From positions 83,329-147,328 of the forward strand of contig CBDCGP010000005.1 of the NCBI GenBank assembly GCA_965216655.1: a stretch of 64,000 nucleotides of DNA, read 5' to 3'. The notes beneath the pieces were generated by a model. That model did no database searches and had not been told where the DNA came from. It saw only the letters and a program-made list of their open reading frames with translations. Positions 1 through 64,000 of the stretch are shown here, piece after piece. Made by a program: the position numbers and the translations under genes. Position 1 is the first letter of the stretch; each line of letters opens with the position of its first letter. This stretch comes from Acidimicrobiales bacterium (lineage in GTDB: Bacteria; Actinomycetota; Acidimicrobiia; Acidimicrobiales; SZUA-35).

Positions 1-3125
<3,125 letters not shown>

Positions 3126-3130
3126 GCCCC

Positions 3131-3159
3131 CATTATTGGTGTTTTTGGATATTTGTCAA
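3131..3159 (-). promoter_or_regulatory. Candidate sigma70-type promoter giving a leaderless deoR mRNA
   Basis: On the minus strand: TTGACA (3159-3154), a 17-nt spacer, then ATAATG (3136-3131), followed by 5 nt (3130-3126) and the deoR ATG at 3125. There is no room for an SD sequence. Confidence 0.35.
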
Positions 3160-3345
3160 CAAATTCCAACAAAACGAGACCAGTTAGCCCCATATGACCG
3201 CTATTTATGTTCGTCACATCAATATTTCGAACTAAATTAGTTGACAATATCCCGGGTAGATGCCACATTCGACTAGTATCAGTCGATTGGGGGTGGGCCG
3301 TCATGGCGCCTCCTCGAAGTTCCGTTCACCAACAAGGGGAGAACC

Positions 3346-4689
3346 ATGTCCGGACGCGTACGACGTTCACCAAATCCGAGTCAGGTCGGATTCCCGCTTA
3401 CCCGCAGGAAGTTCATCGCCGGCAGTGCCTCGGCGGTCGGTGCAGCCGCCTTCCTTGCCGCATGCGGCAGCGACGACGACTCCACCGAAGCCGGCTCCAG
3501 CGGCGGCACCTTCGAGCTGGGAACCGCCTCCGGCACCCTGCGCGTCGGCTCCAACTACTCCGACGAGAAGCCCAACGAGGGGCTTCGAGCCGCCCTCGAC
3601 GCCTTTCCCAACGAGGACGTGACCATCGAACTGAACGAGGTGGATCACAACACCTATCAGGAGCAGATCGTCGCCTACATGCAGGATCCGCCGGACGACG
3701 TCGCCCCGTGGTTCGCGGCCTACCGCCTGGTGCCACTGGCCTCCGCCGGCCTCCTGATGGACATCAGCGACGTGTGGACCACCGCCCTCGACGACGTCCT
3801 CTCCGGCGGCTTCAAGCAGGCCTCGACCTATGAGGACGCCCAGTACCTCGTGCCCTGGACCTTCTACTCCTGGGGCATTCACTACCGCAAGAGCGTCTGG
3901 GAATCGGTCGGCGCCACGCCTCCTGAGGATTGGGAGGGCCTGCTCGCCCTCTGCGAGGAGCTGCAGGGCCAGGGCATCACCCCCTTCTCCTCGGGCAACG
4001 ACGGCCGCTGGCCGGCGATGGGCACCTTCGATCAGATCAACTTCCGGCTCAACGGCTACCAGTATCACGTCGACCTGATGGCCGGCCGGGAGAGCTGGAC
4101 CGACGACCGGACCAAGGACGTGTTCGCCCGCTGGGCCGAGATTCTGCCCTACCACCAGGAGAACCCCAACGGTCGTGAGTGGCAGGACGCCGGTCAGGCC
4201 TTGGTCGACGGCGAGACGGCGATGTATACCATCGGCAACTTCGTCGGTGACCTGTTCCCCAACGAGGAACTCGAGGATCTCGACTTCTTCCCGTTCCCGA
4301 CCCTCAACGAGGAGCACGGCCAGGACACGGTCGAGGCCCCGATCGACGGGTGGGTCGTGGTCGCCGATCCGGAGAACGAGCAGGCCGCCAAGGAACTGGT
4401 CGCCCACATGGGCACCGCGGCGGCACAGAACGCCTTCCTCGAAGTGGCGCCCGGTGTGCAGGCTCCGGCTGAAGGTGTCGACACCAGCTCCTACTCCGAG
4501 CTGCAGAAGAAGTCGGCCGACCTGGTGCAGAACGCGGCCAACGTGACCCAGTTCCTCGATCGCGACACGCTGCCCGCGTTCGCCAACGAGGCGGGCCAGG
4601 CGTTCGCCGACTTCCTGAACGACCCCTCCGGCATCGATGCGATCCTGGAGGATCTGCAGGGCAAGGCCGAGACGCTCCTCACCGAGTAG
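3346..4689 (+). CDS. ABC sugar transporter substrate-binding lipoprotein (SBP family 1)
   Basis: 447-aa ORF. It has a Tat-like RRKF motif, a lipobox LAAC-G and a GGGGAGAA SD upstream. Composition is typical of a sugar SBP. Confidence 0.85.
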   Translation: MSGRVRRSPNPSQVGFPLTRRKFIAGSASAVGAAAFLAACGSDDDSTEAGSSGGTFELGTASGTLRVGSNYSDEKPNEGLRAALDAFPNEDVTIELNEVDHNTYQEQIVAYMQDPPDDVAPWFAAYRLVPLASAGLLMDISDVWTTALDDVLSGGFKQASTYEDAQYLVPWTFYSWGIHYRKSVWESVGATPPEDWEGLLALCEELQGQGITPFSSGNDGRWPAMGTFDQINFRLNGYQYHVDLMAGRESWTDDRTKDVFARWAEILPYHQENPNGREWQDAGQALVDGETAMYTIGNFVGDLFPNEELEDLDFFPFPTLNEEHGQDTVEAPIDGWVVVADPENEQAAKELVAHMGTAAAQNAFLEVAPGVQAPAEGVDTSSYSELQKKSADLVQNAANVTQFLDRDTLPAFANEAGQAFADFLNDPSGIDAILEDLQGKAETLLTE

Positions 4690-4726
4690 TCGGCGGCACG
4701 ACAATCCACGGCAATCCGGCAATCCG

Positions 4727-4756
4727 ATGGGCCCACCCTTCGGTGGGTGGGCCCAT
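4727..4756 (+). other. Intercistronic perfect 12-bp stem-loop between the SBP and permease genes
   Basis: ATGGGCCCACCC-ttcggt-GGGTGGGCCCAT. It lies 38 nt after the SBP stop. The ORF-track start at 4747 falls inside the stem, so I moved the permease start to GTG 4780. Confidence 0.5.
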
Positions 4757-4779
4757 CGACAACACCACAAGGGGGATCG

Positions 4780-5805
4780 GTGACGACAGCAACGCCGCCC
4801 GTGCCTGAAGAGGCCACCGAAGGTATCGAAGCCGCCGACAACGACGCGGCAACCGCCGGCTCGTCGAACGGCCGGAAGTCCAGATCACAGTTCGAGGGGC
4901 GGGATCGGCGGGTCTTCCTCGCCATGTTGCTCATCCCCACGGCGATCCACGTGCTCATCGTGTGGATTCCGACATTGCTGTCGATCGTGTTGTCGTTCAC
5001 CCGATGGAACGGCATCAGGATGAGCGACCTGTCGTGGTCGGGTCTGACCAACTACGACGACATCATCCTCGGGGCTTTCCAGCCCGATTTCATCCAGGCC
5101 GTGCTCAACAACGTGTGGCTGCTCCTGTTCCTCTTCCTGGGACCGACGCTGCTGGGCATGTTCCTGGCCTACCTGCTCGACAAGAACATCAAGGGCACCC
5201 GGGTCTACCAGAGCGTGTTCTACACGCCCGTCGTGCTCTCGCTGGCCGTCGTCGGCTTCATCTGGCAGAACATCATGTACGACCAGGAGTACGGTCTGGC
5301 CACCTGGGCCTTCGGCGGCGGCGGAACCGTCGACTGGCTGGGCAACCAGGACTTCCTGATCTCCATCGGCGACTACGGTCTGTCGAAGAACTTCATCGCC
5401 ATCCTGGCCGCCATGGCCTGGCGCCACACCGGATACATCATGGTCCTCTACCTGGCCGGGCTCAAGAGCGTCGACGCCTCGCTGAAGGAGTCGGCCGCTC
5501 TCGACGGCTGCAACGAGTGGCAGACGTTCCGCCACGTGCTGTTCCCCACCCTCAAGCCGATCAACGTGATCGTGGTGGTCATCACCGTCATCGAGGCGTT
5601 GCGGGCGTTCGACATCGTGTACGTGCTCAACACGCCCCGCAACACCGAGCTGCTGTCGATCCTCACCACCGACAACCTCATCGGTGAGGGCGCCGACAAC
5701 ATAGGGCGGGGGTCGGCCTACGCCACCGTGCTGTTCCTGCTGTGTATCGGCTTCGTGCTCTGGTACGTCACCAACCACTATCGGAACCAGGAGACCTCGG
5801 TATGA
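4780..5805 (+). CDS. ABC sugar transporter permease (MalF/BPD type)
   Basis: In frame with the 4747 ORF. GTG 4780 is preceded by AAGGGGGA. The protein has multiple TM segments and an EAA-like loop (ESAALDGCNEWQTFRHVLFP). Confidence 0.8.
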   Translation: MTTATPPVPEEATEGIEAADNDAATAGSSNGRKSRSQFEGRDRRVFLAMLLIPTAIHVLIVWIPTLLSIVLSFTRWNGIRMSDLSWSGLTNYDDIILGAFQPDFIQAVLNNVWLLLFLFLGPTLLGMFLAYLLDKNIKGTRVYQSVFYTPVVLSLAVVGFIWQNIMYDQEYGLATWAFGGGGTVDWLGNQDFLISIGDYGLSKNFIAILAAMAWRHTGYIMVLYLAGLKSVDASLKESAALDGCNEWQTFRHVLFPTLKPINVIVVVITVIEALRAFDIVYVLNTPRNTELLSILTTDNLIGEGADNIGRGSAYATVLFLLCIGFVLWYVTNHYRNQETSV

Positions 5806-6773
5806 CCGACACCGACGCCAACGTCACCGACAGCGCAACCGACACCGATACCACCGGAGCCGACGTCGCCGAGGCCCAGAGCAATGGCGGTTCAGGCAAC
5901 CTCGTCATCGACAAGAAGCCGACGAAACCGGCTCGCTTCGCCCTCCACTTCTTCCTGATCGCACTCGGCGTCCTCTGGCTGGTGCCGCTCGTGGTGTCGC
6001 TCTACGCGTCGTTCCGGCCCTTCAGCGAAACCCAGGCCAAGGGGTTCCTGTCGACTCCCGACAAGCTGGACCTCGAGAACTATCGATCGGCCCTCGACCA
6101 GGGCGACTTCATCGACAAGTACTGGAACACCGCGCTGATCCTCGTGCCGTCGTTGTTGCTCACGCTGTTCCTGGCCTCCCTGGTCGCCTTCGTGGCCAGC
6201 CGCTACTCGTGGCGGTTCAACATCTTCTTCCTCGTGCTGTTCACTGCCGGCAACCTGCTGCCGCAGCAGATCATGGTCGCACCTTTGTTCCAGGCGTTCC
6301 GCCGGATCCCGCTGCCGGAGTTCATGTCGAACTCGGGCAACCTCAACGGATCGAACTGGGCGATCATCCTGTTGCACGTCGGCTTCCAGATGGGGTTCTG
6401 CACGTTCGTGCTGAGCAACTACATGAAGCTGTTGCCCAAGGAGCTCAACGAGGCGGCGATGGTCGACGGCGCCAGTCTGTGGACCATCTACTCCAAGGTG
6501 GTGATGCCGCTGACCCGCCCGGCGCTGGCCGCCCTGGCCACCCTCGAGTTCGCCTGGATCTACAACGACTTCTTCTGGGCCGTCATCTTCGAGCAGCGGG
6601 GCGACGATCGCCCCATCACCTCGGCGCTGGCCAACCTGGGTGGCGAGTTCGTGACCGACACCAACGTGGTGGCGGCGGCGTCGATCTTCGTGATCATCCC
6701 GGTGATGATCGTGTACTTCGCCCTCCAGAAACACTTCATAGCAGGTTTGACCATGGGCTCAACCAAGGGTTGA
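5802..6773 (+). CDS. ABC sugar transporter permease (MalG type)
   Basis: ATG 5802 overlaps the upstream stop (ATGA). EAA loop: EAAMVDGASLWTIYSKVVMP. The last 8 codons and the stop lie inside the first copy of a 42-bp tandem repeat. Confidence 0.8.
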   Translation: MTDTDANVTDSATDTDTTGADVAEAQSNGGSGNLVIDKKPTKPARFALHFFLIALGVLWLVPLVVSLYASFRPFSETQAKGFLSTPDKLDLENYRSALDQGDFIDKYWNTALILVPSLLLTLFLASLVAFVASRYSWRFNIFFLVLFTAGNLLPQQIMVAPLFQAFRRIPLPEFMSNSGNLNGSNWAIILLHVGFQMGFCTFVLSNYMKLLPKELNEAAMVDGASLWTIYSKVVMPLTRPALAALATLEFAWIYNDFFWAVIFEQRGDDRPITSALANLGGEFVTDTNVVAAASIFVIIPVMIVYFALQKHFIAGLTMGSTKG

Positions 6774-6870
6774 GACCAGTCAAACACTCTGACCATGGGC
6801 TCAACCAAAGGTTGAGACCAGTCAAACACTCTGACCATGGGCTCAACCAAAGGTTGAGGCCAGTCACTCT
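6749..6870. repeat. 42-bp tandem repeat x3, each unit carrying a CTCAACC-aaR-GGTTGAG hairpin
   Basis: Units at 6749-6790, 6791-6832 and 6833-6870. The third unit has one substitution and a 4-nt deletion. Read directly from the sequence. Confidence 0.9.
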
Positions 6871-7002
6871 GCACACACTGCTCTGCGCTCTCCCGATTGC
6901 ATTGAACAGACTGTGCAGCGAAATAGCCGGCACTTGCGCGAAGTAGCTTTAGCTCCTAGAACTAGTCTTACACACTGCTAGTTCACCGCCGATTGGAGCA
7001 CC

Positions 7003-8121
7003 ATGACTCAGATCGCACCCGCCCCCACAAGCCCCGCCGCCCGACTCACCGGATGGGACTCGATCGAGTTCTGGGTCGGCAACGCCCGGGCCATGGCCGG
7101 CTTCCTCACGGGTTCGTTCGGTTTCACCATCACCGCGTATGCCGGACCGGAGACCGGGGTGGCCGACAAGGCCTCCTACCTGCTCGAGCAGGGCAACATC
7201 CGCCTCGTCGTCACCTCCGGCCTCACCCCCGAATCGGAGATCTGGAATCACGTGCGCGCACACGGCGACGGCGCCCGCGACCTCGCCTTCTGTGTCGACG
7301 ACGCCACCGCCACCTTCGAGGCGGCCGTGGCCCGCGGGGCCCGCCCCGTCGACGAGCCCTACGAATTGACCGATGACCACGGCGTACTTCGACTGTCCGC
7401 GGTGGGAACCTACGGCGACACCAAGCACACGTTTGTGGACCGCCGCGACTACCACGGCTACTACTGTCCGGGATTCTCCCGCGACGGCGTGCCCCCGGCC
7501 CAGGTCGGCCCGACCGTCGGCCTGGTCGACATCGATCACGTGGTCGGCAACGTCGAGGAACGTCGGCTCGACGAATGGGTCTCCTTCTACGAGGAGGTGA
7601 TGGGGTTCTCCCAGCTTCGCCACTTCGACGAGTCGCAGATCTCCACCGAGTTCTCGGCGCTGCGGTCCACGGTGGTGTGGAACGGCAACAACATCGTTAT
7701 GCCGCTCAACGAACCGGCCGAGGGCAAACGCAAGAGCCAGATCCAGGAGTACATCGACACCTACCGGGGTCCGGGTGTGCAGCATCTGGCGTTCCGGACC
7801 GACGACGTCGTGCAGGCGATCGGTTCCCTCCGTCAACGTGGTGTACGTTTCCTCGAGGCCAACGACCTCTACTACGCCGACGTCATGACCCGACTCGACT
7901 TCCTCGATCTGCCGTGGGACGAGATCAAGAGGCTTGGCATCCTGGTCGACCACGAACCCGACGGCCATCTGCTGCAGCTGTTCACCGAACCCGTGACCGA
8001 CCGCCCGACCGTGTTCATCGAGATCATTCAGCGGGGCGGAGCCCGAGGCTTCGGCGAAGGCAACTTCAAGGCCCTGTTCGAGTCGATCGAGGCCGAACAG
8101 GCGCGGCGGGGCAACCTGTAG
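7003..8121 (+). CDS. hppD: 4-hydroxyphenylpyruvate dioxygenase
   Basis: 372-aa ORF with two VOC modules. It ends in the characteristic C-terminus GFGEGNFKALFESIEAEQARRGNL. Confidence 0.9.
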   Translation: MTQIAPAPTSPAARLTGWDSIEFWVGNARAMAGFLTGSFGFTITAYAGPETGVADKASYLLEQGNIRLVVTSGLTPESEIWNHVRAHGDGARDLAFCVDDATATFEAAVARGARPVDEPYELTDDHGVLRLSAVGTYGDTKHTFVDRRDYHGYYCPGFSRDGVPPAQVGPTVGLVDIDHVVGNVEERRLDEWVSFYEEVMGFSQLRHFDESQISTEFSALRSTVVWNGNNIVMPLNEPAEGKRKSQIQEYIDTYRGPGVQHLAFRTDDVVQAIGSLRQRGVRFLEANDLYYADVMTRLDFLDLPWDEIKRLGILVDHEPDGHLLQLFTEPVTDRPTVFIEIIQRGGARGFGEGNFKALFESIEAEQARRGNL

Positions 8122-8156
8122 GGGTCGGTCGAGCCCTTCCCGGTCGAACGAACCCG

Positions 8157-9413
8157 ATGAGCTGGATTCCGGTTCCCGACGGCTCACCGTTCCCGGTGAC
8201 CAACCTGCCGCTCGGTGTTGGTCGCCCGCGCTCGGGCGGCCCGGCCCGGGTCTGGACGGCGGTGGGTGACTCGGCGTTGGACCTGGCGGCGGTGGCGGCC
8301 GCCGGCGGATTCGATGGCATCTCCGGGTTGCCTGAGGGTTGCTTCGAGGAATCAACGCTGAACCGCTATCTGGCCGCGGGACCGGGCGTGTGGTCGGCCG
8401 TACGTACGCGGGTGCGGTCGATCGTCGACGACGATACGAACCAAGACCGATTCACGGCCGCCGTCTCGGCCCGCGCCGAGCTGACGATGTCGGTGCCGAC
8501 CCGACCGACCGACTACGTGGACTTCTACTCGTCGATCCACCACGCCACCAATCTCGGTCGTCTGTTCCGACCCGACGGCGATCCCCTGCTGCCCAACTGG
8601 CGGCGGATACCGATCGGCTATCACGGTCGAACCGGCACGCTGGTCCCCGACGGCACCGACATCGTCCGACCGGTCGGCTATCGGCTCGTCGACGGCGAAC
8701 CGTGCGTCGGACCGTCTCAGGCGCTCGACATCGAGTTGGAGGTCGGCACGGTCGTGGGCGTCGGCAGCGACCTCGGCGAACCGATCCCGATCTCGGACGC
8801 CGGCCGGCATCTGTATGGAATGTGTCTCGTCAACGACTGGTCGGCCCGGGACATCCAGGCCTACGAGTATCAGCCGCTCGGCCCGTTCCTGGGTAAGAGC
8901 TTCGCCACGTCGGTCTCACCGTGGCTGGTGTCGTTCGAGGCGCTCGAGCCGTTCCGTGTCGCTCCCCCACCCCAGCAACCGCCGCCGGCCGACTACCTGG
9001 CCACCGACGTGGCGTGGGGGTTCGACCTTCACCTGGAGGTGTGGCTCGAAACGGCGAGCATGCGAGCAGGCGGGGTCGAACCGGTTCGGGTCAGCGCCAC
9101 CACCTTCGCCGACATGTACTGGACGCCGGCCCAGCAGCTGGCCCACATGACAGTCAACGGCTCCTCGGTGAGCGCAGGCGATCTTTTCGCCTCGGGCACC
9201 GTGTCGGGTCCCGACCATGGCACCGAGGGCAGTTTCATCGAACTGACACTGCGGGGCGAGCGGCCCGTTGGACTTCCCGACGGCACCACCCGAGGGTTTC
9301 TCGCCGACGGCGATCGCGTGGAGCTCCGAGGGTGGGCGGGGTCGGATCCGGACACCCGCATTGGACTGGGCACCGTCACAGGCACCATTCTCGAAGCACA
9401 AGGAGGATTCTGA
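8157..9413 (+). CDS. fahA: Fumarylacetoacetase
   Basis: Internal ATG 8157 of the 7575 ORF. The upstream part of that ORF overlaps hppD and is spurious. Sequence begins MSWIPVPDGSPFPVTNLPLGV and continues with FAH-family features (RIPIGYHGR, DWSARDIQ, EYQPLGPFLGKSF). Confidence 0.85.
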   Translation: MSWIPVPDGSPFPVTNLPLGVGRPRSGGPARVWTAVGDSALDLAAVAAAGGFDGISGLPEGCFEESTLNRYLAAGPGVWSAVRTRVRSIVDDDTNQDRFTAAVSARAELTMSVPTRPTDYVDFYSSIHHATNLGRLFRPDGDPLLPNWRRIPIGYHGRTGTLVPDGTDIVRPVGYRLVDGEPCVGPSQALDIELEVGTVVGVGSDLGEPIPISDAGRHLYGMCLVNDWSARDIQAYEYQPLGPFLGKSFATSVSPWLVSFEALEPFRVAPPPQQPPPADYLATDVAWGFDLHLEVWLETASMRAGGVEPVRVSATTFADMYWTPAQQLAHMTVNGSSVSAGDLFASGTVSGPDHGTEGSFIELTLRGERPVGLPDGTTRGFLADGDRVELRGWAGSDPDTRIGLGTVTGTILEAQGGF

Positions 9414-10567
9414 TGCCGCACTATCGCCGAGTTGGCGATCTCCCCCGCAAACGTCATACGACGTTCTTCGATCCCGAGGGCAACCGCTACCTGGAGCAGC
9501 TGATGGGCCAGGAGGGATTCTCGTCGCGCTCGGCCCTTCTCTATCACCGCAACGCCCCGAGCGCCATCCTCGCGATCGAGCCGATGGATGACCCGGTTGG
9601 GGCGGCGCTGACCGCCGATCACCCGCTGACCCCCCGTCACCTGCGCACGGGCAAGACGCCGGCCGGAACCGACGTGGTCACCGGACGGCATGTGCTGCTC
9701 GGCAACAGTGACCTGCGCATCGCCCACGTCCGCGCCGGATCGTCGAGCCCGCTCTACCGAAACGCCACCGGCGACGAGCTGGTCTACGTCCAGGCGGGAA
9801 CCGCCACGGTGGAGACGGTGTTCGGTCCGTTGACCGTTGGGCCGGGCGACTACGTGGTCCTCCCGGCATCGACCACTCATCGCTGGGTCCACGATCAGGA
9901 GCTCGAGCTGTTGATCGTGGAGTCGAGCGGTCACGTCGAACCCCCGGCCCGGTATCTGTCGAGGGGCGGGCAGTTCCTGGAGCATGCTCCTTATTGCGAA
10001 CGGGATCTGCGAGCCCCGGAGGAGCTGCTTGGGGTGGAGGGCACCGACGTCGACGTGATCGTCCGCAGCCGCGCCGGCCTGAGCCGCCACACCCATCGCC
10101 ATCATCCCTTCGACGTGGTCGGTTGGGACGGACACCTCTACCCGTGGGCGTTCAACATCGCCGACTTCGAGCCGATCGTCGGCCGTATTCATCAGCCGCC
10201 CCCAGTCCATCAGACGTTCGCCGGGCCGGGTTTCGTCGTGTGCTCGTTCGTGCCCCGCCTCTACGATTTCCATCCCGAGGCGGTGAAGGTGCCGTACCAC
10301 CACGCCAATACCGACTCCGACGAGGTGCTGTTCTATTCCGACGGCGACTTCATGAGCCGGGCGGGGTCGGGCATCGGTGTCGGCTCGATCTCCTATCATC
10401 CGATGGGGTTCGTCCACGGTCCGCAGCCGGGGAGCTGGGAGGCCAGCGTCGATGCGGACCGCACCGGCGAGACGGCGGTGATGATCGACACCTTCAGCCC
10501 CCTGATGGTGTCGGACACCGCCCGTTCCATCTCCGACCCCGATTACCCGTGGAGCTGGGCCCGCTGA
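9413..10567 (+). CDS. hmgA: Homogentisate 1,2-dioxygenase (short cupin type)
   Basis: The ATG overlaps the fahA stop (TGATG). Sequence begins MPHYRRVGDLPRKRHTTF and contains GDELVYVQAG, VPYHHANTDSDEV and SYHPMGFVHGPQPG. Operon context with hppD and fahA supports the call. Confidence 0.8.
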   Translation: MPHYRRVGDLPRKRHTTFFDPEGNRYLEQLMGQEGFSSRSALLYHRNAPSAILAIEPMDDPVGAALTADHPLTPRHLRTGKTPAGTDVVTGRHVLLGNSDLRIAHVRAGSSSPLYRNATGDELVYVQAGTATVETVFGPLTVGPGDYVVLPASTTHRWVHDQELELLIVESSGHVEPPARYLSRGGQFLEHAPYCERDLRAPEELLGVEGTDVDVIVRSRAGLSRHTHRHHPFDVVGWDGHLYPWAFNIADFEPIVGRIHQPPPVHQTFAGPGFVVCSFVPRLYDFHPEAVKVPYHHANTDSDEVLFYSDGDFMSRAGSGIGVGSISYHPMGFVHGPQPGSWEASVDADRTGETAVMIDTFSPLMVSDTARSISDPDYPWSWAR

Positions 10568-10587
10568 GCGCGCTGAGCCGTGACGAG

Positions 10588-11763
10588 GTGGCGGAAGTGC
10601 GGGCTGCCACCCCGTTCACCGACGACCGGATCCACCTCAATCACGCCGGTGATTCACCGTCGTCGGCCGCGGTGCTGCAAACCCAGCTCGACCATCTTTC
10701 GAGAGAATCCGAGATCGGTGGCTATGAGGCCGCCGCGGAAGCGGCGGACGCAGACACCGCGGTCTACGAGTCGATCGCCACGATGCTCGGCTGCCTCCCG
10801 CACGAGATCGCCCGCCAGGAACACGCCACCGCGGCCTGGAACGCCGGCTTTTGGTCGCTGCCGATGGAGCATGGTCAGCGAATCCTGACCGCCGAGGTGG
10901 CCTACGGCGCCAACGCCGTGGCCTTCCTCCACGCCGAACGCACCAGGGGTGTGACGGTGGAGGTGATCCCGAGCGATTCGAGCGGACAGGTCGACGTATC
11001 CGCGCTGGCCGACCGACTGGGCGACGGGTCCGACGTTGCACTCATCGCCGTCACCCACGTTCCCACCAACGGGGGGCTGATCAACCCCGCCGCCGAGATC
11101 GGTGTGCTGGCCCGGGCGACCGGCGTTCCGTATCTCCTCGACGCCTGCCAGTCGATCGGACAGCTCGACCTCGACGTGACCCGGTTGGGGTGCGACCTGC
11201 TGTCGGCCACCGGACGCAAGTACCTACGGGGTCCGAGAGGAAGCGGCTTCCTCTACGCAGCGGGTTCGATCGTCGATCGCCTTGTGCCTGCCGTACCCGA
11301 CCACCACGGCGCCGACTGGACCACGACCCGTGCATACGAGTTCCACCCCGGGGCCCGCCGGTTCGAGCACTGGGAATACAATCACGCCGCGTGGCTGGGG
11401 TTGGGCGCTGCGGTCGATGAGGCGTTGGCCATCGGTCTGGACCGCATCGAGGCCACGGTGCGCCGTCAGGCCGACCGGCTGCGGGCGGCGTTGACCGACG
11501 CCGGTTTCCCCGTCTTCGATCTCGGCAAGGATCGGTGCGGGATCGTCACCACCAACATCGACGGCCCCAACGGCATCGACGCCGCCAAGGCGAAGCGGTT
11601 GATGGTCGACGCTGGTGTCAACGTGTCGGTCACCTCCCCCGACTCGACCCGGTGGGATTTCGAGCGTCGGGAGCTCGCGCCGATGCTGCGGCTTTCGGTT
11701 CACATGACGACGACCGACGACGAGATCGAGCGGACGGTCGACGTCATGCGGTCGCTCCGATGA
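10588..11763 (+). CDS. Class V aminotransferase-fold PLP enzyme (start uncertain: CTG 10564, CTG 10573 or GTG 10588)
   Basis: Tail of the 9994 ORF. It contains HVPTNGGLINP, a likely PLP-lysine motif SATGRKYLRGPRGSGFLY, and the ending RLSVHMTTTDDEIERTV. Confidence 0.7.
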   Translation: MAEVRAATPFTDDRIHLNHAGDSPSSAAVLQTQLDHLSRESEIGGYEAAAEAADADTAVYESIATMLGCLPHEIARQEHATAAWNAGFWSLPMEHGQRILTAEVAYGANAVAFLHAERTRGVTVEVIPSDSSGQVDVSALADRLGDGSDVALIAVTHVPTNGGLINPAAEIGVLARATGVPYLLDACQSIGQLDLDVTRLGCDLLSATGRKYLRGPRGSGFLYAAGSIVDRLVPAVPDHHGADWTTTRAYEFHPGARRFEHWEYNHAAWLGLGAAVDEALAIGLDRIEATVRRQADRLRAALTDAGFPVFDLGKDRCGIVTTNIDGPNGIDAAKAKRLMVDAGVNVSVTSPDSTRWDFERRELAPMLRLSVHMTTTDDEIERTVDVMRSLR

Positions 11764-11770
11764 CGCACCG

Positions 11771-11815
11771 AACCCGGGAGGCCACGGCGGCCGACGCGAC
11801 CGTGCCTCCCGGGTT
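11771..11815. terminator. Long imperfect hairpin between convergent genes (candidate bidirectional terminator)
   Basis: AACCCGGGAGGCCACGG ... CCGTGCCTCCCGGGTT, with one bulge. No clear U-tract. Confidence 0.45.
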
Positions 11816-11827
11816 GCGATTCCGAAG

Positions 11828-13210
11828 CTACTGACTGAACTCCTGGGTTTGCGGGTTGAGCCGGTCGAGCTTGATTGCCCCTCCGGTTGCATTGTCACTC
11901 GCCCGGAAGACGTTGAGCCCCCGGGTGATGTCCGACTCGTAGATGAAGTTGTTGTACCAGTAGGTCGACCACGATCCGCCGAGCTGGCAGAAGCCGCCAC
12001 AGAACGGGCCGGGGCCGAGCGACACGGGATCCGACCACGCCACCGGCACGGCGTTGGCCGGGTCGGTGAAGTCGACGACCCAGGTGCCGGCCTGGTAGTT
12101 GCCGCTCACAACGACATAGCGGCCGCTGCGGAGCGGCACGATGTTGTAGTTGTGGATGGTGCAGTTCTCGTCTTGACCTTGAGCCCGCGGAAGGACCCAC
12201 TCACCGAGTTTGGCTCCCGTGTTGGCATCGTAGAAGAACATCGTCTTGTCGACGTCGGGATCGTCGGCCTCACACTCGCCGGCTCCGCCGCCGCCCGGCT
12301 CCCACCCGGCGACCAGTACGTTGCCATCCCAGGTGAAGCCGGCCGAATGCCACCGACCGTTCGTCTCGGAACCACCAACTCCCGGTTCGACGATGGATAC
12401 GGTCGGCACCGGATCCCGGGGGTTGCTGATGTCCCAGATGTTGATGGTGTCGGCGCTGGCGCAGGCCGCCAGATTGACGTCGCCCAAGATCGCCGCCGCG
12501 TCATGACAGCCCGTGCGCACCAGAGGATCGGTGGGTCCGACCAACGGTTCCCGATGGATCAGGCTGATGGCACCGGGGTCGTCGAGGGGAACAGCCATGA
12601 CGTCCATGAAGTCCCCCAAGGCGTTCTGGCCCGCAATGTCGAGTCCGACGCCGCACCCTGAGCTGCTCGAATTGTTGCTGTAGATGATGAGGTCGCCATC
12701 GTCCACTCCTGCCACTGTCGTGGTGTGGGAGCCGCAAGGCAGCTCGAGCGATCCGACGAGTACGGGATCGGTGGCATCACTGACGTCGAAGACGTGGACG
12801 CCTTCGAAGCCGGGCGGCACGATGCTGTCACCGCATACTCGAGGGTCGGCACGTTTGGTGTTCCACGATCGGACGAGGATGTTGTCCCAGATCGCAATGT
12901 CGCCCTGATCACCGTTGCAGCTGGGATGCGAGAGCAATTTGGGATTGCCCGGCGCCGAGATGTCGATGATCCGGAATCCGTCGTAGTTCCCCTGGTAGGC
13001 CAGATCACCCTGGAAGGCGAGATCGGAGCTGATGACTCGCTGGCCGTCGGGAACGGCGAACGTTGCCGGCTGGGGACTGTGGCCCAGCGCATGCATATTG
13101 TTTGTGCTCGGCTCGGTGTCGTGCTCGGCGCCCGCCGGTGTCAGCGGCGAAATGATGAGCACGCCGACGAGCAGGGCCGACACGGCCAGAACGTAGCGAA
13201 CGTGTCGCAT
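11828..13210 (-). CDS. Secreted beta-propeller protein with LVIVD-type repeats
   Basis: 460-aa ORF with a signal peptide (MRHVRYVLAVSALLVGVLIISPLTPAGA). It carries repeated motifs of the form (I/V)xD(I/V)S.P..P (IIDISAPGNPKLL, VFDVSDATDPVLV, IWDISNPRDPV). Confidence 0.6.
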   Translation of the reverse strand: MRHVRYVLAVSALLVGVLIISPLTPAGAEHDTEPSTNNMHALGHSPQPATFAVPDGQRVISSDLAFQGDLAYQGNYDGFRIIDISAPGNPKLLSHPSCNGDQGDIAIWDNILVRSWNTKRADPRVCGDSIVPPGFEGVHVFDVSDATDPVLVGSLELPCGSHTTTVAGVDDGDLIIYSNNSSSSGCGVGLDIAGQNALGDFMDVMAVPLDDPGAISLIHREPLVGPTDPLVRTGCHDAAAILGDVNLAACASADTINIWDISNPRDPVPTVSIVEPGVGGSETNGRWHSAGFTWDGNVLVAGWEPGGGGAGECEADDPDVDKTMFFYDANTGAKLGEWVLPRAQGQDENCTIHNYNIVPLRSGRYVVVSGNYQAGTWVVDFTDPANAVPVAWSDPVSLGPGPFCGGFCQLGGSWSTYWYNNFIYESDITRGLNVFRASDNATGGAIKLDRLNPQTQEFSQ

Positions 13211-13382
13211 GAGATGATCCTCCTGAGGTTTGACCCGCCCGCGCTGGGATTGCCTGGTTGTCTGATGACGAGTTGACGATCAAGTTGCGGTGGCCTTGGC
13301 ATCGACGAGCGTGTCGTCTCGATGGTGGCGGAGGTCATCTGACGGATGGGGCAGAGGAACGACCGCCCTGTCCCCCGTGTCT

Positions 13383-13922
13383 TTAGGCGAACGCCGAGCA
13401 GAAGCCGTCGAGCAGGATCGGGTCGCCTACGGTCAGCGGATCGATGCCGCGGATGTCGTGACGGCCCGAGATGCTCAGGACGCTCGGACCGTCGGGTCCG
13501 AAGAACAACACCACCCGGCCCGCATCGACAACGGAGTTGTCGCCTTGGTTGACGAGTACCGACAAGCCGTTGATCTCGATGGTCACCGAGCCGTCGTCAC
13601 CAAAGAGGATCCGCTGGATGAACGAGTCCGGGCCCTCCTGCAGTGTCTCCCCGGTGTCCAGGTTGGTGATGGTGTTCGCCTCACGGACCTGGTCCTGGAT
13701 GCGGACCACTTGACCGTCCTGATCAAAAAACAGGGTGCGCTCGACCGTGCCCTCGATGTCCCAGCTCAGCGGCAAACCGCACGAGGGGGCGACGCCGGTG
13801 ATGGTCTGAGCAAACGTGAACGACTGGGTGACCGGCGGAACCGCTCCTGCTCGATCGCTCCCCGTGACCACAAACGCGGCGAGTAGAAGGACACCCGCCA
13901 CCAACGTCGAAAGGCGACGCAT
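13383..13922 (-). CDS. Secreted hypothetical protein
   Basis: Internal ATG 13922 of the 13383-14186 ORF gives the signal peptide MRRLSTLVAGVLLLAAFVVTGSDRAGA. I recognised no family. Confidence 0.55.
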   Translation of the reverse strand: MRRLSTLVAGVLLLAAFVVTGSDRAGAVPPVTQSFTFAQTITGVAPSCGLPLSWDIEGTVERTLFFDQDGQVVRIQDQVREANTITNLDTGETLQEGPDSFIQRILFGDDGSVTIEINGLSVLVNQGDNSVVDAGRVVLFFGPDGPSVLSISGRHDIRGIDPLTVGDPILLDGFCSAFA

Positions 13923-14073
13923 CACGATTCCCCCATCGTTCGTATTTTGGTGGATCCACAGTGTACTACAGCGCTCCTGGTAGGTGCCAAGAAGTCCAAC
14001 CTCGAACTTTCGCGAACCATCCAGCGGTGACGGGAAGTACAAGCAGACAGACACACCAAGGGAGAACTCGGCC

Positions 14074-14703
14074 ATGGCCACGCCAGCCGGAACGACAGCA
14101 TCATCACCGACAGCATCGACTTCACCGTCAGTCTCACCAAGAACGTCACACCGTGAGCCGGCCCGACCGGCACTGGCTCCACTCATCGCCGTCGCGGCGG
14201 TCGGCGGTGCAGTGGCGCTGACGCTCGGGCTCTACGGCCGGATCCACACCCCCACCGGCCAACCGATCAACGACCTCGGATTCTCATCGCTGCTCGCCAT
14301 GAAGGCGTGGACCACGACCCTCGCCGCCACGCTCGGCCTGTGGCAGTTGACGTCGGCGGCATGGATGTGGGGTCGACTACCCGGTGTGGGATCCGCTCCC
14401 GGCTGGGTCGCCCCGACCCACCGCTGGTCCGGAACCGTCGCCTTCGTTGCCACCCTGCCCGCCGCCTACCACTGCCTGTGGGCGCTCGGGTTCCAGACGA
14501 CGACCACCAGGGTGGTCGCCCACTCGCTGCTGGGCTGTGCGTTCTACGGAGCCATCGCCACAAAACTCCTCGTCCTCCGGTCACCCCGCCTCCCGGGATG
14601 GACGCTGCCTGCCGTCGGTGGACTGCTCGTGACCGTGCTCACGGCCATCTGGTTCACCTCCTCCTACTGGTACTTCACGACTATCGCCTTCCCCGGCCTC
14701 TGA
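14074..14703 (+). CDS. Integral membrane protein (about 4 TM) upstream of a cupredoxin gene
   Basis: ATG 14074 is preceded by GGGAGAA. It has hydrophobic segments with conserved His and Trp. Family not verified. Confidence 0.6.
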   Translation: MATPAGTTASSPTASTSPSVSPRTSHREPARPALAPLIAVAAVGGAVALTLGLYGRIHTPTGQPINDLGFSSLLAMKAWTTTLAATLGLWQLTSAAWMWGRLPGVGSAPGWVAPTHRWSGTVAFVATLPAAYHCLWALGFQTTTTRVVAHSLLGCAFYGAIATKLLVLRSPRLPGWTLPAVGGLLVTVLTAIWFTSSYWYFTTIAFPGL

Positions 14704-14810
14704 CGGCTCGTCCGTAGCAGGGGTCCCGACCGAACGTGTCGCCCCGACGCCTGCTTCGAGCTGCCCCAAAACGACCTGACAATCCGATGATTCGAGAGGA
14801 CCCGAACAAC

Positions 14811-15305
14811 ATGAACACGCAACCCGAAGAGAAGAAGAGTCGCCTGACCATCACCGCCGCCATCATCGTGGCGGCCGGACTGGCCGCCGGGGTGGCACTG
14901 GCCCGACCGGCCATCGGTTGGCCGGATCCGGCCGGCGCCGACCTCCAGGCCGCAAATCAGGGGGAAGCACCCGTGTCCGCCTACGGCTCGGCGGAAGGCT
15001 ACGGCTCTCCAGCCGCCGTTGACACACCGGTCGCCGAGACACCAGCCACGGCGACCCCGACGGCCATCACCATTCAGAACTTCGAGTTCGGAGCGCCGGT
15101 CACCGTTGCCCCGGACTCGACGCTGGCCGTCACCAACGCCGACACGGCCCCCCACACGCTGACCTTCACCGACGGGACCGTCGACACCGGAACCGTCGAG
15201 CCCGGTTCCACCGTGGTGGTCCAGGCACCATCGACGCCGGGAACCTACACGTTCTTCTGCGCCATCCATCCGTCGATGACCGGCCAACTGATCGTTGCCG
15301 GCTGA
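14811..15305 (+). CDS. Membrane-anchored cupredoxin (amicyanin/plastocyanin-like type-1 copper protein)
   Basis: ATG 14811. It has an N-terminal TM anchor. The C-terminal domain carries type-1 Cu ligands (APHTLTF ... FFCAIHPSMTG, spacing C-x2-H-x2-M). Confidence 0.75.
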   Translation: MNTQPEEKKSRLTITAAIIVAAGLAAGVALARPAIGWPDPAGADLQAANQGEAPVSAYGSAEGYGSPAAVDTPVAETPATATPTAITIQNFEFGAPVTVAPDSTLAVTNADTAPHTLTFTDGTVDTGTVEPGSTVVVQAPSTPGTYTFFCAIHPSMTGQLIVAG

Positions 15306-15332
15306 CTCGAGGAGCAATCCAATGTCCACTCG

Positions 15333-15370
15333 ACGCGCGTTCTCGGGCAAAACCGCCCGGGTTCGCGCGT
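15333..15370. terminator. Imperfect hairpin between the convergent cupredoxin and lyase genes
   Basis: ACGCGCG-ttc-TCGGGC-aaaacc-GCCCGG-gtt-CGCGCGT. Confidence 0.3.
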
Positions 15371-15408
15371 AACTCTGACGTGCAGCGAGTCAACCCCGCC
15401 GCTGTTCG

Positions 15409-16296
15409 TCAGCGGTACCGGTGCTGAAGCCCGGTGATCTCGTCGAGTCCTATCAGGTCGGTGAAGTCGGCGAACGACGGAAGCGTGGCCTCCACGTCGA
15501 TCGGCGTGCCGGCCGCCTTCACCGCCGCCAGCGTCGACCTGATCGCACCGGTTGCGGCCAGTAGGACCGTGATCGGCATGATCACCAGGGCGAACCCGAG
15601 TTCGGCGAGTTCAGCGAACGACAGAGACGGTGACTTGCCCCCCTCGACCCAATTGTGGAGCAGGGGGGTGTCGCCGTACTCGGCCACGATCAGCTCGATC
15701 TCGTCCCGGGTCTGCAGCGCCTCGATGAACAAGACGTCGGCCCCCGCCTCCACCGCGGCGTCGGCCCGGCGCCGGGCCTCGTCGAGTCCCAGCGGGGCCC
15801 GGGCGTCGGTGCGGGCGATGATCAGGAAGTCGTCCGACGCCCGGGCATCGACGGCGGCCCGGATCTTGGCCGCGAACTCGGCGATCGGCACCACCTCCTT
15901 GCCCTCCATGTGGCCGCACCGCTTCGGCAGCACCTGATCCTCGAGGTGTATGGCCGCCACCCCGGCCCGCTCGTACTGCTGCACCGTGTGGACAACGTTG
16001 ATCGGATTGCCGTATCCCGTGTCGGCGTCGGCCACCAGCGGAACGTCGACCGCAGCGGCGATGCGGCGGGCGTTGTCGACCATCTCGGCCAGCCCCAGCA
16101 GACCGATGTCGGGGCGCCCCAGCAGAGAGGCCGCTGTTCCGAAGCCGGTCATGTACACACCGTCGAAGCCGGCCTGCTCGATCAACCGGGCGCCGAGGGC
16201 GTCATAGCAACCGGGCAGGAGAACCGGCCCGTCACCGGCCTCCATCAACCGGCGAAGACGATCGGGCGGCGCGGGCGACGACAAAAGATCAGCCAT
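15409..16296 (-). CDS. Isocitrate lyase/PEP mutase superfamily C-C lyase (methylisocitrate-lyase-like), copy 1
   Basis: 295-aa ORF. It contains DADTGYG and the lyase signature EDQVLPKRCGH. Confidence 0.8.
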   Translation of the reverse strand: MADLLSSPAPPDRLRRLMEAGDGPVLLPGCYDALGARLIEQAGFDGVYMTGFGTAASLLGRPDIGLLGLAEMVDNARRIAAAVDVPLVADADTGYGNPINVVHTVQQYERAGVAAIHLEDQVLPKRCGHMEGKEVVPIAEFAAKIRAAVDARASDDFLIIARTDARAPLGLDEARRRADAAVEAGADVLFIEALQTRDEIELIVAEYGDTPLLHNWVEGGKSPSLSFAELAELGFALVIMPITVLLAATGAIRSTLAAVKAAGTPIDVEATLPSFADFTDLIGLDEITGLQHRYR

Positions 16297-16369
16297 AGCG
16301 CCAATCTAGGACGGCCACTGCGGCCGGCGGCAACTTGAGCACCCTCCGAGGCCAACCTACACTGGCCCG

Positions 16370-17044
16370 GTGGCTGAGCCGGACTCCCGATCGGATTCGT
16401 TGGGAACGGCAGCCGGTGACGATCTGGCCGACGACTACCGGCAAGCCGGATTCGGTCAGGGGCTCGGAGTCGGCGACAAACTCGGCGTGCTGGTCGTCGA
16501 CGTGTGCCGGGCCTACGCCGATCCGCAGTCACCGCTGTTCGCCGACTGCCAACCGGCCTTCGACGCATGCGAGAACCTGGTCGGATCGGCCAGGGCCAAC
16601 GGCATTCCGGTGGTGTGGACCCGGGTTCGCTACCAACCCGGTGGCGCCGACGGCGGCCTGTTCTACCAGAAGGTCGGTGCGCTGTCGTGCTTCGACGAGG
16701 GAAACCCGTTCGGCGACTGGCTCGACGGGCTGGAGCCGGCCGCGGACGAGGTTGTGGTGACCAAACAATACGCCTCGTCGTTCTTCGGCACGTCGCTGGC
16801 GTCGTCGCTCAACACGGCGGGGATCGACACGCTGCTCATCTGCGGCGTGTCGACGTCGGGCTGCGTGAGGGCCAGCGCGCTCGACGCGCTCCAGCACGGC
16901 TTCCGCCCACTCGTCGTGGCCGACGCCTGCGGCGACCGCGACCAACGGGTGCACGACGCCAACCTGTTCGACCTCGGCGCCAAGTACGCCGACGTCATCG
17001 ACCTGCCGACGGCGGTTGAACTCACAAACCAGAAGGGGAATTGA
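16370..17044 (+). CDS. Isochorismatase-family cysteine hydrolase (N-carbamoylsarcosine-amidase-like), copy 1
   Basis: GTG start. It contains VLVVDVCRAY and the nucleophile region LLICGVSTSGCVRASALDA. Confidence 0.75.
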   Translation: MAEPDSRSDSLGTAAGDDLADDYRQAGFGQGLGVGDKLGVLVVDVCRAYADPQSPLFADCQPAFDACENLVGSARANGIPVVWTRVRYQPGGADGGLFYQKVGALSCFDEGNPFGDWLDGLEPAADEVVVTKQYASSFFGTSLASSLNTAGIDTLLICGVSTSGCVRASALDALQHGFRPLVVADACGDRDQRVHDANLFDLGAKYADVIDLPTAVELTNQKGN

Positions 17045-17045
17045 C

Positions 17046-18095
17046 ATGGACCTGGGAATCTTCATCCCGATCGGCAACAACGGGTGGATGATGTCGAAGA
17101 ACGCTCCGCAGTACATGCCGAGCTTCGAGCTCAACCGCACCACCGCCGAACGGGCGGAGGAGGCCGGCTACGACTTCCTGCTGTCGATGGTGAAGCTGCG
17201 GGGGTTCGGCGGCGACACCGAGTTCTGGGATCACAACCTCGAGTCGTTCAACCTGATGGCCGGACTGGCCGCCGTCACCAACGACATCCAACTCTTCGCC
17301 TCGGTGGCCCTGCCGACGTTGCATCCGGCCATGGTGGCCCGCATGGCCTCCACCATCGATGACATCTCCGACGGGCGGTTCGGCATCAACATCGTGTCCG
17401 GCTGGAACCAGAGCGAGTACGCCCAGATGGGGGTGTGGCCCGGCGACTGGTACTACGAGAAACGGTATGACTACGCCACCGAGTACGTCACCATCATGAA
17501 GGAGCTGTGGGCCACAGGGGTCAGCGACTTCAAGGGCGAGTACTTCCAGCTCGACGACTGCCGGCTGTCACCGCCACCTCGTGATGGCGCCGTGCCGCTC
17601 GTGTGCGCCGGCCAGTCGGATCGGGGCATGGAGTTCTGCGCCAACCACGGCGACTACCAGTTCATCATCGGCACCGGCGACCTCGACGTGGTCCGCACTG
17701 ATGCCGCCCGCCTCATGGCGGCTGCGGAGGAGAGCGGGCGGGACGTCGGCGTCTACGTGTTGTTCCAGATCACGATGGGCGAGACCGACGACGAGGCCGA
17801 GGCCAAGTGGCAGCACTACCGCGACGGGGCCGATCTGGAGGCCATCAAGTTCATGACCGGCCAGGCCGAACTCGACACGTCGGGCGCCACCGCCGAGAAG
17901 ATCACCGAGATGCAGGGGGCGTTCAACCTCAACATCGGCCCGATCGTCGGATCACACGCCACGATCGCGTCACGGCTCGACGAGGTGTCCGAGATCCCCG
18001 GGGTCAAAGGGGTGATGTGTGTGTTCGACGACTATCCGCCGGCCACGGCCGAGTTCGGGTCCGAGGTCATGCCCAAGATGGAGAGCCGGTCATGA
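17046..18095 (+). CDS. RutA-like flavin-dependent (LLM) monooxygenase
   Basis: The ATG at 17046 lies 1 nt after the upstream stop. It shows long collinear matches to E. coli RutA as I remember it (IPIGNNGW, APQYMP.FELN, SM(V/I)KLRGFGG.TEFWDHNLESF.LMAGLAAVT, DFKG, CAGQSD). Confidence 0.8.
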   Translation: MDLGIFIPIGNNGWMMSKNAPQYMPSFELNRTTAERAEEAGYDFLLSMVKLRGFGGDTEFWDHNLESFNLMAGLAAVTNDIQLFASVALPTLHPAMVARMASTIDDISDGRFGINIVSGWNQSEYAQMGVWPGDWYYEKRYDYATEYVTIMKELWATGVSDFKGEYFQLDDCRLSPPPRDGAVPLVCAGQSDRGMEFCANHGDYQFIIGTGDLDVVRTDAARLMAAAEESGRDVGVYVLFQITMGETDDEAEAKWQHYRDGADLEAIKFMTGQAELDTSGATAEKITEMQGAFNLNIGPIVGSHATIASRLDEVSEIPGVKGVMCVFDDYPPATAEFGSEVMPKMESRS

Positions 18096-18607
18096 CCGAC
18101 GAAACCGACGGGACCGACACCGTGGTTCGGACCGTGATCGGAAACCCGAATCCCGGCGGTCGCACCACCACCATCGGCGAGGCGGTGGCCGACGCCGTGG
18201 CCGATCTGATCGGCGGCAGTCGGGCCGACACCATCGAGCTGGCCGAGATCGGCCCCCACCTCTTCGAGTGGGGCAACGAGGACGTCAAGGCCCTCACGGA
18301 GGAGGTGGCGTCGAGCACGGTCAACGTGTTCGCCTGTCCCACTTACAAGGCGACCTACACCGGGCTGTTGAAGGCGTTCCTCGACAACTACAGCAACGAC
18401 GGATTGGCCGGCACGATCGCCGTGCCGGTGATGGTCGGCGCCACCCCCCGCCACGCGCTGGCCCCCGAGGTGCACCTGAGGCCGCTCCTCGTTGAGCTGG
18501 GAGCCTCGGTGCCCACTCGGGGGCTCTACGTTCTCGATTCGGAAATGGACGGACTGGGCGCCACGGTCGAGGCGTGGATCCAGGGTGTCGACGGTCAGCT
18601 CGGCTGA
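18092..18607 (+). CDS. NAD(P)H-dependent FMN reductase
   Basis: ATGA overlap with the monooxygenase gene. 171 aa with flavodoxin-like fold motifs (PNPGGRTT, CPTYKATYTGLLKAFLD). Confidence 0.7.
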   Translation: MTDETDGTDTVVRTVIGNPNPGGRTTTIGEAVADAVADLIGGSRADTIELAEIGPHLFEWGNEDVKALTEEVASSTVNVFACPTYKATYTGLLKAFLDNYSNDGLAGTIAVPVMVGATPRHALAPEVHLRPLLVELGASVPTRGLYVLDSEMDGLGATVEAWIQGVDGQLG

Positions 18608-18625
18608 TCGCCGATCACACGGATC

Positions 18626-18883
18626 TCACTCGTCGACCTCCTCCTCACCCTCCTCGATCTCCTCCTCGACCTGGTCCTCCGCCTCATCGAGTTCGGCGTC
18701 GGCCTCATCGAGTTCCTCTTCCAGCTGATCGACGCCTTCATCGATGGTCTCGTCGATCTCGCCGATCTCCTCGTCGAGTTCGGCTCCGTCGCCGTCTTCG
18801 TCCTCGGCGCAGGCGGCCAGTCCGCCCATGCCGACAGCCATGACGGCAGCGGTCAAGAATCCGGCAAATCGTTGTGATCGCAC
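18626..18883 (-). CDS. Small lipoprotein with an extremely acidic tail
   Basis: 85 aa. It has a signal peptide with lipobox (GGLAAC), followed by about 60 residues that are almost entirely D/E/L/I/G. Confidence 0.5.
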   Translation of the reverse strand: MRSQRFAGFLTAAVMAVGMGGLAACAEDEDGDGAELDEEIGEIDETIDEGVDQLEEELDEADAELDEAEDQVEEEIEEGEEEVDE

Positions 18884-18968
18884 GTCAACTCCTCACTGTT
18901 GATGGTTTGCCGTCTCGACGCGTACCCGGCTCCGTCCGACGTCAAACCACCGATCAGGACCGCCGTCA

Positions 18969-19637
18969 CTACCCGTGCGACAGGTTCGTCCAGGCCTCGA
19001 GGATGCGGTCGGCCATCAAACGGTGTTCGCGGGCGATGCCCCGAAGCTCCCGGTTCTCGGTTCGACCGCCGATCGCCACCGCGCCGAACCGGTTACCCCG
19101 GAAGTAGGGCCACAGGTGATCCGGCTGGAAGAACCGGTCCAGGTCGCCCGGAACGTCGATTCCGGTGGGACCGCCGTCGGGCGGTTCGGCCAGGGCGGGA
19201 AGATCCAGCGCTTCGAGCGCCTCGATGACGTCGTCGTCGTGGGTCCGGTCGGCGAAGTCGCGGCCCCGGTAGCCGAAGGCCTCGTTGCCGCCCGGGTCGA
19301 TGACGAGCAGTGCCGGCAATGCGATACCGCCCCGTTCCTCGGGATCGAACAGGCCGAGCGGTTGCAGAAGGGTCTCACCACCGGGATCACTCACATAGCG
19401 GACGTGAGGCGTCGGCCACCGGGCGAACATGCCGGCCTGGCGAACCTCGTCGTCGACGCTGACCGCGATGACCTCGGCCCCGGCCGCGTGAATCCGCTCA
19501 CTGATGGATGCCAGCCGCACGAGCTGGCCGCAGCAATACGGTCACCAGTCACCCCGGTACGTCATCAGCAGCACCGCGCCACTGCCTCGACGTAGGTTCA
19601 ACACATCGTGACGGGCGGTGCTCTCTGATTCGTGCAT
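18969..19637 (-). CDS. Redoxin/peroxiredoxin-like (AhpC-TSA fold) selenoprotein, with in-frame UGA (Sec) at 19544-19542
   Basis: My own reverse-complement of 19501-19640 reads MHESESTARHDVLNLRRGSGAVLLMTYRGDW-TGA-PYCCGQLVRLASISERI. This continues into the 18969-19520 ORF. The UGA sits exactly where the W-C-P-x-C redox cysteine is expected. Confidence 0.75.
19510..19528 (-). promoter_or_regulatory. Candidate bacterial SECIS hairpin for the redoxin UGA
   Basis: The mRNA reads UGA, then 13 nt, then GCCAGC-UCGUGCG-GCUGGC. That is a 6-bp stem with a GU-containing loop about 19 nt after the UGA. Confidence 0.4.
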
Positions 19638-19705
19638 CGCCGAACCGTAGCATCGGCCCGTGCCGGGCCGGTTATCGGGGGGCGTTCGCCACTACCAAGT
19701 CGCGG

Positions 19706-21538
19706 TCAATCCGCTTCGTGGCGGACGGCCCGCTCGGCCGGGCCGATGGTGACATCGCACAGCGTGGCGGCGCTGCCGACGATCCCGATGTGGGAGAAGG
19801 CCTGCGGAAAGTTGCCGAGCTGGCGTCGGGCGCCGGGATCGTACTCCTCGGCCAGCAGGCCAACGTCGTTTCGCAGATCGAGAAGGTGCTCGTAGAGTTG
19901 CCGGGCCTGATCGCGACGGCCGGAGAGCGCCAGGGCATCGACCATCCAGAAGCTGCAGAGCAGGAACGTGCCCTCCTCGCCTCCGACGCCGTCGTCGGAG
20001 CGATCGGTGGCGTAGCGATGGACCAGTCCGTCGGTGGTCAGTTCACGCTGGATGGCTTCGACGGTGGCCGTGACGCGGCGATCGGACGGGGGCAGGAAGC
20101 CGACCACCGGAACGAGCAGGGCCGATGCGTCGAGTACGTCGGAACCGTAGGTCTGGATGAAGACGCCATCGGCGTTCACACCGTTGGCACACACCGTTTC
20201 GTGGATCTCGGCGGCGGTTCGTCGCCATCGGTCGGCGTCACCGGGAAGGCCGCCCTGGTCGATGGTCCGGGCGGCACGATCGAAGGCCACCCACGCCATG
20301 ACCTGGGAGTAGGTGTGCCGGGCGGGCTCGCCCCGAGCCTCCCAGATGCCGTCGTCGGGTCGATTCCAGTTGCCCTCGAGCCAGTCCAGCATGGCCAGTT
20401 GCAGCTGCCAGGCGTTCTCGTCGGGTTCCATCCCGGCCTCACGGGCAAGATGCAGGGTTTCGGCCACCTCGCCGTAGACATCGATCTGTAGCTGATCCCA
20501 GGCGCCGTTGCCAGTGCGGACCGGCCGGGAGCCGGCATAGCCGCTCAGCCAATCGAGCTCGATCTCGGGAAGGCGGCGCTCACCGGTCAGTCCGTACATG
20601 ATCTGAACCCGTCCCGGGTCGCCGGCGATCGCCCGCAGGAGCCAGTCCCGCCACGCGGTTGCCTCCTCGGTGCAGCCCGAGGTGAGCATGGCTCCGAGGG
20701 TGAAGGCGGCGTCCCGCAGCCAGCAGTAGCGGTAGTCCCAGTTGCGCGTGCCGCCGATCCACTCCGGCAGTGATGTGGTCGGTGCGGCGACGAATCCTCC
20801 CGAGGGACGGTGCGACAGTCCCTTGAGCGTCACGAGCGAGGACCGGACGTCGTCGGCGTAGGCTCCCGTATAGGAGATTCTCGCCGCCCAGTCCTGCCAC
20901 CATCGGGTGGCGGCCTCCAGTAGATCGGCGGCGCTGCCGGCCGGTGGGGGCTCGTCGGCCGCTCGATACCAGGTCATCAAGAAGCCGACCCGGTCCCCTG
21001 CGCCGACCGTGAACTCGGCGACGGTCGACATGTCGTCGGGGTGCATGTCGACGTCGGACGTCAGGGTCATGGCGTCGGGGCCGCCGACGGCCAAGATCCC
21101 GCCGTCGATGCGACGGACCCAGGGCACGATGCTGCCGTAGTCGAAGCGGATCCGCAGTTCCGATCTCATGGGAACTTCACCACTGCGACCTTCGACGATT
21201 CGGACGAGCCGATGGGGCTCGGCGTCGTCGTCGGAGACGGTCAGGGCGTCGAAGACGCGGACCGTTCCCGACTCCGTGTTGTGTTCGGTGCACAGCACGA
21301 GTGAGTCCTCGAGATACCACCGGTTGGTTCGGACCCGGTCACCGTTGGCCGCCGGTCCGAGGCTCCAGTGACCGCTGTCATCACCGCCGACGAGACGGGC
21401 GAAGCAGGCCGGCGAGTCGAATCGGGGAAAACACAGCCAGTCGACCGATCCAGCCGACGACACGAGTGCACCGGAGCGGCAGTCGCTGAGGTACGCATAG
21501 TCCTCGATCGGGGGCTGTCGGAACGCAGAGCCGCTCAT
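19706..21538 (-). CDS. Glycoside hydrolase family 15 protein (glucoamylase/trehalase-like), cytoplasmic
   Basis: 610 aa. The N-terminus IEDYAYLSDCRSGALVSSAGSVDWLCFPRFDSP is typical of actinobacterial GH15. It also contains WDYRYCWLRDA. Confidence 0.85.
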   Translation of the reverse strand: MSGSAFRQPPIEDYAYLSDCRSGALVSSAGSVDWLCFPRFDSPACFARLVGGDDSGHWSLGPAANGDRVRTNRWYLEDSLVLCTEHNTESGTVRVFDALTVSDDDAEPHRLVRIVEGRSGEVPMRSELRIRFDYGSIVPWVRRIDGGILAVGGPDAMTLTSDVDMHPDDMSTVAEFTVGAGDRVGFLMTWYRAADEPPPAGSAADLLEAATRWWQDWAARISYTGAYADDVRSSLVTLKGLSHRPSGGFVAAPTTSLPEWIGGTRNWDYRYCWLRDAAFTLGAMLTSGCTEEATAWRDWLLRAIAGDPGRVQIMYGLTGERRLPEIELDWLSGYAGSRPVRTGNGAWDQLQIDVYGEVAETLHLAREAGMEPDENAWQLQLAMLDWLEGNWNRPDDGIWEARGEPARHTYSQVMAWVAFDRAARTIDQGGLPGDADRWRRTAAEIHETVCANGVNADGVFIQTYGSDVLDASALLVPVVGFLPPSDRRVTATVEAIQRELTTDGLVHRYATDRSDDGVGGEEGTFLLCSFWMVDALALSGRRDQARQLYEHLLDLRNDVGLLAEEYDPGARRQLGNFPQAFSHIGIVGSAATLCDVTIGPAERAVRHEAD

Positions 21539-21566
21539 TACTGGCTGTCCATGGTGACCCCACCCA

Positions 21567-23072
21567 TTATGGCGTCCGATACCGGGGGCGAAACGCCAGG
21601 AGTGATTCGCCGAGACCTCCGGGTCGGCTGGAGCCGAGCCAGGCGGCGGCCTGGGCGTGGCGGACGGCCTCCACCTCGTCGGCGCCTACCGCCTCGCCAC
21701 GCAGATGGCGGAGCGCGAGCATGGCGGCGCTGCACGCCGCGGTCAGCTCGGCGGCGATGATGCGCCCCCGTTCGGTGGCGGGGCTGAGCTCGGGCCAGCG
21801 ACGGTTGGCGTCGGTCAACACTTCCATCGCCGCTCGGACCGCCTCGTCGTCGAGGTCGCCGACCACGGGGAACAGCACGTCGAAGACGGCGGCGCCCAGC
21901 GGTGTGCCGTTGGCCGTCCACGCACCGAGGTTCTCGCCAAGGTGTCCAACGCGGTCGAGCAGTGCACCGAATCCCGGCCGGGCACCGAGGAGATCGTCCA
22001 CGATCGAACCCACGTCGAGCCTGTTCTCACCGGGGCCGAGAACCGCGGCACCGTGCCACGCGGCGTGGGCGGCCCGGACGATCGACGGCACCGACACCAC
22101 CAATGGTTGCCAGTGACCGTGGTCGCCCCAGTCACAGAGCATCATCGCACGGGCGCCACGTCGGGTGCCGACCGCCACCGCGTCGGCGATGTTGGCCGCG
22201 GCGTTGGCGTTGCGACCGATCAACGTGGCCCACGACGAGGTTCCGGCCGCCACCCGGAACGGCACCGCGGCATCGACCAGCAGTCGAACATGGGCCTCGA
22301 ACCCGTCAGCGGCGTCGTCGGGCAACCCGAGACGGTCCTCGAACGCGGCCGGCAGCAGACCTCGCCAGCTGCGGCCCGGAGCCTCGTAGTTCCAGCCAAC
22401 GACGGTCACCCCGTCGGGCACCCACTCCACCGCCTCGGCATCCCGGCGGAACTGGTCACCCCAGATCATCACCTCGAGGCCGTCGGCCACCAGCGGTTCG
22501 ATGATGCGCCGGAGATGTGCTCGATAGACGACGCCTCGGCCGAGACGGTCGACTTGCGCCCGGGATCGGCCAAGGCCCAACTCGAACGGTTCGTCGCCGC
22601 CGATCATGACGCGACCGGCGCCGGTAGCCTCGACCAGCCGGCGGGCCAGGCCAATGGCGAAGTCGGCGTTGTCGGCCGTCGGCGCCAGACACGACGGCGG
22701 AGCTGTGCCATCGCCCACCAGCGAGGGATATCCATCGGGACACTCGGCCCGATCCCGGTACCGATCATGGGCCAGCCATCGCTCCATGTGCCCGAAGCAG
22801 TTGAGGCTGGGGACCAGCTCGATACCGGCGTCGGCCGCCCGCCGCCGGAGCCAGGCCATGTCGTCGCCGGTGAGGGCCGATGCGTCGGCCCACACGGTCT
22901 CGTGCCCGGGGTGGGCAAAGGTGTGTTCGATGTAGAGGTGAAGTTCGGTGTAGCGCAGGCGGCCCAGGAGATCGATGAGCCAACCGAGCGTGTCGAGGGT
23001 CGGTACCCGATCCCTCGACACGTCGAGCTGGAATGCCCGCCGGGTCAGGACCGGATCACCGTTGAAGTCCAT
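21567..23072 (-). CDS. GH20-like (beta-N-acetylhexosaminidase catalytic-domain family) protein, no signal peptide
   Basis: 501 aa. It contains RAFQLDVSRD, YTELHLYIEHTF, VPSLNCFGHM and the adjacent D-E pair in MIGGDEPFE. The start lies 15 nt after the selD stop. Confidence 0.7.
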   Translation of the reverse strand: MDFNGDPVLTRRAFQLDVSRDRVPTLDTLGWLIDLLGRLRYTELHLYIEHTFAHPGHETVWADASALTGDDMAWLRRRAADAGIELVPSLNCFGHMERWLAHDRYRDRAECPDGYPSLVGDGTAPPSCLAPTADNADFAIGLARRLVEATGAGRVMIGGDEPFELGLGRSRAQVDRLGRGVVYRAHLRRIIEPLVADGLEVMIWGDQFRRDAEAVEWVPDGVTVVGWNYEAPGRSWRGLLPAAFEDRLGLPDDAADGFEAHVRLLVDAAVPFRVAAGTSSWATLIGRNANAAANIADAVAVGTRRGARAMMLCDWGDHGHWQPLVVSVPSIVRAAHAAWHGAAVLGPGENRLDVGSIVDDLLGARPGFGALLDRVGHLGENLGAWTANGTPLGAAVFDVLFPVVGDLDDEAVRAAMEVLTDANRRWPELSPATERGRIIAAELTAACSAAMLALRHLRGEAVGADEVEAVRHAQAAAWLGSSRPGGLGESLLAFRPRYRTP

Positions 23073-23087
23073 CGGGGCCGGATGCCG

Positions 23088-24131
23088 TCAGGCCAGTTTG
23101 AACAACGGTTCGCCTTCAGAGATCGAGCCGATCCTGGCCGCCGTGTGGCCACTGTCGGCCAAAGCCCCCAGCACCGACTCGGTTTCACCGGGGTCGACGC
23201 CGAACACCAGCCCGCCCGAGGTCTGGGCATCGGCGATCAACAGCTGCGATCGCTCGTCGTGGGAGCCGGGGTCGAGCAGCTCAGCACCCCACGCCAGGTT
23301 GCGCCGGCTGCCTCCCGGCACCATACCTTCGGCCGCCAGATCGGCGGCCCCGGGCAGGAACGGAACGGCGTCGAACTCGACCGTCACCCGGACCTGGGAC
23401 TCCACGGCCATCCGCCCGAGGTGGCCGAGCAGGCCGAACCCGGTGACGTCGGTGCAGCCGGTCGCCCCGGCCTCGACGGCCACCCGGGAGGCGACGTCGT
23501 TGATCCGGGTCATCGAGGCGATGGCCGCCTCGGCCACCTCCGCCGGCGCGACATCGGCCTTGATGGCGGTGGTGATGACGCCGACACCGAGTGGTTTGGT
23601 CAGGATCAGATCCTGGCCCGGCTGAAGGCCGGCGTTGGTGAGGATCCGATCGGGGTGGACCTCCCCGGTGACCGACATGCCGTACTTGGGTTCCGGGTCG
23701 TCGATGGTGTGACCGCCCACGATGGCGAACCCGGCGGCGGTGGCGATGTCCTGGCCGCCGGCGAGGAGTTCACCGAGGAGCGAGGTGGGGAGCGCGTCGG
23801 TGTTCCAGCCCACCAGGTTCAGCGCGAACAGGGGGCGGCCACCCATGGCGTAGACGTCGGAGACGCTGTTGGCCGCGGCCACCCGGCCCCACGTGCGAGC
23901 GTCGTCGACGACGGGGGTGATGAAATCGGCGGTCGAGATGAGGGCCCGGTTGTCGTCCAGTTTCCAGACGGCGGCGTCGTCACCGGTGTCGGTGCCGACC
24001 AGGAGTTCGGCCGGTTGGTCGGGGTGCAGGTCGCGCACGACGTGCGCGAGCTCGCCGGGGGCGAGCTTGCAGCCTCAACCGGCGCCGTGGCTGAACTGGG
24101 TGAGACGGTGGGTCACGTGTTCGTCGGTCAC
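23088..24131 (-). CDS. selD: Selenophosphate synthetase (SelD/SenC), Sec-containing, with in-frame UGA at 24077-24075
   Basis: The track ORF (23088-24038) is clearly SelD (GTDTGDDAAVW, AANSVSDVYAMGG). Extending upstream in frame gives VTDEHVTHRLTQFSHGAG-TGA-GCKLAPGELAHVVRDLH. This equals the E. coli LTQYSHGAGCGCKI loop with Sec in place of Cys17. GTG start at 24131. Confidence 0.9.
24033..24067 (-). promoter_or_regulatory. Candidate SECIS region for the selD UGA (two adjacent hairpins)
   Basis: The mRNA downstream of the UGA carries AGCUCGCC-ccc-GGCGAGCU (24067-24049) and GCGCAC-guc-GUGCGC (24047-24033). Confidence 0.4.
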
Positions 24132-24172
24132 AGCATTCAGGCTAGCCAGGCCGGCACTGGTACGGTTTTTCC

Positions 24173-25471
24173 ATGGCACTGGAGACCTGGGTCGACAGCG
24201 ACGATCTTGCCGAGTGGGTGCAGGACGCCACCGAGTATCTGATCGGAACCGTGGCCGATTTCGACCACGACGACGAGCGCTGGATGGGCCCGTATCTGCC
24301 GATAGTCAACCCGCCCATCTGGGAGCTGGCCCATGTCGGCTGGTTCGCCGAGTGGTTCGTGCTCCGCCAGTTGCACGGTCGCGATCCGCTCATGGAGAAC
24401 GTCGACGAACGCTACGACTCGGCGTTGGTGGCCCACAAGACCCGATGGCAGCTCGACTACCCCGACTCGGCCCGCACCATCGACTACGTCCGCCGGGTGG
24501 CCGACGGGTTGGTCGACGTCGTCGGCAACGACGGCGGCCTCGACTCCACCGCCTACTACGTCGCCTACGCCGTCATGCATCACGACGCCCATTGCGAGGC
24601 GCTCACCTACACCCGCCAGACCCTCGATTGGGGGCCACGCCCCGGCGGCTCCGCGTCTGAACCGGTCACCGGGGAACCGATCTCCGGCGATCGACGGGTG
24701 GGCGGCGGTCGGGTCCTCCTCGGGGCGTCCCGGAAGCAGCCCTTCGTCATGGACAACGAGAAGTGGGCCCACCCGGTGCAGGTCGACGAGTTCGATCTGG
24801 CTGTCGCCCCGGTCACCGTGGCCGATTTCGCAGCCTTCGTCGACGACGGCGGTTATGGCAACGACACCGTGTGGTCACCCGACGGCCTGACCTGGCGCCA
24901 TGATACCGGCGCCACCGAACCGGCGTACTGGCGCCGTGGCGCCGATGGCTGGGAACGCCGCATCGGTGCCGACTGGCAGCCGATCGCCGACACCGCCGAC
25001 CATCCGATGGTGCACGTCAGCTGGTGGGAGGCCGAGGCCTGGTGCACCTGGGCCGGGCGGCGGCTGCCCACCGAGGCCGAGTGGGAGGCGGCCGCCACCA
25101 CCACGCCGTCGGGCGAACGGCTTCCCTGGTTCCCGTGGGGCGGACGGGATCCGCTCCCCTCCGAGGCGGCGCTCGACGGCCGGACCGGCGGCACCGTACC
25201 GGTCGGAGCCTTCGGAGCCGGCGACGGTCCGTGGGGCCACCGGCAGCTCATCGGCAACGTCTGGGAGTGGACGGCCACCACGTTCGGCCCGTATCCCCAC
25301 TTCGAGCCCGACGCCTACCGCGACAACTCCGAGCCGTGGTTCGGCACCCGCAAGGTGCTGCGGGGCGGATCGTGGGCCACCCGCAACCGCTACGTGCGGT
25401 CGACCTACCGCAACTACTTCACCCCTGACCGGCGCGACGTCTACGCCGGATTCCGCACCTGCCCACGGTGA
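24173..25471 (+). CDS. senA: EgtB-like DinB_2 + FGE-sulfatase-domain C-S/C-Se bond-forming enzyme; SenA-type (selenoneine synthase) by context
   Basis: 432 aa. The N-terminal DinB-like part has WELAHVGWFAEWF and VMHHDAHCEAL. The C-terminal FGE part has HPMVHVSWWEAEAWCTWAGRRLPTEAEWE, GNVWEWT and RGGSW. It is divergent from selD and followed by a GT-B gene. No egtA/C/D neighbours. Confidence 0.7.
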   Translation: MALETWVDSDDLAEWVQDATEYLIGTVADFDHDDERWMGPYLPIVNPPIWELAHVGWFAEWFVLRQLHGRDPLMENVDERYDSALVAHKTRWQLDYPDSARTIDYVRRVADGLVDVVGNDGGLDSTAYYVAYAVMHHDAHCEALTYTRQTLDWGPRPGGSASEPVTGEPISGDRRVGGGRVLLGASRKQPFVMDNEKWAHPVQVDEFDLAVAPVTVADFAAFVDDGGYGNDTVWSPDGLTWRHDTGATEPAYWRRGADGWERRIGADWQPIADTADHPMVHVSWWEAEAWCTWAGRRLPTEAEWEAAATTTPSGERLPWFPWGGRDPLPSEAALDGRTGGTVPVGAFGAGDGPWGHRQLIGNVWEWTATTFGPYPHFEPDAYRDNSEPWFGTRKVLRGGSWATRNRYVRSTYRNYFTPDRRDVYAGFRTCPR

Positions 25472-25508
25472 CCACCAGCCGGCCCGTTCGCCCGGCGGTC
25501 GCAGTGAC

Positions 25509-26511
25509 GTGAGCGGTCGCTCCATCGTCATCGCCGCCCCGATCCGGCCGACGGCCCGGTCGGGCAACGACGTGACCGCCGGTCGTTGGGCTGATCATCT
25601 CGAGCGGCTCGGCCACCACGTCACGGTCGTGGCGGCCGACGAGCAGGCCGACCGGCCCGACGAGGAGACGGCTGCGCTGCTCGACGCCGCCGACATGCTG
25701 ATCGCCATCCATGCCCGGCGGTCCGCTCCGGTCATTGCCTGGTGGGCCGACCGGCATCCGGACCGACCGGTCGTCGTCGCCCTCAGCGGAACCGACCTCT
25801 ACGGTGATTTGCCGACCAGCGATGGCGCAGTGGCCTCGGTGGAGCGCGCCTCGGCACTCATCGTGCTCCAGCGGGCGGCGGCGGAGCGAGTGGCCGGCCT
25901 GAGGGCCGAGTGGGGTGACAAGACCACGGTGATCCATCAGTCGGTGGCGCCGCCGTTGCCGCCCCGCCGACCGGCGGACGACGAGCTCAGGGTCGTGGTG
26001 CTGGCCCATCTCCGGTCGGTCAAGGACCCGCTGTTGACGGCAAGGGCGGCCCGACACCTCGACCCGGCGAGCCGGGTCACCGTCCACCACGCGGGACAGG
26101 CCTTCGACCGGCGATGGGAGGAGGAGGCGATCGAGGAGCAGGCCGCCAACCCCCGCTACCACTGGCACCGCGAACTCGACCGGGACGCCGCACTCGAACT
26201 GCTCGCCACCGGTCGCGCCCTGGCCTGCACGTCGCTGACCGAGGGAGGCGCCAACGTCGTCACCGAAGCCATTGGCCCTCGGCGTGCCCGTCATCGGCAC
26301 CCGGATCGACGGCAACACCGGGTTGCTGGGTCATGACTACCCCGGGCTGATACCGGTCCGCGATGTGGAGGCCATGGCCGACCTGCTGCGTCGCCTCGAA
26401 ACCGATCCCCTGCTGTTGGCCGAGCTGCAGCGCCGCACCAATGAGCTGAAACCCATCACCGACCCGGCCGCCGAGCGGGCCGGTCTGGCCGCGGTGCTCG
26501 CCTCCCTCTGA
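25509..26511 (+). CDS. senB: GT-B glycosyltransferase, SenB-type (selenosugar synthase) by context; split by a 1-nt frameshift near 26275 as assembled
   Basis: GTG 25509 lies 38 nt after senA. Frame 1 reads up to ...TEGGANVVTEAI. Frame 2 (26272 ORF) continues ALGVPVIGTRIDGNTGLLG, restoring the canonical GT-B motif E-A-x-A-x-G-x-P-V. Removing one G (26274-75) or one C (26276-78) repairs the frame. Confidence 0.65.
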
Positions 26512-28233
26512 TCAGCGGATGGATCGGCGAATCGCGGCCGACGCGAAATCGACGGCCACGGTGACCACGAACAGCGCCACGATGGTGGCCAGAATGCCGT
26601 CGTAGTTGAACGACGCCGTCTGTTCGTCGAGGCGGCGGCCGAGGCCGGCGGCGCCGACGACGCCCACGATGACCGTCTCCCGGATCGCCACCTCCCACCG
26701 GTAGAGACCGAGGGCGACGAACCGTCCGGCCACCGCAGGCACGGTGGCCAGTGTGAACGACCCGGCGGCGGTGGCCCCGGTGGCGGCCAGGATCCGGGCC
26801 GGGCGTTGGTCATGGTTCTCCAGCACCTCGCCTTGGAGCCGACCCAGCACGCCTGTGTTGTAGACCGCCAGCGCCACGGCCCCGGGCCACAGTCCGGGAA
26901 ACAGCACGAAGACCGTGATGAAGGCCCACACCGGCGGCGGCACCGAGCGGGCCACGAGCAGGACGAACCGGACGATGGCGGCCAGTGCGCTGCGGACCGC
27001 CGCCCCCACACCGGACGCCGCCCGGCGGGGGCGTTGGGCGACGAAGGCCACAGGAGACGCCATGGCGAAAGCCAGGCCGATCGACAGGATGGCCAAGGCG
27101 ATGGTGTCGAGCGAGTCGTCGACGAGTTCCCGCAAACCGCCCGCGCCGATCTCGGGAGGCCAGCTGTCCTCAACCAGTTCGCCGGCCAGCAGCCGGGCCC
27201 GGTCGTCCCACAACGTCGAGACGTCGATGCCGAGCCGCCAGTAGGCGATCGGCAGCGAAACGGTGAGCAGCAGCGCGCTGAAGCGCAGGAACCGGTCGTT
27301 GTTCGGACGGCCGTTGGTCCGGGTGGTCCGCGTGGCCGGGGAGGCCAGGCTGGAGCCGGTGGTCTCGGCCACCGAAACGTGGGTCTCGGCGGCCAGGGCG
27401 TTGCGCCGCCGCCGGACCGCCGATGACCAACGGTCGGCGATACCGGACAGGATGATGAGCGCCCACAGCAGGGTCCACATCTCGTCATAGCGCAGCGATT
27501 GGAATGAGAGCGCCAGCTGGAATCCGAGTCCGCCGGCCCCGACGATCCCGAGCACGGCGGCGCTGCGAAGGCTGCACTCGAAGCGGTAGAACGCGTACGA
27601 GAGCAGGTCGCTCAGCGCCTGGGGGATGGTGGCGAAGGTGAGGGCGACGACCCGGCCGGCACCGGCGGCTCGCATGGAACGCTCGGCGTCACCGGACACC
27701 TCGTCGATCAGTTCGGCGAAGACCTTGGCGGTGACCGCGCCGAACGGGATGCCGATGGCCAGCACGGCGACAAGGGGGTTGAGACCGAGGATGTTGACGA
27801 GGATCAGTCCGAACACGACCTCGTGCATCGAGCGGGGGATGACCATCAGGGTCCGGCCGACCATCCAGCCGAGCCGACCACGGCCCATCGTGCCGTGGAT
27901 CGGCGTCCAGATCCGTTCGGTGAGCAGCGGGCCGAACACCATGCCGATGGCCACGGCCAGCGCGGTGCCCAGGAGCGCATAGCCCACCGTCACCGCCGAC
28001 TCCCGCAGGGTCAGCTCCAGCATTTCGGCGCTGAGGTCGGGGCGGACCATGGCGGCGAAGAAGGCGGTGACCTGCGACCAGCCCCGTTCGTTGATCAGCT
28101 CGGAGGGATCGGCGCCGGCCTTGGCCACCGACCAGGCCACCAGTCCGGCGACGACGGCCGCCCACCATCGCCGGTCCCGCCGCACCGGGCGCTGCGCGAT
28201 GACGACCGGGCGACGTTCGAGAACGGTCGTCAC
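26512..28233 (-). CDS. phnE: Phosphonate-type ABC transporter permease (fused double PhnE)
   Basis: 573 aa, made of two PhnE-like halves. It is convergent and abutting senB. GTGA-type overlap with phnC. Confidence 0.85.
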   Translation of the reverse strand: MTTVLERRPVVIAQRPVRRDRRWWAAVVAGLVAWSVAKAGADPSELINERGWSQVTAFFAAMVRPDLSAEMLELTLRESAVTVGYALLGTALAVAIGMVFGPLLTERIWTPIHGTMGRGRLGWMVGRTLMVIPRSMHEVVFGLILVNILGLNPLVAVLAIGIPFGAVTAKVFAELIDEVSGDAERSMRAAGAGRVVALTFATIPQALSDLLSYAFYRFECSLRSAAVLGIVGAGGLGFQLALSFQSLRYDEMWTLLWALIILSGIADRWSSAVRRRRNALAAETHVSVAETTGSSLASPATRTTRTNGRPNNDRFLRFSALLLTVSLPIAYWRLGIDVSTLWDDRARLLAGELVEDSWPPEIGAGGLRELVDDSLDTIALAILSIGLAFAMASPVAFVAQRPRRAASGVGAAVRSALAAIVRFVLLVARSVPPPVWAFITVFVLFPGLWPGAVALAVYNTGVLGRLQGEVLENHDQRPARILAATGATAAGSFTLATVPAVAGRFVALGLYRWEVAIRETVIVGVVGAAGLGRRLDEQTASFNYDGILATIVALFVVTVAVDFASAAIRRSIR

Positions 28234-28988
28234 GCCGGAGTGGGCTGGTCGAGCAGGTAGAGCTCGGTCAGCATCGCCTCGTCGACCTCGGCCGCCGGCA
28301 GATCGAAGTGCAGCCGGCCGTCACGGAGGGCGACGATGCGGTCGCAATGCCGGAGGGCCAGGGGGGCGTCGTGCATGCTGGCGACCATCCCCCGCCCGGC
28401 TTGTCGGGCCATGCGGGCCAGCACCGTCATCACCGCGTCGGACCGGGAGGGGTCGAGCGCACTGACCGGTTCGTCGGCCAGCAACAGGTCGGGCTCCTGG
28501 AACAGGGCGCGGGCGATGGCCGTCCGCTGTTGCTGGCCGCCGGAGAGTTGGTCGGCCCGCTCCCACAGCTTCTCGGCGATGCCGACGGAGTCGAGCGCGG
28601 CCGAGATCTCGTCGATCGGGGTGGGGCGGACGAGAGCCCGAGCGGCTCTGGCCCACGACCAGCGTCCCAACCGGCCGGCGGCCACGTTGCTCGCCACCCG
28701 CAGCGGCCCGACGAGCGCGAAGTCCTGGCTGATCAGCCCGATCCGGCTGCGATGGTGGCGGTGGGATCGACGGCCGAGCGCGGTGCTGTCCACGCCGAGC
28801 ACCTCGACCCGCCCGGCGCTGGGCAGCACGAGCCCGGCGGCCAGCGACAACACGGTTGACTTGCCGGCGCCCGACGGGCCGACCAGCGCGACCAGCTCAC
28901 CGGCGGCGACCGACAGCGTGAGCCCGTCGACCGCCGCCGGGTCGGAACCGGGATACTGCACGGTGACGTCGTCGAACCGGACGAGCAC
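28230..28988 (-). CDS. phnC: Phosphonate-type ABC transporter ATP-binding protein
   Basis: 252 aa. It has Walker A (GPSGAGKST), the signature LSGGQQQR, Walker B (LLLADEP) and a PhnC-like insert region. Confidence 0.9.
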
Positions 28989-28995
28989 GTTTTTC

Positions 28996-30044
28996 TCAGC
29001 CCTCGATGCTGCCGATCTCCCGGCCGACGGCCTCGATGCTGGCGTAATTGTCGTTGCTGGTCTCGATGAACGACCCGGCGCCGAAGAATTCGAGGATCTC
29101 GGCCTCTTCGGGATTGGACGGATCGAGCGAGGTGAAGGCCTCGATGACCGACGTCGTCAGATCGTCACCGAGCTCGGGGCGGGCCACCCAGTGGTAGTCG
29201 AAGTAGGTCGGGGTCTCGAAGATGACCTGAACCTTCTCGAGGTTGACCTCACCGGCTTCGACCCGGGCGTCCCACACCTGCGAATTGAGGGCACCGACCT
29301 CGAAGGTTCCGGCCTCGACCAGTTCGATGGTGGCGTCATGGGAGCCGCTGAACCCGGGCTCCCCGTCGAGGTCGTCGAGGCTGACCCCGGCGTCGCTGAG
29401 GAACGACTGGGGCATGAGCCGTCCGGATGTGCTCGACTCCGAGCCGAACGTCAGTGTGCGACCGGCGATGGCGCTCAAACCGGCCACGTCGTCGAATGGG
29501 TTCGATGCCGGTGTCGGTGCCGGCGATGAACACCGAGGTGAACTCCTCGTCGATGTCACGCTGGGCGATGGCATCAGCGCCGTCGACCTGCAGCCGAGCC
29601 TGAACACCGGTGAGCCCGCCGAACCAGACGAGGTCGAGATCGCCGACCCGGAAGGCGGTGACGGCGGCGTCGTACTCGGTGACCGGCTCGAAGCGAACCT
29701 CGACCCCCGGTCTCGGCGGCCAGGTAGTCGGCCACCAGCTGGTAGTTGCGGGCCAGGACCTCGGGGTCCTGATCGGGGATGGCCCCGATAACCAGCTCGC
29801 CGTCGAAGTCACCGGCGTCTTCGGCGGCGTCGCCGGCCTCGTCGCTTTCATCGGCTGCGTCGTCGGTTGTTTCTTCCGAGGTGTCGTCGGCGTCGGCGTC
29901 GTCAGCCGCTTCGGTGGTATCCGACGCTGCGGTGGTCTCGGATGACTCGCCGGCCTCGGTCGAGTCGTCGTCGGAGCCACAGGCTGCGGCCAGGAATGCC
30001 AACAGCACGAGGGGAACGAGAAAACGAAGATTGATGTGGCGCAT
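28996..30044 (-). pseudogene. phnD: PhnD-type periplasmic binding lipoprotein, interrupted by two 1-nt frameshifts as assembled
   Basis: Three collinear frames. Frame A: MRHINLRF..LAAACGSDDD..GELVIGAIPDQDPEVLARNYQLVADYLAAETG. Frame B: VEVRFEPVTEYDAAVTAFRVGDLDLVWFGGLTGVQA...[11 protein letters not shown]. Frame C: [25 protein letters not shown]...[11 protein letters not shown]. The shifts are at the C5 run 29704-29708 and the GGG run 29498-29500. Confidence 0.75.
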
Positions 30045-30151
30045 GGGTGGACTCTTTCCGACAGCCGCGTTCAGATGAGGGACCGAGGATACCCAAGCCC
30101 CTAGTTGACAACCGCGGGACCGGCGTGTGAATTCCATCGCAGCTTTTGTCC

Positions 30152-30179
30152 GTCTACGACCCGTTACCGGGTCGTAGAC
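30152..30179. other. Perfect 12-bp stem / 4-nt loop hairpin
   Basis: GTCTACGACCCG-ttac-CGGGTCGTAGAC. No U-tract on either side. Confidence 0.6.
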
Positions 30180-30228
30180 AAGCAAAACCTCATAGATCCT
30201 GTCTTCGAGCACAAACCGTCCCGAGGCG

Positions 30229-30272
30229 TTCGCGGGTGATTTCGACCACAAGTGGTCGTTCTCGCCCGCGAA
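30229..30272. other. Compound hairpin (8-bp outer stem plus 6-bp inner stem)
   Basis: TTCGCGGG-tgatt-CGACCA-caag-TGGTCG-ttctcg-CCCGCGAA. Confidence 0.5.
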
Positions 30273-30327
30273 TGATCAACCTTTCTGCAGGTAGACGAGT
30301 CCGCAACACCCGAGCCGCCTCACTTGG

Positions 30328-30687
30328 TCAAATGAGGATGTCTTTCATGGCGAAGAAGGAGGTACTCCTGATTGTCTCCAGTGACGGGGATCCATGAGAG
30401 ATCTCCCCCTTGAGGCCCAAAGCAACAAAGACCAGGTACATCGTCCAAGCCATCAGGAACTTGGCCGATGTAACGGGGCCGATCCATCGTTCGTCTTCGC
30501 TCCGCACAATGACCTTGCGCAAGATGGCCACGATCGGAAATACCGCAATTCCGATAGGGATCACTATCCAGCCCAGCGATCCAGAGATACCGAACCCGAC
30601 TACTCCTCGTGCCACGATCCATGCGTCTGAGAAAGCGCGCTCACAGGAGACGTCCAATCTGTAAATGGTGCAAAATTTCGAGGCCAA
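30328..30687 (-). CDS. Small hypothetical membrane protein (about 3 TM) in a visibly lower-GC islet
   Basis: 119-aa ORF with hydrophobic segments (GVVGFGISGSLGWIVIPIGIAVFPIVAIL; FLMAWTMYLVFVALGL). Codon usage is A/T-richer than in the neighbours. I recognised no family. Confidence 0.4.
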   Translation of the reverse strand: MASKFCTIYRLDVSCERAFSDAWIVARGVVGFGISGSLGWIVIPIGIAVFPIVAILRKVIVRSEDERWIGPVTSAKFLMAWTMYLVFVALGLKGEISHGSPSLETIRSTSFFAMKDILI

Positions 30688-30719
30688 CTGGTTCCGCTAA
30701 CACCAGGGCTCAGCTTGTC

Positions 30720-32638
30720 CTACGACGACAACGAGGCGGCGGCCTTTCGGGCCTTGGCCGCACGGGCCCGTACGATCGGGTCGAGTTCGACCTTGCGGAG
30801 GCGGATCTCGTCGGGGGTCACCTCCACGCATTCGTCGTCGCCGATGAACTCGAGCGCCTGCTCCAACGACAACTCCCGCGGCGGCGACAGCTTCACCGTG
30901 GCGTCGGCCGCGGCGGCCCGGTGATTGGTGAGCTGCTTTCTCCTTGCCAGACGTTGACGTCCATGTCCTCGGCCCGGCTGTTCTCCCCCACGATCATGCC
31001 GCAGTACACCTCGGTGCCGGGCGGTATCAGCATCTGGGCCCGCTCCTGCAGACCGAGCATGGCGTACGTCGTGGCGGGACCCCGACGGTCGGCCACCATG
31101 GAGCCCGAGCGGCGGGTGCGGATCTCCCCGAACCACGGCTCGAAGCCATCCATCGACTGATTGACCACGCCGGTGCCGCGGGTCTCGGTCAGGAACTCGG
31201 TGCGGAAACCGATCAGACCACGGGCCGGAACCAGGTAGTCGAGCCGCACCCACCCCGTGCCGTGGTTGACCATCTGGTCCATCCGCCCCTTCCGGCCCGC
31301 CAACAGCTGGGTCACCGCGCCGAGGTGCTCCTCCGGTACATCGATGATCACCCGCTCGACGGGCTCGTGGACGGCGCCGTCGATCTCCCGGGTCACCACC
31401 TGCGGTTTGCCGACCGTCAGCTCGAACCCCTCTCGCCGCATCGTCTCCACCAGCACCGCGAGCTGGAGTTCCCCACGGGCCTGGACCTCCCACACGTCCG
31501 GCTTCTCGGTGCCGAGCACACGGAGGCTCATGTTGCCGACCAGCTCGGCGTCGAGCCGTCCCTTGACCAGGCGGGCGGTCAGCTTCGACCCGGACTGACC
31601 GGCCAGCGGCGACGAATTGACACCGATCGTCATCGACAATGACGGCTCGTCGACCTCGATCACCGGCATCGGACGGGGATCGTCGGCGTCGACCAAGGTC
31701 TCACCGATGAGAATGTCGTCGATGCCGGCCACGGCCACCAGATCTCCGGGACCGGCCTCGTCGGCCGACACCCGCTCCAACGCCTCGGTCAGGTACAGCT
31801 CGGCGATCTTCACCCGGTCGACCGTGCCGTCGATCCGACTCAAGCCGACCGACGCGCCCCGCCGTATAGTGCCGTTCATCATGCGACACAACGCCAGGCG
31901 ACCGACGTAGGGGCTGACGTCGAGGTTCGTCACCCAGGCCTGGAGGGGATGGCCCTCGGTGTAGATCGGGGCGGGAACGACCTCGACGATCGCCTCGAAC
32001 AGTGGGGTCAGGTCGGCTCCGCCGGCAGCGCCACCAACCGGGGAGGAGTCACCGGCGACCAGCTCATCCACGGCGTCGAGGTCCGTGGTGGCCCAACCGG
32101 TGCGGGCCGCGCAGTAGAGGATCGGAAAGTCGATCTGGTCATCCCGGGCATCGATATCGAGGAACAGCTCGTAGACCTCGTCGACCACCTCCTTGGCCCG
32201 GGCGTCACCCCGGTCGACCTTGTTGACGACCAGGATCACCGGGAGGTCGAGGGCGAGCGCCTTGCGCAGCACGAAACGGGTCTGGGGCAGCGGACCCTCG
32301 GCGGCGTCGACCAGGAGCACGATCCCGTCGACCATCGTCAACGCCCGCTCGACCTCGCCGCCGAAGTCGGCGTGGCCGGGGGTGTCGACGATGTTGAACG
32401 TGAGGTCACCCCACCGCACCGACGTGTTCTTGGCCAGGATGGTGATGCCCTTCTCCCGCTCGAGGTCGCCGGAATCCATCACCCGGTCGGCGACGTCCTC
32501 ATTCGCCCGGAACACGCCGGTCTGACGGAGCATGGCGTCGACGAGCGTGGTCTTGCCGTGATCGACGTGGGCCACGATGGCCACATTGCGCAGGTCGGAC
32601 CGGCGGCTCTCAGGTTGTGGTTCACGGCCAGCGGCCAT
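30720..32638 (-). CDS. typA: Translational GTPase TypA/BipA; 1-nt frameshift near 30937-30939 as assembled
   Basis: ATG 32638. The N-terminus carries [18 protein letters not shown] and [12 protein letters not shown]. The frame is lost after DMDVNV. The C-terminus ([42 protein letters not shown]) lies in the 30720 ORF. Adding one A to the AAA run restores WQGEKQLTN. Confidence 0.85.
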
Positions 32639-32770
32639 ATGGCGGTTCCTCTCACGAACCAATGCGACCAGACAACGATAGGGCCTCCCGCCGATGCGAC
32701 CTACGTTGGGCCTCGACGCCACCCCGGCGCCGGAAGTACTCTGGATGAACAGCGTCCGTTGGAGGTCGAC

Positions 32771-33380
32771 ATGGCCGCCCGCCCAACCCCGGTGGAAGTA
32801 TTCGGGGTCGGATCCGACGGCGAGTTGATACCGCTCACCCCCGGATCCTCCCCCGGCGACGACACGGCATCGGCGCGGACCGACGCCGACCGGGCGTGGA
32901 TCCTCGGTCCGCTGGATGAGCTGGGCGGCATCGGCGGCGAGTCGGACGACGGCGCCGGGGGCTTGCCGTCGTACCAGGCCCGCAAGGCCCACCGACCGGG
33001 CGGGTTCGGCGACCGACCGACCAGAACCGGCGGACGCGAGGACGTGGTGGCGCCGGTGCACGTGCTGCCGGGACCGGCCAGCCGGGCACTGCACGCCGGC
33101 GACCTGTTCCGCGAACCGCTGCCCGGTCTCGTCGTCGACATCGACAGCCTCGAGGTCGATTCGAGGGGATCGACCTGGTCGGCCACCGTGACCTGCCGGG
33201 GATTCGGCGCAACCACCGTAAGGCGACGCTTCGGGCCTACCCGTCGCCGTCGGCCAACCTCACGGTGCTCGAACTCGTACCCACCAGGCGGCGGCTGGTT
33301 CAGACGAGGGCGTTCGTGAAGGCCGGGGTGCCGGCCATCGCCACCCTCTGCTCGCGTATCAGCCGGACGGCCCGGACCTG
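32771..33380 (+). CDS. Hypothetical protein, possibly frameshifted near 33190
   Basis: ATG 32771 has a GGAGG SD 5 nt upstream, inside the tail of the 31949 ORF. After ...STWSATV the listed frame turns Arg/Pro-rich. The adjacent frame reads DLPGIRRNHRKATLRAYPSPSANLTVLELVPTRRRLVQTRAFVKAGVPAIATL and stops at 33378-33380. Confidence 0.3.
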
Positions 33381-35407
33381 ACCGGCGGCCTGGGTTCGGT
33401 CTGCCCCTCATCGGCGGCCGAGGGCGGCGCGGCCTGGGATCGGGACGGCGACGGCGGCGGCGACGTCGATGTCGATGTCGGTGTCGATGCCGGCTGCGAA
33501 ACCTCGTCGGCGGTTTCCGACGCATCAGTGCCGGCAATGCTGTCGACGTAGCAGAGCCGATCGATGATGATGCCGGACTCGACGGGCACCTCGCCGAACT
33601 GGAGCCCGATGGTGTCACCGATGCGGCGGACCGTGCACTCGACCGGCGTCGGCATCCCATCGAGCGAGAAGCGAATCAGATCGCCCAGCTCGGCGTTGAG
33701 ATCCTCGTAGATCTCCACCGCCGCGCCCGACGGCGACAGATCGGCCAGTCGACCGAGGATCACTTTGCCGTCGACCTCGAGATCGGCCCGTCGTCCCTCG
33801 ACCGGGACCCGATAGATCCGCCGGCGCTGCTGATAGCGGAAGCCGTACCGCCAGGCGAGCGCCAGCTGACTGCCCTCCCAGACCGCCAGCAGGAAGGTGA
33901 GGGTCGCGGCAAACGGGGTCAGACCGTAGCCGGTGGCCTGGCGGGCGATCCCCAGGACGACACCGACCACGAGGATCATCGTCAACAGCACCAGCGACGG
34001 ATTCGAGCGGAGGAACACACTCCAGTGGCCGGTGACGCCGTCCTTCACCGTCACCTTGAACACCTCTTTCCCTCCAGGGCCCGACACCAGGGTGCGCAGG
34101 GCCGACAGTTGGGCGGGCAGCGACAGGATTTCGGCCCGGCTCATGTCGCCGAGCGCCACCCGACCTCGGGACAGGGCGAGCATCCCGACGCCGCCGCCGG
34201 CGATCGCGCCCCCCAGGATCGTCACCATCACCACCGGGTCGGCCTGGAATGGAATTCGCCCGGAACCCAGGATCAGGGCCACGCCGAGGATGAGCAGAAT
34301 GCGGCGCAGCCCGGCCAGCACGGCGATCAGTGTTGCCACGTACGAGAGCCGCTGGCGAAGGGTGAGCCCCGGGATGGTCAACGGGCTGTCGTCGGTGTGC
34401 AACAAGGCGATGTTGCCCGATCCCCACCGGTCACGCTGGGTCACATAGGAGCTGTGGTCGGTGGCGCCGAGGCCGAACGACAGCGCCACCGGGTGGTAGC
34501 GGCTCCGCCAACCCCTGGCGTGCAGCCGCACCGACGTGTGGAAGTCCTCGGTGATGGTCCCCTCGGCCACACCGCCCGCCTCCCTCAGGGCCTCGGTCCG
34601 CAGCATCCCGCCGGTTCCGCACCAGTAGGCGGCATTGTGCCGGTCCTTCCCCCACTGGATGATGTCGTAGAACAGCGATTGATCGTGACGGCCATGGGAG
34701 TAGTGCTGGAAACTGTCGGTGTTGTAGAAACCGTGCGGCGTCTGCACGAGCGCGACGTCCGGGTCCTCGAAGTAGGGGACGAGCGTCGACACGTAGTCGG
34801 GCTGGGGCACCATGTCACAGTCGAGCACGGTGACCAGCTCGGCGGTCAGATGGTTGAGCGCATTGTTGATGTTCCCGGCCTTCGCCCCCTTGTTGTCCGA
34901 CCGGGTCAGATACGTGATTCCCAACTGTTCCGCCAGGTCGGCCATCTCCTGCCGTCGACCGTCGTCGAGGAGCCACACCTCGAGCGGTCCGTCGTAGTCC
35001 TGACCGAGGCAGCCGGCCAGCGTCGGGCGGACCACCTCGATGGGTTCGTTGTACACCGGTATGAGCACGTCGACGGCGGGTCTGGCCGTGCCCACCGGTG
35101 GATCGAACGGAGGCACCCGCCAACCGTCGAACAAGAGCGCCAGTTGGGCGATCATCGCCAGAACCTCACCGATGATGAGCACGAGGTTGATCGGCCAGAA
35201 CGAGTCGGGATCGTTGAACGTGCTGAGCCGGAACACGGCGTAGTTGACCATCGCAACGACCCCGATGATCATGAACAGGTGGGCGAACGCCCACTCCCGG
35301 GCCAGCGGTTGTCGGTTCGGCTTGCCGTGCAGGGTCGCCTGGGAGTCCGGGAGGTCGTCGGGTGCAGGCGCGTCCGCGCCGGCACTCCGCTCGTTGGACG
35401 GACTCAT
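33359..35407 (-). CDS. Processive GT2 beta-glycan synthase (cellulose-synthase-like) with a C-terminal PilZ domain
   Basis: 682 aa. GT2 motifs: LLDDG, DCDMVP, TEDFHTS, QRDRWGSG (QxxRW). PilZ motifs: RRRIYR (RxxxR) and DLSPSGAAV (DxSxxG). It has a Pro/Ser/Thr-rich tail. Confidence 0.85.
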   Translation of the reverse strand: MSPSNERSAGADAPAPDDLPDSQATLHGKPNRQPLAREWAFAHLFMIIGVVAMVNYAVFRLSTFNDPDSFWPINLVLIIGEVLAMIAQLALLFDGWRVPPFDPPVGTARPAVDVLIPVYNEPIEVVRPTLAGCLGQDYDGPLEVWLLDDGRRQEMADLAEQLGITYLTRSDNKGAKAGNINNALNHLTAELVTVLDCDMVPQPDYVSTLVPYFEDPDVALVQTPHGFYNTDSFQHYSHGRHDQSLFYDIIQWGKDRHNAAYWCGTGGMLRTEALREAGGVAEGTITEDFHTSVRLHARGWRSRYHPVALSFGLGATDHSSYVTQRDRWGSGNIALLHTDDSPLTIPGLTLRQRLSYVATLIAVLAGLRRILLILGVALILGSGRIPFQADPVVMVTILGGAIAGGGVGMLALSRGRVALGDMSRAEILSLPAQLSALRTLVSGPGGKEVFKVTVKDGVTGHWSVFLRSNPSLVLLTMILVVGVVLGIARQATGYGLTPFAATLTFLLAVWEGSQLALAWRYGFRYQQRRRIYRVPVEGRRADLEVDGKVILGRLADLSPSGAAVEIYEDLNAELGDLIRFSLDGMPTPVECTVRRIGDTIGLQFGEVPVESGIIIDRLCYVDSIAGTDASETADEVSQPASTPTSTSTSPPPSPSRSQAAPPSAADEGQTEPRPPVRSGPSG

Positions 35408-35513
35408 GGTGGCCCCGTCGGCCGCCGCAACGGTGATTCAAGCGGTGGCCGGGGCCGAGGCCGCCCGCGCCGCCAATGGGCCCCAACGTTTGACAACGAA
35501 CTATCATCGGCCC

Positions 35514-36383
35514 ATGGCCGGTCCGTCCCGAGAGCTGTACCGTGCCGGTTCGCTGGCCGTCGGCACCTTTCGCTGCAGGCCGGGCGACGACGCCTTCGAC
35601 GGCGGCTGGATCGAGCATCCCACGATCGTGTTCCCCCGAACCTGTGTGAAGATCACCCAGGAGGGAACCGACACCGTGCTGGCCGACCCCAACACGGTCG
35701 TGCTCTACCGCGGCGGCCAGGAGTACTCGCGGGCCGCCGTCGACTCGATCGGTGACCACTGCGAATGGTTCGAGGTCGACCCGGCGTGGATGCGGGAGGC
35801 GGCCGCGCCCTACGATCCGGAGTTGACCGCACCGGACGCTCCGGCCGTGCGCCACACCCATGCCCCGTCGCAACCGGAGGCCTATGTGCTCCAACGGTCC
35901 TTGACTCGGATGCTGGGCGCCGCCGGCCCGGCGCCCACCGGGCTCGTGGTCGAGGAGGCGCTCCTTCGACTCGTCGACCTGGTCATTCCACCCGCCTACG
36001 TACGACGGGCCTCCGTCGACGCCGTCGGGGCCGTCGGGGCCGAGCACGTGGGGCTGGTCGACGACGCCAAAGCCCACATGGCACTCAACTTCAACCGCCC
36101 GTTGTCGCTCTCCGACATCGGCGCAGCCGTCGGCTCCTCACGATTTCACCTCGCCCGCGTGTTCCGACGGACGACGGGAACGTCGCTCCACCGATACCTG
36201 ACGTCACTGCGGCTGCGGGCCGCGCTCAACCGAATGACCGATTCGAGCGAGGGCCTGGCCGACATCGCGGTGGCCGTCGGGTTCTCCAGCCACAGTCATC
36301 TGACGCAGGCGTTCCGGCAGGCGTTCGGCACGACACCGAGTCGTTATCGCCGTCAGCCGGAGGCGTTCGCGGCGACGATGTAG
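35514..36383 (+). CDS. AraC-family transcriptional regulator
   Basis: Internal ATG 35514 of the 35244 ORF. It has a C-terminal double HTH (LSLSDIGAAVGSSRFHLARVFRR ... IAVAVGFSSHSHLTQAFRQAFG). Confidence 0.8.
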   Translation: MAGPSRELYRAGSLAVGTFRCRPGDDAFDGGWIEHPTIVFPRTCVKITQEGTDTVLADPNTVVLYRGGQEYSRAAVDSIGDHCEWFEVDPAWMREAAAPYDPELTAPDAPAVRHTHAPSQPEAYVLQRSLTRMLGAAGPAPTGLVVEEALLRLVDLVIPPAYVRRASVDAVGAVGAEHVGLVDDAKAHMALNFNRPLSLSDIGAAVGSSRFHLARVFRRTTGTSLHRYLTSLRLRAALNRMTDSSEGLADIAVAVGFSSHSHLTQAFRQAFGTTPSRYRRQPEAFAATM

Positions 36384-37762
36384 GCCACACCGACACCGGT
36401 GAGCAGGTAGTCGGACCGGCCGTCACCGTTGAGGTCGCCGACGGCCAGCGCGTCGACCCCCAGGAACTCGCCTGCGGTCGTGCTGGTGATCGTTCGCAGT
36501 ACGGTCCCGTCGACGCCGGAGTAGATCCGCACGGTCCCGGCCGATGGCGCCCCCTCCGACGACCCCCAGGCCGCCACCACCAGATCCCGGACGCCGTCAC
36601 CGTTCACGTCGTCGATCGCCCGGCCCGGGCCGAGGCCCTCGCCGGTCACGACACCGGACTCGACCAGGATCCGTTTGCCGGTCGCCCCGGAGAAGACGTA
36701 GAAGGCACCGGTGCCGTTGACCGGCGTTCCGCCACCGGGGTTGGCGCTCGTACCGCCCTGACCGCCGCGGCCGGCGGCGTAGTCGGCCACGAACACGTCG
36801 GGGGTGCCGTCGCCGTCGACGTCTCCGGCGCGGCGGGCGAAGAAGCGGGCGAAGTTCTCGGCATCGACGGTCGGCTTGAGTTTGTGCACGATCGAACCGT
36901 CGGCGCCGGAGAGGATGTAGGCCTCTCCCCGACCGGATCCGGCCGCCGCTCCTCCGTCGCGGCCGGTGGCCCCCCAGGCGCCGGCCACCTGGTCGGGTAC
37001 GCCGTCGCCCGTCACGTCGCCGATCACGTCGACGGCCGAGCCCAGGAGATCCCAGGCGTGTTTCCCGTCGACGCTCCACAGCTCCGAGCCGTCGGCGCCG
37101 GAGAAGACGGTGACCCGACCGGCCTGGGTCTTGGCGGTGCTCGCGTTCTCGGCTCCGACGATGAGGTCGGCGTGACCGTCGCCGTTGACGTCGCCGGCCC
37201 CCGACACCGCGGTGCCCATTCGGGTGAGCACAGCGGGCGTGAACTCATGGATGAGCGAGTGGTCGGCGCCGGAGAGCACGAGCGCCCGACCGAACGGTGT
37301 CGGGGTGACGGCGGCGAAGCCGGGGGCCCCGACGATGTAGTCGGGGGTGCCGTCGGCGTCGACGTCTCCGGCCGTGGCCATCGAGTAGCCCATCAGCTCG
37401 CCGGCCACACCGTCGATCGTGTTGAGCACCGAGCCGTCGGCGCCGGAGAACACGTACGCCCGCCCGGCCAGCGGGCCACCGGTCGGATCGGTGATGGCGG
37501 TCACGCCGTAGTCGGCGACCCCGTCGCCGTCGAGGTCACCGAGATCGGCCCCGACCCAGCCGAAGTTGTCACCCGGGTTGTCGCCGACGTGGGTTCGGAG
37601 AACGTCGACGTCCGGCTCGACGAACCCCATGGCGTAGGCCACGGTCGGGGCGATCAGGATCAGCGCGGCGGCGAGCGCGGTGACGATCGGCCAGCGGCGG
37701 GCCCGGTGCGGGTTGGAGTTACGGGGGTTGGAAGTACCGGGACTGGCGTGACGGAGCGGCAT
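36353..37762 (-). CDS. Secreted FG-GAP/VCBS-repeat (integrin-alpha-like beta-propeller) protein
   Basis: 469 aa with a signal/TM segment. It carries repeated GD(V/L)(D/N)GDG.(P/A)D motifs. Confidence 0.75.
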   Translation of the reverse strand: MPLRHASPGTSNPRNSNPHRARRWPIVTALAAALILIAPTVAYAMGFVEPDVDVLRTHVGDNPGDNFGWVGADLGDLDGDGVADYGVTAITDPTGGPLAGRAYVFSGADGSVLNTIDGVAGELMGYSMATAGDVDADGTPDYIVGAPGFAAVTPTPFGRALVLSGADHSLIHEFTPAVLTRMGTAVSGAGDVNGDGHADLIVGAENASTAKTQAGRVTVFSGADGSELWSVDGKHAWDLLGSAVDVIGDVTGDGVPDQVAGAWGATGRDGGAAAGSGRGEAYILSGADGSIVHKLKPTVDAENFARFFARRAGDVDGDGTPDVFVADYAAGRGGQGGTSANPGGGTPVNGTGAFYVFSGATGKRILVESGVVTGEGLGPGRAIDDVNGDGVRDLVVAAWGSSEGAPSAGTVRIYSGVDGTVLRTITSTTAGEFLGVDALAVGDLNGDGRSDYLLTGVGVAYIVAANASG

Positions 37763-37871
37763 GGTGGTCCTCCTCGATCCGAACCACCATCATCGCTGGG
37801 GCCAGGCGTCGGAAGCTGTCAAAATCGTGCTCGTTTGGGCGGCGGGTCTCCACGTGTGTTGTGATGCTCAG

Positions 37872-38396
37872 ATGGTGTCAACCACACGGACCCAGACCGA
37901 TCCTCTCATTGTCACGGCCGTCCTGGCCGTGATCGCCATCGGCCTCTCGACCTGGCTGTACCGGTCGGCGTTCAACGACCAGTTCCGCTGCAACTACCTG
38001 ATCGTCGACGGGGTCGACGCCCCGCAGTTCATGTGCGACGGGGCCGACATCGGTGGCGCAACCGGGGTGGCGGGAGCGGTCGACTCGGTGGCCGATGCGC
38101 TGGGTCTCGGCGGTGACGAGCCTGTTGTTGGCGATGCGTTGAGTGTGCCCGGGCTCTCCGGCCTCATCAACGGGCCGCTCGACGTGGTCCGCCGCATCGG
38201 CGTGGTCGTCGGTTTGCTACTACTGGCGGCAACGGCCGCGCTGCTGACCTGGATCAACCGCAACCTTCGGCGGCTCCTGCGCCTGCTGCGATTCGACCCC
38301 GAGGCGTGGCGACAGGCCGCATTCACCGGGCGGACGTTCTTCTCGATCTACCTCGTGTTGCTGATGCCGGTGGTGATCCTGGCGATCACTGTTTGA
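37872..38396 (+). CDS. Hypothetical membrane protein
   Basis: ATG 37872 within the 37761 ORF. It has an N-terminal TM segment and two C-terminal TM segments. No family recognised. Confidence 0.45.
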   Translation: MVSTTRTQTDPLIVTAVLAVIAIGLSTWLYRSAFNDQFRCNYLIVDGVDAPQFMCDGADIGGATGVAGAVDSVADALGLGGDEPVVGDALSVPGLSGLINGPLDVVRRIGVVVGLLLLAATAALLTWINRNLRRLLRLLRFDPEAWRQAAFTGRTFFSIYLVLLMPVVILAITV

Positions 38397-38402
38397 TCGA
38401 CG

Positions 38403-39101
38403 TCAGAGGTCAACGGTTCGGCCGTCGGCCAGTTCGACGACGGCCGTCAGTTGCCGCTCCCCCGCCGTCACCACAACCTCACCGTTGTCGAGCCCGAGGT
38501 CGAGCGAGATCAACAGATCGACGATCGCGTGGTCCGGGTGGGCGATCCGCAGCGCGGCCAGCCGGCCCAGACGAGGGGTCGACCGGGCCGGGGTTTCGGT
38601 TGCACCCCAGTCGATGACGAACGGGATGACGCCGTCGCTCGCCGGATTGGCCCGTCCGAGCGACGCCGAGGCGGGCCGGGTCAGCCGCCACGAGATCTCG
38701 ACGCCGTCTGGTCGGCGGCGGCTCATCGCCGTGATCTCACCGGGATCGAAACCGGCCGCCCGCATCCGGTCGGCCACCGACTCGATCGTCTCGTCGCCGG
38801 TCGGGTGGATGGCGAACGACGCCATCCGCGGCGGGCCCAGGCCGTCGACTCCGAACGGCCGGGCGCCGGTGTGATCGGCCTGATCCGGATCGACCGAGAT
38901 GATCTCGAAGTAGGTGCTGTCGTCGAACGAGGCCAGGGCGTTGCGGGTGCCGGCCCCCGGATGGGAGCCGCCCGCCACGGCCCGGACCCCGGTCAGCGAC
39001 TCGACGGCGGCCGTACCGGCATCGAGATCGGGAACGGCGTAGACGAGGTGATCGATGGTTGGCACCTCGCCAAAATAGCGTTCTGCGGCCCCCCGACCCA
39101 C
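38403..39101 (-). CDS. VOC (glyoxalase-like domain) family protein
   Basis: 232 aa. It contains IDHLVYAVPDLD and YFEIISVDP, typical of glyoxalase-like domains. Confidence 0.6.
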   Translation of the reverse strand: MGRGAAERYFGEVPTIDHLVYAVPDLDAGTAAVESLTGVRAVAGGSHPGAGTRNALASFDDSTYFEIISVDPDQADHTGARPFGVDGLGPPRMASFAIHPTGDETIESVADRMRAAGFDPGEITAMSRRRPDGVEISWRLTRPASASLGRANPASDGVIPFVIDWGATETPARSTPRLGRLAALRIAHPDHAIVDLLISLDLGLDNGEVVVTAGERQLTAVVELADGRTVDL

Positions 39102-39160
39102 CGAAACGGGGGCCGGGGAACCGCAGAACGGTTTGACTATTTATGTGTGACTGAAGCCGG

Positions 39161-42100
39161 CTAGCCGATCCCGAGATGGGTCAGCGAGCGGGCCATGACC
39201 TCGGTGCGCTCGGCCTCCGACGTGATGCCCTCGAAGCCGAAGCCGAAGTACAGGGTGTCCTCGGTGGCGACGATGCTGGCGATCTCGAAGAGGATGCCGA
39301 CCCGCTCCCAGTCATTGGGGTTGGGGGCGCTGCCCTCGGGCGAGCCGGGAATGGTGAACCCATCCAGTCCGTCCTCGAACGACGTCTCGAGCAGCGTTCC
39401 GGTGTTGGCGGTGACCGACACGTCGTCGACGAAGACGCCGAGATCGCCGGTGGCCCAGTCGGTGGCGAACGTGATCGAGATCTCGACCTCGGAACCGGCG
39501 TAGGCCGACAGGTCGATCGACCACTGCTCGATGCCCGCCGACGGGCCGCTGGTGGCGTGCCACTCGCCGGTGGTACCGGTTGGGCTGCAGGTGCCGTCGG
39601 GGTTCAACGTCTGGTAGCTGAACAGCTGCGGATGCAGCTGATCGGCCCAGCCGGAGGTACACGACTGACCGGTGTTCTGGCTGGTGTGGCCGTTGGCATC
39701 GGGCAGCGTGGTCCAGTCGTCGCCACCCGCGGTGCGGGCCTCGACGAACATGAAGTCCCAGTTGGCTTCGGTGGAGTACGACGTGGCGAAGTCGAACGTG
39801 GCCGAGGTGGCTCCGGTGAGGTCGACGGTGGTGGCCAGACGCTTGTAGGCCACGTCGTCGTGCCCGGTGGCCACTTGCCAATCGCCGGTCACCGGCTCGA
39901 ACGGAGCGCCGCCACCGGTCTCCCAGCGGGCCAGCCGCTCGGAGGCCGCGATCAGCGGGAACTCCTCGTTCGGAAGGATGCTGTCGGTGACCACGAACGA
40001 TGCGGTACCGGTGCCGAGACCGGCATCGGTCGCACCCTGGTTGTTCGCCGAGTCGCCGCCGTCGAGGCTGAAGGTGTAGCCGTCGAAGGCCCCACCGGTC
40101 CCGGCGACGTCGTAGGACGTGCCGTCGGGAGCCAGACCGCCCCGCCGTGATCGACTGAAGGCGCCGAACCAGTACTGGTAGACGTCGTCGGTCAGGATCA
40201 GGCAGTTGTCGACGCAGGTCTCCGACGGAGCGCCGTTCTGGCCGTAGTTGAGCGGGAAGAACTCCTCGAAACCGTGGTTCTTGCCCGTGGCCAGGACCTT
40301 GCCGCCCTCGTTGACGTAGTCACGGATGTTCATGTTCATCTCGTGGGCGAACAGGGTGGTGTTGAGACCACCCTGGTAGTCGGTCACCAACTTCTCGCCG
40401 GTGTACCAGATGACGCCGTCGTAGTGGTTGAGCACACCCATGGGGTGCGGGGCCACCTCGTCGTCGACACCGAGCACGTCATAGCTGACGCCGTTGGCAT
40501 CGAGGGCGTCGGTGTAGTACTCGACATACTCCAGCGGAGCGAGACCACCGAGTGCGGTCCCGGGGCTGTTGTCGGCCAGAACCAGGACCTCAGCGCCCGA
40601 TGTGTTGACCACCTCGTAGGTGAAGTGCTCTGACTCGATCTTGGCCGCCGCCGGGTTGCCACCGCCTGACGGCGTGTCAACGGCGGTGAACCAGACCTCG
40701 ACCGAGTCGCCTTCGCTTTGGCCGGTCACGGTGGCCCGATACTCGCCGTACCAGACGTTGCCGTTGTCGCCATAGCGCTGACCGCCGCCCCACTCGGGCA
40801 CCGACTTGGTGACCTCGGGGCCGCCGTTGATCGAGTAGTGCATGCGGAGCTGCTTGTGCTCACGACGGGTCCAGACCGCAACCTCCTGGTCGGCGCCCCA
40901 ACTCTCGGTGAAGGCGTCGACCTGGAAATCGGGAGCCGGGCTCAGCACCGCCGAGTCGGCCGGGTTGGCCGGGTCGGCCGCCGATTCGGCGATCGACAGC
41001 TGGTAGTTGATGTTCTTCTCGAACTCGAACTGAACCAGCGCCTCGGAGTCGGGGAACTCGAATCCGGAACGTCCTTCGTCCTGACAGTACGTCGGGCCGA
41101 ACTCGTCGTCCGGGTCGTAGGTGGTGGCCGTCTGACAGGTGGCCAGCTCCGGTGTGTAGGCCATGATGCCGTGGGCACCGACGGCGTGACCGGTGGTGGT
41201 GCCGTTGGTGATGTACAGCTCAGCCGACAGATCCGGGTCGTAACCCTCGACACCGGGGTCGGCGTCGGTGCCGTTGATGGCGATGTTGATCAGATCATCC
41301 GGTGTCGGGCTGTCGACCTGGTTACCGGTGCCGTAGAGCAGCAGCTCGGCCGCCGAGTGGTAGTTGACCAGGAACGAGAAGTCGTACTGGCCCATCAGGG
41401 CGTCGAGAGCCTGGGTCTCGGGCTCCGAGGAGGGGGCCGTGCCCCGGTACACCTGGCTGGTCGGGTTGTCGGACGAACCCTCGTTGTCCTGACCCCAGTT
41501 GGTGGCGAAGTTGCGGTTGAGGTCGACGCCGTCGATTGTGGTGATCTCACCGTCGCCGTTGTTGTCGCGCAGGTTCTTGCGCCACAGGCGGTTGCCCTCG
41601 GTGAACGTCCAGTCGTAGCCGTCCGGGTTGGCGACGATGATGAACCAGATCTCCGTGGTGTCGAGAATCTCGGTGATCCGATCGTCGGTGCCGTAGTTCT
41701 CCAGGTAGTGGCGCATCAGCCGCCGGTTGACCTCGGGTGAGATCCACTCCCGGGCGTGCTGGGCCGAGATGTTCAAAATGGCGGGACGGGAACCCCGGCG
41801 CTTGGTGTCGGCCTTCTCGGTGACGCGCATCGCCCAGATGTCGTCGCCGTTGAGCGACTGGCCGATGGTGATGAGTTCGGTGAGGTCATCGTACTCGTTG
41901 GCGAGGAACTCCATCTCGTCCTTCAGACCGCCGGGTTCACCCCATTGGCGCCAGACCTCGAAGCCGTTCTCGGCCTCTTCGAACGCGGCCTGAGCCGTGG
42001 TCTGGCCGTTGCGGTTCCGCTTGAGCGAGATGTCGAGGTCAAAGGCCCTGCGGGCCTTGTTGGCCTCGCCCGGCGACATGATGACCTCGATCGTCACGAC

Positions 42101-42307
42101 CTCGCCTTCGAAGCTCTCCGACACGACGTCGTAGCCTTCGGTTCGCATGGCGTTGGCCACGTCGGCGGTGGTCTCGATCACGTAGAGGTCAAGGCGTCCT
42201 TGACCACTCATTTCACTTGGCGACCCCTCCGGTGGGTCGGCCGATACCGCCGTGGGCACGGCAAGCATCGCGATGGCCGCAAGTACGGCCAGCAATCGTT
42301 TCAGCAT
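39161..42307 (-). CDS. Large secreted M14-family zinc carboxypeptidase with C-terminal accessory domains
   Basis: 1048 aa with a signal peptide. M14 motifs: SAQHAREW (HxxE), ANPDGYD, VDLNRNF, NYHSAAELLLYG. Confidence 0.85.
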   Translation of the reverse strand: MLKRLLAVLAAIAMLAVPTAVSADPPEGSPSEMSGQGRLDLYVIETTADVANAMRTEGYDVVSESFEGEVVTIEVIMSPGEANKARRAFDLDISLKRNRNGQTTAQAAFEEAENGFEVWRQWGEPGGLKDEMEFLANEYDDLTELITIGQSLNGDDIWAMRVTEKADTKRRGSRPAILNISAQHAREWISPEVNRRLMRHYLENYGTDDRITEILDTTEIWFIIVANPDGYDWTFTEGNRLWRKNLRDNNGDGEITTIDGVDLNRNFATNWGQDNEGSSDNPTSQVYRGTAPSSEPETQALDALMGQYDFSFLVNYHSAAELLLYGTGNQVDSPTPDDLINIAINGTDADPGVEGYDPDLSAELYITNGTTTGHAVGAHGIMAYTPELATCQTATTYDPDDEFGPTYCQDEGRSGFEFPDSEALVQFEFEKNINYQLSIAESAADPANPADSAVLSPAPDFQVDAFTESWGADQEVAVWTRREHKQLRMHYSINGGPEVTKSVPEWGGGQRYGDNGNVWYGEYRATVTGQSEGDSVEVWFTAVDTPSGGGNPAAAKIESEHFTYEVVNTSGAEVLVLADNSPGTALGGLAPLEYVEYYTDALDANGVSYDVLGVDDEVAPHPMGVLNHYDGVIWYTGEKLVTDYQGGLNTTLFAHEMNMNIRDYVNEGGKVLATGKNHGFEEFFPLNYGQNGAPSETCVDNCLILTDDVYQYWFGAFSRSRRGGLAPDGTSYDVAGTGGAFDGYTFSLDGGDSANNQGATDAGLGTGTASFVVTDSILPNEEFPLIAASERLARWETGGGAPFEPVTGDWQVATGHDDVAYKRLATTVDLTGATSATFDFATSYSTEANWDFMFVEARTAGGDDWTTLPDANGHTSQNTGQSCTSGWADQLHPQLFSYQTLNPDGTCSPTGTTGEWHATSGPSAGIEQWSIDLSAYAGSEVEISITFATDWATGDLGVFVDDVSVTANTGTLLETSFEDGLDGFTIPGSPEGSAPNPNDWERVGILFEIASIVATEDTLYFGFGFEGITSEAERTEVMARSLTHLGIG

Positions 42308-42531
42308 GTTTTTCTTCCCCTGGATGAAGTTTGTGCGGCATAACGTCCCAACGAATCGAGACGTAGGGGAACGAACCTAGTTCATTGACGCTGTGACACC
42401 AAAGTGGATGGATCAGATTTACCCAACGACAACCAACCACCCCCCGATCTGCTCACCCTGCCGCGTACCCGCTGGTAACAAAGTGAACAGTTCGTTCAAT
42501 CGTCGGCTTACACCCCGGGCGGGCGGCGGGC

Positions 42532-43581
42532 TCAGGCGACGTCGAGCGGAGCCGTGAGCCGGGTGTCGGCAAGCACGATCCCCCCTCGTTCGCCGACCTC
42601 GACCGAACCGTAGCGTTGGGCGAACACCGGCGGAAGCGTGCGGTCTCCGGGGAGTGACAGCCACATCCGCAGCAGGTGCCGTCGCCGGGCGGGTTCAGCG
42701 TGATCGACGAATGCGGTCCGGTCGTGGAGCAACGAATGGTTGTAGACGAACTGCATGTCGCCCGGCTCTAGGTCCATCGCCAGATACACCTCGGGCCGGT
42801 TGCAGATCTCGTCCCACACGTCGAGCGCTTCGACCTGCTCCGGTTTCAGATGCGGCGCGTCTGCGAAGCGCGACGCCGACTCGATGTAGGTTCGCTGGTA
42901 GAGCACCGTCAGCCTGTCGTCGTGCCACGACAACACCGGGATCTCGAACCAGGGGTCGGCACCAACCGGCACCTCTCCCCGCCGATCGGTGGCGATCGGC
43001 TCGAACAACACCGGCGCCAGATCGGGTCGCTCGTCCACCATGATCCGGTACGCCGTTTCGGCGCTCACCAACAGCGATCGACCACCCGATCGTGCGGTGG
43101 TGCGACAGAGCAGCACGACGCAGTCGGTCGAATCGGTGTGGAAGCTCTGCCGTTCGTTGGTCTGGTAGATGCGGGTGCCCGGGTCGGCAAGATCACCACC
43201 GACGTCTTTGACATGACCGAGGAGATGGCCGGAGGCGTTCTGTGACCGCAGCGTTCCGAGGAGCCGGCCGACGACGAGGAAGCCGACCGCCTCGAGGCGG
43301 CGATCGATCCGGCCGACCGGGTAGCCCTTCAGGAGCGTGAACCCGAGACCGTCGATGAGGTCGGCTCGGATGGCGGCCGCCAGCCGTTGCAGAGACTCGG
43401 GTACATCGGTTCCGAGGTCGAGGGCGGTCAGATCCTCGTCGAGGTGACGACGGGCGAGCGCCAACAGATCGTCGAGTTGTTCGTCGGTCCAGCGCCGGAT
43501 CCAGCGCTCGGGGGACGAGGCGAGGTCCGACCCCATCCAGGTGGCGGGCCGATCGGGAGTCGATGTTGGAGTCGTGGTCAT
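42532..43581 (-). CDS. TauD/TfdA-family Fe(II)/2-oxoglutarate dioxygenase
   Basis: 349 aa. It has the HxD facial-triad motif (SFHTDSTD) and the distal His (NHSLLHDR). Confidence 0.75.
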   Translation of the reverse strand: MTTTPTSTPDRPATWMGSDLASSPERWIRRWTDEQLDDLLALARRHLDEDLTALDLGTDVPESLQRLAAAIRADLIDGLGFTLLKGYPVGRIDRRLEAVGFLVVGRLLGTLRSQNASGHLLGHVKDVGGDLADPGTRIYQTNERQSFHTDSTDCVVLLCRTTARSGGRSLLVSAETAYRIMVDERPDLAPVLFEPIATDRRGEVPVGADPWFEIPVLSWHDDRLTVLYQRTYIESASRFADAPHLKPEQVEALDVWDEICNRPEVYLAMDLEPGDMQFVYNHSLLHDRTAFVDHAEPARRRHLLRMWLSLPGDRTLPPVFAQRYGSVEVGERGGIVLADTRLTAPLDVA

Positions 43582-43597
43582 CGGTCTTGCCGCCTCG

Positions 43598-44542
43598 TCA
43601 CGTGCGGGAGCGGAAGGCGTCGAGAATCTCCGACCCCGATGCCAACCAGACGTCGTCGGGGGCGACCAGCGCTTCCAGCGCCCGACCGAGGGCGGCGATG
43701 CGGTGGGGCTGGCCCGACATCCAGGGGTGGATCGTGACCGAGACGATCCGGCCGTCGGTGGCGGAACTCTCCCGGTGGACGACGGCCATCGCGTCGGTGA
43801 CCTGGTCGACGAACGACTGCTCCGACTGCTGGTAGTGCATCTGAATCGTCTGGTCGTCGAGTTCGTGACTCAACGGCATGGCGTGGATGATCCCATTGGC
43901 CGTGGTCAGCGGGAACGGCATGTCGTCGTTGTACCAGTCGCACACGTACTCGACGCCCCGGGCGGCGAGCAGGTCGAGCGTGTTGCCGGACTCGGACCGG
44001 CCGGGTGAGAGCCAACCGGTGACCGGCTGCCCCGAGGCCGAGCGCAACACCTGCAGAGCCTCGTCGATGAGGGCGGCCTCGGCGTCGACGTCGAGGCCGC
44101 CGTGGTGCAGCGAACCCATGTCGACACCGTTGGCGACGACCTCCCATCCCCGGTCGACCACCTCCCTCATCAGCCGCGGGTACCGCTCCGCCACCTTGGA
44201 GTTGAAACTGACCGACGGTCGCATGCCCATCCGGTCGAGCAGCCTGAACACCCGGAACACACCGACCCGGTTGCCGTAGTCACGCAATGTGTAGTGCCGG
44301 AGGTCCGGATAGGGGGTGACCATGCCGCCCGGCGCCTTGAACGGCTGGGCCGGCTGGTCGAGGGGGAAGAACTCGAGGGCGACGTTCACCCACACGGCGA
44401 CCCGGGCCCCGCCGGGCCACGCGACGGGCTCGCGGTCGTGCATCATCGACCACTCGTACCATCGGTGGCCCATGCCGTGGCCCCGGTTGGCGAACTGCAT
44501 GTAGGAGTCGGGGAGGCCCGGATGCGGCTCGGCCATCGTCAT
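43598..44542 (-). CDS. NodB-homology (polysaccharide deacetylase / PuuE-allantoinase-like) hydrolase, copy B
   Basis: ATG 44542 overlaps the upstream stop (ATGA). It contains RDYGNRVGVFRVFRLLDRMGMRPS and SVTIHPWMSGQPHRI. Confidence 0.75.
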   Translation of the reverse strand: MTMAEPHPGLPDSYMQFANRGHGMGHRWYEWSMMHDREPVAWPGGARVAVWVNVALEFFPLDQPAQPFKAPGGMVTPYPDLRHYTLRDYGNRVGVFRVFRLLDRMGMRPSVSFNSKVAERYPRLMREVVDRGWEVVANGVDMGSLHHGGLDVDAEAALIDEALQVLRSASGQPVTGWLSPGRSESGNTLDLLAARGVEYVCDWYNDDMPFPLTTANGIIHAMPLSHELDDQTIQMHYQQSEQSFVDQVTDAMAVVHRESSATDGRIVSVTIHPWMSGQPHRIAALGRALEALVAPDDVWLASGSEILDAFRSRT

Positions 44543-45513
44543 GCCCCCTCCCCGTTCGCTTCCGCAATGGCGGCCACCGCGGTGTCGTAGTGGTGCTCGT
44601 AGTAGTACTCGGCGATCTCCCGACCGGTGGTGACCCACACGTCGTCGTGGCCGGTGATGTACTCGATCGCCTCCTCGAACGCGCCGATCCGGTGGGGCCG
44701 GCTGACGGCATAGGGATGCAGCGGAATACACATGACCGTCCCGTTCTCCGCGCCGTCGGCGTGGAGCTGGTCGAAGTTGGCCTTCAGCATGTCGGCGTAG
44801 CGTCGGGGCGACTGCTGGTTGACGTTGTAGACGATGATGTCGTTCATCTCGAGCGAATACGGAATGGAGATGAGCCGACCCGAACGAACGTTGACCGGCT
44901 GGGGTTGATCGTCGCAGAACAGGTCGCAGGTGTAGAGAATCCCGTACTCGGCCAGCAGATCCATGGTCCGCTCCGTGTGGGTCAGCGCCGGGGCCAGGTA
45001 CCCGGCGATGCGTTGCCCCGTGGCCCGCTCGACCGTTTCGAGCGAATCCTCGATCACCGCTCGTTCCTGGGCCTCGGTCATCCCGTAGGAGTAGTGGGTG
45101 TTGTAGATGCCGTGGGAGAAGATCTCCCAGTCTCGTTCCAGACAGGCCTCGATCAGCTCCGGATGGTGGTCACAGACCGCCACGTTCAGCGACACGCTGC
45201 CCCGCACCCCATGGCGATCCATGGCCTCCATCATTCGCATCGTGCCGACCCGGTTGCCGTAGTCGCGCAGCGAGTAGTTCAAAACGTCGGGTTCCGTGCG
45301 GGCCCACGCCTTGCGGGTGGGGTTGGGTTGGGGGTGGAGCTCGTAGAACTCGATGTTGGGGGCAACCCAGAACGCCAGTCGGGCCCCGTTCGGCCAAGTC
45401 AGCTTCGGTCGGCCCTCCCACGGCCAGTACTCGTAGAGGCAGGGGTCGGCCGGATCGGAGAACGGCTCGCGCATGGGCACGACGGGGGTGGCGGCCGCTG
45501 AGCCGTCAGTCAT
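44539..45513 (-). CDS. NodB-homology (PuuE-allantoinase-like) hydrolase, copy A
   Basis: ATG 45513. It contains RDYGNRVGTMRMMEAMDRHGVRGS and CIPLHPYAVSRPHRI. It is a paralogue of the downstream gene. Confidence 0.75.
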   Translation of the reverse strand: MTDGSAAATPVVPMREPFSDPADPCLYEYWPWEGRPKLTWPNGARLAFWVAPNIEFYELHPQPNPTRKAWARTEPDVLNYSLRDYGNRVGTMRMMEAMDRHGVRGSVSLNVAVCDHHPELIEACLERDWEIFSHGIYNTHYSYGMTEAQERAVIEDSLETVERATGQRIAGYLAPALTHTERTMDLLAEYGILYTCDLFCDDQPQPVNVRSGRLISIPYSLEMNDIIVYNVNQQSPRRYADMLKANFDQLHADGAENGTVMCIPLHPYAVSRPHRIGAFEEAIEYITGHDDVWVTTGREIAEYYYEHHYDTAVAAIAEANGEGA

Positions 45514-46180
45514 CACCGCCTCCCGACTCGATGTACGCCAGCACATCGGTGAACGGCAACACATCACCGTACTTGAGGGAGATGTCGCACAGGTTGGCGA
45601 AGTGGGGGATCTCGTGTTTGTCGGCCACGCACTCCTCGGGCACGATCGTGCGGTATCCCCGCGACAGGCTGTCGACCACTGCGGCCCGAACGCAACCCGA
45701 GGTCGATCCGCCGGTGATGATCACGGTGTCGACTTGGTGCCACACGAGAAGACTCGACAGCTGGGTCTCGAAGAACGGCGACGGCATCTTCTTCTCGTAG
45801 ATCACGTCCCGCACCCGGTCGACGTCGAGCCGATCGTCGAGCTCCGAGCGACGCGAGCCCCGCTTGATGTTCTGGAGTGAGTTCTCGGTGTCGGTGCGGG
45901 TGCCCCAGATGCCGCAGTCCTCCCCCGACTCCATGTAGGCCACGTAGGTCCAGACCACCGGCCAGCCCCGGGCCCTGGTGGCGGCGACCAGTTGATTGAC
46001 GTAGTCGAGCTGGTTCGGGTCGGTCTGGTAGGCGGTGGGGAACTCGTCGACCCTCGTGTAAGCGTTCTGCAGGTCGACGTTGACCAGTGCCGCCTTCTCG
46101 CCGAACCCGAACCGGGCCCGATTGGGGTTGGCCTTGATCTGTTCGTAGTACTGGCGGGCGGTCAGATCCGACGACTCCAT
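45506..46180 (-). CDS. Isochorismatase-family cysteine hydrolase, copy 2
   Basis: ATG 46180. It contains ALVNVDLQNAY and VIITGGSTSGCVRAAVVDS. Confidence 0.8.
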   Translation of the reverse strand: MESSDLTARQYYEQIKANPNRARFGFGEKAALVNVDLQNAYTRVDEFPTAYQTDPNQLDYVNQLVAATRARGWPVVWTYVAYMESGEDCGIWGTRTDTENSLQNIKRGSRRSELDDRLDVDRVRDVIYEKKMPSPFFETQLSSLLVWHQVDTVIITGGSTSGCVRAAVVDSLSRGYRTIVPEECVADKHEIPHFANLCDISLKYGDVLPFTDVLAYIESGGGDD

Positions 46181-46181
46181 G

Positions 46182-46592
46182 TCATGCTCCTTGGGTGAAC
46201 GTTCGGCTTGGTGGGGGCTGGTAGGGACGATCCCGGTCGATGACCACCGACTCGGCCAGGAGGTAGAACCGGAAGTCGGTGCGGCCGGCCGGCCCCCGCT
46301 CCGGGTCGATCGGGTTCTGCTCGAACCACTCCAGGTAGCGACGGTAGGCGTCGTGGTCGGCGAAGTGGAGTTCCACGATCCGGTAGAAGGTGGCCGGTTC
46401 GGTGGTCGTCTCGGTCCCGGCGCTGGTGGCGGTGATCGGACGCACGATGTCGTCGGCCACCAGTCGGTCGAGGTGGGGGTTGGCCAGCAGATCGGGAAAG
46501 TGGATCTCGGCCAGCCACCGCTCATAGTCTTCGACCGACACGCCGTCGACGATGTCATAGCCGAGAATCGCCTTGACCGCCGGCTCGCTCAT
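46182..46592 (-). CDS. Small EthD/Dabb-like (ferredoxin-fold) protein, tentative
   Basis: ATG 46592 overlaps the upstream stop (ATGA). 136 aa. The family assignment comes from general resemblance only. Confidence 0.4.
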   Translation of the reverse strand: MSEPAVKAILGYDIVDGVSVEDYERWLAEIHFPDLLANPHLDRLVADDIVRPITATSAGTETTTEPATFYRIVELHFADHDAYRRYLEWFEQNPIDPERGPAGRTDFRFYLLAESVVIDRDRPYQPPPSRTFTQGA

Positions 46593-47530
46593 TGCCCGGC
46601 CTCCCGTGCACCCGCTTCGGGCTCGGGTTCGACATCCCCTTCGCCGTGGTCGGCCGCGTTCTCGGCGATGCGGGCCTCCCATGCATTGGCCGCATTCAAT
46701 CCGACCACCTCGTTGACCTCGGCGAAGGTGGCCATGCGGTCGAGCCACGACTCTGTCGAGCCTTCGGTCGAGAGGTCGGCCAGAAGCTGCCGGGCCACCG
46801 GGACCAGCGCCCGGGTCAGGGCCCCCGGGTAGATGACGAGATGGAATCCCAGCTCACCCAACCGCTTCGCCGGCAGGAGCGGCGTCTTGCCGAACTCGAC
46901 CATGTTGGCCATCAGCCGGTGGCCGGCCAGTTCCCGGCCGACCCGCTCCAGCTCGCCCTCGTCCTGTGGGGCTTCGACGAAGAGGATGTCGGCCCCGGCC
47001 GCCGCGTAGCGGGCGGCCCGATCGAGCGCCTCGTCGAGACCGAGCGGGGCACGTGCGTCGGTGCGGGCGATGATGAGCAGCCCGTCATCGCCGGAGCGGG
47101 CGTCGACGGCGGCGGTGATTCGCTGCACCATCTCGTCGGGCCCGACGACGGTCTTGCCCTCGAAGTGACCGCACTTCTTGGGGAAGGCCTGGTCTTCCAG
47201 TTGGACCGCGGCAACCCCGGCCCGCTCGTAGAGCTTCACGGTGCGGGCCACGTTGTGGACCCCGCCGTAGCCGGTGTCGCCGTCGCAGATGACGGGCACG
47301 TCGACAGCGGCGCACACGTGCTCGGCCACCGCCGCCATCTCGGTCTGGGTGACCATGCCGAGGTCCGGTTGGCCGAGCACCGAGTTGGCCACGCCGGCCC
47401 CGCTGAGGTACACGGCCGGGAACCCCTCGGCCTCGATGAGCCGGGCGAACAGGGCGTTGAAGGCACCGGGGGCGACAACAGGCGGGGCGTCGTCGAGCAG
47501 ATTTCGCAGGCGGGCGGCCGGGGTGGTCAT
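46589..47530 (-). CDS. Isocitrate lyase/PEP mutase superfamily C-C lyase, copy 2
   Basis: 313 aa. It contains DGDTGYG and EDQAFPKKCGH. It is a paralogue of 15409-16296. Confidence 0.8.
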   Translation of the reverse strand: MTTPAARLRNLLDDAPPVVAPGAFNALFARLIEAEGFPAVYLSGAGVANSVLGQPDLGMVTQTEMAAVAEHVCAAVDVPVICDGDTGYGGVHNVARTVKLYERAGVAAVQLEDQAFPKKCGHFEGKTVVGPDEMVQRITAAVDARSGDDGLLIIARTDARAPLGLDEALDRAARYAAAGADILFVEAPQDEGELERVGRELAGHRLMANMVEFGKTPLLPAKRLGELGFHLVIYPGALTRALVPVARQLLADLSTEGSTESWLDRMATFAEVNEVVGLNAANAWEARIAENAADHGEGDVEPEPEAGAREAGQ

Positions 47531-47557
47531 CGACGTGCTCCGTTCATCCGATCTCGC

Positions 47558-48082
47558 TCACCGTCGCACCCCTCCGCCGCCGGCGAACAGCGCGGCCAGA
47601 TGGTTCTCCAGGCCCCCGACGGCCAGGATCGAACCGATCTCGTCGGGTAGGGCCACTGCGTTCAGCACCTCGCCGGTGTCGACCACGGTGACGCGGCCCG
47701 CGGCGATGTCGATCGACAGCCGCTGCCCTTCCTCGATGCGATCGGCGGCCGCACACTCGACCGGGGCGAGGCCGACGTTGATGCAGTTCCGGAAGAAGAT
47801 CCGGGCGAAGCTGCGGGCCACGATCGCCCCGACGCCGGCCGCCTGCAGGCCCCTCGGCGCCATCTCGCGACTGGATCCGTTGCCGAAGTTGCGGCCCCCG
47901 ACCACGATGTCACCCGGCGCGATCTCCTGGGCGAAGCCGGGTCGTATGCCGTCCATGACGTGCCTGGCGATCTCGGGGAGGTCGTGGAGGAGGTATTTGC
48001 CCGGCACGATCACGTCGGTGTCGATGTCGTCGCCGAACGTCCACGCTCGACCCTCGATCGATTGACCCACAGAGTCACTCAT
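47558..48082 (-). CDS. Aconitase-family dehydratase small subunit (LeuD-like)
   Basis: ATG 48082, overlapping the large-subunit stop by 8 nt. It contains DDIDTDVIVPGKYL and GRNFGNGSSRE. Confidence 0.8.
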   Translation of the reverse strand: MSDSVGQSIEGRAWTFGDDIDTDVIVPGKYLLHDLPEIARHVMDGIRPGFAQEIAPGDIVVGGRNFGNGSSREMAPRGLQAAGVGAIVARSFARIFFRNCINVGLAPVECAAADRIEEGQRLSIDIAAGRVTVVDTGEVLNAVALPDEIGSILAVGGLENHLAALFAGGGGVRR

Positions 48083-49407
48083 CGTGGCCCCCCGTTCCAA
48101 CGGGCTCGACGTGATCGCCGGTGAGCAGCTCGCGGGGATCGACGATGCGACCGGCGACGGCGGCCGCGGCCACCGCGTAGGGCGATGCCAGGTACAGGCT
48201 GGATTCGGGGCTGCCCATACGGCCCCGGAAGTTGCGGTTCGTGGTGGAGATCGCCACCTCACCAGCGGCGAGGATGCCGGCCCCGATTCCCGGGCAGGCT
48301 CCGCAGCCGGTCGACAGGATGTGGGCGCCGGCCTCCATCAGCGTTGCGGCCGTGCCGTCGGTCATGGCCTGCTGTAGAGCGGCCCGCGAGGCCGGCGCCA
48401 CCTGGAGCACCACGCCGTCGGCCACCCGTCGACCGTGGAGAACCCTCGCCGCCATGGCCAGATCCTCGTATTTGGCGCCGGTACAGGAGCCGATGTAGGC
48501 CCGACCGATGGCCGGTTCCTCCAGCTCGGAGATGGCGACCACGTCGTCGTGTCGATCGGGGCGGGCGACCACCGGCTCGATCGAGGCGGCGTCGTAGCGC
48601 CAGACGTCGGAGAACATGGCGTCGGCATCGCTGACCGGACCCTCTTCGGCGCTGATACCCAGCGCGGCCAGGTGTTCGACGGTGACCGAATCCGCCGGAA
48701 TCACCCCGGTCTTGGCTCCGATCTCGGCGCACATGTTGGTGAGCACGCTGCGCTCCTGCACGCTCATCATGTCGACGGTGGAGCCGGAGAACTCGAGCAC
48801 CTTGTACAAGGCACCGTCCATCCCCCGGTCGCCGATGATGGTGAGGATCAGGTCCTTGGCCGTGACCCCGTCGGGCAGCGAGCCGTCGATGACCACGCTG
48901 ATGGTGTGCGGCACCCGCAGCCACGTGCGACCCGTGGTGACCACACCGAGGATGTCGGTCGAACCGACGCCGAGCGCCAGACAACCCATGACGCCGGCGG
49001 TACAGGTGTGCGAGTCGGAGCCGGTATAGAGCATGCCGGGGCGGGCGTATCCCTTCTCCACCATCAGTGTGTGGGCGATCCCCTGCGCCTCGTGGAAGCG
49101 TTCGATGCCGAACGCGGTGGCGAAGGAGCGGGTGGTCTGGAGGATCTCGGCCGCGGAGACGTTGTTGGCCGGCACGTAGTGGTCGCACACCAGCACGATG
49201 CGGTCGGGGTCCCACACGCCGACGCCGAACCGTTCCATCGCCGGCCAGATCCTCCGAGGACCGCTGGAGTCGTGCATCATCGCCACGTCGACGTCGACCC
49301 ACAGCACTTCATCGACGCCCACGTGATCCCGTCCCGCGGCCCGGGCGATGATCTTCTGGGCCACGGTCATTCCAGATGCCGTCGGCGAGGCTGCCGGCCG
49401 CGTCATC
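48075..49407 (-). CDS. Aconitase-family dehydratase large subunit (LeuC-like); start ATG 49407 or 49370
   Basis: It contains GSDSHT, IGSCTG and STGCGACPG (Fe-S ligand positions), plus TTNRNFRGRMG. Confidence 0.8.
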
Positions 49408-49410
49408 GGG

Positions 49411-50367
49411 TCACGCCTCCGACACGCCTTCGGTCCGAGCGAGCCGCTGCCGGAGTTCGTCGACCTCGGCCTGCAACCGGGCGATGGTGGCCGCATCCGC
49501 CGATCCACCACCGACCAGAGGATCGGCTCCCCACGACGCGTCATCGCCGGCGAGGTCGTCGACGAGATCGTCGTCGTCGCCCTCCTCGGCCGCCATCGGC
49601 GCCCGTTCGAGCACCGCCCGGAGGAAGGCCCGGGTGCGGTCTTCGCGGGGGTTGCCGAGCACCTGCTGGGCCTTCCCCTCCTCGACCACCCGCCCGTGGT
49701 CGATGAACAGCACCCGGTCGGAGACATCGGCGGCAAACCCCATCTCGTGGGTGACCACGATCATCGTCATGCCGTCCTGTGCCAGCCGCTTCATGACCAG
49801 GAGGATCTCGCCGGCCAGCTCCGGGTCGACCGCCGAGGTGACCTCGTCGAACAGCATGACCCGGGGTTCCATGGCCAGCGCCCGGGCGATCGCCACCCGT
49901 TGCTGCTGGCCACCCGACATCTGTAGCGGGTAGTGGTCGGCCCGGTGCGACAGCCCGACCGAGTCGAGCAACTCCTGGGCCCGGGCGACGGCGGCCTTCT
50001 TGTCGACGCCCTTCACCGCCATCGGAGCCTCGATCACATTCTCCAGTGCGGTCATGTGGGGGAAGAGGTTGAAGCGCTGGAAGACCATTCCGACGTCTTC
50101 GCGGATCCGGCGGACCTTGCCTTTCGACGCGAACCGTATTCGGCCATCGGGTCCGTTCTCGCACAGTGCTTGACCGTCGATCTGGATCAAGCCGGCGTCG
50201 GGGCGCTCGAGCAGGTTGATGCATCGCAGGATGGTGGTCTTCCCGGAACCCGACGGACCGATGATCGAGACGACCTCGCCGGCCTCGACGTCGAGGCTGA
50301 TGCCGTCGAGGATCTTCAGGTCCCCGAACCACTTCTCCAGACCGTCGACTCGTACCAGTGGGGCCAT
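49411..50367 (-). CDS. Polar amino-acid-type ABC transporter ATP-binding protein with an acidic/coiled C-terminal extension
   Basis: ATG 50367. It has [26 protein letters not shown] and [11 protein letters not shown]. About 65 extra C-terminal residues follow ([16 protein letters not shown]...[18 protein letters not shown]). Confidence 0.9.
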
Positions 50368-50369
50368 GA

Positions 50370-51026
50370 TCACACCTTCAATCGGAACGTACGCTCGAGG
50401 CCCTGCTGGGCGAGGACGAGCACGGTGGTGAGGGCGAGGTAGATGAGCGCGAGCGCCAGCAGCGGTTCGAGCGCCTTGAAGTCGCGGCTGATGATCCGGG
50501 TCGTGAGCAGCGCCATCTCCGGCACGGTGATCACGGTGGCCAGCGACGTCTGCTTCATCGTGTTGATGGCGTTGCCGATGAACGGCGGCACGATGATCCG
50601 CACACTCTGCGGCAACACGATCTTCCGCATGGCATGCGCCTTGCTCATGCCCAACGCCTCCGCCGCCTCGAACTGTCCCTGGTCGACGGCCAGGATGCCG
50701 GATCGGATCGACTCGGCCTGGTAGCTGGCCGTCCACAGCGACAGCGAGACGACAGCGGCCCAGAACGGCGACAGCAACAGGCTCCGTCCCAGCTCGGGGA
50801 AGGCGAAGAACACGTAGAACATGATGAGGAGCAGCGGCACGCCGCGAAGCAGCCAGGCGTAGAACGCGGCGAACCATCGCAACGGCGCCACCGGCGACAG
50901 CCGCAACAGGGCGAGGGCCAGGCCCAGCACGGTTGATATGAGGATCGACCATGCGAACAGCGACACCGTGGTACCGAGACCATCGAGGATGGCGGGCAGG
51001 ATGTCGGCGATGTAGGCGAAGTCCAT
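50370..51026 (-). CDS. Amino-acid ABC transporter permease (HisM/GlnP type)
   Basis: 218 aa with 5 predicted TM segments. EAA loop: [21 protein letters not shown]. Confidence 0.85.
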
Positions 51027-51032
51027 GGCCGT

Positions 51033-51680
51033 CTACACCTTCACCGCATAGCGACGCTCGAACCAGCTCTGCGACAGCGTCATGAGCGAGGTCACCACGA
51101 GGTAGATCACGCCGGCGGCGGTCAGTATCTCGATCGGCTGGAAGGTGGAGTTGGCCAACTGGCGCGACCGGCCGGTCAGCTCGGTAAGGCCGATGACCGC
51201 GGCCAGCGAGGTCGACTTGAACAGCAGGGTCGAGTTGCTGACGTAGTTGGGGATCATCACCCGGATTCCTTGGGGGATGACAATGCGCCGCATGTAGTGG
51301 GCCCTGGTGAAGCCGAGTGCCTCCGATGCCTCATATTGGCCGGGATCGACGGCCAGCAGGCCGGCCCGGATGATCTCGGCCTTGTAGGCCGCCGACGACG
51401 CGGCCAACCCGAGGATCGCCGACTGGAACGGGCTCCAACCCAGACTGTTGCCAAGCCAGAAGAACGCGAAGAACAGGATCACCAGCGCCGGCAGGCCGCG
51501 AAAGACCCACACGAATGTGGCCGAGAACCACCGCAGCGCCCTGTATCGAGACATGCGCATGAGCGCCAGGATCAGGCCCAGCACCGTGGCCAGCACCAGC
51601 GAGATGACGAACAGTTGGATCGAGATCCAGCTCGCCTCCCAGAAGATGGCGCGGGACCGCCAGACGATGTCCCAGCTCAT
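51033..51680 (-). CDS. Amino-acid ABC transporter permease (HisQ/GlnP type)
   Basis: 215 aa. EAA loop: [21 protein letters not shown]. Confidence 0.85.
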
Positions 51681-51704
51681 CGTCTGGCGCCCCCTGGCGA
51701 ACCG

Positions 51705-52730
51705 TCAGCAATCACCGGCCGGCAGCTCGTCATACGGCTCGGTGGCGTTGATGTCGCTCGGGACCGGGATGCACTGGCCGAACCACGCTTTCTGGATCTC
51801 GGCCAGGGTGCCGTCTTCGATCATCTCGTTGAGCACCACATCGACGGCATCCCGCTTGTCCTCCATCCCGAGCTGGAAGGCCAGGGACAGCGGATGGGCG
51901 GCCACCGTGGGACCGGCGATCGCCAGCTCGTCGTCGTTGGCCGCGGCGAAGGCCGCCACCAGCGAATCCTGGCTGAGGGCATCGACCCGACCCTGCTTGA
52001 GGGCGGTCAACGCCTCACCGGCACCGGCAAAACCGGAGTATTCGGCATAGCCGAGCGCTTCCTCGTTCTCGAGCAGGTAGCCCTCCTGAGAACTGCCCTG
52101 GATACCTCCGGCGTTGAGACCCGAGAGGTCATCGAGGCCGGCCGAATCGGCGTCCTCGGCCCGGACCTGGGCGATGATGCCGGTGGAGGTCATGGGCCGG
52201 GAGAACGCAAAGCTCTCCTGCCGCTCCGGTGTCGGCCAGATACCGGAATCGGCGATGTCGTAGAGGCCCTGCGACAGACCCTCGAGTTCGGCCACGAAGT
52301 CGACGGTCGGCAGTTCGAGCTCCAGGCCGAGACGGTCCGCGATCTCCTTGGCGATATCGATCGTGTAGCCCTCGTTCTCGCCGGTGTCGGGGTTGATGGC
52401 CGTGAACGGCGGGAAGTTGCCCGTGGTTACCACGATCAGCTTGCCCTCCTCGACGAGGCCCGGGACCTCACCGGCTGCGGCGTCGTCGGGTTCCTCGGCA
52501 TCATCGGCCGGTTCCTCGTCCGTGTCTTCGGTCGGCTCGTCGGCGGCTTCTTCGGTCGTGTCGGTCGTTTCCTCGGTCGTGTCGTCCGATTCAGCCGCCG
52601 TGTCATCACCCGCGTCGGTGGCCTCGTCGTCGTCGGAACCGCACGCGGCAGCGATGATCGAGAAGGCGGCCAACAAGGCCAACAGGCGCCAGAGAACGGG
52701 ATTCCCCGACTTCGCTCTCCCTACGTTCAT
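51705..52730 (-). CDS. Family-3 substrate-binding lipoprotein with a long acidic linker
   Basis: 341 aa. It has the lipobox IAAACGSDDD followed by a D/E/T-rich stretch of about 60 aa. An SBP_bac_3-like domain follows (GKLIVVTTGNFPPF, GYTIDIAKEIADRLG). Confidence 0.8.
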   Translation of the reverse strand: MNVGRAKSGNPVLWRLLALLAAFSIIAAACGSDDDEATDAGDDTAAESDDTTEETTDTTEEAADEPTEDTDEEPADDAEEPDDAAAGEVPGLVEEGKLIVVTTGNFPPFTAINPDTGENEGYTIDIAKEIADRLGLELELPTVDFVAELEGLSQGLYDIADSGIWPTPERQESFAFSRPMTSTGIIAQVRAEDADSAGLDDLSGLNAGGIQGSSQEGYLLENEEALGYAEYSGFAGAGEALTALKQGRVDALSQDSLVAAFAAANDDELAIAGPTVAAHPLSLAFQLGMEDKRDAVDVVLNEMIEDGTLAEIQKAWFGQCIPVPSDINATEPYDELPAGDC

Positions 52731-52791
52731 GTCTCATTTCCCCTTTGTTTTGTGACTGTCGTGTGGCTGTGTTGTGGCGACGTCCGCCACC

Positions 52792-53628
52792 CTAGTTCGC
52801 CGCGAGACGACCGTGGAAACCGGTGGGAGCGAGTGCTGCACCGGGCTGCGCGGTCGACATGGCGGTCCAATGGCGGCCCAGATCGCGGGCCGCGTTCTTC
52901 AGTTCGTCGATCACGGTCATCATGTGGTCCAACCGGTCGTCCGGCGCGTAGAGACTGAGGGCGCCGATGGTCGCCCCGTCGTGATCGGTGACGGGGGCGG
53001 CCACGGCCGCCGCACCGTCGACCGTTTCGCTCTCGCTCGAACTCCAGCCCCGCCGGCGGGCGTCGGCCACCAGGCGGTGAACATCGACGCCGTCGGTGAC
53101 GGAATTGCGGCCGAGCGGCCGGCGTTCATCCCGGCCGAGGAGCGCGTCGAGTTCGCCGTCGGACATGCCGGCCATCAACACCCGTCCGACCGCCCCGGAC
53201 CAGAGCGGCGCGCTCCAGCCCCGACCCCTGAGCCAGCGGATCCCGCGCAGACCCTGCACCTCGGCCACACAGGTCCGGTGGTCGCCGGTGCGGACGTGCA
53301 GCGCCGCCGTCTCCTCGCTGATGGTGACGAGACGATGGAGGTACGGCTCGGCGATCGCCCCGAGGGTGGCTCCCCCGCCGTCCAGGGTTGCCGCCAACGC
53401 CAGTTTCGGCGTGAGGGCGTAGCCGCGATCGGCGCCGATCCGGTTGACCACGCCCGACGCCTCGAGCGTGTTGAGAAGGCGATGCACCGTGGAGCGGGGC
53501 AAGTCCAGCTTCTCGGCCACCGTGCGGGCCGAGGGGGGATGGTCGATCTCGGCGATGGCGAACAGCACGTCGAAGGCGCGCGTGACCGACTGCACGAGGC
53601 GGGCGTCGATGGCCGTCGTCTTGTTCAC
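52792..53628 (-). CDS. IclR-family transcriptional regulator
   Basis: GTG 53628 is preceded by GCAGGAG. It has a wHTH (VQSVTRAFDVLFAIAEIDHPPSARTVAEKLDLPRSTVHRLLNTLE) and an IclR effector domain. Confidence 0.8.
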   Translation of the reverse strand: MNKTTAIDARLVQSVTRAFDVLFAIAEIDHPPSARTVAEKLDLPRSTVHRLLNTLEASGVVNRIGADRGYALTPKLALAATLDGGGATLGAIAEPYLHRLVTISEETAALHVRTGDHRTCVAEVQGLRGIRWLRGRGWSAPLWSGAVGRVLMAGMSDGELDALLGRDERRPLGRNSVTDGVDVHRLVADARRRGWSSSESETVDGAAAVAAPVTDHDGATIGALSLYAPDDRLDHMMTVIDELKNAARDLGRHWTAMSTAQPGAALAPTGFHGRLAAN

Positions 53629-53650
53629 TCCTGCCGGCGCCTCCAGCCCG

Positions 53651-53702
53651 TGTGTCCACCGTTTGTGTCCACCGCTTGTGTTCACCGCCTGTGTCCATGA
53701 TC
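53651..53702. repeat. Four head-to-tail 13-bp direct repeats TGTGTCCACCGYT (candidate operator array)
   Basis: The copies are 53651-63 TGTGTCCACCGTT, 53664-76 TGTGTCCACCGCT, 53677-89 TGTGTTCACCGCC and 53690-702 TGTGTCCATGATC. They lie in the divergent IclR / flavin-oxidoreductase intergenic region. Confidence 0.85.
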
Positions 53703-53747
53703 CGGATTCTTGTCCGGATGGTGGACCGTACCGTAGACTCGGCGGCC

Positions 53748-55784
53748 ATGGCGGTCAACCCCGACCACGAATCGTCACCTGTCGGCGTCGCCTTCACCCC
53801 GGTTCGACTCGGTTCGGTGGAGGTGCGGAACCGGATCTTCGTGCCGGCCCATACCACGAACTTCGGGGTCGACAACCTTCCAACCGACCGCCATGTCACC
53901 TACCACGAGGAGCGGGCTCGGGGAGGTGCCGGACTGATCATCATGGAGTCGCTCCGGGTCCACCCCACCAGTCTCGGCAAGCCCCAGGGCCTGGCCGCCT
54001 TCGACCCGCGGTGTGTGGAACCGCTGGCGAGAATCGCCGAGGCCGTGCACCGCCACGACACGAGGATCTTCGGCCAGATCATCCACTTGGGACGCCAGAT
54101 CGACGGCAATGCCCTCCGCCTCCCGCCGTGGGGTCCGTCCCCCATCGCATGGGACGCCTCGGTTGCCGCTCCCCACGTGATGACCGAGAGCGACATCGCC
54201 GAGGTGGTCGACGGGCATGTGGTCAGCGCCGGCCACGTACTGGCGGCCGGGTTCGACGGGCTGGAAGTACACGTCGGCCACGGCCATCTCCTCCAGCAGT
54301 TCCTGTCGCCGGCCACCAACACCCGCACCGACGGTTACGGCGGCGACGACGCCGGTCGCATGCGATTCGCCGTGGAGGTGCTTCGAGCGGTGCGTGACTC
54401 GGTCGGTCCCGACGTGTGTCTGGGCATACGGATCAGTGCGGATGAGTATGCGGACGGCGGCCTGACCCTGGCCGACATGGAACGGATCGTGCCCGCCATC
54501 GCCGATCAGGTCGAACTCGACTTCGTCAACGTGTCGCACTCGGCCTACCACGGCAGCTACGCCCTCTCGACCCAGATGGCCGACATGACGTTCCCCCGCG
54601 ACATGTTCCGCCACCTGGCCCCCGCCATCGGCCGCAGCCTCAAGGCCGCTGGACACACCATGGCGATCATGGCGGTGTGCAAGTACCGAACGGTGGCCGA
54701 CGCCGAGGAGACTCTGGTCGACGGCGATGTGGACCTCGTCGGCATGGCCCGCGCCCACATCGCCGACCCCGCCCTGGTGAACAAGGCCGTAACGGGGCGG
54801 GTCGACGAGACGAGAACCTGCATCGGCTGCAACCAGGGCTGCGCCGGATTTCTGGAGAAGGGCCTTCCGATCACCTGCGTGGTCAACCCGACGGTCGGTC
54901 GGGAGCGTTCGTGGTCAACCGATCCCGTCGACGATCGGGCCGAGCGGTCGAAGCAGGTGCTGGTGGTGGGCGGCGGACCGGCCGGGCTCGAAGCGGCCTG
55001 GGTGGCAGCGGCCCGAGGTCACCGGGTCGACCTGATCGAGCGAGGTGATCGCCTTGGCGGTCGGATTCGCCTGGTCGACCATCTTCCCAAACGCCGCGAT
55101 TTTCTGACCCTGGTCGACCAGCAGATCGCCGCCTGCGATCGCCACGGGGTGATCGTGCACTGCAACACCGAGTTCGATCCGTCGGCCTTCGCCGAGCGGT
55201 GGGCCGACGGCGACGGCTCCTTCGGTGGCCGCCCCGACCACCTGGTCGCCGCCACCGGGGCCCGCCCCCAACCGTTGGCCTTCCCCGGTGGCGGAACCGG
55301 TCTCACGCTCGATGAGGCGTTGTTGCGTCGCTGGGAGCCAGGCCGGCGGGTGGCGTTCTATGACCTGATGGGAGACTGGTCGTCGCTCGGGGTGGTGGAG
55401 CACCTAGCCGATTCGGGGGTCGACGTCACCTACCTCACACCCGTCGGCGGATGCGGCTGGAAGATCACCGTGTACAGTCGCACGGCTCTGATCTCACGGC
55501 TCCGTCAGGCCCGGGTTGCCGTCGGCCCGCTGCGGTCGGCCGTGTCCTATCGCAACGGCGTGTTCACCGTGGAGGACCTGTCGACAGGCGACCACGAGAC
55601 GCTGGCCGTCGACGCAGTGGTGGCCGCCGGCAACCCGGCCGCCGACGAACTCGGGCACTCGATGGCGGCTCGGCTGGCGGCGGTGTCGCCGGAGACCGCG
55701 GTGACGGTGATCGGCGACTGCCTCGCTCCCCGCTCGTCGCTGGAGGCCGTCTACGAGGGACACCGGGTGGGCCGTGAGCTCTGA
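53748..55784 (+). CDS. OYE-type NADH:flavin oxidoreductase fused to an FAD/NAD(P) domain (2,4-dienoyl-CoA-reductase-like); alternative start 53718
   Basis: It contains RNRIFVPAHTTNF, the Fe-S motif CIGCNQGC and the Rossmann motif VLVVGGGPAGLEAA. Confidence 0.8.
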   Translation: MAVNPDHESSPVGVAFTPVRLGSVEVRNRIFVPAHTTNFGVDNLPTDRHVTYHEERARGGAGLIIMESLRVHPTSLGKPQGLAAFDPRCVEPLARIAEAVHRHDTRIFGQIIHLGRQIDGNALRLPPWGPSPIAWDASVAAPHVMTESDIAEVVDGHVVSAGHVLAAGFDGLEVHVGHGHLLQQFLSPATNTRTDGYGGDDAGRMRFAVEVLRAVRDSVGPDVCLGIRISADEYADGGLTLADMERIVPAIADQVELDFVNVSHSAYHGSYALSTQMADMTFPRDMFRHLAPAIGRSLKAAGHTMAIMAVCKYRTVADAEETLVDGDVDLVGMARAHIADPALVNKAVTGRVDETRTCIGCNQGCAGFLEKGLPITCVVNPTVGRERSWSTDPVDDRAERSKQVLVVGGGPAGLEAAWVAAARGHRVDLIERGDRLGGRIRLVDHLPKRRDFLTLVDQQIAACDRHGVIVHCNTEFDPSAFAERWADGDGSFGGRPDHLVAATGARPQPLAFPGGGTGLTLDEALLRRWEPGRRVAFYDLMGDWSSLGVVEHLADSGVDVTYLTPVGGCGWKITVYSRTALISRLRQARVAVGPLRSAVSYRNGVFTVEDLSTGDHETLAVDAVVAAGNPAADELGHSMAARLAAVSPETAVTVIGDCLAPRSSLEAVYEGHRVGREL

Positions 55785-56805
55785 GCCGGTTCTGGTGACC
55801 GGGGCCAGCGGATTCATCGGCATCAATCTCCTGCACATCTTGACCGAGGCGGGTCGACCGGTCGTGGGGCTGGCCGATCGGCCGGTGCCCCGGCAGGCCC
55901 TCGCCTCACTGGCCGAGCTCGGCCCGGTTCCGACGGTGGACATCGTCGACGTTCGAGACGCCGAGGCGGTGGCCGAGGCCATGGTCCGACATCGGCCGAG
56001 GGCCGTCATCCACGCTGCCGCGGTGACCGCCGGAGCGGACCGGGAGGCAGCTGATGCCCGGACCGTGGTCGACGTCAACATCGGCGGCACCCAGTCGGTC
56101 CTCGACGCCTGCACCGCCGCCGGGGTGAAGCGGCTCGTCCACGTCTCCAGCGGTGCCGTGTATGGGCCGGCGACGTTCGGCTCTGCTCTCCTGGCCGAAA
56201 CCACGCTCGTCGCCCCGACGTTTCCTCCGCCGTCGTACTACGGCATCACCAAGCTGGCAGCCGAGCAACTCGCCCTCCGCCACGGCGTCGTTCACGACCT
56301 CGAGGTTGTGGCGGCTCGTTTGTCGGCCGTCTTCGGCCCGTGGGAGTATCCGACCGGCGTTCGCGATTTCATGAGTCCGATGCAGCAGATGGTGCGGGCC
56401 GCCCATACCGGCTCGCCGATCCGTCTGGTGGCCGACCAGCCCCGCAACTGGGTCTACGCCCCCGACGCGGCACGGGTTCTCGTCGCGCTGGCCGACGCTC
56501 GTCGCCCGGCCCACGACTGTTACAACGTGTGCCCCGAGTTCACCACCACCACCGCCATCGCCTTCCTCGACCGGCTCGCCCGCCATCACCCCGGCCTCGA
56601 CCCTGCGGTGGTCGACACCCCGGAACGGGCCACCATCGGATTCGACGCCGACCCGCACCTGCCTCGGGCGCCGGTGTCGGGGCGACGCCTGGCCGAAGAG
56701 CCGGCGCTAACCACAGCCGAACCGCCGTGGACCGACCCGCAAGATGCGTTTGACGACTACCTCCGATGGGCCGACGCAAACCCATCGTGGTTGGGGCCGA
56801 CGTGA
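55774..56805 (+). CDS. NAD-dependent epimerase/dehydratase (SDR extended family)
   Basis: GTG start overlapping the upstream gene by 11 nt. It contains VLVTGASGFIG and YGITK (YxxxK). Confidence 0.75.
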   Translation: MSSEPVLVTGASGFIGINLLHILTEAGRPVVGLADRPVPRQALASLAELGPVPTVDIVDVRDAEAVAEAMVRHRPRAVIHAAAVTAGADREAADARTVVDVNIGGTQSVLDACTAAGVKRLVHVSSGAVYGPATFGSALLAETTLVAPTFPPPSYYGITKLAAEQLALRHGVVHDLEVVAARLSAVFGPWEYPTGVRDFMSPMQQMVRAAHTGSPIRLVADQPRNWVYAPDAARVLVALADARRPAHDCYNVCPEFTTTTAIAFLDRLARHHPGLDPAVVDTPERATIGFDADPHLPRAPVSGRRLAEEPALTTAEPPWTDPQDAFDDYLRWADANPSWLGPT

Positions 56806-56822
56806 TCGCGCCAGACGTCCGC

Positions 56823-57389
56823 TCAGATGGTGACGTCGGGCCGGTCGGCATAGACGAATCTCACGGCTTCCGGATCGGGGTTGCCTTCATCTGGCCCGAC
56901 CCAGATCCGGGTGAGACCAATCCTCTCAGCGACCCGCCACGAGGCTGTGTTGTGTTCGAGCATGAAGGCGACGACCGGTCGCACGGGGTCGACCTCATTC
57001 GCAGCCGCGATTGCGGCACGCGCCAACTCGCTCGCATAGCCTCGACCGTGACACTCAGGGGCGAACCGGTAGTAGAGGTTCCACCGGTCATGTTCGGAGA
57101 CCAGGCGGCAGCCACCGCAGCCGATGATCGGTCCGTCCGGCTCATCGCGGATCGACCAGTAGCCAAGTCCAGCGCCCTGCCAATCCGCGATACTCGAGTG
57201 GACGAACTGCGCAGTCGTTTCTCGCGACGTGTGACGCCCGGAGGGGAAGTGCGTCCAGACGCGGGCGTCAGCGTGTATCCGGTGCCACTCGTCGATATCA
57301 GACTCGTGGACGTGATCGAGCACAAGGCGATCGGTGCGCCGGTGGTCCCAACTGTTCGACTCGGTTGCGACGGCACCCGGCTCAGACAT
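56823..57389 (-). CDS. GNAT-family N-acetyltransferase (RimJ/RimL-like)
   Basis: 188 aa. It contains HGRGYASELARAAI (acetyl-CoA binding region). GC is somewhat lower than in the neighbours. Confidence 0.75.
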   Translation of the reverse strand: MSEPGAVATESNSWDHRRTDRLVLDHVHESDIDEWHRIHADARVWTHFPSGRHTSRETTAQFVHSSIADWQGAGLGYWSIRDEPDGPIIGCGGCRLVSEHDRWNLYYRFAPECHGRGYASELARAAIAAANEVDPVRPVVAFMLEHNTASWRVAERIGLTRIWVGPDEGNPDPEAVRFVYADRPDVTI

Positions 57390-57484
57390 AGGTCCAAGAG
57401 TACGGGGTGGCGCGAGAGCTCATGGCTTCAACCGTCGCGCACTATCCGGCCATACCCTGAATCGGAGAGAGGAAGGGGCTGGTC

Positions 57485-57925
57485 GTGACTTGGGACCCTG
57501 CGATACCGATGACACCTCGGCTGACGAGAGTTCTGGAGACCGAGGCAAGGAAGGCTGCCGACCGAAGTGACGGCTACCTCGGCACGGAGCATCTGCTGGA
57601 AGCGCTGCTCGATGATCTCGATGGCATCGGCGGTCAGATCCTTGCTCGCCTCGGCGTCGTAGATGATGCCCGTGATGAGCTTGAACGACTCTGGTCATCG
57701 CCGTCGCACGGGTCGGTGCTGATGGTCGACTGCGATCCCGATCCCGCCGGTCGGCCGTATCAGATGGCGACGGTTGCAGAGCGACCTGGCGCGCCAGCGC
57801 GCCTGAATCTGGACAATAGCGGCCGGCCCCAGGTGAGACTCGATGGTGAGCTTGTGCCCGCTCCCGATGCAGTTGCTGAGGCGGCGTTCCGGTGGCAAGG
57901 CCGTGCCGAGGAGCCACACGAATAG
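57485..57925 (+). CDS. Stand-alone Clp N-terminal (Clp_N repeat) domain protein
   Basis: It contains LTRVLETEARKAADRSDGYLGTEHLLEALLDD...GGQILARLGV. GTG 57485 is preceded by GGAAGGGG. Confidence 0.6.
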   Translation: MTWDPAIPMTPRLTRVLETEARKAADRSDGYLGTEHLLEALLDDLDGIGGQILARLGVVDDARDELERLWSSPSHGSVLMVDCDPDPAGRPYQMATVAERPGAPARLNLDNSGRPQVRLDGELVPAPDAVAEAAFRWQGRAEEPHE

Positions 57926-57936
57926 AGCCACCTAAA

Positions 57937-57952
57937 CGGTTCCGCGGAACCG
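57937..57952. terminator. Short palindromic hairpin between convergent genes
   Basis: CGGTTCCGCGGAACCG. Confidence 0.3.
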
Positions 57953-57977
57953 CCGCAGCCGCGAACTGAGAGCGACC

Positions 57978-58382
57978 TCAGAGAACGCCGGATTCTGCGA
58001 GGTCATTCCACACCTTCTGGTCGACGATCACACCATCTCGTACCGTGAACCGGTCGATGTAGCGAACGCTGTCGAAACCCGTGCCGTCCAGCGCCTCGCC
58101 GCTCAGCGTGCCGAACACGTACACGATCGACTCCCCGCCGGACGGTGAGCCGTCGATCACGTCGAACCGATCGAATGTCTTGGTCACCGAGCGGAACCGA
58201 CCGGCCGAGGAGGCAACCTGCTCCTCCAAACTCGTGAACCGACGACCGCCGGGAAAGGTGATGACCACGTCGTCGGCGAGATGCTGTCGGGCTGCGTCGA
58301 GGTCACGAGCCTCCATCAGCCGGAGGAAGGTCGAGACCATGTCAACGAGTTCGTCCGCAGTGGCGGCCGCCGGCTCAGCCAT
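57978..58382 (-). CDS. SnoaL-like / NTF2-fold protein
   Basis: 134 aa. The size and pattern (DVVITFPGG ... [20 protein letters not shown]) are typical of the fold. The start overlaps the upstream stop by 8 nt. Confidence 0.55.
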
Positions 58383-59139
58383 CGGATGCCTGCTCGGCGG
58401 CCGACGCCATGGCGTGGATCATCCTGGGCTTGGGCACCTGGGGACGGGGGTACGCCGACCGGCTGTGGGTCAACCCGAGCGACAGCATCGTCTGGATCAG
58501 CTTGTACGACAGCGGGCCCGGGTTGACCACCGGCACGTCGAGCACCGACGACAGGTGCCCGTGGGCCTGATGCATCGTGGTGGAACCGAGACAGATCACA
58601 TCGGCCCCCTGGTCGACCAGGCGGCGACAGGCCGCCTCCATCCTGGGCAGCACCGCGTCCTCCTTTCCGGTGAGCAGGTTGGCGAAATCCGGCGGCGTGT
58701 CGAAGTGGTCGACCGCGGCGCACCGAGACCGCAGCCCCCACTCGTCGAGTACCTTCTCGTAGCGGGCCAGCGCCGGCTTCCACTGGGCCAGCACCCCGAA
58801 TCGGCGACCGAGGCTGAGCGAGAACAGTAGCGACGCCCGACCGGGGGCGAGCACGGGAATGTCGAGCATCGACCGCAGGGCATCGGCGCCGCTGTCGGAC
58901 ACGGTGTCGATGACCACGGCGTCGAAGCCATCGGCCTCGGCGCTGAGGCCGGCCTCGAAGAGACCGAGGTCGAGCAGCAGCCAGTCGTGGGGACTCGTGA
59001 AGCTCGTCGGCCCGGCCTTCACCGGGCGGTACTCGAACGTGACGTCCGGGGCCATCGTGATCTCACGCGTCTGAGCGGAGCGATTGGCGATCTGCTCGTC
59101 GTCGAGGGCGAACGGAACCAGCACCAGAATGCGACTCAT
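58375..59139 (-). CDS. Asp/Glu/hydantoin racemase family protein, copy B
   Basis: ATG 59139 (ATGA overlap). It contains [22 protein letters not shown] and [12 protein letters not shown]. Confidence 0.75.
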
Positions 59140-59942
59140 CGTGCGCCGCCATCCGTTGCCGGTGAATCGTCGATACCGGCGGCTTCGGCCGCAGCGGCAC
59201 CGTCGAGCATGGCGTGGACCATGCCCCGTTTCGGCACCTGGGGCGGGGGGTAGGCGGCCGGACTCTGGGTCAAGCCCAGATCGGCGAGAGCCTCGGCGAT
59301 GAAGTAGGAAAGCGGACCGGGGTTGATGACCGGCACATCGAGGTTGTCCTGTAGGAAGCGGTGGGCCTCGTGCATCGTGGTGGACCCGAGGCAGATCACG
59401 TCGGCTCCATCCTCGGCGACCAGGGCGTTGGCCGCGTCGAGCAGCAGCGGCAAGGCATGGTCCTTGCCCGCCATGAGCGTACGGTTGTCGGGGGTGACGT
59501 CGATCGAGCGGATCCCGGCGCAGCGGTCGGCCAGGCCGATCTCCGACAGCACCTTGTGGTAGATGGGGAACCACTGTTTCCACATCGTCACGATGCCGAA
59601 TCGGCGGCCGAGCATGGCCGCCATCACGTATTGGCTCCGTCCGGGTCCGACGACCGGAATGTCGAGCATCGACCGCAGCGCCGCCACGCCGGAGTCGCTC
59701 ACCGTGTCGATGCAGACGGCGTCGTAGCCGTCGGCCTGCGCTGCCAGCCCCGACTCGAACAGCGATACGTCGGCCAGCAGGTAGTCGTGGTGGGAGACGT
59801 AGTTGGCCGGCGCCGCCTTGGTCGGCTTGAAATCGACAACCACGCCGTCGGGCAGCGGCGCCGCGTCGAGTTGCTTGCGCCGTAACGCCAGCTGGTCGTC
59901 GTCGAGCGGGAACGGTGCCAGCACGAGAATCCTGGTCATCAA
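59136..59942 (-). CDS. Asp/Glu/hydantoin racemase family protein, copy A
   Basis: 268 aa. It contains [21 protein letters not shown] and [12 protein letters not shown]. Confidence 0.75.
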   Translation of the reverse strand: MMTRILVLAPFPLDDDQLALRRKQLDAAPLPDGVVVDFKPTKAAPANYVSHHDYLLADVSLFESGLAAQADGYDAVCIDTVSDSGVAALRSMLDIPVVGPGRSQYVMAAMLGRRFGIVTMWKQWFPIYHKVLSEIGLADRCAGIRSIDVTPDNRTLMAGKDHALPLLLDAANALVAEDGADVICLGSTTMHEAHRFLQDNLDVPVINPGPLSYFIAEALADLGLTQSPAAYPPPQVPKRGMVHAMLDGAAAAEAAGIDDSPATDGGAR

Positions 59943-60012
59943 CCGACAGTAACGGACGGGTTCCGCCGTGTCGCATTGCCGGCTGGTCGGACCCCTCGAC
60001 TACCGTCGGACC

Positions 60013-61398
60013 ATGACGGTACGGCAGCTTGACACGGATGTGGTGGTGGCGGGGGCCGGAGCGGCCGGGCTGGCGGCGGCGATCCGGGCCGCCGACGGCG
60101 GCGCCACCGTGGCCCTACTGGAAGCCAGCGCCACCTTCCGTCAGGGTTCGAACACCTCGATGAGCACATCGATGATCCCGGTGGCCGACACCCGATGGCA
60201 GCGGGCCAAAGGCATCGACGACGACTCCAACGAGGTCCTGTACGACGACATCATGACCAAGACCAAAGGGCAGGCCGACCCGACGGTGGCCCGGGCCCTG
60301 GTGGAGGTCGGAGCCGAGCTGGCCGACTTCCTGGCCGAGGACTGCGAGATCCCGTTGGAGCTGGCCGACGACGTTATCTTCCCCGGCCATTCCCGCAGGC
60401 GCCACCTCTGCGTACACGACCGGGCCGGCCGCACGCTCCACCGTCACCTCCTGGAGGCGGCCGACAAGCGGGAGACGATCACGATGGTGATGCCGTGGCG
60501 GGTGACCGGGCTCAGCGCCGTGGCGCTCGAGTCGGGCGACGACGGCTGGGTGGTGACGGCCGAGTCCCCGGACGGTGGCACCCAGGAGATCGTGGCGGGT
60601 GCCGTGGTGCTCGCCACCAACGGATTCGGAGCCAACAGCGAGATGGTGGCCCGCCACATTCCCGAGGTTGCCGAGGGCCTGTACTTCGGTGGCGACCACA
60701 GCCTGGGCGACGCCATCCGCATCGGCGAGATGCTCGGGGCCGACACCGCCTTTCTCGATTCGTATCAGGGTCACGGCTCGGTGGCCACGCCGCACGGCGT
60801 GCTGTTGACCTGGACCACCGTCATGAACGGTGCATTCCTGGTCAACATCGAAGGCGAACGGTTCGGCGACGAGAGTACCGGCTACTCCGAGTACGCGGTG
60901 CAGGTGATCGCCCAACCGGAAGCCGTTGCCTGGGCCATCTACGACGAGGCGATCCACGAGGCCGCGCTCGTGTTCGCCGACTACCAGCAGCTCATCGAGG
61001 CCGACGGGATCCGCTGGGCCGACGACGCCGCGGGGCTGGCCGAGCTGATCGGCTGCGACCAAAGCGCCATCGCCGACACCTTGCGCCTCACCGGCGAATA
61101 TGCCGCCGGAACGGCCGACGACCCGTTCGGACGGACGTTGTGGCCCCACACGCTCGAGGCGCCCTTCGCCGCGGTGAAGGTGTCGGGCGCCCTGTTCCAC
61201 ACCCAGGGCGGCCTGGCGATCGACGGCGATGCCAACGTCTTGAGCAACAGAGAACCGCTACCCGGGCTCTACGCGGCGGGCGGGGCGGCGGCCGGCATCT
61301 CCGGACATGGCGCCACCGGCTACCTGTCCGGCAACGGGCTCTTGTCGGCGCTCGGCCTCGGCTACCTGGCGGCCAAGGCCATCACCCGAGCCTCATGA
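60013..61398 (+). CDS. FAD-dependent oxidoreductase (FAD_binding_2; fumarate-reductase/ketosteroid-dehydrogenase-like)
   Basis: ATG 60013. It contains DVVVAGAGAAGLAAA and FHTQGGLAID ... LYAAGGAA. Confidence 0.75.
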   Translation: MTVRQLDTDVVVAGAGAAGLAAAIRAADGGATVALLEASATFRQGSNTSMSTSMIPVADTRWQRAKGIDDDSNEVLYDDIMTKTKGQADPTVARALVEVGAELADFLAEDCEIPLELADDVIFPGHSRRRHLCVHDRAGRTLHRHLLEAADKRETITMVMPWRVTGLSAVALESGDDGWVVTAESPDGGTQEIVAGAVVLATNGFGANSEMVARHIPEVAEGLYFGGDHSLGDAIRIGEMLGADTAFLDSYQGHGSVATPHGVLLTWTTVMNGAFLVNIEGERFGDESTGYSEYAVQVIAQPEAVAWAIYDEAIHEAALVFADYQQLIEADGIRWADDAAGLAELIGCDQSAIADTLRLTGEYAAGTADDPFGRTLWPHTLEAPFAAVKVSGALFHTQGGLAIDGDANVLSNREPLPGLYAAGGAAAGISGHGATGYLSGNGLLSALGLGYLAAKAITRAS

Positions 61399-62351
61399 CG
61401 GTGATCGGTTCCAGCGTGCCGCCGCTCGGCCGGGTGGGTGCGTGGACCGGGCGCCTCCAACGTCGACCGACGGCCCAGGCGGTCGACATCGTGAACGAGC
61501 TGGCCGAACTCGGCTACCGGTCGGTGTGGATTCCCGAGTCGCCGTTCGGCAAGGACGTGCTCACCTTCGCAGCGGTGCTCCTGGGCGCCACATCAACATC
61601 GACGTCGGCACCACCTGCGTCGTCGGCACCACCTGCGTCGTCGGGCCCCGGCATCACCGTCGCCACCGGCATCGCCATCACCTGGGTCCGCGATCCGGTC
61701 GCGATGATGAACGCGGCCCGCACCATCGGCGACGCCCACCCCGAGCGGTTCGTGCTCGGCATCGGCATCAGCCACGAGAGCACAGCCAAGGCCCGGGGCC
61801 ACGCCTATCGACGGCCGGTGGAGGCAATGGCGGGCTATCTCGAGACGATGGCCGGGGCCCGGTTCGACGGCCATGACCCGCAGTGGCAGCCACCGGTGGT
61901 GATCGCCGCCCTCGGCCCCCGCATGCTCGACGTGGCCGCCCGCCTGGCCGACGGCGCCCACCCGTTCGTCGCTCCCCCGGAACACACCGCACGGGCTCGG
62001 GCGGCATTGGGGCCCGACAAGCTACTGGTGGTCGAGCAGGGGGTGGTGCTGGCCGGGGGCGACGAGGGACGACGGCTCGCCCGGAGCAACCTCGAACGGT
62101 TCCTGGCCTGGCCAAACTACCGGCGCCATTTTCTACGCCTGGGCTTCGACGAGTCGGAGTTCGCCGACGGCGGCAGTGATCGTCTGGTCGACGCCGTGTT
62201 CGCCATCGGTGACGAGGACGTCGTCGACCGGCGGATTCAAGCGCAGCTCGATGCCGGAGCCGACCACGTCTGCCTGCAGATCGTCACCGACGACCCTGAC
62301 GACGAGGTGGCCGCCTACCGGCGCCTGGCCGCCTCCATCACCCTGGCGTGA
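61395..62351 (+). CDS. LLM-class (probably F420-dependent) oxidoreductase
   Basis: ATGA overlap with the upstream gene. It contains GYRSVWIPES, GIGISHE, IAALGPRML and ADGAHPF. Confidence 0.7.
   Translation: MTVIGSSVPPLGRVGAWTGRLQRRPTAQAVDIVNELAELGYRSVWIPESPFGKDVLTFAAVLLGATSTSTSAPPASSAPPASSGPGITVATGIAITWVRDPVAMMNAARTIGDAHPERFVLGIGISHESTAKARGHAYRRPVEAMAGYLETMAGARFDGHDPQWQPPVVIAALGPRMLDVAARLADGAHPFVAPPEHTARARAALGPDKLLVVEQGVVLAGGDEGRRLARSNLERFLAWPNYRRHFLRLGFDESEFADGGSDRLVDAVFAIGDEDVVDRRIQAQLDAGADHVCLQIVTDDPDDEVAAYRRLAASITLA
61604..61645 (+). repeat. 18-bp in-frame tandem duplication inside the LLM gene
   Basis: GTCGGCACCACCTGCGTC occurs twice (61604-61621 and 61622-61639), followed by a partial third copy. 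It encodes SAPPAS-SAPPAS within a TSTSTS...GPG low-complexity insert. Confidence 0.85.
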
Positions 62352-62372
62352 CCGTCACGACCCCGTTTCTGA

Positions 62373-63269
62373 CTATTGGGACGGCATCCGGGCGACGAGC
62401 GCCGCGAGGTGCTCGTCGAAGTTGGGACGGGGTGGCGAGAGATCCGCGGCGTCGTGGCTCCAGCCGTGGCCGCAGAACAGCCGGTCGAACGGCAGTCCCG
62501 ACGCCGCGAAACGCCCGAGCGACTCGGTTTGCGCCTCCCAGGAATACCAGCACGCCCGCCGAAAGGCGATCAGCTCCTCGGACCGCGGGTTCCACGCCAG
62601 CGAATCGCCGGAGAACAGCAGATGGCCGTCGACGTGATACAGAACACTCCCCTTCGTGTGCCCGGGCACCGGGTAGGCGATCACCCCGGGCGCCACCTCC
62701 ACCGGATCGACGCCGTCGATGAGGTCGGTGGCGTAGGGCGCAGCGGAGGCGTCGTCGCTGTGGATCCAGACCCGGGCGCCGAAGGTATCGGCGTAGCGAT
62801 CGGCGTCGGCCACGTCGTCGCGATGCGACAACAATATATGGTCCACCCCGCCCATCTCGGCCAGCGGGCCCGCGACCTCACGGGTCCAACGGGGGGCGTC
62901 GATCATGAGGTTGCCACCGCGCTCGGCGGGCCGCGCGACGAGATAGGAGTGGGCGCCGAACGAGTCACGGGAGTTGTGGCCGAGCCGGTACACGTCGTCG
63001 CCCAACGGCTGGGGGAACACCGGATTCGGTGGACGGCGCTCCGTCTCGTGGCCGACCGATCGGGTCGGGCACACCAGCACCGCCCGCCACGCCATCTCGA
63101 TCTCCTCGGCCGTCTCGGGCTGACGGACAAAGAAGGACACACCGTCACCGGGGTTGCGTTCGATCAGCCCGGGAGCCACATGGCGGGCGGCGTCGCAGTC
63201 GATGCAGCGGTCGTCGACGAACCAGGGGCCGGGCGCCCCGGCCGGGTGGCGGGCGTCGAGTCGGGCCAT
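62373..63269 (-). CDS. Ferredoxin-like domain fused to an MBL-fold metallo-hydrolase
   Basis: The N-terminus has FVDDRCIDCDAARHVAPGL ... VLVCPTRSV (Cys pattern of a small Fe-S ferredoxin). An MBL core follows (HILLSHRDDV, PGHTKGS, CGHG). Confidence 0.65.
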   Translation of the reverse strand: MARLDARHPAGAPGPWFVDDRCIDCDAARHVAPGLIERNPGDGVSFFVRQPETAEEIEMAWRAVLVCPTRSVGHETERRPPNPVFPQPLGDDVYRLGHNSRDSFGAHSYLVARPAERGGNLMIDAPRWTREVAGPLAEMGGVDHILLSHRDDVADADRYADTFGARVWIHSDDASAAPYATDLIDGVDPVEVAPGVIAYPVPGHTKGSVLYHVDGHLLFSGDSLAWNPRSEELIAFRRACWYSWEAQTESLGRFAASGLPFDRLFCGHGWSHDAADLSPPRPNFDEHLAALVARMPSQ

Positions 63270-63300
63270 TGGTGAACCCTACGACCGGCGTCGTCGCCAG

Positions 63301-63333
63301 GTCAAGGCGGTGGGGTCAAGGCGGTGGGGTCAA
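63301..63333. repeat. 14-bp tandem direct repeat (2.3 copies) in a divergent promoter region
   Basis: GTCAAGGCGGTGGG GTCAAGGCGGTGGG GTCAA. Confidence 0.8.
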
Positions 63334-63358
63334 CTCACCGGATGTCTAGAGTCGGAGC

Positions 63359-63577
63359 ATGGATCTGATCGAGTTCGAAACCGAGCGTACGATGTCGCGG
63401 GAGGAGGCGGCCGCGGAGCTTCGGAAGCTGGCCGACGCCCTGGCCCGCAACAACCAGGTGCAGTTCGTCAAGGGCAACCTCAAACACACCGTGCGGGTGC
63501 CGAATCAGGTGACCGTCGAATACGAGGTGGAGGTCGGCGACGACGGCGGCCAGATCGAGTTCGAGATCACCTGGTAG
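63359..63577 (+). CDS. Amphi-Trp domain-containing small protein
   Basis: 72 aa. It reads MDLIEFETERTMSREEAAAELRKLADAL ... IEFEITW, ending in Trp, as in the amphi-Trp family I recall. Confidence 0.55.
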   Translation: MDLIEFETERTMSREEAAAELRKLADALARNNQVQFVKGNLKHTVRVPNQVTVEYEVEVGDDGGQIEFEITW

Positions 63578-63628
63578 GAGTCAGGGCAACGGCGGCCGAT
63601 GGTCGCCGGCTACCCAAACAGGCGCCGG

Positions 63629-64000
63629 TCAGCTCAGCAGCACGTCGATGGCCGACGCCAGATTGTGGGTCGATCGCAGATCGGACCACTCGGCGATGTC
63701 GGCCTCGGTCGGACGCTCGCCGGTGAGGATACGCTCGAGCACCGTTCGCTCGGTCCGCAGGTTGGACAAGCCGACAGCCTCGGTGCCCTCGCTGAAGTAG
63801 ACGACGATGGTGCCCCGCGTGACCTCGCCACGCCCGAGTAGATCCAGCCAGTAGCGGTTGCCCGCCGCGTCGGGCTCCCGGTTCAAGACGTTGGTGTAGA
63901 GGCGGTTGAGGAAGTCCTCGAAGGTGCCGCCGCCGTAGCGGCGCCGGAACTCGTCGGACTCGGCGAACCACTCGGCGATGTCCTCCAGCGATTCACCGCT
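63629..64000 (-). CDS. DUF4214-domain protein, C-terminal part (5' end beyond the right edge)
   Basis: The frame stays open to position 64000. It contains FRRRYGGGTFEDFLNRLYTNVLNREPDAAGNRYWLDLLGRGEVTRG, the typical DUF4214 pattern. Confidence 0.5.
   Translation of the reverse strand, partial: SGESLEDIAEWFAESDEFRRRYGGGTFEDFLNRLYTNVLNREPDAAGNRYWLDLLGRGEVTRGTIVVYFSEGTEAVGLSNLRTERTVLERILTGERPTEADIAEWSDLRSTHNLASAIDVLLS

Follow-up and report, generated by a model that had tools for sequence, protein, structure and literature searches.

In a few related marine actinobacteria a gene for a GH20-like protein (GH20L) lies directly behind selD, and its product may therefore recycle the sugar used in selenoneine synthesis. 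We tentatively consider GH20L, with a likelihood somewhat below an even chance, to be a clade-restricted and dispensable accessory enzyme that cleaves beta-Se-GlcNAc species or salvages 2-acetamidoglucal. The initial annotation of the window, i.e., of the whole stretch of 64,000 nucleotides that was analysed, had suggested that two glycoside hydrolase-like proteins encoded behind selD, GH20L and a GH15 protein, handle seleno-glycosides or the released sugar. This idea is plausible for GH20L, which recurs beside selenium genes and fits the chemistry, whereas it did not hold for GH15.

The selenium module and the genes behind selD

The core kept across related Acidimicrobiia consists of genes for a putative selenate ABC transporter together with senB and senA, from which a selD with a Sec codon diverges. 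In the window, senA and senB adjoin the transporter genes, and selD is followed on its own strand by four further genes:

18574..18629, minus strand: hairpin across the stop codon (18626-18628) of the lipoprotein gene, probable 3' terminus of the unit that runs from selD to the lipoprotein gene
18626..18883, minus strand: small acidic lipoprotein, 85 aa, with signal peptide, lipobox LAAC and a Glu/Asp-rich tail
18969..19637, minus strand: AhpC/TSA-redoxin-like protein, putative selenoprotein, in-frame TGA at 19544-19542, reading GDW-U-PYCC
19706..21538, minus strand: GH15, 610 aa, with a trehalase-like N-terminal domain; window-specific neighbour
21567..23072, minus strand: GH20L, 501 aa, GGDEPFE at residues 158-164
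23088..24131, minus strand: selD, selenide, water dikinase, GTG start, Sec at codon 19 (TGA 24077-24075); senC-equivalent of the module
24173..25471, plus strand: senA, selenoneine synthase, divergent from selD with 41 nt between them; NF041186 (SenA), 449 bits, cut-off 420
25509..26511, plus strand: senB, selenosugar synthase, TIGR04348, with a +1 frameshift near 26275
26512..28233, minus strand: permease of a PhnE/PhnC-type ABC transporter, TIGR01097, 322 bits
28230..28988, minus strand: ATPase of the PhnE/PhnC-type ABC transporter, TIGR02315, 220 bits
28996..30044, minus strand: substrate-binding lipoprotein of the putative selenate ABC transporter, TIGR04553, with two +1 frameshifts (~29706 and ~29499)

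SelD matches TIGR00476 with 380 bits (cut-off 125). Its TGA, which reads HGAG-U-GCK, is present at the identical site in all sen-linked SelD genes of the Acidimicrobiia and is followed by a hairpin (z -2.75); judged by this conserved in-frame UGA and the hairpin, SelD is itself a selenoprotein. SenB reaches 309 bits against TIGR04348 (cut-off 300) only after repair of the +1 frameshift, the site of which reads attGGccc and has led to a shortened gene call of 275 aa in the source. The frameshift may reflect a sequencing error or a recent inactivation, and the divergence of senB is normal for SenB. The gene for the transporter binding protein, a PhnD-type anion binder, scores 333 bits against TIGR04553 (cut-off 250) once its frameshifts, placed by comparison with loci L068 and L066, are repaired. 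A TIGR04553 gene adjoins selD and sen genes in every full-length Acidimicrobiia module except L069 and L070; in L153, the permease and the ATPase are the only transporter genes that were called.

The order on the minus strand given in the initial annotation (selD, GH20L, GH15, Sec-redoxin, acidic lipoprotein) agrees with the gene coordinates, and gaps recomputed from these coordinates are identical to those originally listed (15, 28, 68, and 85 nt). A terminator scan, the totals of which were at chance level, yielded no terminator-like site in any gap from selD to the lipoprotein gene. No terminator separates the genes within the string, and a strong hairpin comes after the last gene (MFE -33.7 kcal/mol, z -3.3, 0 of 200 shuffles equally stable). 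With its short gaps, the lack of an internal terminator and the terminal hairpin, the string from selD to the lipoprotein gene probably constitutes a single transcription unit. A signal peptide is missing in both hydrolases, just as had been proposed: their N-termini have no hydrophobic signal segment, and in the structural model of GH20L the barrel begins at residue 11.

Identity and distribution of GH20L

As a single sequence, GH20L scores 17.4 bits against Pfam GH20 and stays under the gathering cut-off of 22.3, so that assignment to this family calls for profile and fold evidence. Many of its homologues carry a precomputed PF00728 match, and a profile of the GH20L family retrieves GH20C/GcnA at an E value of 8e-16 with the D-E pair and the W-x-D and WGDxG motifs aligned. 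The D-E pair that had been pointed out in GGDEPFE corresponds to D160-E161, is invariant in 40 homologues and aligns with the D-E of GH20C (IGMDEA). In a Foldseek search with the AF2 model of GH20L (pLDDT 92.6), the first matches were 2epn and 5a6x (TM 0.65-0.70) and the best 50 were all GH20 structures. From model and profile, we are confident in predicting that GH20L adopts the fold of a cytoplasmic GcnA/GH20C-type beta-N-acetylhexosaminidase, i.e., a TIM barrel in which the D-E pair is kept.

The comparison set comprised 160 loci, including 89 anchored on SenB and 67 anchored on GH20L. Four lineages contain the selD-to-GH20L pair: the window (gap of 15 nt), L152 (6 nt; its selD was identified from the C-terminus), L001/L066 (-4 nt, an overlap) and L065. 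The four selD-following GH20Ls (window, L065, L152, and L001) form one clade in the GH20L family tree. The gene after GH20L is different every time (GH15 in the window, tRNA-Gly in L065, Cupin_7 in L152, and GGACT in L001), and the L065, L152, and L001 loci share synteny with the window in no gene outside the selD-to-GH20L module. In a fifth lineage, L004, the GH20L belongs to a separate branch at the base of the tree and is encoded directly upstream of the selenate-transporter operon (gap of 6-51 nt), and senB, senA, and selD follow. GH20L is thus co-directional with selD or, in L004, with the putative selenate transporter, and never with senA-senB.

Neither GH20 nor GH15 is a regular constituent of sen clusters, as GH20L was found in none of the 89 SenB-anchored loci and GH15 in none of the 160 loci. 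Nine of the SenB-anchored loci without GH20L stem from Acidimicrobiia lineages that share the same Sec-selD/senA/senB layout. One of these nine is L068, the closest sen relative of the window (SelD 87%, SenA 84%). L069, the nearest sen relative of L001, likewise lacks GH20L. From the opposite perspective, 63 of the 67 GH20L-anchored loci have neither selD nor sen genes nearby (DNA up to 10 kb on each side); among these, 17 of the loci L002-L020 present GH20L in one common context (TetR, dehydrogenase, P450, TauD) free of selenium genes, and in L151, which represents a sister clade, selD and sen genes are likewise missing from the vicinity. No contig larger than 1 Mb was common to the GH20L and the SenB lists among the best 120 matches of each. 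Conservation of the catalytic residues is the same in GH20Ls with and without a selenium link and therefore gives no clear sign of specialisation. In a survey of 827 sen clusters, egtD and a selenate transporter are the only additional genes named, GH20 is not among its ten commonest selD-overlapping families, and GH20 and GH15 are both missing from it (bioRxiv 10.1101/2022.04.13.486033). The initial annotation had asked for a comparison with relatives: GH20 does occur beside selD or sen genes, in L065, L152, L001, and L004 only, whereas GH15 is absent throughout. The selenium link of GH20L does not extend beyond a small part of the Acidimicrobiia.

GH15, the putative Sec-redoxin and the lipoprotein

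GH15 matches PF00723 with 286 bits and TREH_N (PF19291) with 63 bits, and stays below the cut-offs of the trehalase equivalogs TreH1 (370 bits, cut-off 820) and TreH2 (323 bits, cut-off 1000). It has more than 8000 homologues, among them proteins from Ilumatobacter, Gaiellaceae, and Kribbella with 55-68% identity (55-57% for Kribbella), and one member of the family is named trehalase by UniRef. The nearest homologues (67-68% identity) lie in unrelated contexts. The characterised relatives in NCBIfam and the PDB, trehalases and an isomaltose glucohydrolase, act on alpha-glucosides; GH15 enzymes in general are inverting and act on alpha-glucosides and not on beta-GlcNAc. By its domains, GH15 belongs to a widespread actinobacterial family of trehalase-type hydrolases, and its putative substrate is an alpha-glucoside.

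When Sec is replaced by Cys, the redoxin yields 49 bits with AhpC-TSA and 39 bits with Redoxin. In its redox motif (UxxC), the UGA stands where the first Cys would be; a hairpin of 7 bp, 16 nt past the UGA, is not more stable than shuffled sequences. The acidic lipoprotein has no Pfam match, and homologues of redoxin and lipoprotein were found in none of the 160 comparison loci. GH15, Sec-redoxin, and lipoprotein probably belong to a common transcript in this genome, and we treat them as window-specific, incidental neighbours without a conserved tie to selenium.

Possible roles of GH20L and known systems

For every molecule of selenoneine or ovoselenol, one UDP-GlcNAc is spent and 2-acetamidoglucal is released. 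A reducing cytoplasm can divert the selenoxide intermediate to a stable seleno-ether, and we know of no described cellular handling of this seleno-ether or of the released 2-acetamidoglucal. The products of SenB are beta-configured (PMC10891094), the sugar exits the pathway as 2-acetamidoglucal (bioRxiv 10.1101/2024.04.10.588772), and the selenoxide can be reduced to hercynyl-SeGlcNAc, a dead-end selenoether (bioRxiv 10.1101/2022.04.13.486033). The published pathway needs no GH20-like cleavage enzyme because the selenoxide eliminates spontaneously (bioRxiv 10.1101/2022.04.13.486033). A GH20 tied into a selenium module would be a concrete and easily assayed candidate for a step at the seleno-ether or at 2-acetamidoglucal.

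The window's sub-lineage has added a GcnA/GH20C-type cytoplasmic GH20 as a gene translated straight after selD, and in this clade the enzyme would be co-expressed with the genes for selenium uptake and activation. GH20L would work as an ordinary exo-beta-N-acetylhexosaminidase with substrate-assisted catalysis via D160/E161 and would act on the beta-GlcNAc unit spent by the pathway. Most likely, it would hydrolyse a beta-Se-GlcNAc species to GlcNAc and a selenol. Candidate substrates are unused SeGlcNAc or hercynyl-SeGlcNAc that is reduced ahead of elimination, and cleavage of the latter would rescue the dead-end shunt product by yielding selenoneine and GlcNAc; alternatively, GH20L may hydrate the released 2-acetamidoglucal. 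Its role would be accessory and dispensable and would not comprise a core step. The more specific proposition that a GH20 was recruited into the selenium module in a marine Acidimicrobiia clade and handles the GlcNAc carrier by C1-Se hydrolysis or 2-acetamidoglucal hydration appears rather unlikely to us.

Nearly as likely as an accessory role is plain synteny or operon hitch-hiking, in which GH20L is a general cytoplasmic hexosaminidase without a selenium-related substrate, serving for example in the recycling of amino sugars or cell-wall fragments, that was caught once behind selD and kept through dependence on the selD promoter. The large GH20L family (Acidimicrobiia, Myxococcota, Verrucomicrobia, Planctomycetes, Kiritimatiellae) is almost always encoded away from selenium genes, the unbiased SenB-anchored sample is devoid of it, and its lack in L068 and L069 indicates that GH20L is lost freely. 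Codon usage of GH20L is slightly off that of the core module (GC3 of 0.82 versus 0.88-0.91). Furthermore, gaps of -4 to 15 nt offer no neutral breakpoint, so that selD and GH20L should stay adjacent within the clade even if no functional link existed. On the other hand, in L004 a different GH20L branch is attached at the other end of the module, either independently or as a connection retained for long; chance adjacency to a given block amounts to about 2 in 3000 genes per genome (an estimate, not a computed value), and a beta-GlcNAc-type enzyme beside a beta-Se-GlcNAc pathway would be an unlikely coincidence.

It is improbable that GH20L serves in selenium scavenging, where it would free selenium from exogenous selenosugars (glycosides of Se-GlcNAc or Se-GalNAc) as a supply for SelD and would count among the uptake and activation functions instead of selenoneine assembly. 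Methyl Se-GalNAc and Se-GlcNAc are animal selenium excretion products, and GH20C and GcnA accept beta-glycosides of both GlcNAc and GalNAc. Both behind selD and in L004, GH20L points in the direction of the genes for selenium supply, and GH20C, its nearest solved relative, is entered as an exo-beta-hexosaminidase (PMC5215778); however, the module contains no sugar transporter, its binding protein is of the anion-binding PhnD type, and the distribution of GH20L is just as patchy for this explanation as for an accessory role. We attach hardly any probability to the proposal that the sen cluster employs both GH20L and GH15 as enzymes dedicated to selenosugar handling. It draws on tight spacing in one genome only, with 28 nt between GH20L and GH15 and no terminator, whereas even the four other GH20L-bearing selenium modules contain no GH15 homologue, and the unrelated contexts of the nearest homologues and the alpha-glucoside substrates of the characterised relatives speak against it. 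For GH15, which is not conserved beside selD, sen, or GH20L, the proposal is already effectively refuted. The case of GH15 calls for caution, as it illustrates that close spacing in a single genome does not prove function.

If GH20L was indeed recruited to handle the GlcNAc carrier, a glycosidase would for the first time be assigned to a seleno-glycoside, and the sen/ovs pathways would gain their first accessory salvage enzyme; a GH20 of this kind could also be useful in engineering selenoneine production. If hitch-hiking is all that ties GH20L to the module, what remains is an ordinary sen cluster together with the selenate transporter that had already been noted.

Compared with sen clusters of the Variovorax paradoxus type (Kayrouz and Seyedsayamdost; bioRxiv 10.1101/2022.04.13.486033), the window is similar in that its SenA, SenB (after repair), and SelD homologues pass the NCBIfam equivalog cut-offs. 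A further similarity is the presence of putative selenate transporter genes at the locus, which these authors describe for some of the clusters. It differs in that selD is divergent from senA-senB instead of overlapping senB, SelD is itself a predicted selenoprotein, senB is frameshifted, and a GH20-like gene is attached that is absent from the paper and its tables. The transporter's binding protein matches the TIGR04553 family of putative selenate binding proteins above the cut-off, but its gene carries two +1 frameshifts. To our knowledge, the substrate of TIGR04553 has never been demonstrated experimentally, and the family name derives from context. GH15 resembles GH15 trehalases (archaeal TreH1/TreH2 models, actinobacterial proteins) in combining catalytic and trehalase-like N-terminal domains, and matches the isomaltose glucohydrolase of Kribbella flavida (PDB 5z3a) distantly (E 8e-10). 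GH20L shares its whole-length fold, including the C-terminal helical domain, and the lack of a signal peptide with the GH20 exo-beta-hexosaminidases GcnA from Streptococcus gordonii (PDB 2epk-2epo) and GH20C from S. pneumoniae (PDB 5a69 and related). Sequence identity is only ~15-16%, the ~90-residue N-terminal domain of GcnA/GH20C is missing, such that the alignment begins at about residue 75-98 of the chain, and GH20L resides in a selenium module and not in a glycan-utilisation locus. If GH20L cleaves hercynyl-SeGlcNAc, it would take the carrier group off a histidine-betaine adduct and would thereby correspond in its logic to the C-S lyase step, a functional analogy without homology to the EgtE/EgtC-type carrier-removal steps of ergothioneine biosynthesis.

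The gene string from selD to the lipoprotein gene

According to the initial annotation, selD is followed on the minus strand by a GH20-like, a GH15-like, a redoxin and an acidic lipoprotein gene, and the two hydrolases, both lacking signal peptides, were proposed to handle selenosugars. The order and the gaps of 15, 28, 68 and 85 nt were the same on re-reading, and no N-terminal hydrophobic segment is present in the GH20-like or the GH15 protein.

Features of the selD gene string
23088..24131, minus strand: selD; read-through of TGA 24077-24075 required (HGAG-U-GCK); TIGR00476, 380 bits
21567..23072, minus strand: GH20-like gene, 501 aa
19706..21538, minus strand: GH15 gene, 610 aa
18969..19637, minus strand: AhpC/TSA-like redoxin; read-through of TGA 19544-19542 required (GDW-U-PYCC)
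18626..18883, minus strand: acidic lipoprotein, 85 aa
18574-18629, minus strand: hairpin over the lipoprotein stop codon, between convergent genes (z -3.3)

A scan for sigma-70 promoters and terminators, of a kind ill-suited to Actinobacteria, returned nothing above chance and detected no terminator in the gaps. Just 3' of the lipoprotein stop codon, the RNA folds into a hairpin whose stability was reached by none of 200 shuffled sequences and which is likely a terminator. Given the lack of terminators in the gaps and the hairpin past the lipoprotein stop codon, the simplest reading is that selD to the lipoprotein gene would constitute one transcription unit. The whole 64-kb window gave no match in an Rfam scan, and ARAGORN reported neither tRNA nor tRNA-Sec in it. 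GC content at the third codon position is 0.81-0.82 in the GH20-like, GH15 and redoxin genes and 0.88-0.91 in selD, senA and the permease and ATPase genes.

The redoxin, which matched PDB and NCBIfam entries only weakly, is a candidate selenoprotein. It carries a U-P-Y-C motif at the in-frame TGA, and a 7-bp hairpin lies 16 nt past the UGA.

The sen core, its transporter and its frameshifts

On the plus strand, 41 nt from selD, lies senA (NF041186, 449 bits against a cut-off of 420), followed by senB, which reaches 309 bits for TIGR04348 (cut-off 300) after repair of a +1 frameshift. Beyond senB, a PhnC/PhnE-type ABC transporter is encoded (26512-28988, plus a binding-protein gene at 28996-30044 on the minus strand). 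With two +1 frameshifts repaired, the binding protein scores 333 bits against a cut-off of 250 for TIGR04553, the 'putative selenate ABC transporter substrate-binding protein' family; the 'phosphonate' ABC transporter is of this putative selenate type. Together with senB-senA-selD, transporters of the TIGR04553 type form one block in most relatives, in genomic contexts that are otherwise unrelated.

The frameshifts are located near 26275 in senB (25509-26511, plus strand) and near 29706 and 29499 in the binding-protein gene. All three are +1 insertions in short G or C homopolymers within about 2 kb, and the 8.2 kb of checkable neighbouring genes (selD, the GH20-like and GH15 genes, senA, permease and ATPase) are frame-intact. 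Because SenB is not unusually divergent, they reflect either recent inactivation or an assembly error. If they are real, sen decays while selD and the GH20-like gene stay intact, which would argue against an obligate sen role of the latter. A GC3 frame-plot as a gauge of the window-wide frameshift rate was set aside, as it is confounded by antisense frames.

An in-frame TGA at the SelD active site (HGAG-U-GCK) is found in every sen-linked SelD of the Acidimicrobiia group, namely at 24075-24077 in the window and in the comparison loci L001, L004, L068, L069, L071-L073, L107, L153-L156 and L159, so that the senC-equivalent of these clusters is itself predicted to be a selenoprotein. Gene callers shorten these selD genes.

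Identity and distribution of the GH20-like family

As a single sequence, the GH20-like protein scores 17.4 bits against Pfam GH20, below the cut-off of 22.3, and has no NCBIfam match; by this measure the GH20 label is weaker than had been implied, but profile and fold uphold it. A profile built from 40 homologues retrieved GH20C of Streptococcus pneumoniae and GcnA of S. gordonii with an E value of 8e-16, IGGDEP being aligned opposite IGMDEA and WGDxG being retained. The AlphaFold model (pLDDT 92.6) is matched over its whole length by the GH20C and GcnA structures (TM 0.65-0.70), and the top 50 matches of the fold search were all GH20 structures. We therefore accept the protein, on sequence and model, as a putative cytoplasmic GH20 enzyme of the GcnA/GH20C type that shares their fold and has a shorter N-terminus.

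The family comprises more than 868 members, mostly from Acidimicrobiia metagenome-assembled genomes and about 50% identical; further hosts are Myxococcota, Verrucomicrobia, Planctomycetes and Kiritimatiellae. We compared 67 distinct loci anchored on it (one genome per species, pattern-seeded, with flanks of up to 10 kb as the contig allowed). Selenium genes were found nearby in four, and none within the flank examined in the other 63.

GH20-like genes near selenium genes (identity to the window protein)
L065: 76%; selenium genes nearby
L152: 63%; a 44-residue upstream fragment is the SelD C-terminus, gap of 6 nt
L001/L066: 59%; overlaps selD by 4 nt
L004: 49%; adjoins the transporter operon, not behind selD

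In a neighbour-joining tree, the selD-adjacent proteins of the window, L065, L152 and L001 form one clade with P0003, a homologue placed there by sequence. The L004 protein takes a basal position among the Acidimicrobiia sequences; after its gene come, at a distance of 6-51 nt according to which start is taken, the transporter operon and then senB, senA and selD. The selD-linked clade carries the exchanges M15Q, F203I, V226P and W273R (window about 22254-23030) at sites at least 91% conserved in other members. The tryptophan replaced in W273R is invariant elsewhere in the family, and P0005, the L001 protein, retains it inside the clade. Judged by strand position alone, the four sites look second-shell or at the barrel bottom.

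Among the loci with no selenium genes, 17 that come from marine and sponge-associated Acidimicrobiia have one syntenic context in common, with TetR, dehydrogenase, P450 and TauD genes, and in L151, from a sister clade, the neighbours are DUF3151, a MobA-like gene and rhodanese. P450 and TauD genes lie close to the GH20-like gene of L067 and also close to selD of L069; as their identity of 32-33% is family-level similarity, a shared neighbourhood was dropped.

In the 89 SenB-anchored loci (80 metagenome loci and nine from look-up, mostly on short contigs), diverse family members as queries retrieved no GH20-like homologue; a 494-aa unannotated gene beside the transporter in L159 showed no similarity to the family. 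Nine Acidimicrobiia lineages among them (L068, L069/L070, L071, L072, L073, L107, L153, L154-156 and L159/L160) have the same layout of Sec-selD and senA-senB, several with the same transporter. The SenA and SelD trees place the window next to L068, and L001 next to L069; neither L068 nor L069 has the GH20-like gene, which is thus scattered among sen modules and freely lost. Among the best 120 matches each to the GH20-like protein and SenB, only the window and L001 are common to both, which, for lists cut at that depth, is no more than suggestive. GH20 is absent from the ten commonest families overlapping selD globally (SelU, SenB, YedF, SelA, DUF3343, GalE, Sec-lyase, LysR, NrfD and SelB). 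Among the loci compared, the proposed neighbourhood of GH20 and selD/sen genes holds for the window, L065, L152, L001 and L004 and for no other.

The suggested participation of GH15 found no support, as none of the 160 loci contained a GH15 homologue. Homologues of the redoxin and the lipoprotein were likewise lacking in all 160, and all three genes appear to be local neighbours. The GH15 protein combines a strong GH15 domain (286 bits) with a trehalase-like domain at its N-terminus, falls below the archaeal trehalase equivalog cut-offs, and its characterised relatives are alpha-glucoside hydrolases. More than 8000 homologues were found at E <1e-20; those from Ilumatobacter, Gaiellaceae, Thermoleophilia and Kribbella are 55-68% identical, one being named trehalase, and the closest two (67-68%) lie in unrelated contexts.

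Downstream of the GH20-like gene, the neighbour varies: GH15 in the window, tRNA-Gly(TCC) in L065, Cupin_7 in L152 and GGACT in L001. The GGACT (gamma-glutamyl cyclotransferase-like) gene (L066 11461-11835) overlaps the GH20-like stop codon by 4 nt and the Cupin_7 gene (L152 1637-1963) lies 24 nt past it; both are further passengers at this end of the operon, each confined to its lineage. The tRNA-Gly(TCC) gene is directly past the GH20-like gene in L065 (10293-10367), and in L068 (3356-3428) it lies past selD at a distance of about 4 kb, which suggests that the interval from selD to this tRNA is a variable segment. Of the remaining window genes in the 6-40 kb interval, none is shared with the related loci.

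Possible roles of the GH20-like gene and known sen clusters

GH20 enzymes use substrate-assisted catalysis to cleave beta-N-acetylhexosaminides, and selenols are good leaving groups. This chemistry is unusually apt for the sen pathway: SenB products are beta-configured 1-seleno sugars (PMC10891094), and the SenA selenoxide is reducible to the stable selenoether hercynyl-SeGlcNAc (bioRxiv 10.1101/2022.04.13.486033) or, absent reduction, loses its sugar as 2-acetamidoglucal (bioRxiv 10.1101/2024.04.10.588772). That the enzyme helps to handle the GlcNAc carrier, as an accessory confined to this clade, has in our view slightly less than an even chance. This reading is favoured by the position of the gene inside the conserved-unit boundary in four lineages with otherwise reshuffled flanks, and by L004, where the gene and the module are joined in a second arrangement.

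Against such a link, the association is rare from the GH20 and SenB directions alike, and catalytic residues are equally conserved in selenium-linked and unlinked members. Moreover, a gene that depends on the selD promoter stays adjacent to it within a clade and needs no common function; hitch-hiking in the selD operon is, in our view, nearly as likely as the accessory role. That the enzyme scavenges exogenous selenosugars we consider improbable.

The core of the selenium module is a known system. A 'putative selenate transporter' lies beside a subset of the 827 sen clusters of Kayrouz and Seyedsayamdost (bioRxiv 10.1101/2022.04.13.486033), and the module described here, a sen cluster with such a transporter, corresponds to that subset. 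Our literature search found no paper joining selenoneine or SenB/SenC with a hexosaminidase or glycoside hydrolase; the GH20 attachment, if functional, would thus add a new sen-cluster variant rather than a new kind of system.

Follow-up and report, generated by a model that had tools for sequence, protein, structure and literature searches.

A UGA-interrupted Acidimicrobiales gene predicted to encode a Prx-like UxxC selenoprotein, with a downstream bSECIS-like hairpin

Selenoproteins of the Prx-like UxxC kind were reportedly described by Kryukov and Gladyshev in 2004 and by Zhang et al. in 2005 and 2008. Prx-like 1, also known as Prx-like thiol:disulfide oxidoreductase, belongs to PF00578 and is related to CDD cd02970 PRX_like2. 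Prx-like selenoproteins carry a thioredoxin-like UxxC motif in place of the TxxU/TxxC of true peroxiredoxins (PMC1088965). In the GOS data, Prx-like 1 comprised 225 Sec forms versus 2,740 Cys forms, and the portion of the supplement that was searched includes sequences of the type ...FYRGHW-U-PYCRRQLV... (PMC2398784 supplement). A 2026 review (PMC13188914) still gives the entry "Prx-like thiol:disulfide oxidoreductase, PF00578, UxxC" as a high-confidence prediction.

We analyzed a gene of this kind in a 64-kb stretch of Acidimicrobiales DNA, referred to here as the window. The minus-strand frame from 19637 to 18969 has a TGA at 19544-19542 as its sole interruption. Around it the minus strand reads GGT GAC TGG TGA CCG TAT TGC TGC GGC CAG CTC GTG CGG CTG GCA, and the translation is MHESESTARHDVLNLRRGSGAVLLMTYRGDW before the UGA and PYCCGQLVRLASISERI... 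after it. In the mechanical ORF list, the gene starts at GTG 19520 and is 183 aa long, and the public protein entries are cut off at the same UGA. A preliminary description of this DNA had noted the ORF track start at 19520 and followed the frame upstream across the UGA, and our reading frame and translation agree with that account. It had also proposed an unannotated Sec-encoding gene with a redoxin/AhpC-TSA fold, a proposal that the Pfam matches and the 79/79 conserved TGA codons described below uphold. We conclude that this is very probably a genuine selenoprotein gene of the Prx-like UxxC kind, in which the UGA at 19544-19542 would be recoded as Sec via a hairpin. The support consists of the conserved UGA, the translated flanks, the covarying hairpin, the Cys homologues, the fold and a Sec-type selD in the genome. 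The features of the gene are as follows.

18969..19637, minus strand: full coding sequence of the predicted Sec-containing Prx-like protein; 222 codons, ATG 19637, Sec codon 32, TAG 18971-18969
19542..19544, minus strand: UGA predicted to be read as Sec (U32) in YRGDW-U-PYCC; conserved TGA, and Cys in homologues
19510..19528, minus strand: bSECIS-like hairpin; stem 19528-19522 with 19516-19510, apical loop CGUGC 19521-19517
19197..19637, minus strand: Prx/BCP-type thioredoxin-fold domain, residues ~1-147; from Pfam, the AlphaFold2 model, Foldseek and profile matches
18972..19196, minus strand: C-terminal extension of ~75 aa, a Pro/Gly-rich linker and two long helices; from conserved columns and the model of the homologue P0111

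The choice of ATG 19637 as the start codon is tentative, and codons 12/13 (in-frame GTG/TTG) are the alternatives. Any N-terminal extension is bounded by a stop codon in the same frame, 20 codons 5' of this ATG, and in-frame stops in several relatives restrict the N-terminus to 22-31 residues before Sec. A promoter and terminator scan of positions 18500-20000 found nothing.

A protein search returned 443 relatives, of which the best 120 clusters were inspected for length. Among these best 120, 119 clusters were ~180 aa long and covered only ~82% of the query, and they therefore begin just after the UGA; the single full-length exception was P0111, with 232 aa. A genome scan using one genome per GTDB species found 114 loci that encode a relative, and 80 of these, mostly metagenome-assembled genomes labelled Acidimicrobiales, Ilumatobacteraceae or Ilumatobacter, were kept. 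In all 80 of the kept loci (80/80), the tblastn matches ran across the stop into the N-terminal segment, starting at query residues ~1-13 and ending at ~216-222. One locus was not assessable at the UGA, where a contig end cuts it. In all of the assessable loci (79/79), the TGA occupies the identical codon, in RGDW*P[YF]C (the asterisk marking the TGA).

The segment 5' of the UGA was assessed in a codon alignment of these 79 sequences. Over codons -19 to -1, R-16, R-4, G-3, D-2 and W-1 were each found in 79/79, and the synonymous codons of the segment vary freely, with an entropy of 1.0-1.9 bits. Because the upstream amino acids are kept and their synonymous codons vary, the segment is translated in this frame. 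The preliminary description had named conservation of the upstream segment in relatives as a check, and ~20 codons turned out to be conserved as protein in the 79 sequences. Among close relatives we found no Cys form and one Ser form, which was P0111. Essentially all members of the Acidimicrobiales/Ilumatobacteraceae clade appear to use Sec.

To collect more distant homologues, we ran HMMER exhaustively with P0111, the full-length Ser homologue, as the query. This search returned full-length, two-domain relatives of 30-45% identity. In 16 of these more distant homologues, the residue at the Sec column was Cys in 12/16 and Ser in 4/16, and the second Cys, R28, G29 and Q38 were nearly invariant in the alignment. 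The Cys forms include P0122 (WCPFCC), P0138 (WCPYC), P0139, P0144 and P0152, and the codon at the Sec column of P0122 is TGT. Cys homologues had been expected to align with the UGA, and their failure to place Cys at this column had been named as what would refute the gene; Cys was found there in most of the homologues.

The putative bSECIS element is formed by the arms GCCAGCU and GGCUGGC, which pair over 6-7 bp around a CGUGC loop; 13 nt separate the UGA from the stem, and 20 nt separate it from the loop. In 80 sequences, the first 60 nt counted from the UGA could be aligned without gaps, and both RNAalifold and explicit pair counting placed the stem at columns 17/18-23 with 29-34/35 and the loop at columns 24-28. 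The six core pairs were paired in 80/80 sequences. Pairing over 7 pairs was 95.8%, and it fell to 9-47% in slid controls in which the 3' arm was shifted by 1-3 nt. Pair 21:31 changed from GC to AU six times and from GC to GU nine times, pair 22:30 changed from CG to UA once, and the outer pair 17:35 changed from GC to CG twice; three stem pairs show double changes. The covariation score was reached by 0/500 column shuffles. The loop varied among CGUGC, CGUGA and GGUUC, with G25 and U26 invariant. This geometry, with 20 nt from UGA to loop, a small apical loop and an invariant G and U, appears to fit the bacterial SECIS consensus, figures for which were reportedly given by Zhang and Gladyshev in Bioinformatics in 2005. 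A SECIS-like 6-bp hairpin with a GU loop 13 nt past the UGA had been pointed out in the preliminary description, and it is now backed by covariation and synonymous suppression.

The stem overlaps the codons for Q-L-V-R-L. Conservation of the peptide QLVRL could contribute part of the conservation of the hairpin. The codon entropy at +6 to +10 was 0.29-0.70 bits, compared with a mean of 1.51 elsewhere, for which 65 other four- and six-fold codons with conserved amino acids served as the comparison set. Leu +7 is CTC in 74/78 sequences; Val +8 is GTG in 75/79, whereas GTC dominates elsewhere; and Arg +9 is CGG in 56/63, whereas CGC is the usual Arg codon in the rest of the gene. The codons used in the stem region are those that pairing requires. 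This restricted synonymous usage at +6 to +10 argues against peptide conservation as the full explanation. In single-sequence folding, the hairpin was not unusually stable (z = -0.61, with 52/200 shuffles folding at least as well). Since this stability is unremarkable for a GC-rich sequence, the case that the hairpin exceeds chance rests on comparison, namely on the 79/79 TGA, the 100% core pairing with compensatory changes and the synonymous suppression. An Rfam search of 18800-24300 at E <= 1 gave no match. To our knowledge, bacterial SECIS elements have no models in Rfam, so that the absence of a match is expected.

To assign the protein to a family, we compared it with profile, sequence and structure collections. 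With U written as C, Pfam matched AhpC-TSA (PF00578; 6.6e-13, residues 20-117, 49.1 bits against a cutoff of 26) and Redoxin (PF08534; 7.6e-10, 39.2 bits against a cutoff of 26.6). In a phmmer search of PDB sequences, W-U-P-Y-C aligned with the WCxxC of DsbE, ResA and tryparedoxin, which puts Sec on the N-terminal, nucleophilic Cys of WCxxC in alignments that are weak (E = 0.002-0.1). A profile of the family matched BCP, AhpE and other peroxiredoxins far more strongly, at 1e-25 to 1e-22. In the profile alignment, Sec takes the Thr/Ser column of PxxxTxxC and Cys35 that of the peroxidatic Cys, with Arg28 replacing the Prx Pro and an invariant Pro108 replacing the Prx catalytic Arg. Because the Thr, Pro and Arg positions are all replaced, the site is not that of a canonical peroxiredoxin. 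A peroxiredoxin sensu stricto, defined by PxxxTxxC plus Arg, was rejected on the changes Pro to Arg28, Thr to Sec32 and Arg to Pro108, which leave only the peroxidatic position, Cys35. Sec as the peroxidatic residue of a canonical peroxiredoxin was ruled out by the same profile, which puts Cys35 at that position. Of the earlier view of the UGA site, the nucleophilic first position of a C-x-x-C motif stands, and the peroxidatic position in a canonical Prx site does not, given the profile alignment. On the strength of the profile alignments to peroxiredoxins, the protein is taken to be a Prx/BCP scaffold with a thioredoxin-type UxxC catalytic apparatus. The domain carries U32-x-x-C35-C36, an invariant R28 and P108, and a GRDFADR motif, and C36 is conserved in 76/79 sequences. 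The conserved Pro at the Prx Arg position may be the cis-Pro of the thioredoxin fold.

As far as can be judged from sequence, the protein is a member of the known "Prx-like" UxxC selenoproteins and represents a lineage-specific Acidimicrobiales/Ilumatobacteraceae clade. It shares with Prx-like 1 the local motif [YH]RG.W-U-P-Y-C..QLV, a short N-terminus and the lack of a signal peptide. In the portion of the GOS supplement that was compared, the read JCVI_READ_286511 aligns with 41% identity over 49 aa (E = 3e-10), a similarity that does not reach beyond the active-site half of the domain. Unlike Prx-like 1, the present clade adds a third Cys (U-P-Y-C-C), the GRDFADR motif and a two-helix C-terminal domain of ~75 aa, and it is essentially all-Sec, in contrast to the mixture of Sec and Cys forms in GOS Prx-like 1. 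The strings RGDWU, UPYCC and RDFADR were absent from the searched portion of the GOS selenoprotein dataset (PMC2398784 supplement). The kind is one already known, and we found no description of this clade. Its hallmarks are its occurrence in Acidimicrobiales, the U-P-Y-C-C motif, GRDFADR together with the two-helix C-terminal domain, and a virtually all-Sec membership.

The neighbouring families differ in other ways. BCP/PrxQ and AhpE peroxiredoxins (for example 2cx3, 2ywn, 4xih, 5iiz) have the fold in common with the present protein and match its Cys35 at the peroxidatic position, but three of the four Prx catalytic residues differ and the C-terminal helical domain is without counterpart there. 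TlpA/ResA/DsbE and tryparedoxin align their W-C-x-x-C with W-U-P-Y-C, with weak sequence similarity. ResA and DsbE are extracytoplasmic, whereas the present protein is without a signal peptide or membrane anchor, as read directly from its N-terminus (MHESESTARHDVLNLRRGSG), which has no hydrophobic segment. The extracytoplasmic TlpA/ResA/DsbE class was rejected for this reason, although the motif aligns. A SelL-related redox protein family (NF040769) has a Prx-like2-type fold with the redox motif in the same place; the present protein matches it weakly, over residues 17-85, and at 22.9 bits against a cutoff of 120 it is a non-member.

The structure was modelled with AlphaFold2 on the homologue P0111, using 70 aligned relatives (mean pLDDT 87.8, pTM 0.85). 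The model showed a beta-alpha-beta thioredoxin/Prx fold up to about residue 147, with the Sec-equivalent residue directly before the first long helix (33-44). It continues with a Pro/Gly-rich linker of lower confidence and then with helices 183-201 and 207-231, both at pLDDT >90. In a Foldseek search of the PDB the best matches were PrxQ/BCP, with a TM of ~0.65-0.74 (target-normalised) over ~133 columns, and the PDB matches covered only the N-terminal ~130-154 columns of the P0111 model. The C-terminal extension had no match in Pfam or NCBIfam. Its conserved residues include Y178, F179, G181, N182, R192, E204, H205 and W216, and it is also present in the Cys-type distant homologues. An extra C-terminal domain of ~80 aa had been claimed before, and our analysis gives it as a conserved extension of ~75 aa, modelled as two helices.

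The genes upstream of the redoxin include selD and a group of sen genes, as follows.

19706-21538, minus strand: GH15/trehalase-like gene, ending with a UGA stop at 19706-19708
21567-23072, minus strand: gene for a 501-aa GH20-like protein, with a sub-threshold GH20 match only
23088..24131, minus strand: selD/senC, itself UGA-containing (TIGR00476, 1e-102); start 24131 or 24116, tentative
24173-25471, divergent from selD: senA (NF041186, 449 bits against a cutoff of 420)
within 24900-26336, divergent from selD: senB-like glycosyltransferase gene (TIGR04348, 220 bits, below the cutoff of 300)
divergent from selD: ABC transporter with a "putative selenate" substrate-binding protein (TIGR04553, 197 bits, below the cutoff of 250)

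The UGA of selD, at 24077-24075, lies in SHGAG-U-GCK, which is the catalytic Cys/Sec17 position. Since selD carries a UGA at the catalytic Cys position, it serves here as evidence of Sec decoding by the organism. The closest 120 SelD clusters were 313-318 aa long and covered ~91% of the full-length query, which indicates that these database relatives are truncated at the same UGA, and the selD of one related locus (L083) has a TGA at the same codon. A search for the remaining Sec machinery was also made. The 64-kb window contained no tRNA-Sec and no tRNA of any kind, and a scan of 60 related loci likewise gave no tRNA-Sec. A crude and weak motif scan of the six-frame translation of the window gave no selA or selB signature. 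Elsewhere in the class Acidimicrobiia, all Actinomarina genomes are reported to contain selA, selB, selC and a Sec-type selD (bioRxiv 10.64898/2026.04.03.716425).

The arrangement of the sen genes in the window corresponds to the published sen cluster layout (bioRxiv 10.1101/2022.04.13.486033), and selD lies 3.5 kb upstream of the redoxin on the same strand, with the GH20-like and GH15 genes between them. When ten window proteins were compared with the 80 related loci by tblastn, selD, senB, the GH15 gene and the GH20-like gene were found within 8 kb in 0/80. This comparison recovered only the redoxin itself, and a functional operon with selD was ruled out on these grounds. Clustering of neighbouring ORFs gave no family common to more than ~15/79 loci. 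In the closest selD relative (87% identity), the transporter-senB-senA/selD layout is present and the redoxin, GH15 and GH20-like genes are missing. The preliminary description had placed selD upstream and co-directional, as it is, and had implied a functional link between the two genes, which these counts do not support.

This setting also bears on a proposal that the redoxin serves the selenoneine (senA/senB/selD) cluster as a dedicated accessory, for example in hercynyl-SeGlcNAc selenoxide reduction or in selenide handling. The redoxin is co-directional with selD and 3.5 kb downstream of it, senA, the senB-like gene and the putative-selenate ABC transporter adjoin selD, and the selenoneine pathway includes a selenoxide intermediate that is reduced or spontaneously converted (bioRxiv 10.1101/2022.04.13.486033). 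We nevertheless consider a dedicated role of this kind very unlikely, since selD and senB are missing from the 8-kb surroundings of all 80 related redoxin loci, each neighbour family is limited to ~15/79 loci at most, and the closest selD relative keeps the sen layout without a redoxin. A similarly low probability attaches to read-through of the UGA as something other than Sec, either by near-cognate Trp or Cys insertion or under a reassigned code, with the hairpin as a generic stimulator. The hairpin is small, and Sec machinery besides selD was not found in the 64-kb window, nor tRNA-Sec in the 60 loci, as this reading would have it; but distant homologues have Cys at this column, a classic mark of Sec/Cys exchange, the hairpin matches the bacterial SECIS consensus in its geometry, and the selD of the same genome has its UGA exactly at the Cys/Sec17 position. 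Moreover, UGA terminates ordinary genes in the window, and the code is therefore not reassigned.

The same use of UGA as an ordinary stop in the window, as at the end of the GH15 gene (19706-19708), agrees with the model of all automatic annotations, in which the UGA is a genuine terminator, the gene proper is the 183-aa ORF that begins at GTG 19520, and the upstream similarity is a decayed remnant. We find this model barely credible. A remnant would show neither protein-level purifying selection on 20 upstream codons across 79 species nor an invariant TGA in 79/79 loci; the 183-aa product would be without the opening beta strand of the fold and without any of the redox motif; and full-length Cys and Ser homologues exist. 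Recoding of the UGA as Sec in a Prx-like UxxC protein is therefore the reading that we carry forward.

For Sec insertion, and for the chemistry and the substrate of the protein, we infer the following course of events. The mRNA would be translated from about 19637, and the bacterial Sec machinery, recruited by the hairpin 13 nt downstream, would recode the UGA at 19544-19542. SelB with Sec-tRNA(Sec) would bind the hairpin, and Sec would be inserted at codon 32. The predicted product is a cytoplasmic protein of 222 aa, with U32-P-Y-C35, and C36 directly after it, at the N-terminal end of the first helix. The U32 selenolate would act as the nucleophile on an oxidised substrate, which may be a disulfide, a peroxide or a sulfenic/selenenic species, and a selenenylsulfide would then form between U32 and C35. 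C36 and the helical domain may modulate resolution or partner binding, and a cellular thiol system would re-reduce and recycle the protein.

A bolder reading is that the clade forms a distinct, obligately Sec-dependent two-domain U-P-Y-C-C family, which marks selenium use across Ilumatobacteraceae/Acidimicrobiales and acts on a specific substrate that Cys cannot serve. We regard this as improbable. Were it true, the family would be a trait in a phylum where Sec use is considered sparse, the invariant third Cys and the helical domain would confer substrate specificity, and the substrate in this genome might tie to selenium/selenoneine metabolism.

The picture of known selenoprotein kinds and of the Sec insertion mechanism is unchanged by this gene. 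What it corrects is an annotation error, by which at least 79 species-level genomes and >100 protein clusters hold a ~180-aa fragment without the active site. The deposited fragments are named "hypothetical" or "peroxiredoxin family", and the selD of the lineage is cut likewise. Together, the redoxin and selD indicate decoding of UGA as Sec in Acidimicrobiales (Ilumatobacteraceae) that are abundant in water and soil.

Because the clade is almost exclusively Sec, it provides a convenient natural case for comparing Sec with Cys in a CxxC-type redox site. The homologue P0111 is a close relative that lost Sec, with the Ser codon AGC at the Sec column. In P0111, a synonymous change from CTG to CTC breaks the C19:G33 pair of the hairpin, which is intact in all 80 Sec forms.

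The selD gene of the window, as read from its sequence, is a selenoprotein gene in its own right, with a predicted selenocysteine (Sec) in the motif SHGAG-U-GCK. ORF calling shortens its product to 316 aa, and the same shortening of SelD was found in all 120 of the closest database clusters (the best 120 of the database search). Two hairpins lie 3' of the selD UGA on the minus strand of the window, the second of which carries a GUC loop ~33 nt downstream of the UGA. Divergent from selD, within the region 24173-29607, we found a selenoneine gene cluster.

23088-24131, minus strand: selD, in-frame TGA at 24075-24077
24173-25471, plus strand: senA, score above the NCBIfam cutoff
within 24900-26336, plus strand: senB-like glycosyltransferase, score of 220 bits, short of the cutoff (300)
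26512-28988, minus strand: PhnC/PhnE-type ABC transporter, adjoining the selenoneine cluster
28996-29607, minus strand: substrate-binding protein of this transporter, matching a 'putative selenate' family

Here, a Sec-containing SelD would take the SenC role.

Two genes separate selD from the Sec-containing redoxin gene.

21567-23072, minus strand: 501-aa protein whose single match, to GH20 (beta-N-acetylhexosaminidase), falls below threshold (E = 0.003)
19706-21538, minus strand: GH15/trehalase-like gene

No NCBIfam family matched the 501-aa protein. The adjacency of a SeGlcNAc-producing pathway and a hexosaminidase-like enzyme is suggestive, although the closest sen cluster, at L083, the locus of the closest selD relative, has neither the GH20-like nor the GH15/trehalase-like gene.

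Directly downstream of the redoxin gene is a short ORF.

18626-18883, minus strand: 85-aa ORF

No family match was found for its product, whose N-terminus resembles that of a lipoprotein (...GGLAAC) and whose tail, rich in Asp and Glu, is extremely acidic; the proximity of this ORF to redoxin is not kept at other redoxin loci. In the stretch L082:318-1830, the gene for the Cys-type homologue P0122 has a DUF302 gene on one side and a convergent gene of the OsmC family on the other, which is a redox-stress context; this context was not seen around the Sec forms.

Four homologues (P0111, encoded at L081:299-997, P0121, P0145 and P0154) have Ser at the Sec/Cys column (S-P-x-C-C). The Ser codon of P0111 is AGC, two changes away from TGA, and probably arose via a TGC intermediate. 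Such SxxC members may rely on the second Cys or the third, or they may have no activity.

Finally, three loci with typical members of the Acidimicrobiales redoxin family (L050, L056 and L058) are labeled as metagenome-assembled Gammaproteobacteria, Chloroflexia and Propionibacteriales genomes; their contigs are probably mis-binned.

What the first reader, a model, noticed from the sequence alone, without database searches (positions are those of the whole stretch)
23088..26511. SenC/SenA/SenB-type selenometabolite (selenoneine-like) gene cluster, hidden by a UGA and a frameshift
- **What the sequence shows:** a selenophosphate synthetase gene (23088-24131, minus) faces an EgtB-like DinB_2 + FGE-sulfatase gene (24173-25471, plus) across only about 41 bp. 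A GT-B glycosyltransferase (25509-26511) follows 38 nt later.
- **Established knowledge:** ergothioneine EgtB normally sits with egtA/C/D/E. The trio of SelD paralogue, unusual glycosyltransferase and EgtB homologue is the signature of the selenoneine pathway. In that pathway SenC makes selenophosphate, SenB makes a selenosugar from a UDP-sugar, and SenA couples it to hercynine (Kayrouz et al., Nature 2022).
- **Inference:** this locus makes selenoneine or a related C-Se natural product. No EgtD-like histidine methyltransferase is in the window, so the acceptor (hercynine or another imidazole/thiol scaffold, for example an ovoselenol-type route) is open.
- **Why it is easy to miss:** standard ORF calling truncates selD at its UGA and splits the GT in two.
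Basis: partly seen in the sequence, partly recalled or inferred. Interest (0 to 1): 0.9.

Follow-up and report, generated by a model that had tools for sequence, protein, structure and literature searches.

The report
Selenoneine (sen) gene cluster, Acidimicrobiia
This is a recognisable copy of the known bacterial gene cluster that makes the selenium antioxidant selenoneine, sitting next to a putative selenium uptake transporter; the stop codon inside one gene encodes selenocysteine, and the frameshift in another is most likely a sequencing error.

Summary
selD lies at 23088-24131 (-) with an in-frame TGA at 24075-24077. A DinB/FGE-sulfatase gene lies at 24173-25471 (+). A GT-B glycosyltransferase lies at 25509-26511 (+), broken by one extra base at 26274-26278.

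The three proteins pass NCBI's curated cut-offs for SelD, SenA (449 bits against 420; EgtB model fails, 289 against 360) and, after removing the extra base, SenB (309 against 300). The SenA active-site motif is hercynine-type, not ovoselenol-type. The one exception is Tyr to Asn, shared by an actinobacterial clade that nests inside SenA.

The locus is larger than reported. A PhnE/PhnC-like ABC transporter and a TIGR04553 "putative selenate" binding protein follow at 26512-30044 (-).

The TGA is conserved in relatives, followed by conserved hairpins with compensatory changes, so it most likely encodes selenocysteine.

All five frame breaks in 26.27-30.95 kb, two of them in housekeeping typA, are +1 insertions in short homopolymers. 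They are probably assembly errors.

The 2022 sen paper already describes the cassette, the nearby selenate transporter and egtD lying elsewhere. This is a new member of a known kind, of modest interest.

The parts
23088..24131 (-). selD/senC: selenophosphate synthetase, 347 codons, with selenocysteine (TGA) at codon 19
   Evidence: With U read as C it scores TIGR00476 380.4 bits (cut-off 125) and NF002098 365.5 bits (cut-off 299). It is 81-84% identical to the selD genes at the sen loci L001-L004.
24075..24077 (-). In-frame TGA at the catalytic Sec/Cys position (SHGAG-U-GCK)
   Evidence: The same TGA is present in six Acidimicrobiia relatives and in four more distant sen-linked selD genes.
24032..24067 (-). 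Two tandem hairpins directly after the TGA, a candidate SECIS. Hairpin 1 is 24049-24067. Hairpin 2 is 24032-24048 with a GUC loop.
   Evidence: The fold has z = -4.5 against shuffles. Both hairpins are conserved in 7 sequences. Hairpin 2 has 2 compensatory pairs and no broken pair. Cys-type selD genes lack a comparable hairpin. There is no Rfam match.
24132..24172 (.). 41-nt divergent intergenic region between the selD and senA starts
   Evidence: The consensus scan finds no sigma-70-like promoter. The transcripts may be leaderless; this is an inference.
24173..25471 (+). senA: non-heme-iron selenoxide synthase (DinB_2 + FGE-sulfatase), 432 aa
   Evidence: NF041186 SenA scores 449.2 bits (cut-off 420). 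EgtB TIGR03440 scores 288.7 bits (cut-off 360). The composite motif is NEH/HR/HAH/Y-N-N-Y-F-R. It nests inside the SenA radiation.
25509..26511 (+). senB: selenosugar synthase (GT-B/GT4), interrupted by one extra base
   Evidence: The repaired protein scores TIGR04348 309.4 bits (cut-off 300). Its best PDB matches are the SenB structures 8K5U, 8JJN and 8FBX. N20, T23, R155/V157/K158, E231 and E239 are all present.
26274..26278 (+). +1 insertion in the run GGCCC that shifts the senB frame just after the E-x7-E motif
   Evidence: Relatives L001-L004 and L051 have an uninterrupted senB.
26512..28233 (-). Fused double PhnE-type ABC permease, 573 aa
   Evidence: TIGR01097 PhnE scores 321.7 bits in 2 stretches. 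It gives a single full-length alignment to the L001 permease at 69% identity.
28230..28988 (-). PhnC-like ABC ATPase, 252 aa
   Evidence: TIGR02315 scores 220 bits, below its cut-off of 266, so this is family-level similarity only. It is 73% identical to the L001 ATPase.
28996..30044 (-). Lipoprotein substrate-binding protein of the TIGR04553 'putative selenate ABC transporter' family, split over three frames by two +1 insertions (G run at 29704-29708, C run at 29498-29500)
   Evidence: tblastn with the L001 and L003 binding proteins hits three frames. The repaired protein scores TIGR04553 332.6 bits (cut-off 250).

Best explanation
A six-gene selenium locus of an uncultured Acidimicrobiia bacterium (Actinomycetota) that takes up selenium and makes selenoneine by the published sen route.

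The proposed steps are:
1. The TIGR04553-type ABC transporter imports an inorganic selenium oxyanion. This step is inferred; the family's substrate is only putative.
2. The selenocysteine-containing SelD makes selenophosphate.
3. SenB couples selenophosphate to a UDP-sugar, probably UDP-GlcNAc, and cleaves the Se-P bond to give a 1-seleno-sugar.
4. SenA, an Fe(II)/O2 enzyme, joins the selenosugar to C2 of hercynine.
5. The selenoxide eliminates the sugar spontaneously to give selenoneine.

Hercynine must come from an EgtD encoded outside the window. Because the selD is a canonical SelD and is itself a selenoprotein, it probably also serves selenocysteine synthesis.

What is shown here is family membership, active-site residues, gene order, and conservation of the TGA and its hairpins. 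The chemistry is inferred from characterised homologues.

The frame breaks in senB and in the binding-protein gene are most likely consensus errors of the assembly.
For: - Curated HMM cut-offs are passed for SelD, SenA and SenB and for the TIGR04553 binding protein.
- SenA has the iron triad and the SenA/OvsA-type N-E-H and H-R selenosugar positions. It also has the hercynine-type Asn414-Tyr415-Phe416, matching N(F/Y)(F/Y), rather than the Q-A of OvsA.
- In a 78-locus NJ tree the window's actinobacterial clade is monophyletic in 99/100 bootstraps and lies inside SenA. OvsA groups elsewhere.
- SenB keeps N20, T23, K158, E231 and E239.
- The same gene order occurs in L001, L003, L004 and L051. 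The same six components occur in Haloechinothrix (L006).
- Across 83 loci, senB is next to senA in 71, selD is present in 24, and a TIGR04553-like binding protein in 11.
- The TGA is conserved, with hairpins carrying compensatory changes.
- A second TGA-containing redox gene lies 3.5 kb away.
- The literature reports the sen cassette, a nearby selenate transporter, egtD usually elsewhere, and selenoneine production by an actinomycete.
- All five frame breaks are +1 homopolymer insertions, two of them 8-11 nt apart in typA.
Against: - senB and the binding-protein gene are not intact in the sequence as given.
- The five insertions cluster in 4.7 kb rather than being spread over the window. That could also reflect local decay.
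- The SenA motif departs from the published SenA rule at one position (Tyr366 to Asn).
- No egtD, selA, selB or tRNA-Sec is in the 64 kb. The hercynine supply and the Sec machinery are therefore assumed.
- No Rfam SECIS model matches.
- The PhnC-like ATPase is below its equivalog cut-off.
- No product has been measured.
Confidence: 0.8

Rival explanations
1. The locus is a real sen cluster that is decaying. On this reading the +1 insertions in senB and in the selenate-type binding protein are genuine mutations, so the strain no longer makes selenosugar or selenoneine through these genes.
For: There are three frame breaks within the six-gene locus. All five breaks lie in 26.27-30.95 kb, and none was found in the other roughly 59 kb. 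The senB break falls right after the E-x7-E motif and would remove about 90 C-terminal residues.
Against: Two of the five insertions lie 8-11 nt apart in housekeeping typA. All five are the same kind of event, +1 in a run of 2-5 identical bases, and there are no deletions or substitutive stops. selD, senA, the permease and the ATPase are intact and highly similar to relatives. Coding signal (GC3, codon usage) continues unchanged across the breaks.
Confidence: 0.17
2. The NHISS enzyme is not a hercynine-using SenA. It selenylates histidine or another imidazole (ovoselenol-type or a new selenometabolite), as suggested by the absence of egtD and by OvsA being the top PDB hit.
For: phmmer against the PDB ranks OvsA (270 bits) above Variovorax paradoxus SenA (233 bits). 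A three-reference NJ tree put OvsA next to the window clade in 156/200 bootstraps. The Tyr366-equivalent residue is Asn, so the strict published SenA motif is not matched. No egtD is in the window.
Against: - The higher OvsA score arises because V. paradoxus SenA lacks window residues about 314-360. Identity is 42% to SenA and 39% to OvsA.
- With 78 loci, OvsA groups with a Halomonas SenA-like sequence and is the direct sister of the window clade in only 11/100 bootstraps.
- The OvsA-defining M/Q/A residues are N/N/Y here. Q-to-N plus A-to-F are two of the three changes (with M401Y) that convert OvsA to hercynine use.
- No OvsM-like methyltransferase is in the window.
- The same Asn variant occurs in Haloechinothrix, which is in the same family as Amycolatopsis palatopharyngis, a shown selenoneine producer.
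- sen clusters usually lack egtD.
Confidence: 0.04
3. The gene is an ordinary ergothioneine EgtB that happens to sit beside selD and an unrelated GT4 glycosyltransferase.
For: It has the same DinB_2 + FGE-sulfatase architecture and 35% identity to M. thermoresistibile EgtB.
Against: The EgtB model scores 288.7 bits against a cut-off of 360, while the SenA model passes. The EgtB-I thiol-binding positions S-D and R-R are N-E and H-R here. The glycosyltransferase passes the SenB equivalog. senA-senB adjacency recurs in 71 of 83 loci. No egtA, egtC or egtD is nearby.
Confidence: 0.01

Closest known systems
sen cluster (senA-senB-senC) of Variovorax paradoxus DSM 30034 and Amycolatopsis palatopharyngis (Kayrouz et al. 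2022, preprint 10.1101/2022.04.13.486033)
   Same: The same three enzyme families are adjacent to one another. SenB catalytic residues are conserved, and the SenA selenosugar- and hercynine-binding positions are conserved. A putative selenate transporter nearby and egtD elsewhere are both described for sen clusters in that paper.
   Different: - The selD is a canonical, selenocysteine-containing SelD, 35-37% identical to the proteobacterial 'MRCGGCGAK' SenC type.
- SenA carries Asn instead of Tyr366 and Ala instead of Met at the variable position.
- SenA keeps a roughly 47-residue segment that V. paradoxus SenA lacks.
- SenB has EGGANV instead of EGGAHV.
- selD is divergent from senAB.
sen loci of uncultured Acidimicrobiia MAGs (L001 GCA_039029735.1, L003/L004, L051) and Haloechinothrix aidingensis (L006)
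   Same: The six components are the same, and in the Acidimicrobiia loci the order and orientation are the same too. The same TGA in selD and the same SenA Asn variant are present. SenA is 68-77% identical and SelD 80-84% identical. NCBI names these proteins SenA.
   Different: Those loci have uninterrupted senB and binding-protein genes. Haloechinothrix selD has Cys, not Sec. L002 lacks the transporter.
ovs (ovoselenol) cluster: OvsA/OvsM plus senB/senC, Halomonas utahensis and Marinobacter (Kayrouz et al. 2024, PMC11030361)
   Same: It uses the same selenosugar cassette (SenB plus a SelD homologue) and an NHISS of the SenA lineage. OvsA is the best single PDB match.
   Different: The OvsA histidine-binding residues M401/Q430/A431 are N/N/Y here. 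No OvsM methyltransferase is present. The window enzyme is in a different clade.
Ergothioneine EgtB-I (Mycobacterium thermoresistibile, PDB 4X8B) in egtABCDE
   Same: Same fold, iron triad, catalytic Tyr, and an Asn-aromatic pair for the hercynine trimethylammonium group.
   Different: The thiol-binding residues are replaced by the SenA-type N-E and H-R. It scores below the EgtB cut-off. There are no egtA/C/D neighbours.

Membership tests
SenA (selenoneine synthase, NHISS) | Scores at or above the curated cut-off of NCBIfam NF041186 and better than the EgtB and OvoA models | tested here: met
   SenA 449.2 bits against a cut-off of 420. EgtB 288.7 against 360. OvoA N-terminal model 122.5 against 400.
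SenA (selenoneine synthase, NHISS) | Three-His iron site and catalytic Tyr | tested here: met
   H54, H136, H140 and Y382 align with the ligands and the Tyr of SenA, OvsA and EgtB. H54, H140 and Y382 were counted and are invariant in all homologues that cover the column; H136 was read from the pairwise alignments only.
SenA (selenoneine synthase, NHISS) | Selenosugar-side positions N-E and H-R (S-D and R-R in EgtB-I) | tested here: met
   N46, E51, H88 and R91.
SenA (selenoneine synthase, NHISS) | Hercynine-binding Asn395 and the aromatic 396/397 pair, N(F/Y)(F/Y) | tested here: met
   N414-Y415-F416. All 120 close homologues have Asn, and all have F or Y at the next position.
SenA (selenoneine synthase, NHISS) | Tyr at the Tyr366 position of the published composite motif | tested here: not met
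   The residue is Asn385, as in 106 of 120 close homologues and in all 9 actinobacterial loci. In V. paradoxus SenA this residue contacts the substrate through its backbone carbonyl. I therefore treat this as a clade variant, not an exclusion.
SenA (selenoneine synthase, NHISS) | Phylogenetic position inside the SenA radiation | tested here: met
   In an NJ tree of 78 loci plus references, the clade is monophyletic in 99/100 bootstraps and nested among canonical-motif SenA sequences. The method is distance-based only.
SenB (TIGR04348 selenosugar synthase) | Scores at or above the TIGR04348 cut-off and keeps the catalytic residues N20/T23/K158/E231/E239 | tested here: met
   309.4 bits against a cut-off of 300, after removing one base. 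The residues were read from the alignment to 8K5U and from the paper. H235 of the EGGAHV motif is Asn.
SenB (TIGR04348 selenosugar synthase) | Uninterrupted reading frame | tested here: not met
   There is a +1 insertion at 26274-26278. It is judged a probable assembly error because of identical events in typA.
SelD / SenC (selenophosphate synthetase) | SelD equivalog score and Sec or Cys in the G-x-G-(U/C)-G-C-K loop | tested here: met
   TIGR00476 380.4 bits against 125. NF002098 365.5 bits against 299. TGA is in SHGAG-U-GCK.
SelD / SenC (selenophosphate synthetase) | Bacterial SECIS hairpin downstream of the UGA | tested here: inconclusive
   Hairpins are conserved, with 2 compensatory pairs in hairpin 2, and are absent from Cys forms. 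However, only 7 sequences were compared, there is no Rfam match, and SelB binding is untested.
sen biosynthetic gene cluster | senA, senB and selD co-localised | tested here: met
   All three lie within 3.4 kb. The same arrangement is found in relatives.
sen biosynthetic gene cluster | EgtD (hercynine supply) present in the genome | not testable with these tools
   No Methyltransf_33/EgtD hit in window ORFs of 200 aa or more. The rest of the 227.5-kb contig and the genome could not be retrieved.
sen biosynthetic gene cluster | Selenoneine produced | not testable with these tools
   This needs culture or heterologous expression with LC-MS.
OvsA / ovs (ovoselenol) cluster | Composite motif ...Y-M-Q-A-Y-R and an OvsM N-pi-methyltransferase | tested here: not met
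   The window has Y-N-N-Y-F-R. No methyltransferase domain was found in the window. OvsA is not sister to the window clade.
EgtB-I (ergothioneine sulfoxide synthase) | TIGR03440 cut-off and the motif S-D-H / R-R / H-Q-H / N-W-D | tested here: not met
   288.7 bits against a cut-off of 360. The motif is N-E-H / H-R / H-A-H / N-Y-F.
TIGR04553 putative selenate ABC transporter | Binding protein at or above the TIGR04553 cut-off, with PhnE/PhnC-type partners | tested here: met
   The repaired binding protein scores 332.6 bits against 250. PhnE scores 321.7 against 216.7. The PhnC-like ATPase scores 220 against 266, below its cut-off. The family's substrate is itself only putative.

The most novel reading that the evidence does not exclude
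The actinobacterial SenA clade differs from canonical SenA in three ways. It has Asn for Tyr366, Ala or Thr for Met at the variable iron-site position, and an extra segment of about 47 residues. It would fall outside the strict published SenA motif and into that paper's 'Other' class. It might therefore use an acceptor other than hercynine, or give a different regiochemistry, and so produce an undescribed selenometabolite in Acidimicrobiia.
Probability: 0.05. Interest if true: 0.7.

Novelty: new member of a known kind. Interest (0 to 1): 0.25.

Why it matters
The locus adds an uncultured Acidimicrobiia lineage to the organisms predicted to make selenoneine. It shows a compact uptake-activation-biosynthesis arrangement in which the selenophosphate synthetase is itself a selenoprotein.

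On the practical side, it shows two ways such loci are lost in automatic annotation: truncation of selD at UGA, and homopolymer indels in MAG assemblies. It does not reveal new chemistry or a new kind of system. The cassette, the transporter neighbour and the missing egtD are all already published, and curated HMMs name these genes.

Tried and rejected
- **Rfam.** A gathering-threshold scan of the whole window and a permissive scan around the TGA found no SECIS or other RNA family. ARAGORN found no tRNA, so no tRNA-Sec is in the window.
- **Source contig.** An exact look-up of the window's SenA failed twice. The database nonetheless holds the identical protein on a 227.5-kb contig. The rest of the contig could therefore not be searched for egtD, selA or selB.
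- **Three-reference tree.** A tree with only OvsA, V. paradoxus SenA and EgtB as references suggested that OvsA was sister to the window clade. I rejected it as a sampling artefact once 78 loci were included.
- **OvsA as top PDB hit.** This is explained by a deletion in V. paradoxus SenA, not by closer kinship.
- **Promoter and terminator scan.** No promoter-like site was found, and terminator-like sites were at the chance level.
- **GH20-like gene.** I considered that the 501-aa GH20-like gene downstream of selD might belong to the pathway, for example by recycling the 2-acetamidoglucal by-product. I set this aside. The Pfam hit is below threshold and the gene is not conserved next to selD in relatives.
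- **EgtE-like gene.** The class-V aminotransferase at 9994-11763 is far below the EgtE cut-off and sits among tyrosine-catabolism genes.
- **Redoxin hairpin.** The hairpin after the redoxin TGA is not more stable than shuffles.


Full report
**1. Observation**

The window is high-GC, 63-70%. The closest relatives of its genes are uncultured Acidimicrobiia, in the phylum Actinomycetota.

On the minus strand, an ORF runs from 24038 to 23088. It continues upstream in the same frame through a TGA at 24077-24075 to a GTG at 24131. The full reading is MTDEHVTHRLTQFSHGAG-*-GCKLAPGEL.... The TGA therefore sits exactly at the Sec/Cys position of the SelD glycine-rich loop.

senA starts with ATG at 24173, 41 nt away on the plus strand, and ends at 25471 (432 aa). 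A GTG at 25509 opens a glycosyltransferase frame. That frame runs into an out-of-frame tail at about 26275 and is continued in another frame to 26511.

**2. Family assignment**

Scores against NCBIfam:

| Protein | Model | Bits | Cut-off |
|---|---|---|---|
| SelD (U read as C) | TIGR00476 | 380.4 | 125 |
| SelD (U read as C) | NF002098 | 365.5 | 299 |
| 432-aa protein | SenA NF041186 | 449.2 | 420 |
| 432-aa protein | EgtB TIGR03440 | 288.7 | 360 |
| 432-aa protein | OvoA N-terminal model | 122.5 | 400 |
| Glycosyltransferase, one base removed | SenB TIGR04348 | 309.4 | 300 |

Pfam gives the expected domains: AIRS/AIRS_C, DinB_2 (weak) plus FGE-sulfatase, and Glycos_transf_1.

The best solved-structure matches of the glycosyltransferase are the SenB structures 8K5U, 8JJN/8JJQ and 8FBX. 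In that alignment the residues shown by mutagenesis to matter are all present. These are N20, T23, K158 (with R155 and V157), E231 and E239. H235 of the EGGAHV motif is Asn, as it also is in relative L001.

**3. SenA, OvsA or EgtB?**

phmmer against the PDB ranks OvsA (8UX5/8U41, 270/265 bits) above Variovorax paradoxus SenA (8K5I, 233 bits) and EgtB (4X8B, 213 bits). This had to be resolved, because OvsA makes 5-selenohistidine on the way to ovoselenol, not selenoneine.

The alignments show that V. paradoxus SenA simply lacks window residues about 314-360, which splits its match into two pieces. Identity is 42% to SenA and 39% to OvsA.

Kayrouz et al. classify these enzymes by a 17-position composite motif:
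- SenA: xNEH--HRHxHYYN(F/Y)(F/Y)R
- OvsA: xNEH--HRHxHYMQAYR
- EgtB-I: xSDH--RRHQHYYNWDR

The window protein reads N-E-H / H-R / H-A-H / Y-N-N-Y-F-R. It has the SenA/OvsA-type selenosugar positions. It also has the hercynine-type Asn-aromatic pair. In OvsA, the changes Q430N and A431F, together with M401Y, convert the enzyme to hercynine use and C2 selenylation.

The only departure from the SenA rule is Asn at the Tyr366 position. In V. paradoxus SenA, that residue acts through its backbone carbonyl. The Asn is shared by:
- 106 of 120 close homologues;
- all nine actinobacterial loci, including Haloechinothrix aidingensis. Haloechinothrix is in the same family as Amycolatopsis palatopharyngis, a demonstrated selenoneine producer.

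A tree with only three references placed OvsA beside the window clade. With 78 loci, the actinobacterial clade is monophyletic in 99/100 bootstraps and nested in the SenA radiation. OvsA then groups with a Halomonas sequence and is the clade's direct sister in only 11/100.

I conclude that the enzyme is a SenA of an actinobacterial sub-clade and that its acceptor is most probably hercynine.

**4. The locus is larger than reported**

Directly after senB, on the minus strand, lie three more genes:
- a fused double PhnE-type permease at 26512-28233 (TIGR01097, 321.7 bits);
- a PhnC-like ATPase at 28230-28988 (220 bits, below its equivalog cut-off of 266.1);
- a lipoprotein binding protein at 28996-30044.

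The binding protein belongs to TIGR04553, "putative selenate ABC transporter substrate-binding protein". The intact L001 orthologue scores 329.8 bits. The window protein, with two extra bases removed, scores 332.6 bits. The cut-off is 250.

The same transporter follows senB in L001, L003, L004 and L051. It accompanies sen genes in Haloechinothrix, Dehalococcoidia, Alphaproteobacteria and a Cytophagia MAG, 11 of 83 loci in all.

The 2022 preprint already notes a putative selenate transporter near many sen clusters. It also notes that hercynine is normally taken from an egt pathway encoded elsewhere.

**5. The TGA**

- The same TGA is present in the selD of all six Acidimicrobiia relatives and in four more distant sen-linked selD genes. 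Other sen-linked selD genes have Cys.
- Two tandem hairpins follow the TGA, at 24049-24067 and 24032-24048. The window sequence folds with z = -4.5.
- In seven sequences, hairpin 2 keeps all seven pairs, has two compensatory CG-to-GC exchanges, and has a GUN loop.
- Cys-type selD genes show no comparable hairpin.
- No Rfam family matches, so I call this a candidate SECIS.
- PGAP-style annotation of L001 and L002 reads through the TGA, giving a 346-aa product. The public record for the window's own contig holds the 316-aa truncated product.
- A second in-frame TGA lies 3.5 kb away in an AhpC/TSA-fold gene, in the motif W-U-P-Y-C. This is consistent with an organism that decodes Sec.

The window contains no tRNA and no selA or selB.

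**6. The frameshifts**

Comparison with relatives locates the breaks:
- one in senB, in the run GGCCC at 26274-26278;
- two in the binding-protein gene, in a G5 run at 29704-29708 and a CCC run at 29498-29500.

The next gene, typA, passes the TypA equivalog but loses its C-terminus. The cause is two single-base insertions 8-11 nt apart, gtctgGcaaggagaaAgcag. Removing them restores the conserved ...NVCKEKQLTNHR....

All five events are +1 insertions that lengthen a short homopolymer. I found none in the remaining roughly 59 kb, either by frame-score segmentation or by domain coverage.

A housekeeping gene carrying two such events side by side, and the uniform signature of all five, point to local consensus errors. 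I put this at about 0.7-0.8. Genuine decay of senB and the transporter is the alternative. Only the reads can decide between them.

**7. Mechanism**

Shown here:
- family membership and active-site residues;
- gene order;
- conservation of the TGA and its hairpins.

Inferred from characterised homologues:
1. SelD makes selenophosphate.
2. SenB forms the C-Se glycosidic bond with a UDP-sugar, and K158 promotes Se-P cleavage.
3. SenA oxidatively couples the selenosugar to C2 of hercynine.
4. The selenoxide eliminates 2-acetamidoglucal to give selenoneine.

Speculative:
- The transporter imports selenate or selenite.
- The single canonical SelD serves both Sec synthesis and selenoneine.

**8. Novelty**

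The cassette, the transporter neighbour, the absence of egtD and production by an actinomycete are all published. NCBI's pipeline already names close relatives "selenoneine synthase SenA". This is a new member of a known kind.

The minor new points are:
- the clade-wide Tyr-to-Asn variant of SenA in Actinomycetota;
- the use of a Sec-containing canonical SelD at the sen locus in Acidimicrobiia and Dehalococcoidia.

Interest is modest, at 0.25.

Noticed in passing
window 18969-19637 (-), TGA at 19542-19544: An AhpC/TSA (redoxin)-fold gene has an in-frame TGA in the motif YRGDW-*-PYCCGQL, that is UxxC in place of CxxC. With U read as C, the Pfam AhpC-TSA hit extends across the TGA and rises from 27.5 to 49.1 bits. 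The best NCBIfam hit is a weak one to 'SelL-related redox protein'. This is a candidate selenoprotein. The downstream hairpin is not better than shuffles.
   Followed up: partly
window 30893-33094 (-), insertions at 30947-30948 and 30937-30939: typA/bipA passes the TypA equivalog (791 bits) but loses its C-terminal roughly 60 residues. The cause is two +1 homopolymer insertions 8-11 nt apart, and the conserved C-terminus continues in another frame. This is the best evidence that this part of the assembly carries indel errors.
   Followed up: yes
window 21567-23072 (-): A 501-aa ORF starts 16 nt downstream of selD on the same strand, so it may be co-transcribed. It has GH20-like motifs (LDVSR, GGDE) but only a sub-threshold Pfam GH20 hit (E = 0.003). 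It is not conserved next to selD in relatives, where a cytochrome P450 or CopC sits instead.
   Followed up: partly
window 7003-11763 (+): A run of tyrosine/homogentisate-type catabolic genes: HPPD-like, fumarylacetoacetase, a weak HgmA-like cupin, and then a class-V aminotransferase. The aminotransferase's best NCBIfam hit is EgtE (174 bits, far below the cut-off of 400). It is probably not an ergothioneine gene.
   Followed up: partly
window 15409-18607 and 45506-47530: Two separate gene pairs of a PEP-mutase/isocitrate-lyase-family protein with an isochorismatase-family protein. The first is followed by a luciferase-like monooxygenase and an FMN reductase. The second is followed by aconitase-like large and small subunits. 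Function not examined.
   Followed up: no
L001 6243-7523 and L002 7538-8857: A cytochrome P450 lies immediately beside selD in two Acidimicrobiia sen loci but not in the window. L002 also has an FGE-sulfatase-only protein, TauD, an FMO and a methyltransferase upstream.
   Followed up: no
L039, L041, L052, L053 (selD next to senA): Sen-linked selD genes in Dehalococcoidia, an Acidobacteriota MAG and an unclassified bacterium also carry TGA, in the motif (C/T)(A/C)G-U-A-x-K, each with its own downstream hairpin. L053 shares hairpin 2 of the window with a compensatory change.
   Followed up: partly
window 58375-59942 (-): Two tandem Asp/Glu/hydantoin-racemase-family genes. The overlapping long ORFs first looked like a frameshift but are two separate genes.
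   Followed up: yes

Follow-up and report, generated by a model that had tools for sequence, protein, structure and literature searches.

Introduction

Selenocysteine (Sec)-type selenophosphate synthetases (SelD) are exemplified by those of Haemophilus influenzae and Aquifex aeolicus, the PDB entries 2ZOD/2YYE being the structure of the Aquifex enzyme. In E. coli SelD, mutagenesis has shown that the loop carrying Cys17 and Lys20 is needed for activity. Sec-type SelD has been credited, together with FdhA, with maintenance of the Sec trait. It forms the second most widespread prokaryotic selenoprotein family (PMC13188914, PMC1794560), and the proposal that organisms retain the Sec trait for making SelD, from which other selenium pathways are then supplied, dates from 2006 (PMC1794560). 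For the bacterial selenocysteine insertion element (bSECIS), a published model describes a hairpin with a loop of 3-9 nt, a stem of 4-16 bp and a G in the first two loop positions, located 16-37 nt from the UGA and with a minimum free energy of -7.5 kcal/mol or lower (PMC13188914).

A selD homologue can also be part of a selenoneine cluster. In Variovorax paradoxus, senC is clustered with senA and senB, and its product delivers selenophosphate to SenB (bioRxiv 10.1101/2022.04.13.486033). Expressed in E. coli from a gene amplified out of genomic DNA, this SenC gave 152 mg per 4 L, so that it is presumably Cys-type, and the preprint on the sen cluster (Kayrouz and Seyedsayamdost; bioRxiv 10.1101/2022.04.13.486033) contains no discussion of a Sec-type SenC. 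An incomplete search of the literature returned no work linking Sec-type SelD with sen clusters, which is weak evidence of novelty.

Here we describe a selD gene in a 64-kb stretch of DNA from an uncultured member of the Acidimicrobiales (referred to below as the window). The gene resembles the known Sec-type bacterial selD genes in encoding the same enzyme family (203 bits to 2YYE), in placing its predicted Sec in the N-terminal Gly-rich loop, and in having a SECIS-like hairpin within the coding region right after the UGA. It differs from them in that the deposited annotations are truncated, in that the signal consists of tandem hairpins with a GU loop 33 nt past the UGA, and in adjoining senA/senB and a putative selenate transporter instead of selA/selB or selU. 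E. coli SelD (PDB 3U0O) matches the product with 264 bits over residues 8-337, and LTQ[FY]SHGAG-x-GCK is conserved between the two, but the E. coli enzyme has Cys17 where the window gene has UGA, and its gene has no SECIS. While V. paradoxus SenC is presumably Cys-type, the window gene is very likely Sec-type and probably has a housekeeping role. Sec-type SelD, the in-frame SECIS and a SelD that both maintains the Sec trait and supplies further selenium pathways are already known principles, and the novelty of this locus is modest: a covarying tandem hairpin, a selenium island (putative selenate importer, senB, senA and selD), and a companion AhpC-like selenoprotein.

Results and discussion

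A conserved in-frame UGA at the catalytic position of selD

The gene and its coding signals are located as follows:

23088..24131, minus strand: full-length selD (equivalent to senC), 347 codons including one predicted Sec codon, with its own TGA stop at 23090..23088
24129..24131, minus strand: probable selD start codon, GTG, with the same start site in relatives
24075..24077, minus strand: in-frame TGA, very likely decoded as Sec (opposite E. coli Cys17), from alignment and conservation
24049..24067, minus strand: hairpin 1, 8 bp, loop CCC, beginning 7 nt past the UGA, -13.2 kcal/mol, z = -4.4
24032..24048, minus strand: hairpin 2, 7 bp, loop GUC at 24041..24039, -10.5 kcal/mol

A mechanical list of open reading frames gives only the part of selD that follows the UGA (23088..24038, opening with GTG). 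From the GTG at 24131..24129 on the minus strand, the frame reads VTDEHVTHRLTQFSHGAG-TGA-GCKLAPGELAHVV, with the TGA at 24077..24075, beyond which it runs as GCKLAPGELAHVVRDL on to the TGA stop at 23090..23088. SelD proteins of relatives start at the matching place, 12-13 residues ahead of LTQF (MTEPVTHRLTQF, MNEPTTFRLTQF), and one of these genes (locus L001) likewise uses GTG.

With Cys in place of the TGA, the 347-aa product scores 380 bits against the selD profile TIGR00476 (cut-off 125) and 365 bits against NF002098 (cut-off 299), and both AIR-synthase-related domains are present (AIRS, PF00586, 88.7 bits; AIRS_C, PF02769, 60.3 bits). By score, domains and Gly-rich loop, the product is a member of the SelD (selenide water dikinase) family, with a predicted function in ATP-dependent selenophosphate synthesis. 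Its alignment to E. coli SelD (PDB 3U0O) spans residues 6-334 and sets the TGA opposite Cys17 and the K that follows opposite Lys20. The preliminary description of this DNA had placed the UGA exactly at the Cys17/Sec position of the Gly-rich loop (HGAG-U-GCKL), which agrees with this alignment. It had also named M 24038 as the start that the protein would have without read-through: a gene-caller start does lie there, but the codon is GTG, not ATG.

To this gene we compared 81 related selD loci, comprising 80 from a scan of contigs of one genome per species, nearly all of them metagenome-assembled genomes (MAGs) of Acidimicrobiales, Ilumatobacteraceae or other Actinomycetota, plus L001. Among the 79 related loci in which the motif was found, the codon at the UGA site is TGA in 64 and TGC or TGT in 15, all of the latter distant. 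TGA is kept in every one of the 51 loci that are at least 60% identical (L001 included; Acidimicrobiales/Ilumatobacteraceae MAGs), and also in 13 loci beyond that identity, Anaeromyxobacter among them. The earlier reading of this codon as a true UGA was thus upheld on alignment against Sec- and Cys-type SelD, and we consider it very likely that selD is a Sec-type selenophosphate synthetase gene whose UGA is read as Sec.

Two covarying hairpins follow the UGA

The two hairpins that had been suggested to lie within about 45 nt of the UGA were recovered at 24067..24049 and 24048..24032. The 57 nt that begin at the UGA have a folding energy of -30.5 kcal/mol (z = -3.56 versus shuffles). We examined covariation across 64 distinct TGA-type selD sequences, aligned without gaps, in which RNAalifold recovers both hairpin 1 and hairpin 2. 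Across both helices 92.1% of cells are paired, compared to 29-43% in controls that shift the partners by 1-3 columns, and 10 of the 15 pairs are changed on both sides; doubly changed cells number 67, against 18.6 expected from shuffling, and the covariation score was reached by none of 500 shuffles. Taken separately, hairpin 1 has 90% of its cells paired and 5 of 8 pairs changed on both sides, and hairpin 2 has 94% paired and 5 of 7 pairs so changed. Several of the compensations are coupled amino-acid changes, such as Leu/Glu to Ile/Asp, which converts C-G to A-U in hairpin 1, and His/Val to Gln/Leu, which converts C-G to G-C in hairpin 2. In the same columns the 15 Cys-type homologues are only 61% (hairpin 1) and 55% (hairpin 2) paired; these genes lack both helices, indicating that the structure and the UGA occur together.

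Hairpin 2 satisfies the published bSECIS model on every count, with its GUC loop, 7 bp, spacing of 33 nt and -10.5 kcal/mol, a result that bears on the bSECIS check proposed earlier for the region 24000-24080. Hairpin 1 alone fails the model, having a loop without G and a spacing of 15 nt. Since only the second of the two passes, hairpin 2 is likely the SelB-binding SECIS, or at least the best candidate for it, and hairpin 1 is probably an accessory spacer or pause element. The assignment is indirect for three reasons: the invariant GU of the hairpin 2 loop also opens a conserved Val codon, the 33-nt spacing is near the upper limit that the model accepts, and two distant Sec-type selD genes of Actinomycetota (L071 and L081) carry, in place of the tandem pair, one longer hairpin whose GGAC loop is at about +23. 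The latter also implies that the architecture of the selD SECIS differs between lineages. Compared with the consensus bSECIS model, the selD signal is unusual in that its spacer is taken up by a further hairpin, likewise conserved and covarying. A search with Rfam at gathering thresholds gave no matches anywhere in the window.

A second selenoprotein gene and the Sec machinery

A second candidate selenoprotein gene lies downstream of selD on the same strand:

18969..19637, minus strand: AhpC/TSA-like selenoprotein gene, with a TGA at 19544..19542 in YRGDW-U-PYCC and a SECIS-like hairpin at 19528..19510

A screen of the window for further in-frame TGAs with coding-like flanks returned only selD and ordinary gene ends; the AhpC-like gene was spotted through a truncated Pfam match. 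When its UGA is read through, the AhpC-TSA score of the product rises from 27.5 to 49.1 bits. The codon is TGA in 28 metagenome relatives (55-78% identity) and TGT in one distant homologue. The hairpin at 19528..19510 has 7 bp, 3 of them compensated, a CGUGC loop, a distance of 13 nt from the UGA and an energy of -10.8 kcal/mol. This loop (xGUxx) is similar to the one that selD hairpin 2 would have if its top pair were open, a likeness that fits recognition of both hairpins by one SelB. These genes would mean that the Acidimicrobiales MAGs of the selD clade, many of whose sequences are marine metagenomic, use selenocysteine, in at least two selenoprotein families.

The window itself holds none of the dedicated decoding genes: tblastn found neither selA nor selB in its 64 kb, and a tRNA search found no tRNA genes there, in agreement with the preliminary description, which had noted the lack of selA, selB and tRNA-Sec from this stretch. 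In an Ilumatobacteraceae MAG (L013, 993..5455), by contrast, a Sec-type selD is followed by a short ORF and then by selA (TIGR00474, 396 bits) and selB (TIGR00475, 274 bits) in a row. The SelD encoded there is 78% identical to ours, so the same SelD orthologue serves the Sec pathway in that genome. SelB is abundant in Ilumatobacter assemblies, and tRNA-Sec adjoins selD in two other Acidimicrobiia loci (L052 and L053). With the second selenoprotein of the window and the selD(Sec)-selA-selB row of L013 behind it, we infer that the organism carries selA, selB and selC.

The absence of selA, selB and tRNA-Sec from the window could be taken to mean that the UGA is read through with no Sec system at all, for instance because a near-cognate tRNA (Trp or Cys) decodes it or because the code is reassigned, with the hairpins only stimulating the event; downstream structures can indeed promote stop-codon read-through in other systems. 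We regard this as improbable. TGA ends 26 of the 34 confident genes of the window, including selD, senA and senB, and a reassigned genetic code is ruled out by this ordinary use as a stop. Each of the two UGAs in the window takes the place of the catalytic Cys in a redox or selenium-binding motif, where Sec would be expected, and in the Ilumatobacteraceae relative selA and selB come directly after the same Sec-type selD. Insertion of Sec is the reading that these observations favor.

Translation of selD very probably begins upstream of the UGA

Throughout the public record, the gene appears without its first part. For the 120 closest SelD proteins listed from a collection of 5.8 billion proteins, lengths are 306-351 aa, nearly all of them 316-318, and query coverage is 86-91%. 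The nine database SelD proteins that we retrieved open with MVRDL, VVRDL, MRDL or MRQL, just past the UGA. Such entries arise because gene callers meet an in-frame stop and begin the protein just after it. The error spans the clade, in that all 120 of the closest entries listed start after the UGA and lack the catalytic loop, and our result on selD is mainly the correction of a gene that databases show truncated.

These same annotations are what supports a start at GTG 24038, which would leave the HGAG motif untranslated and yield a product of 316 aa, but we find this exceedingly unlikely. In the ten codons ahead of the UGA, column entropy is 0.36, 0.21 and 1.14 at codon positions 1, 2 and 3 (65 TGA sequences, the window included), and the peptide RLT-x-[FY]SHGAG is maintained across the same 65 sequences, in the window as RLTQFSHGAG. 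A coding-type pattern of entropy by codon position is found both upstream and downstream of the UGA; as the upstream codons vary mainly at third positions, they must be translated in one frame with the downstream part of selD, under selection at the protein level. Moreover, the alignment to E. coli SelD begins already at residue 6, the 316-aa product would be without the loop that bears Cys/Sec17 and Lys20, and the supposed start codon, GTG 24038, sits inside the 3' arm of hairpin 2.

The genomic neighborhood of selD

Divergently from selD, across a gap of 41 bp, lies senA, followed by senB and by the genes of a transporter on the opposite strand:

24173..25471, plus strand: senA (selenoneine synthase), NF041186 SenA 449 bits, cut-off 420
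25509..26511, plus strand: senB (selenosugar synthase), start uncertain (GTG 25509 or further upstream)
26512..29879, minus strand: PhnE/PhnC/PhnD-like ABC transporter (PhnE and PhnC profile matches), a putative selenate transporter
26512..28233, minus strand: transporter permease, double-length and PhnE-like
28230..29156, minus strand: transporter ATPase
about 28999..29879, minus strand: transporter binding protein

The assembled senB is broken by a 1-nt insertion near 26272..26275 (att-g-gcc for the expected att-gcc). Against the SenB of L001 it gives two tblastn pieces in different frames, and it reaches 309 bits with TIGR04348 (cut-off 300) only after repair of the 1-nt frameshift. The sen context claimed in the preliminary description is borne out by this SenB score and by the SenA match. 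The PhnD-like binding-protein gene (28999..29879) is spread over three frames by two frameshifts and is 67-86% identical to its L001 orthologue, which scores 333 bits with TIGR04553 ('putative selenate ABC transporter substrate-binding protein'). Because the halves of senB remain 63-68% identical to the intact SenB of L001 and the phnD-like gene has two frameshifts of its own, the senB frameshift is probably an assembly error; more generally, the frameshifts in the two genes reflect either indel errors in the assembly or a decaying region, and the high identity retained in all frames favors errors. The sen/transporter pathway may nevertheless not be intact in the organism of the window.

That the selD TGA arose through an error of sequencing, or through a recent mutation that left a pseudogene, and that the true codon is TGC or TGT, has next to no likelihood. 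Lesions do exist close by (senB has one frameshift and the phnD-like gene two), but these defects are indels and not substitutions. TGA recurs in 64 independent assemblies, among them those of all relatives that are at least 60% identical, and it comes with hairpins that are missing from Cys-type genes.

The surroundings of selD vary between genomes. Considering the window and the 81 related loci, senA and senB accompany selD in 8 (the window, L001, L003, L004, L006, L018, L029 and L032). The divergent selD-senA arrangement recurs in L001, L003, L004, L006 and L018, and in L029 and L032 the two sen genes are located about 3.5-4.5 kb downstream of selD. The transporter is linked to selD in 10 loci, namely the 8 with sen genes (in L001 at 4081..7544) and two without them (L005, 6425..9832, and L016, 6475..9879). 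Other selD orthologues have unrelated neighbors, such as an ACT-domain protein, a TetR regulator or a GNAT acetyltransferase. Given its orthology to selD genes that stand alone or are linked to selA/selB, the window gene is probably the housekeeping, ordinary SelD of the lineage, beside which sen genes are found in some genomes, and not a dedicated SenC paralogue.

A model for selenium-dependent SelD synthesis

We propose the following model, built from sequence comparison. Once a ribosome reaches the selD UGA, SelB with Sec-tRNA(Sec) would bind hairpin 2, whose recognition feature would be its 7-bp stem with the invariant GU at the start of the loop, 33 nt past the UGA, while hairpin 1, 7 nt past the UGA, would probably act as a spacer or pause element. 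Insertion of Sec at the UGA would then yield the full 347-aa SelD with the HGAG-U-GCK selenium-binding loop; failing it, the only products would be an 18-residue peptide or an N-terminally truncated SelD devoid of the loop. SelD would supply selenophosphate to SelA for Sec-tRNA synthesis, and would also feed the adjacent SenB/SenA selenoneine pathway, which lies beside the putative selenate ABC importer. The output of SelD, and hence of selenoneine, would in this way depend on both the selenium supply and the Sec machinery.

Where sen genes are present, the selenophosphate for selenoneine would come from a selenoprotein, and selenoneine output should follow selenium status and the Sec machinery. 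The preliminary description had made much of this tie between the Sen pathway and Sec decoding. The sen context on which it rested stands, but its interest was overstated, Sec-type SelD being textbook knowledge and the general idea having been published in 2006 (PMC1794560). A more specific proposal, which we put forward tentatively and think rather doubtful, is that the clade has a distinct two-helix SECIS (the SelB-binding GU loop unusually far from the UGA, at 33 nt, with hairpin 1 as a folded spacer or pause element at the ribosome entrance), and that through this one Sec-type SelD the Sec-decoding system would gate selenoneine synthesis and the linked putative selenate importer, making up a selenium-sensing island with positive feedback.

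Intergenic region and flanking genes

The selD-senA intergenic region (24132..24172) leaves only 41 bp between the divergent start codons. It contains TANNNT-like boxes on both sides, TAGCCT 7 nt upstream of the selD GTG and TACGGT 6 nt upstream of the senA ATG. Boxes of this kind are repeated in L001 (TAGTCT and TACGGT), which hints at leaderless divergent transcripts. A scan of 23000..24400 for the sigma-70 consensus found no promoter-like site, and the scan of this same interval returned one weak terminator-like site inside the selD-senA intergenic region.

Directly downstream of selD, at 21567..23072 on the minus strand, is a 501-aa ORF that resembles GH20 (hexosaminidase) only weakly (E = 0.003) and is missing from all 81 related selD loci. 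Beyond it, at 19706..21538 on the minus strand, follows a GH15/trehalase-like gene.
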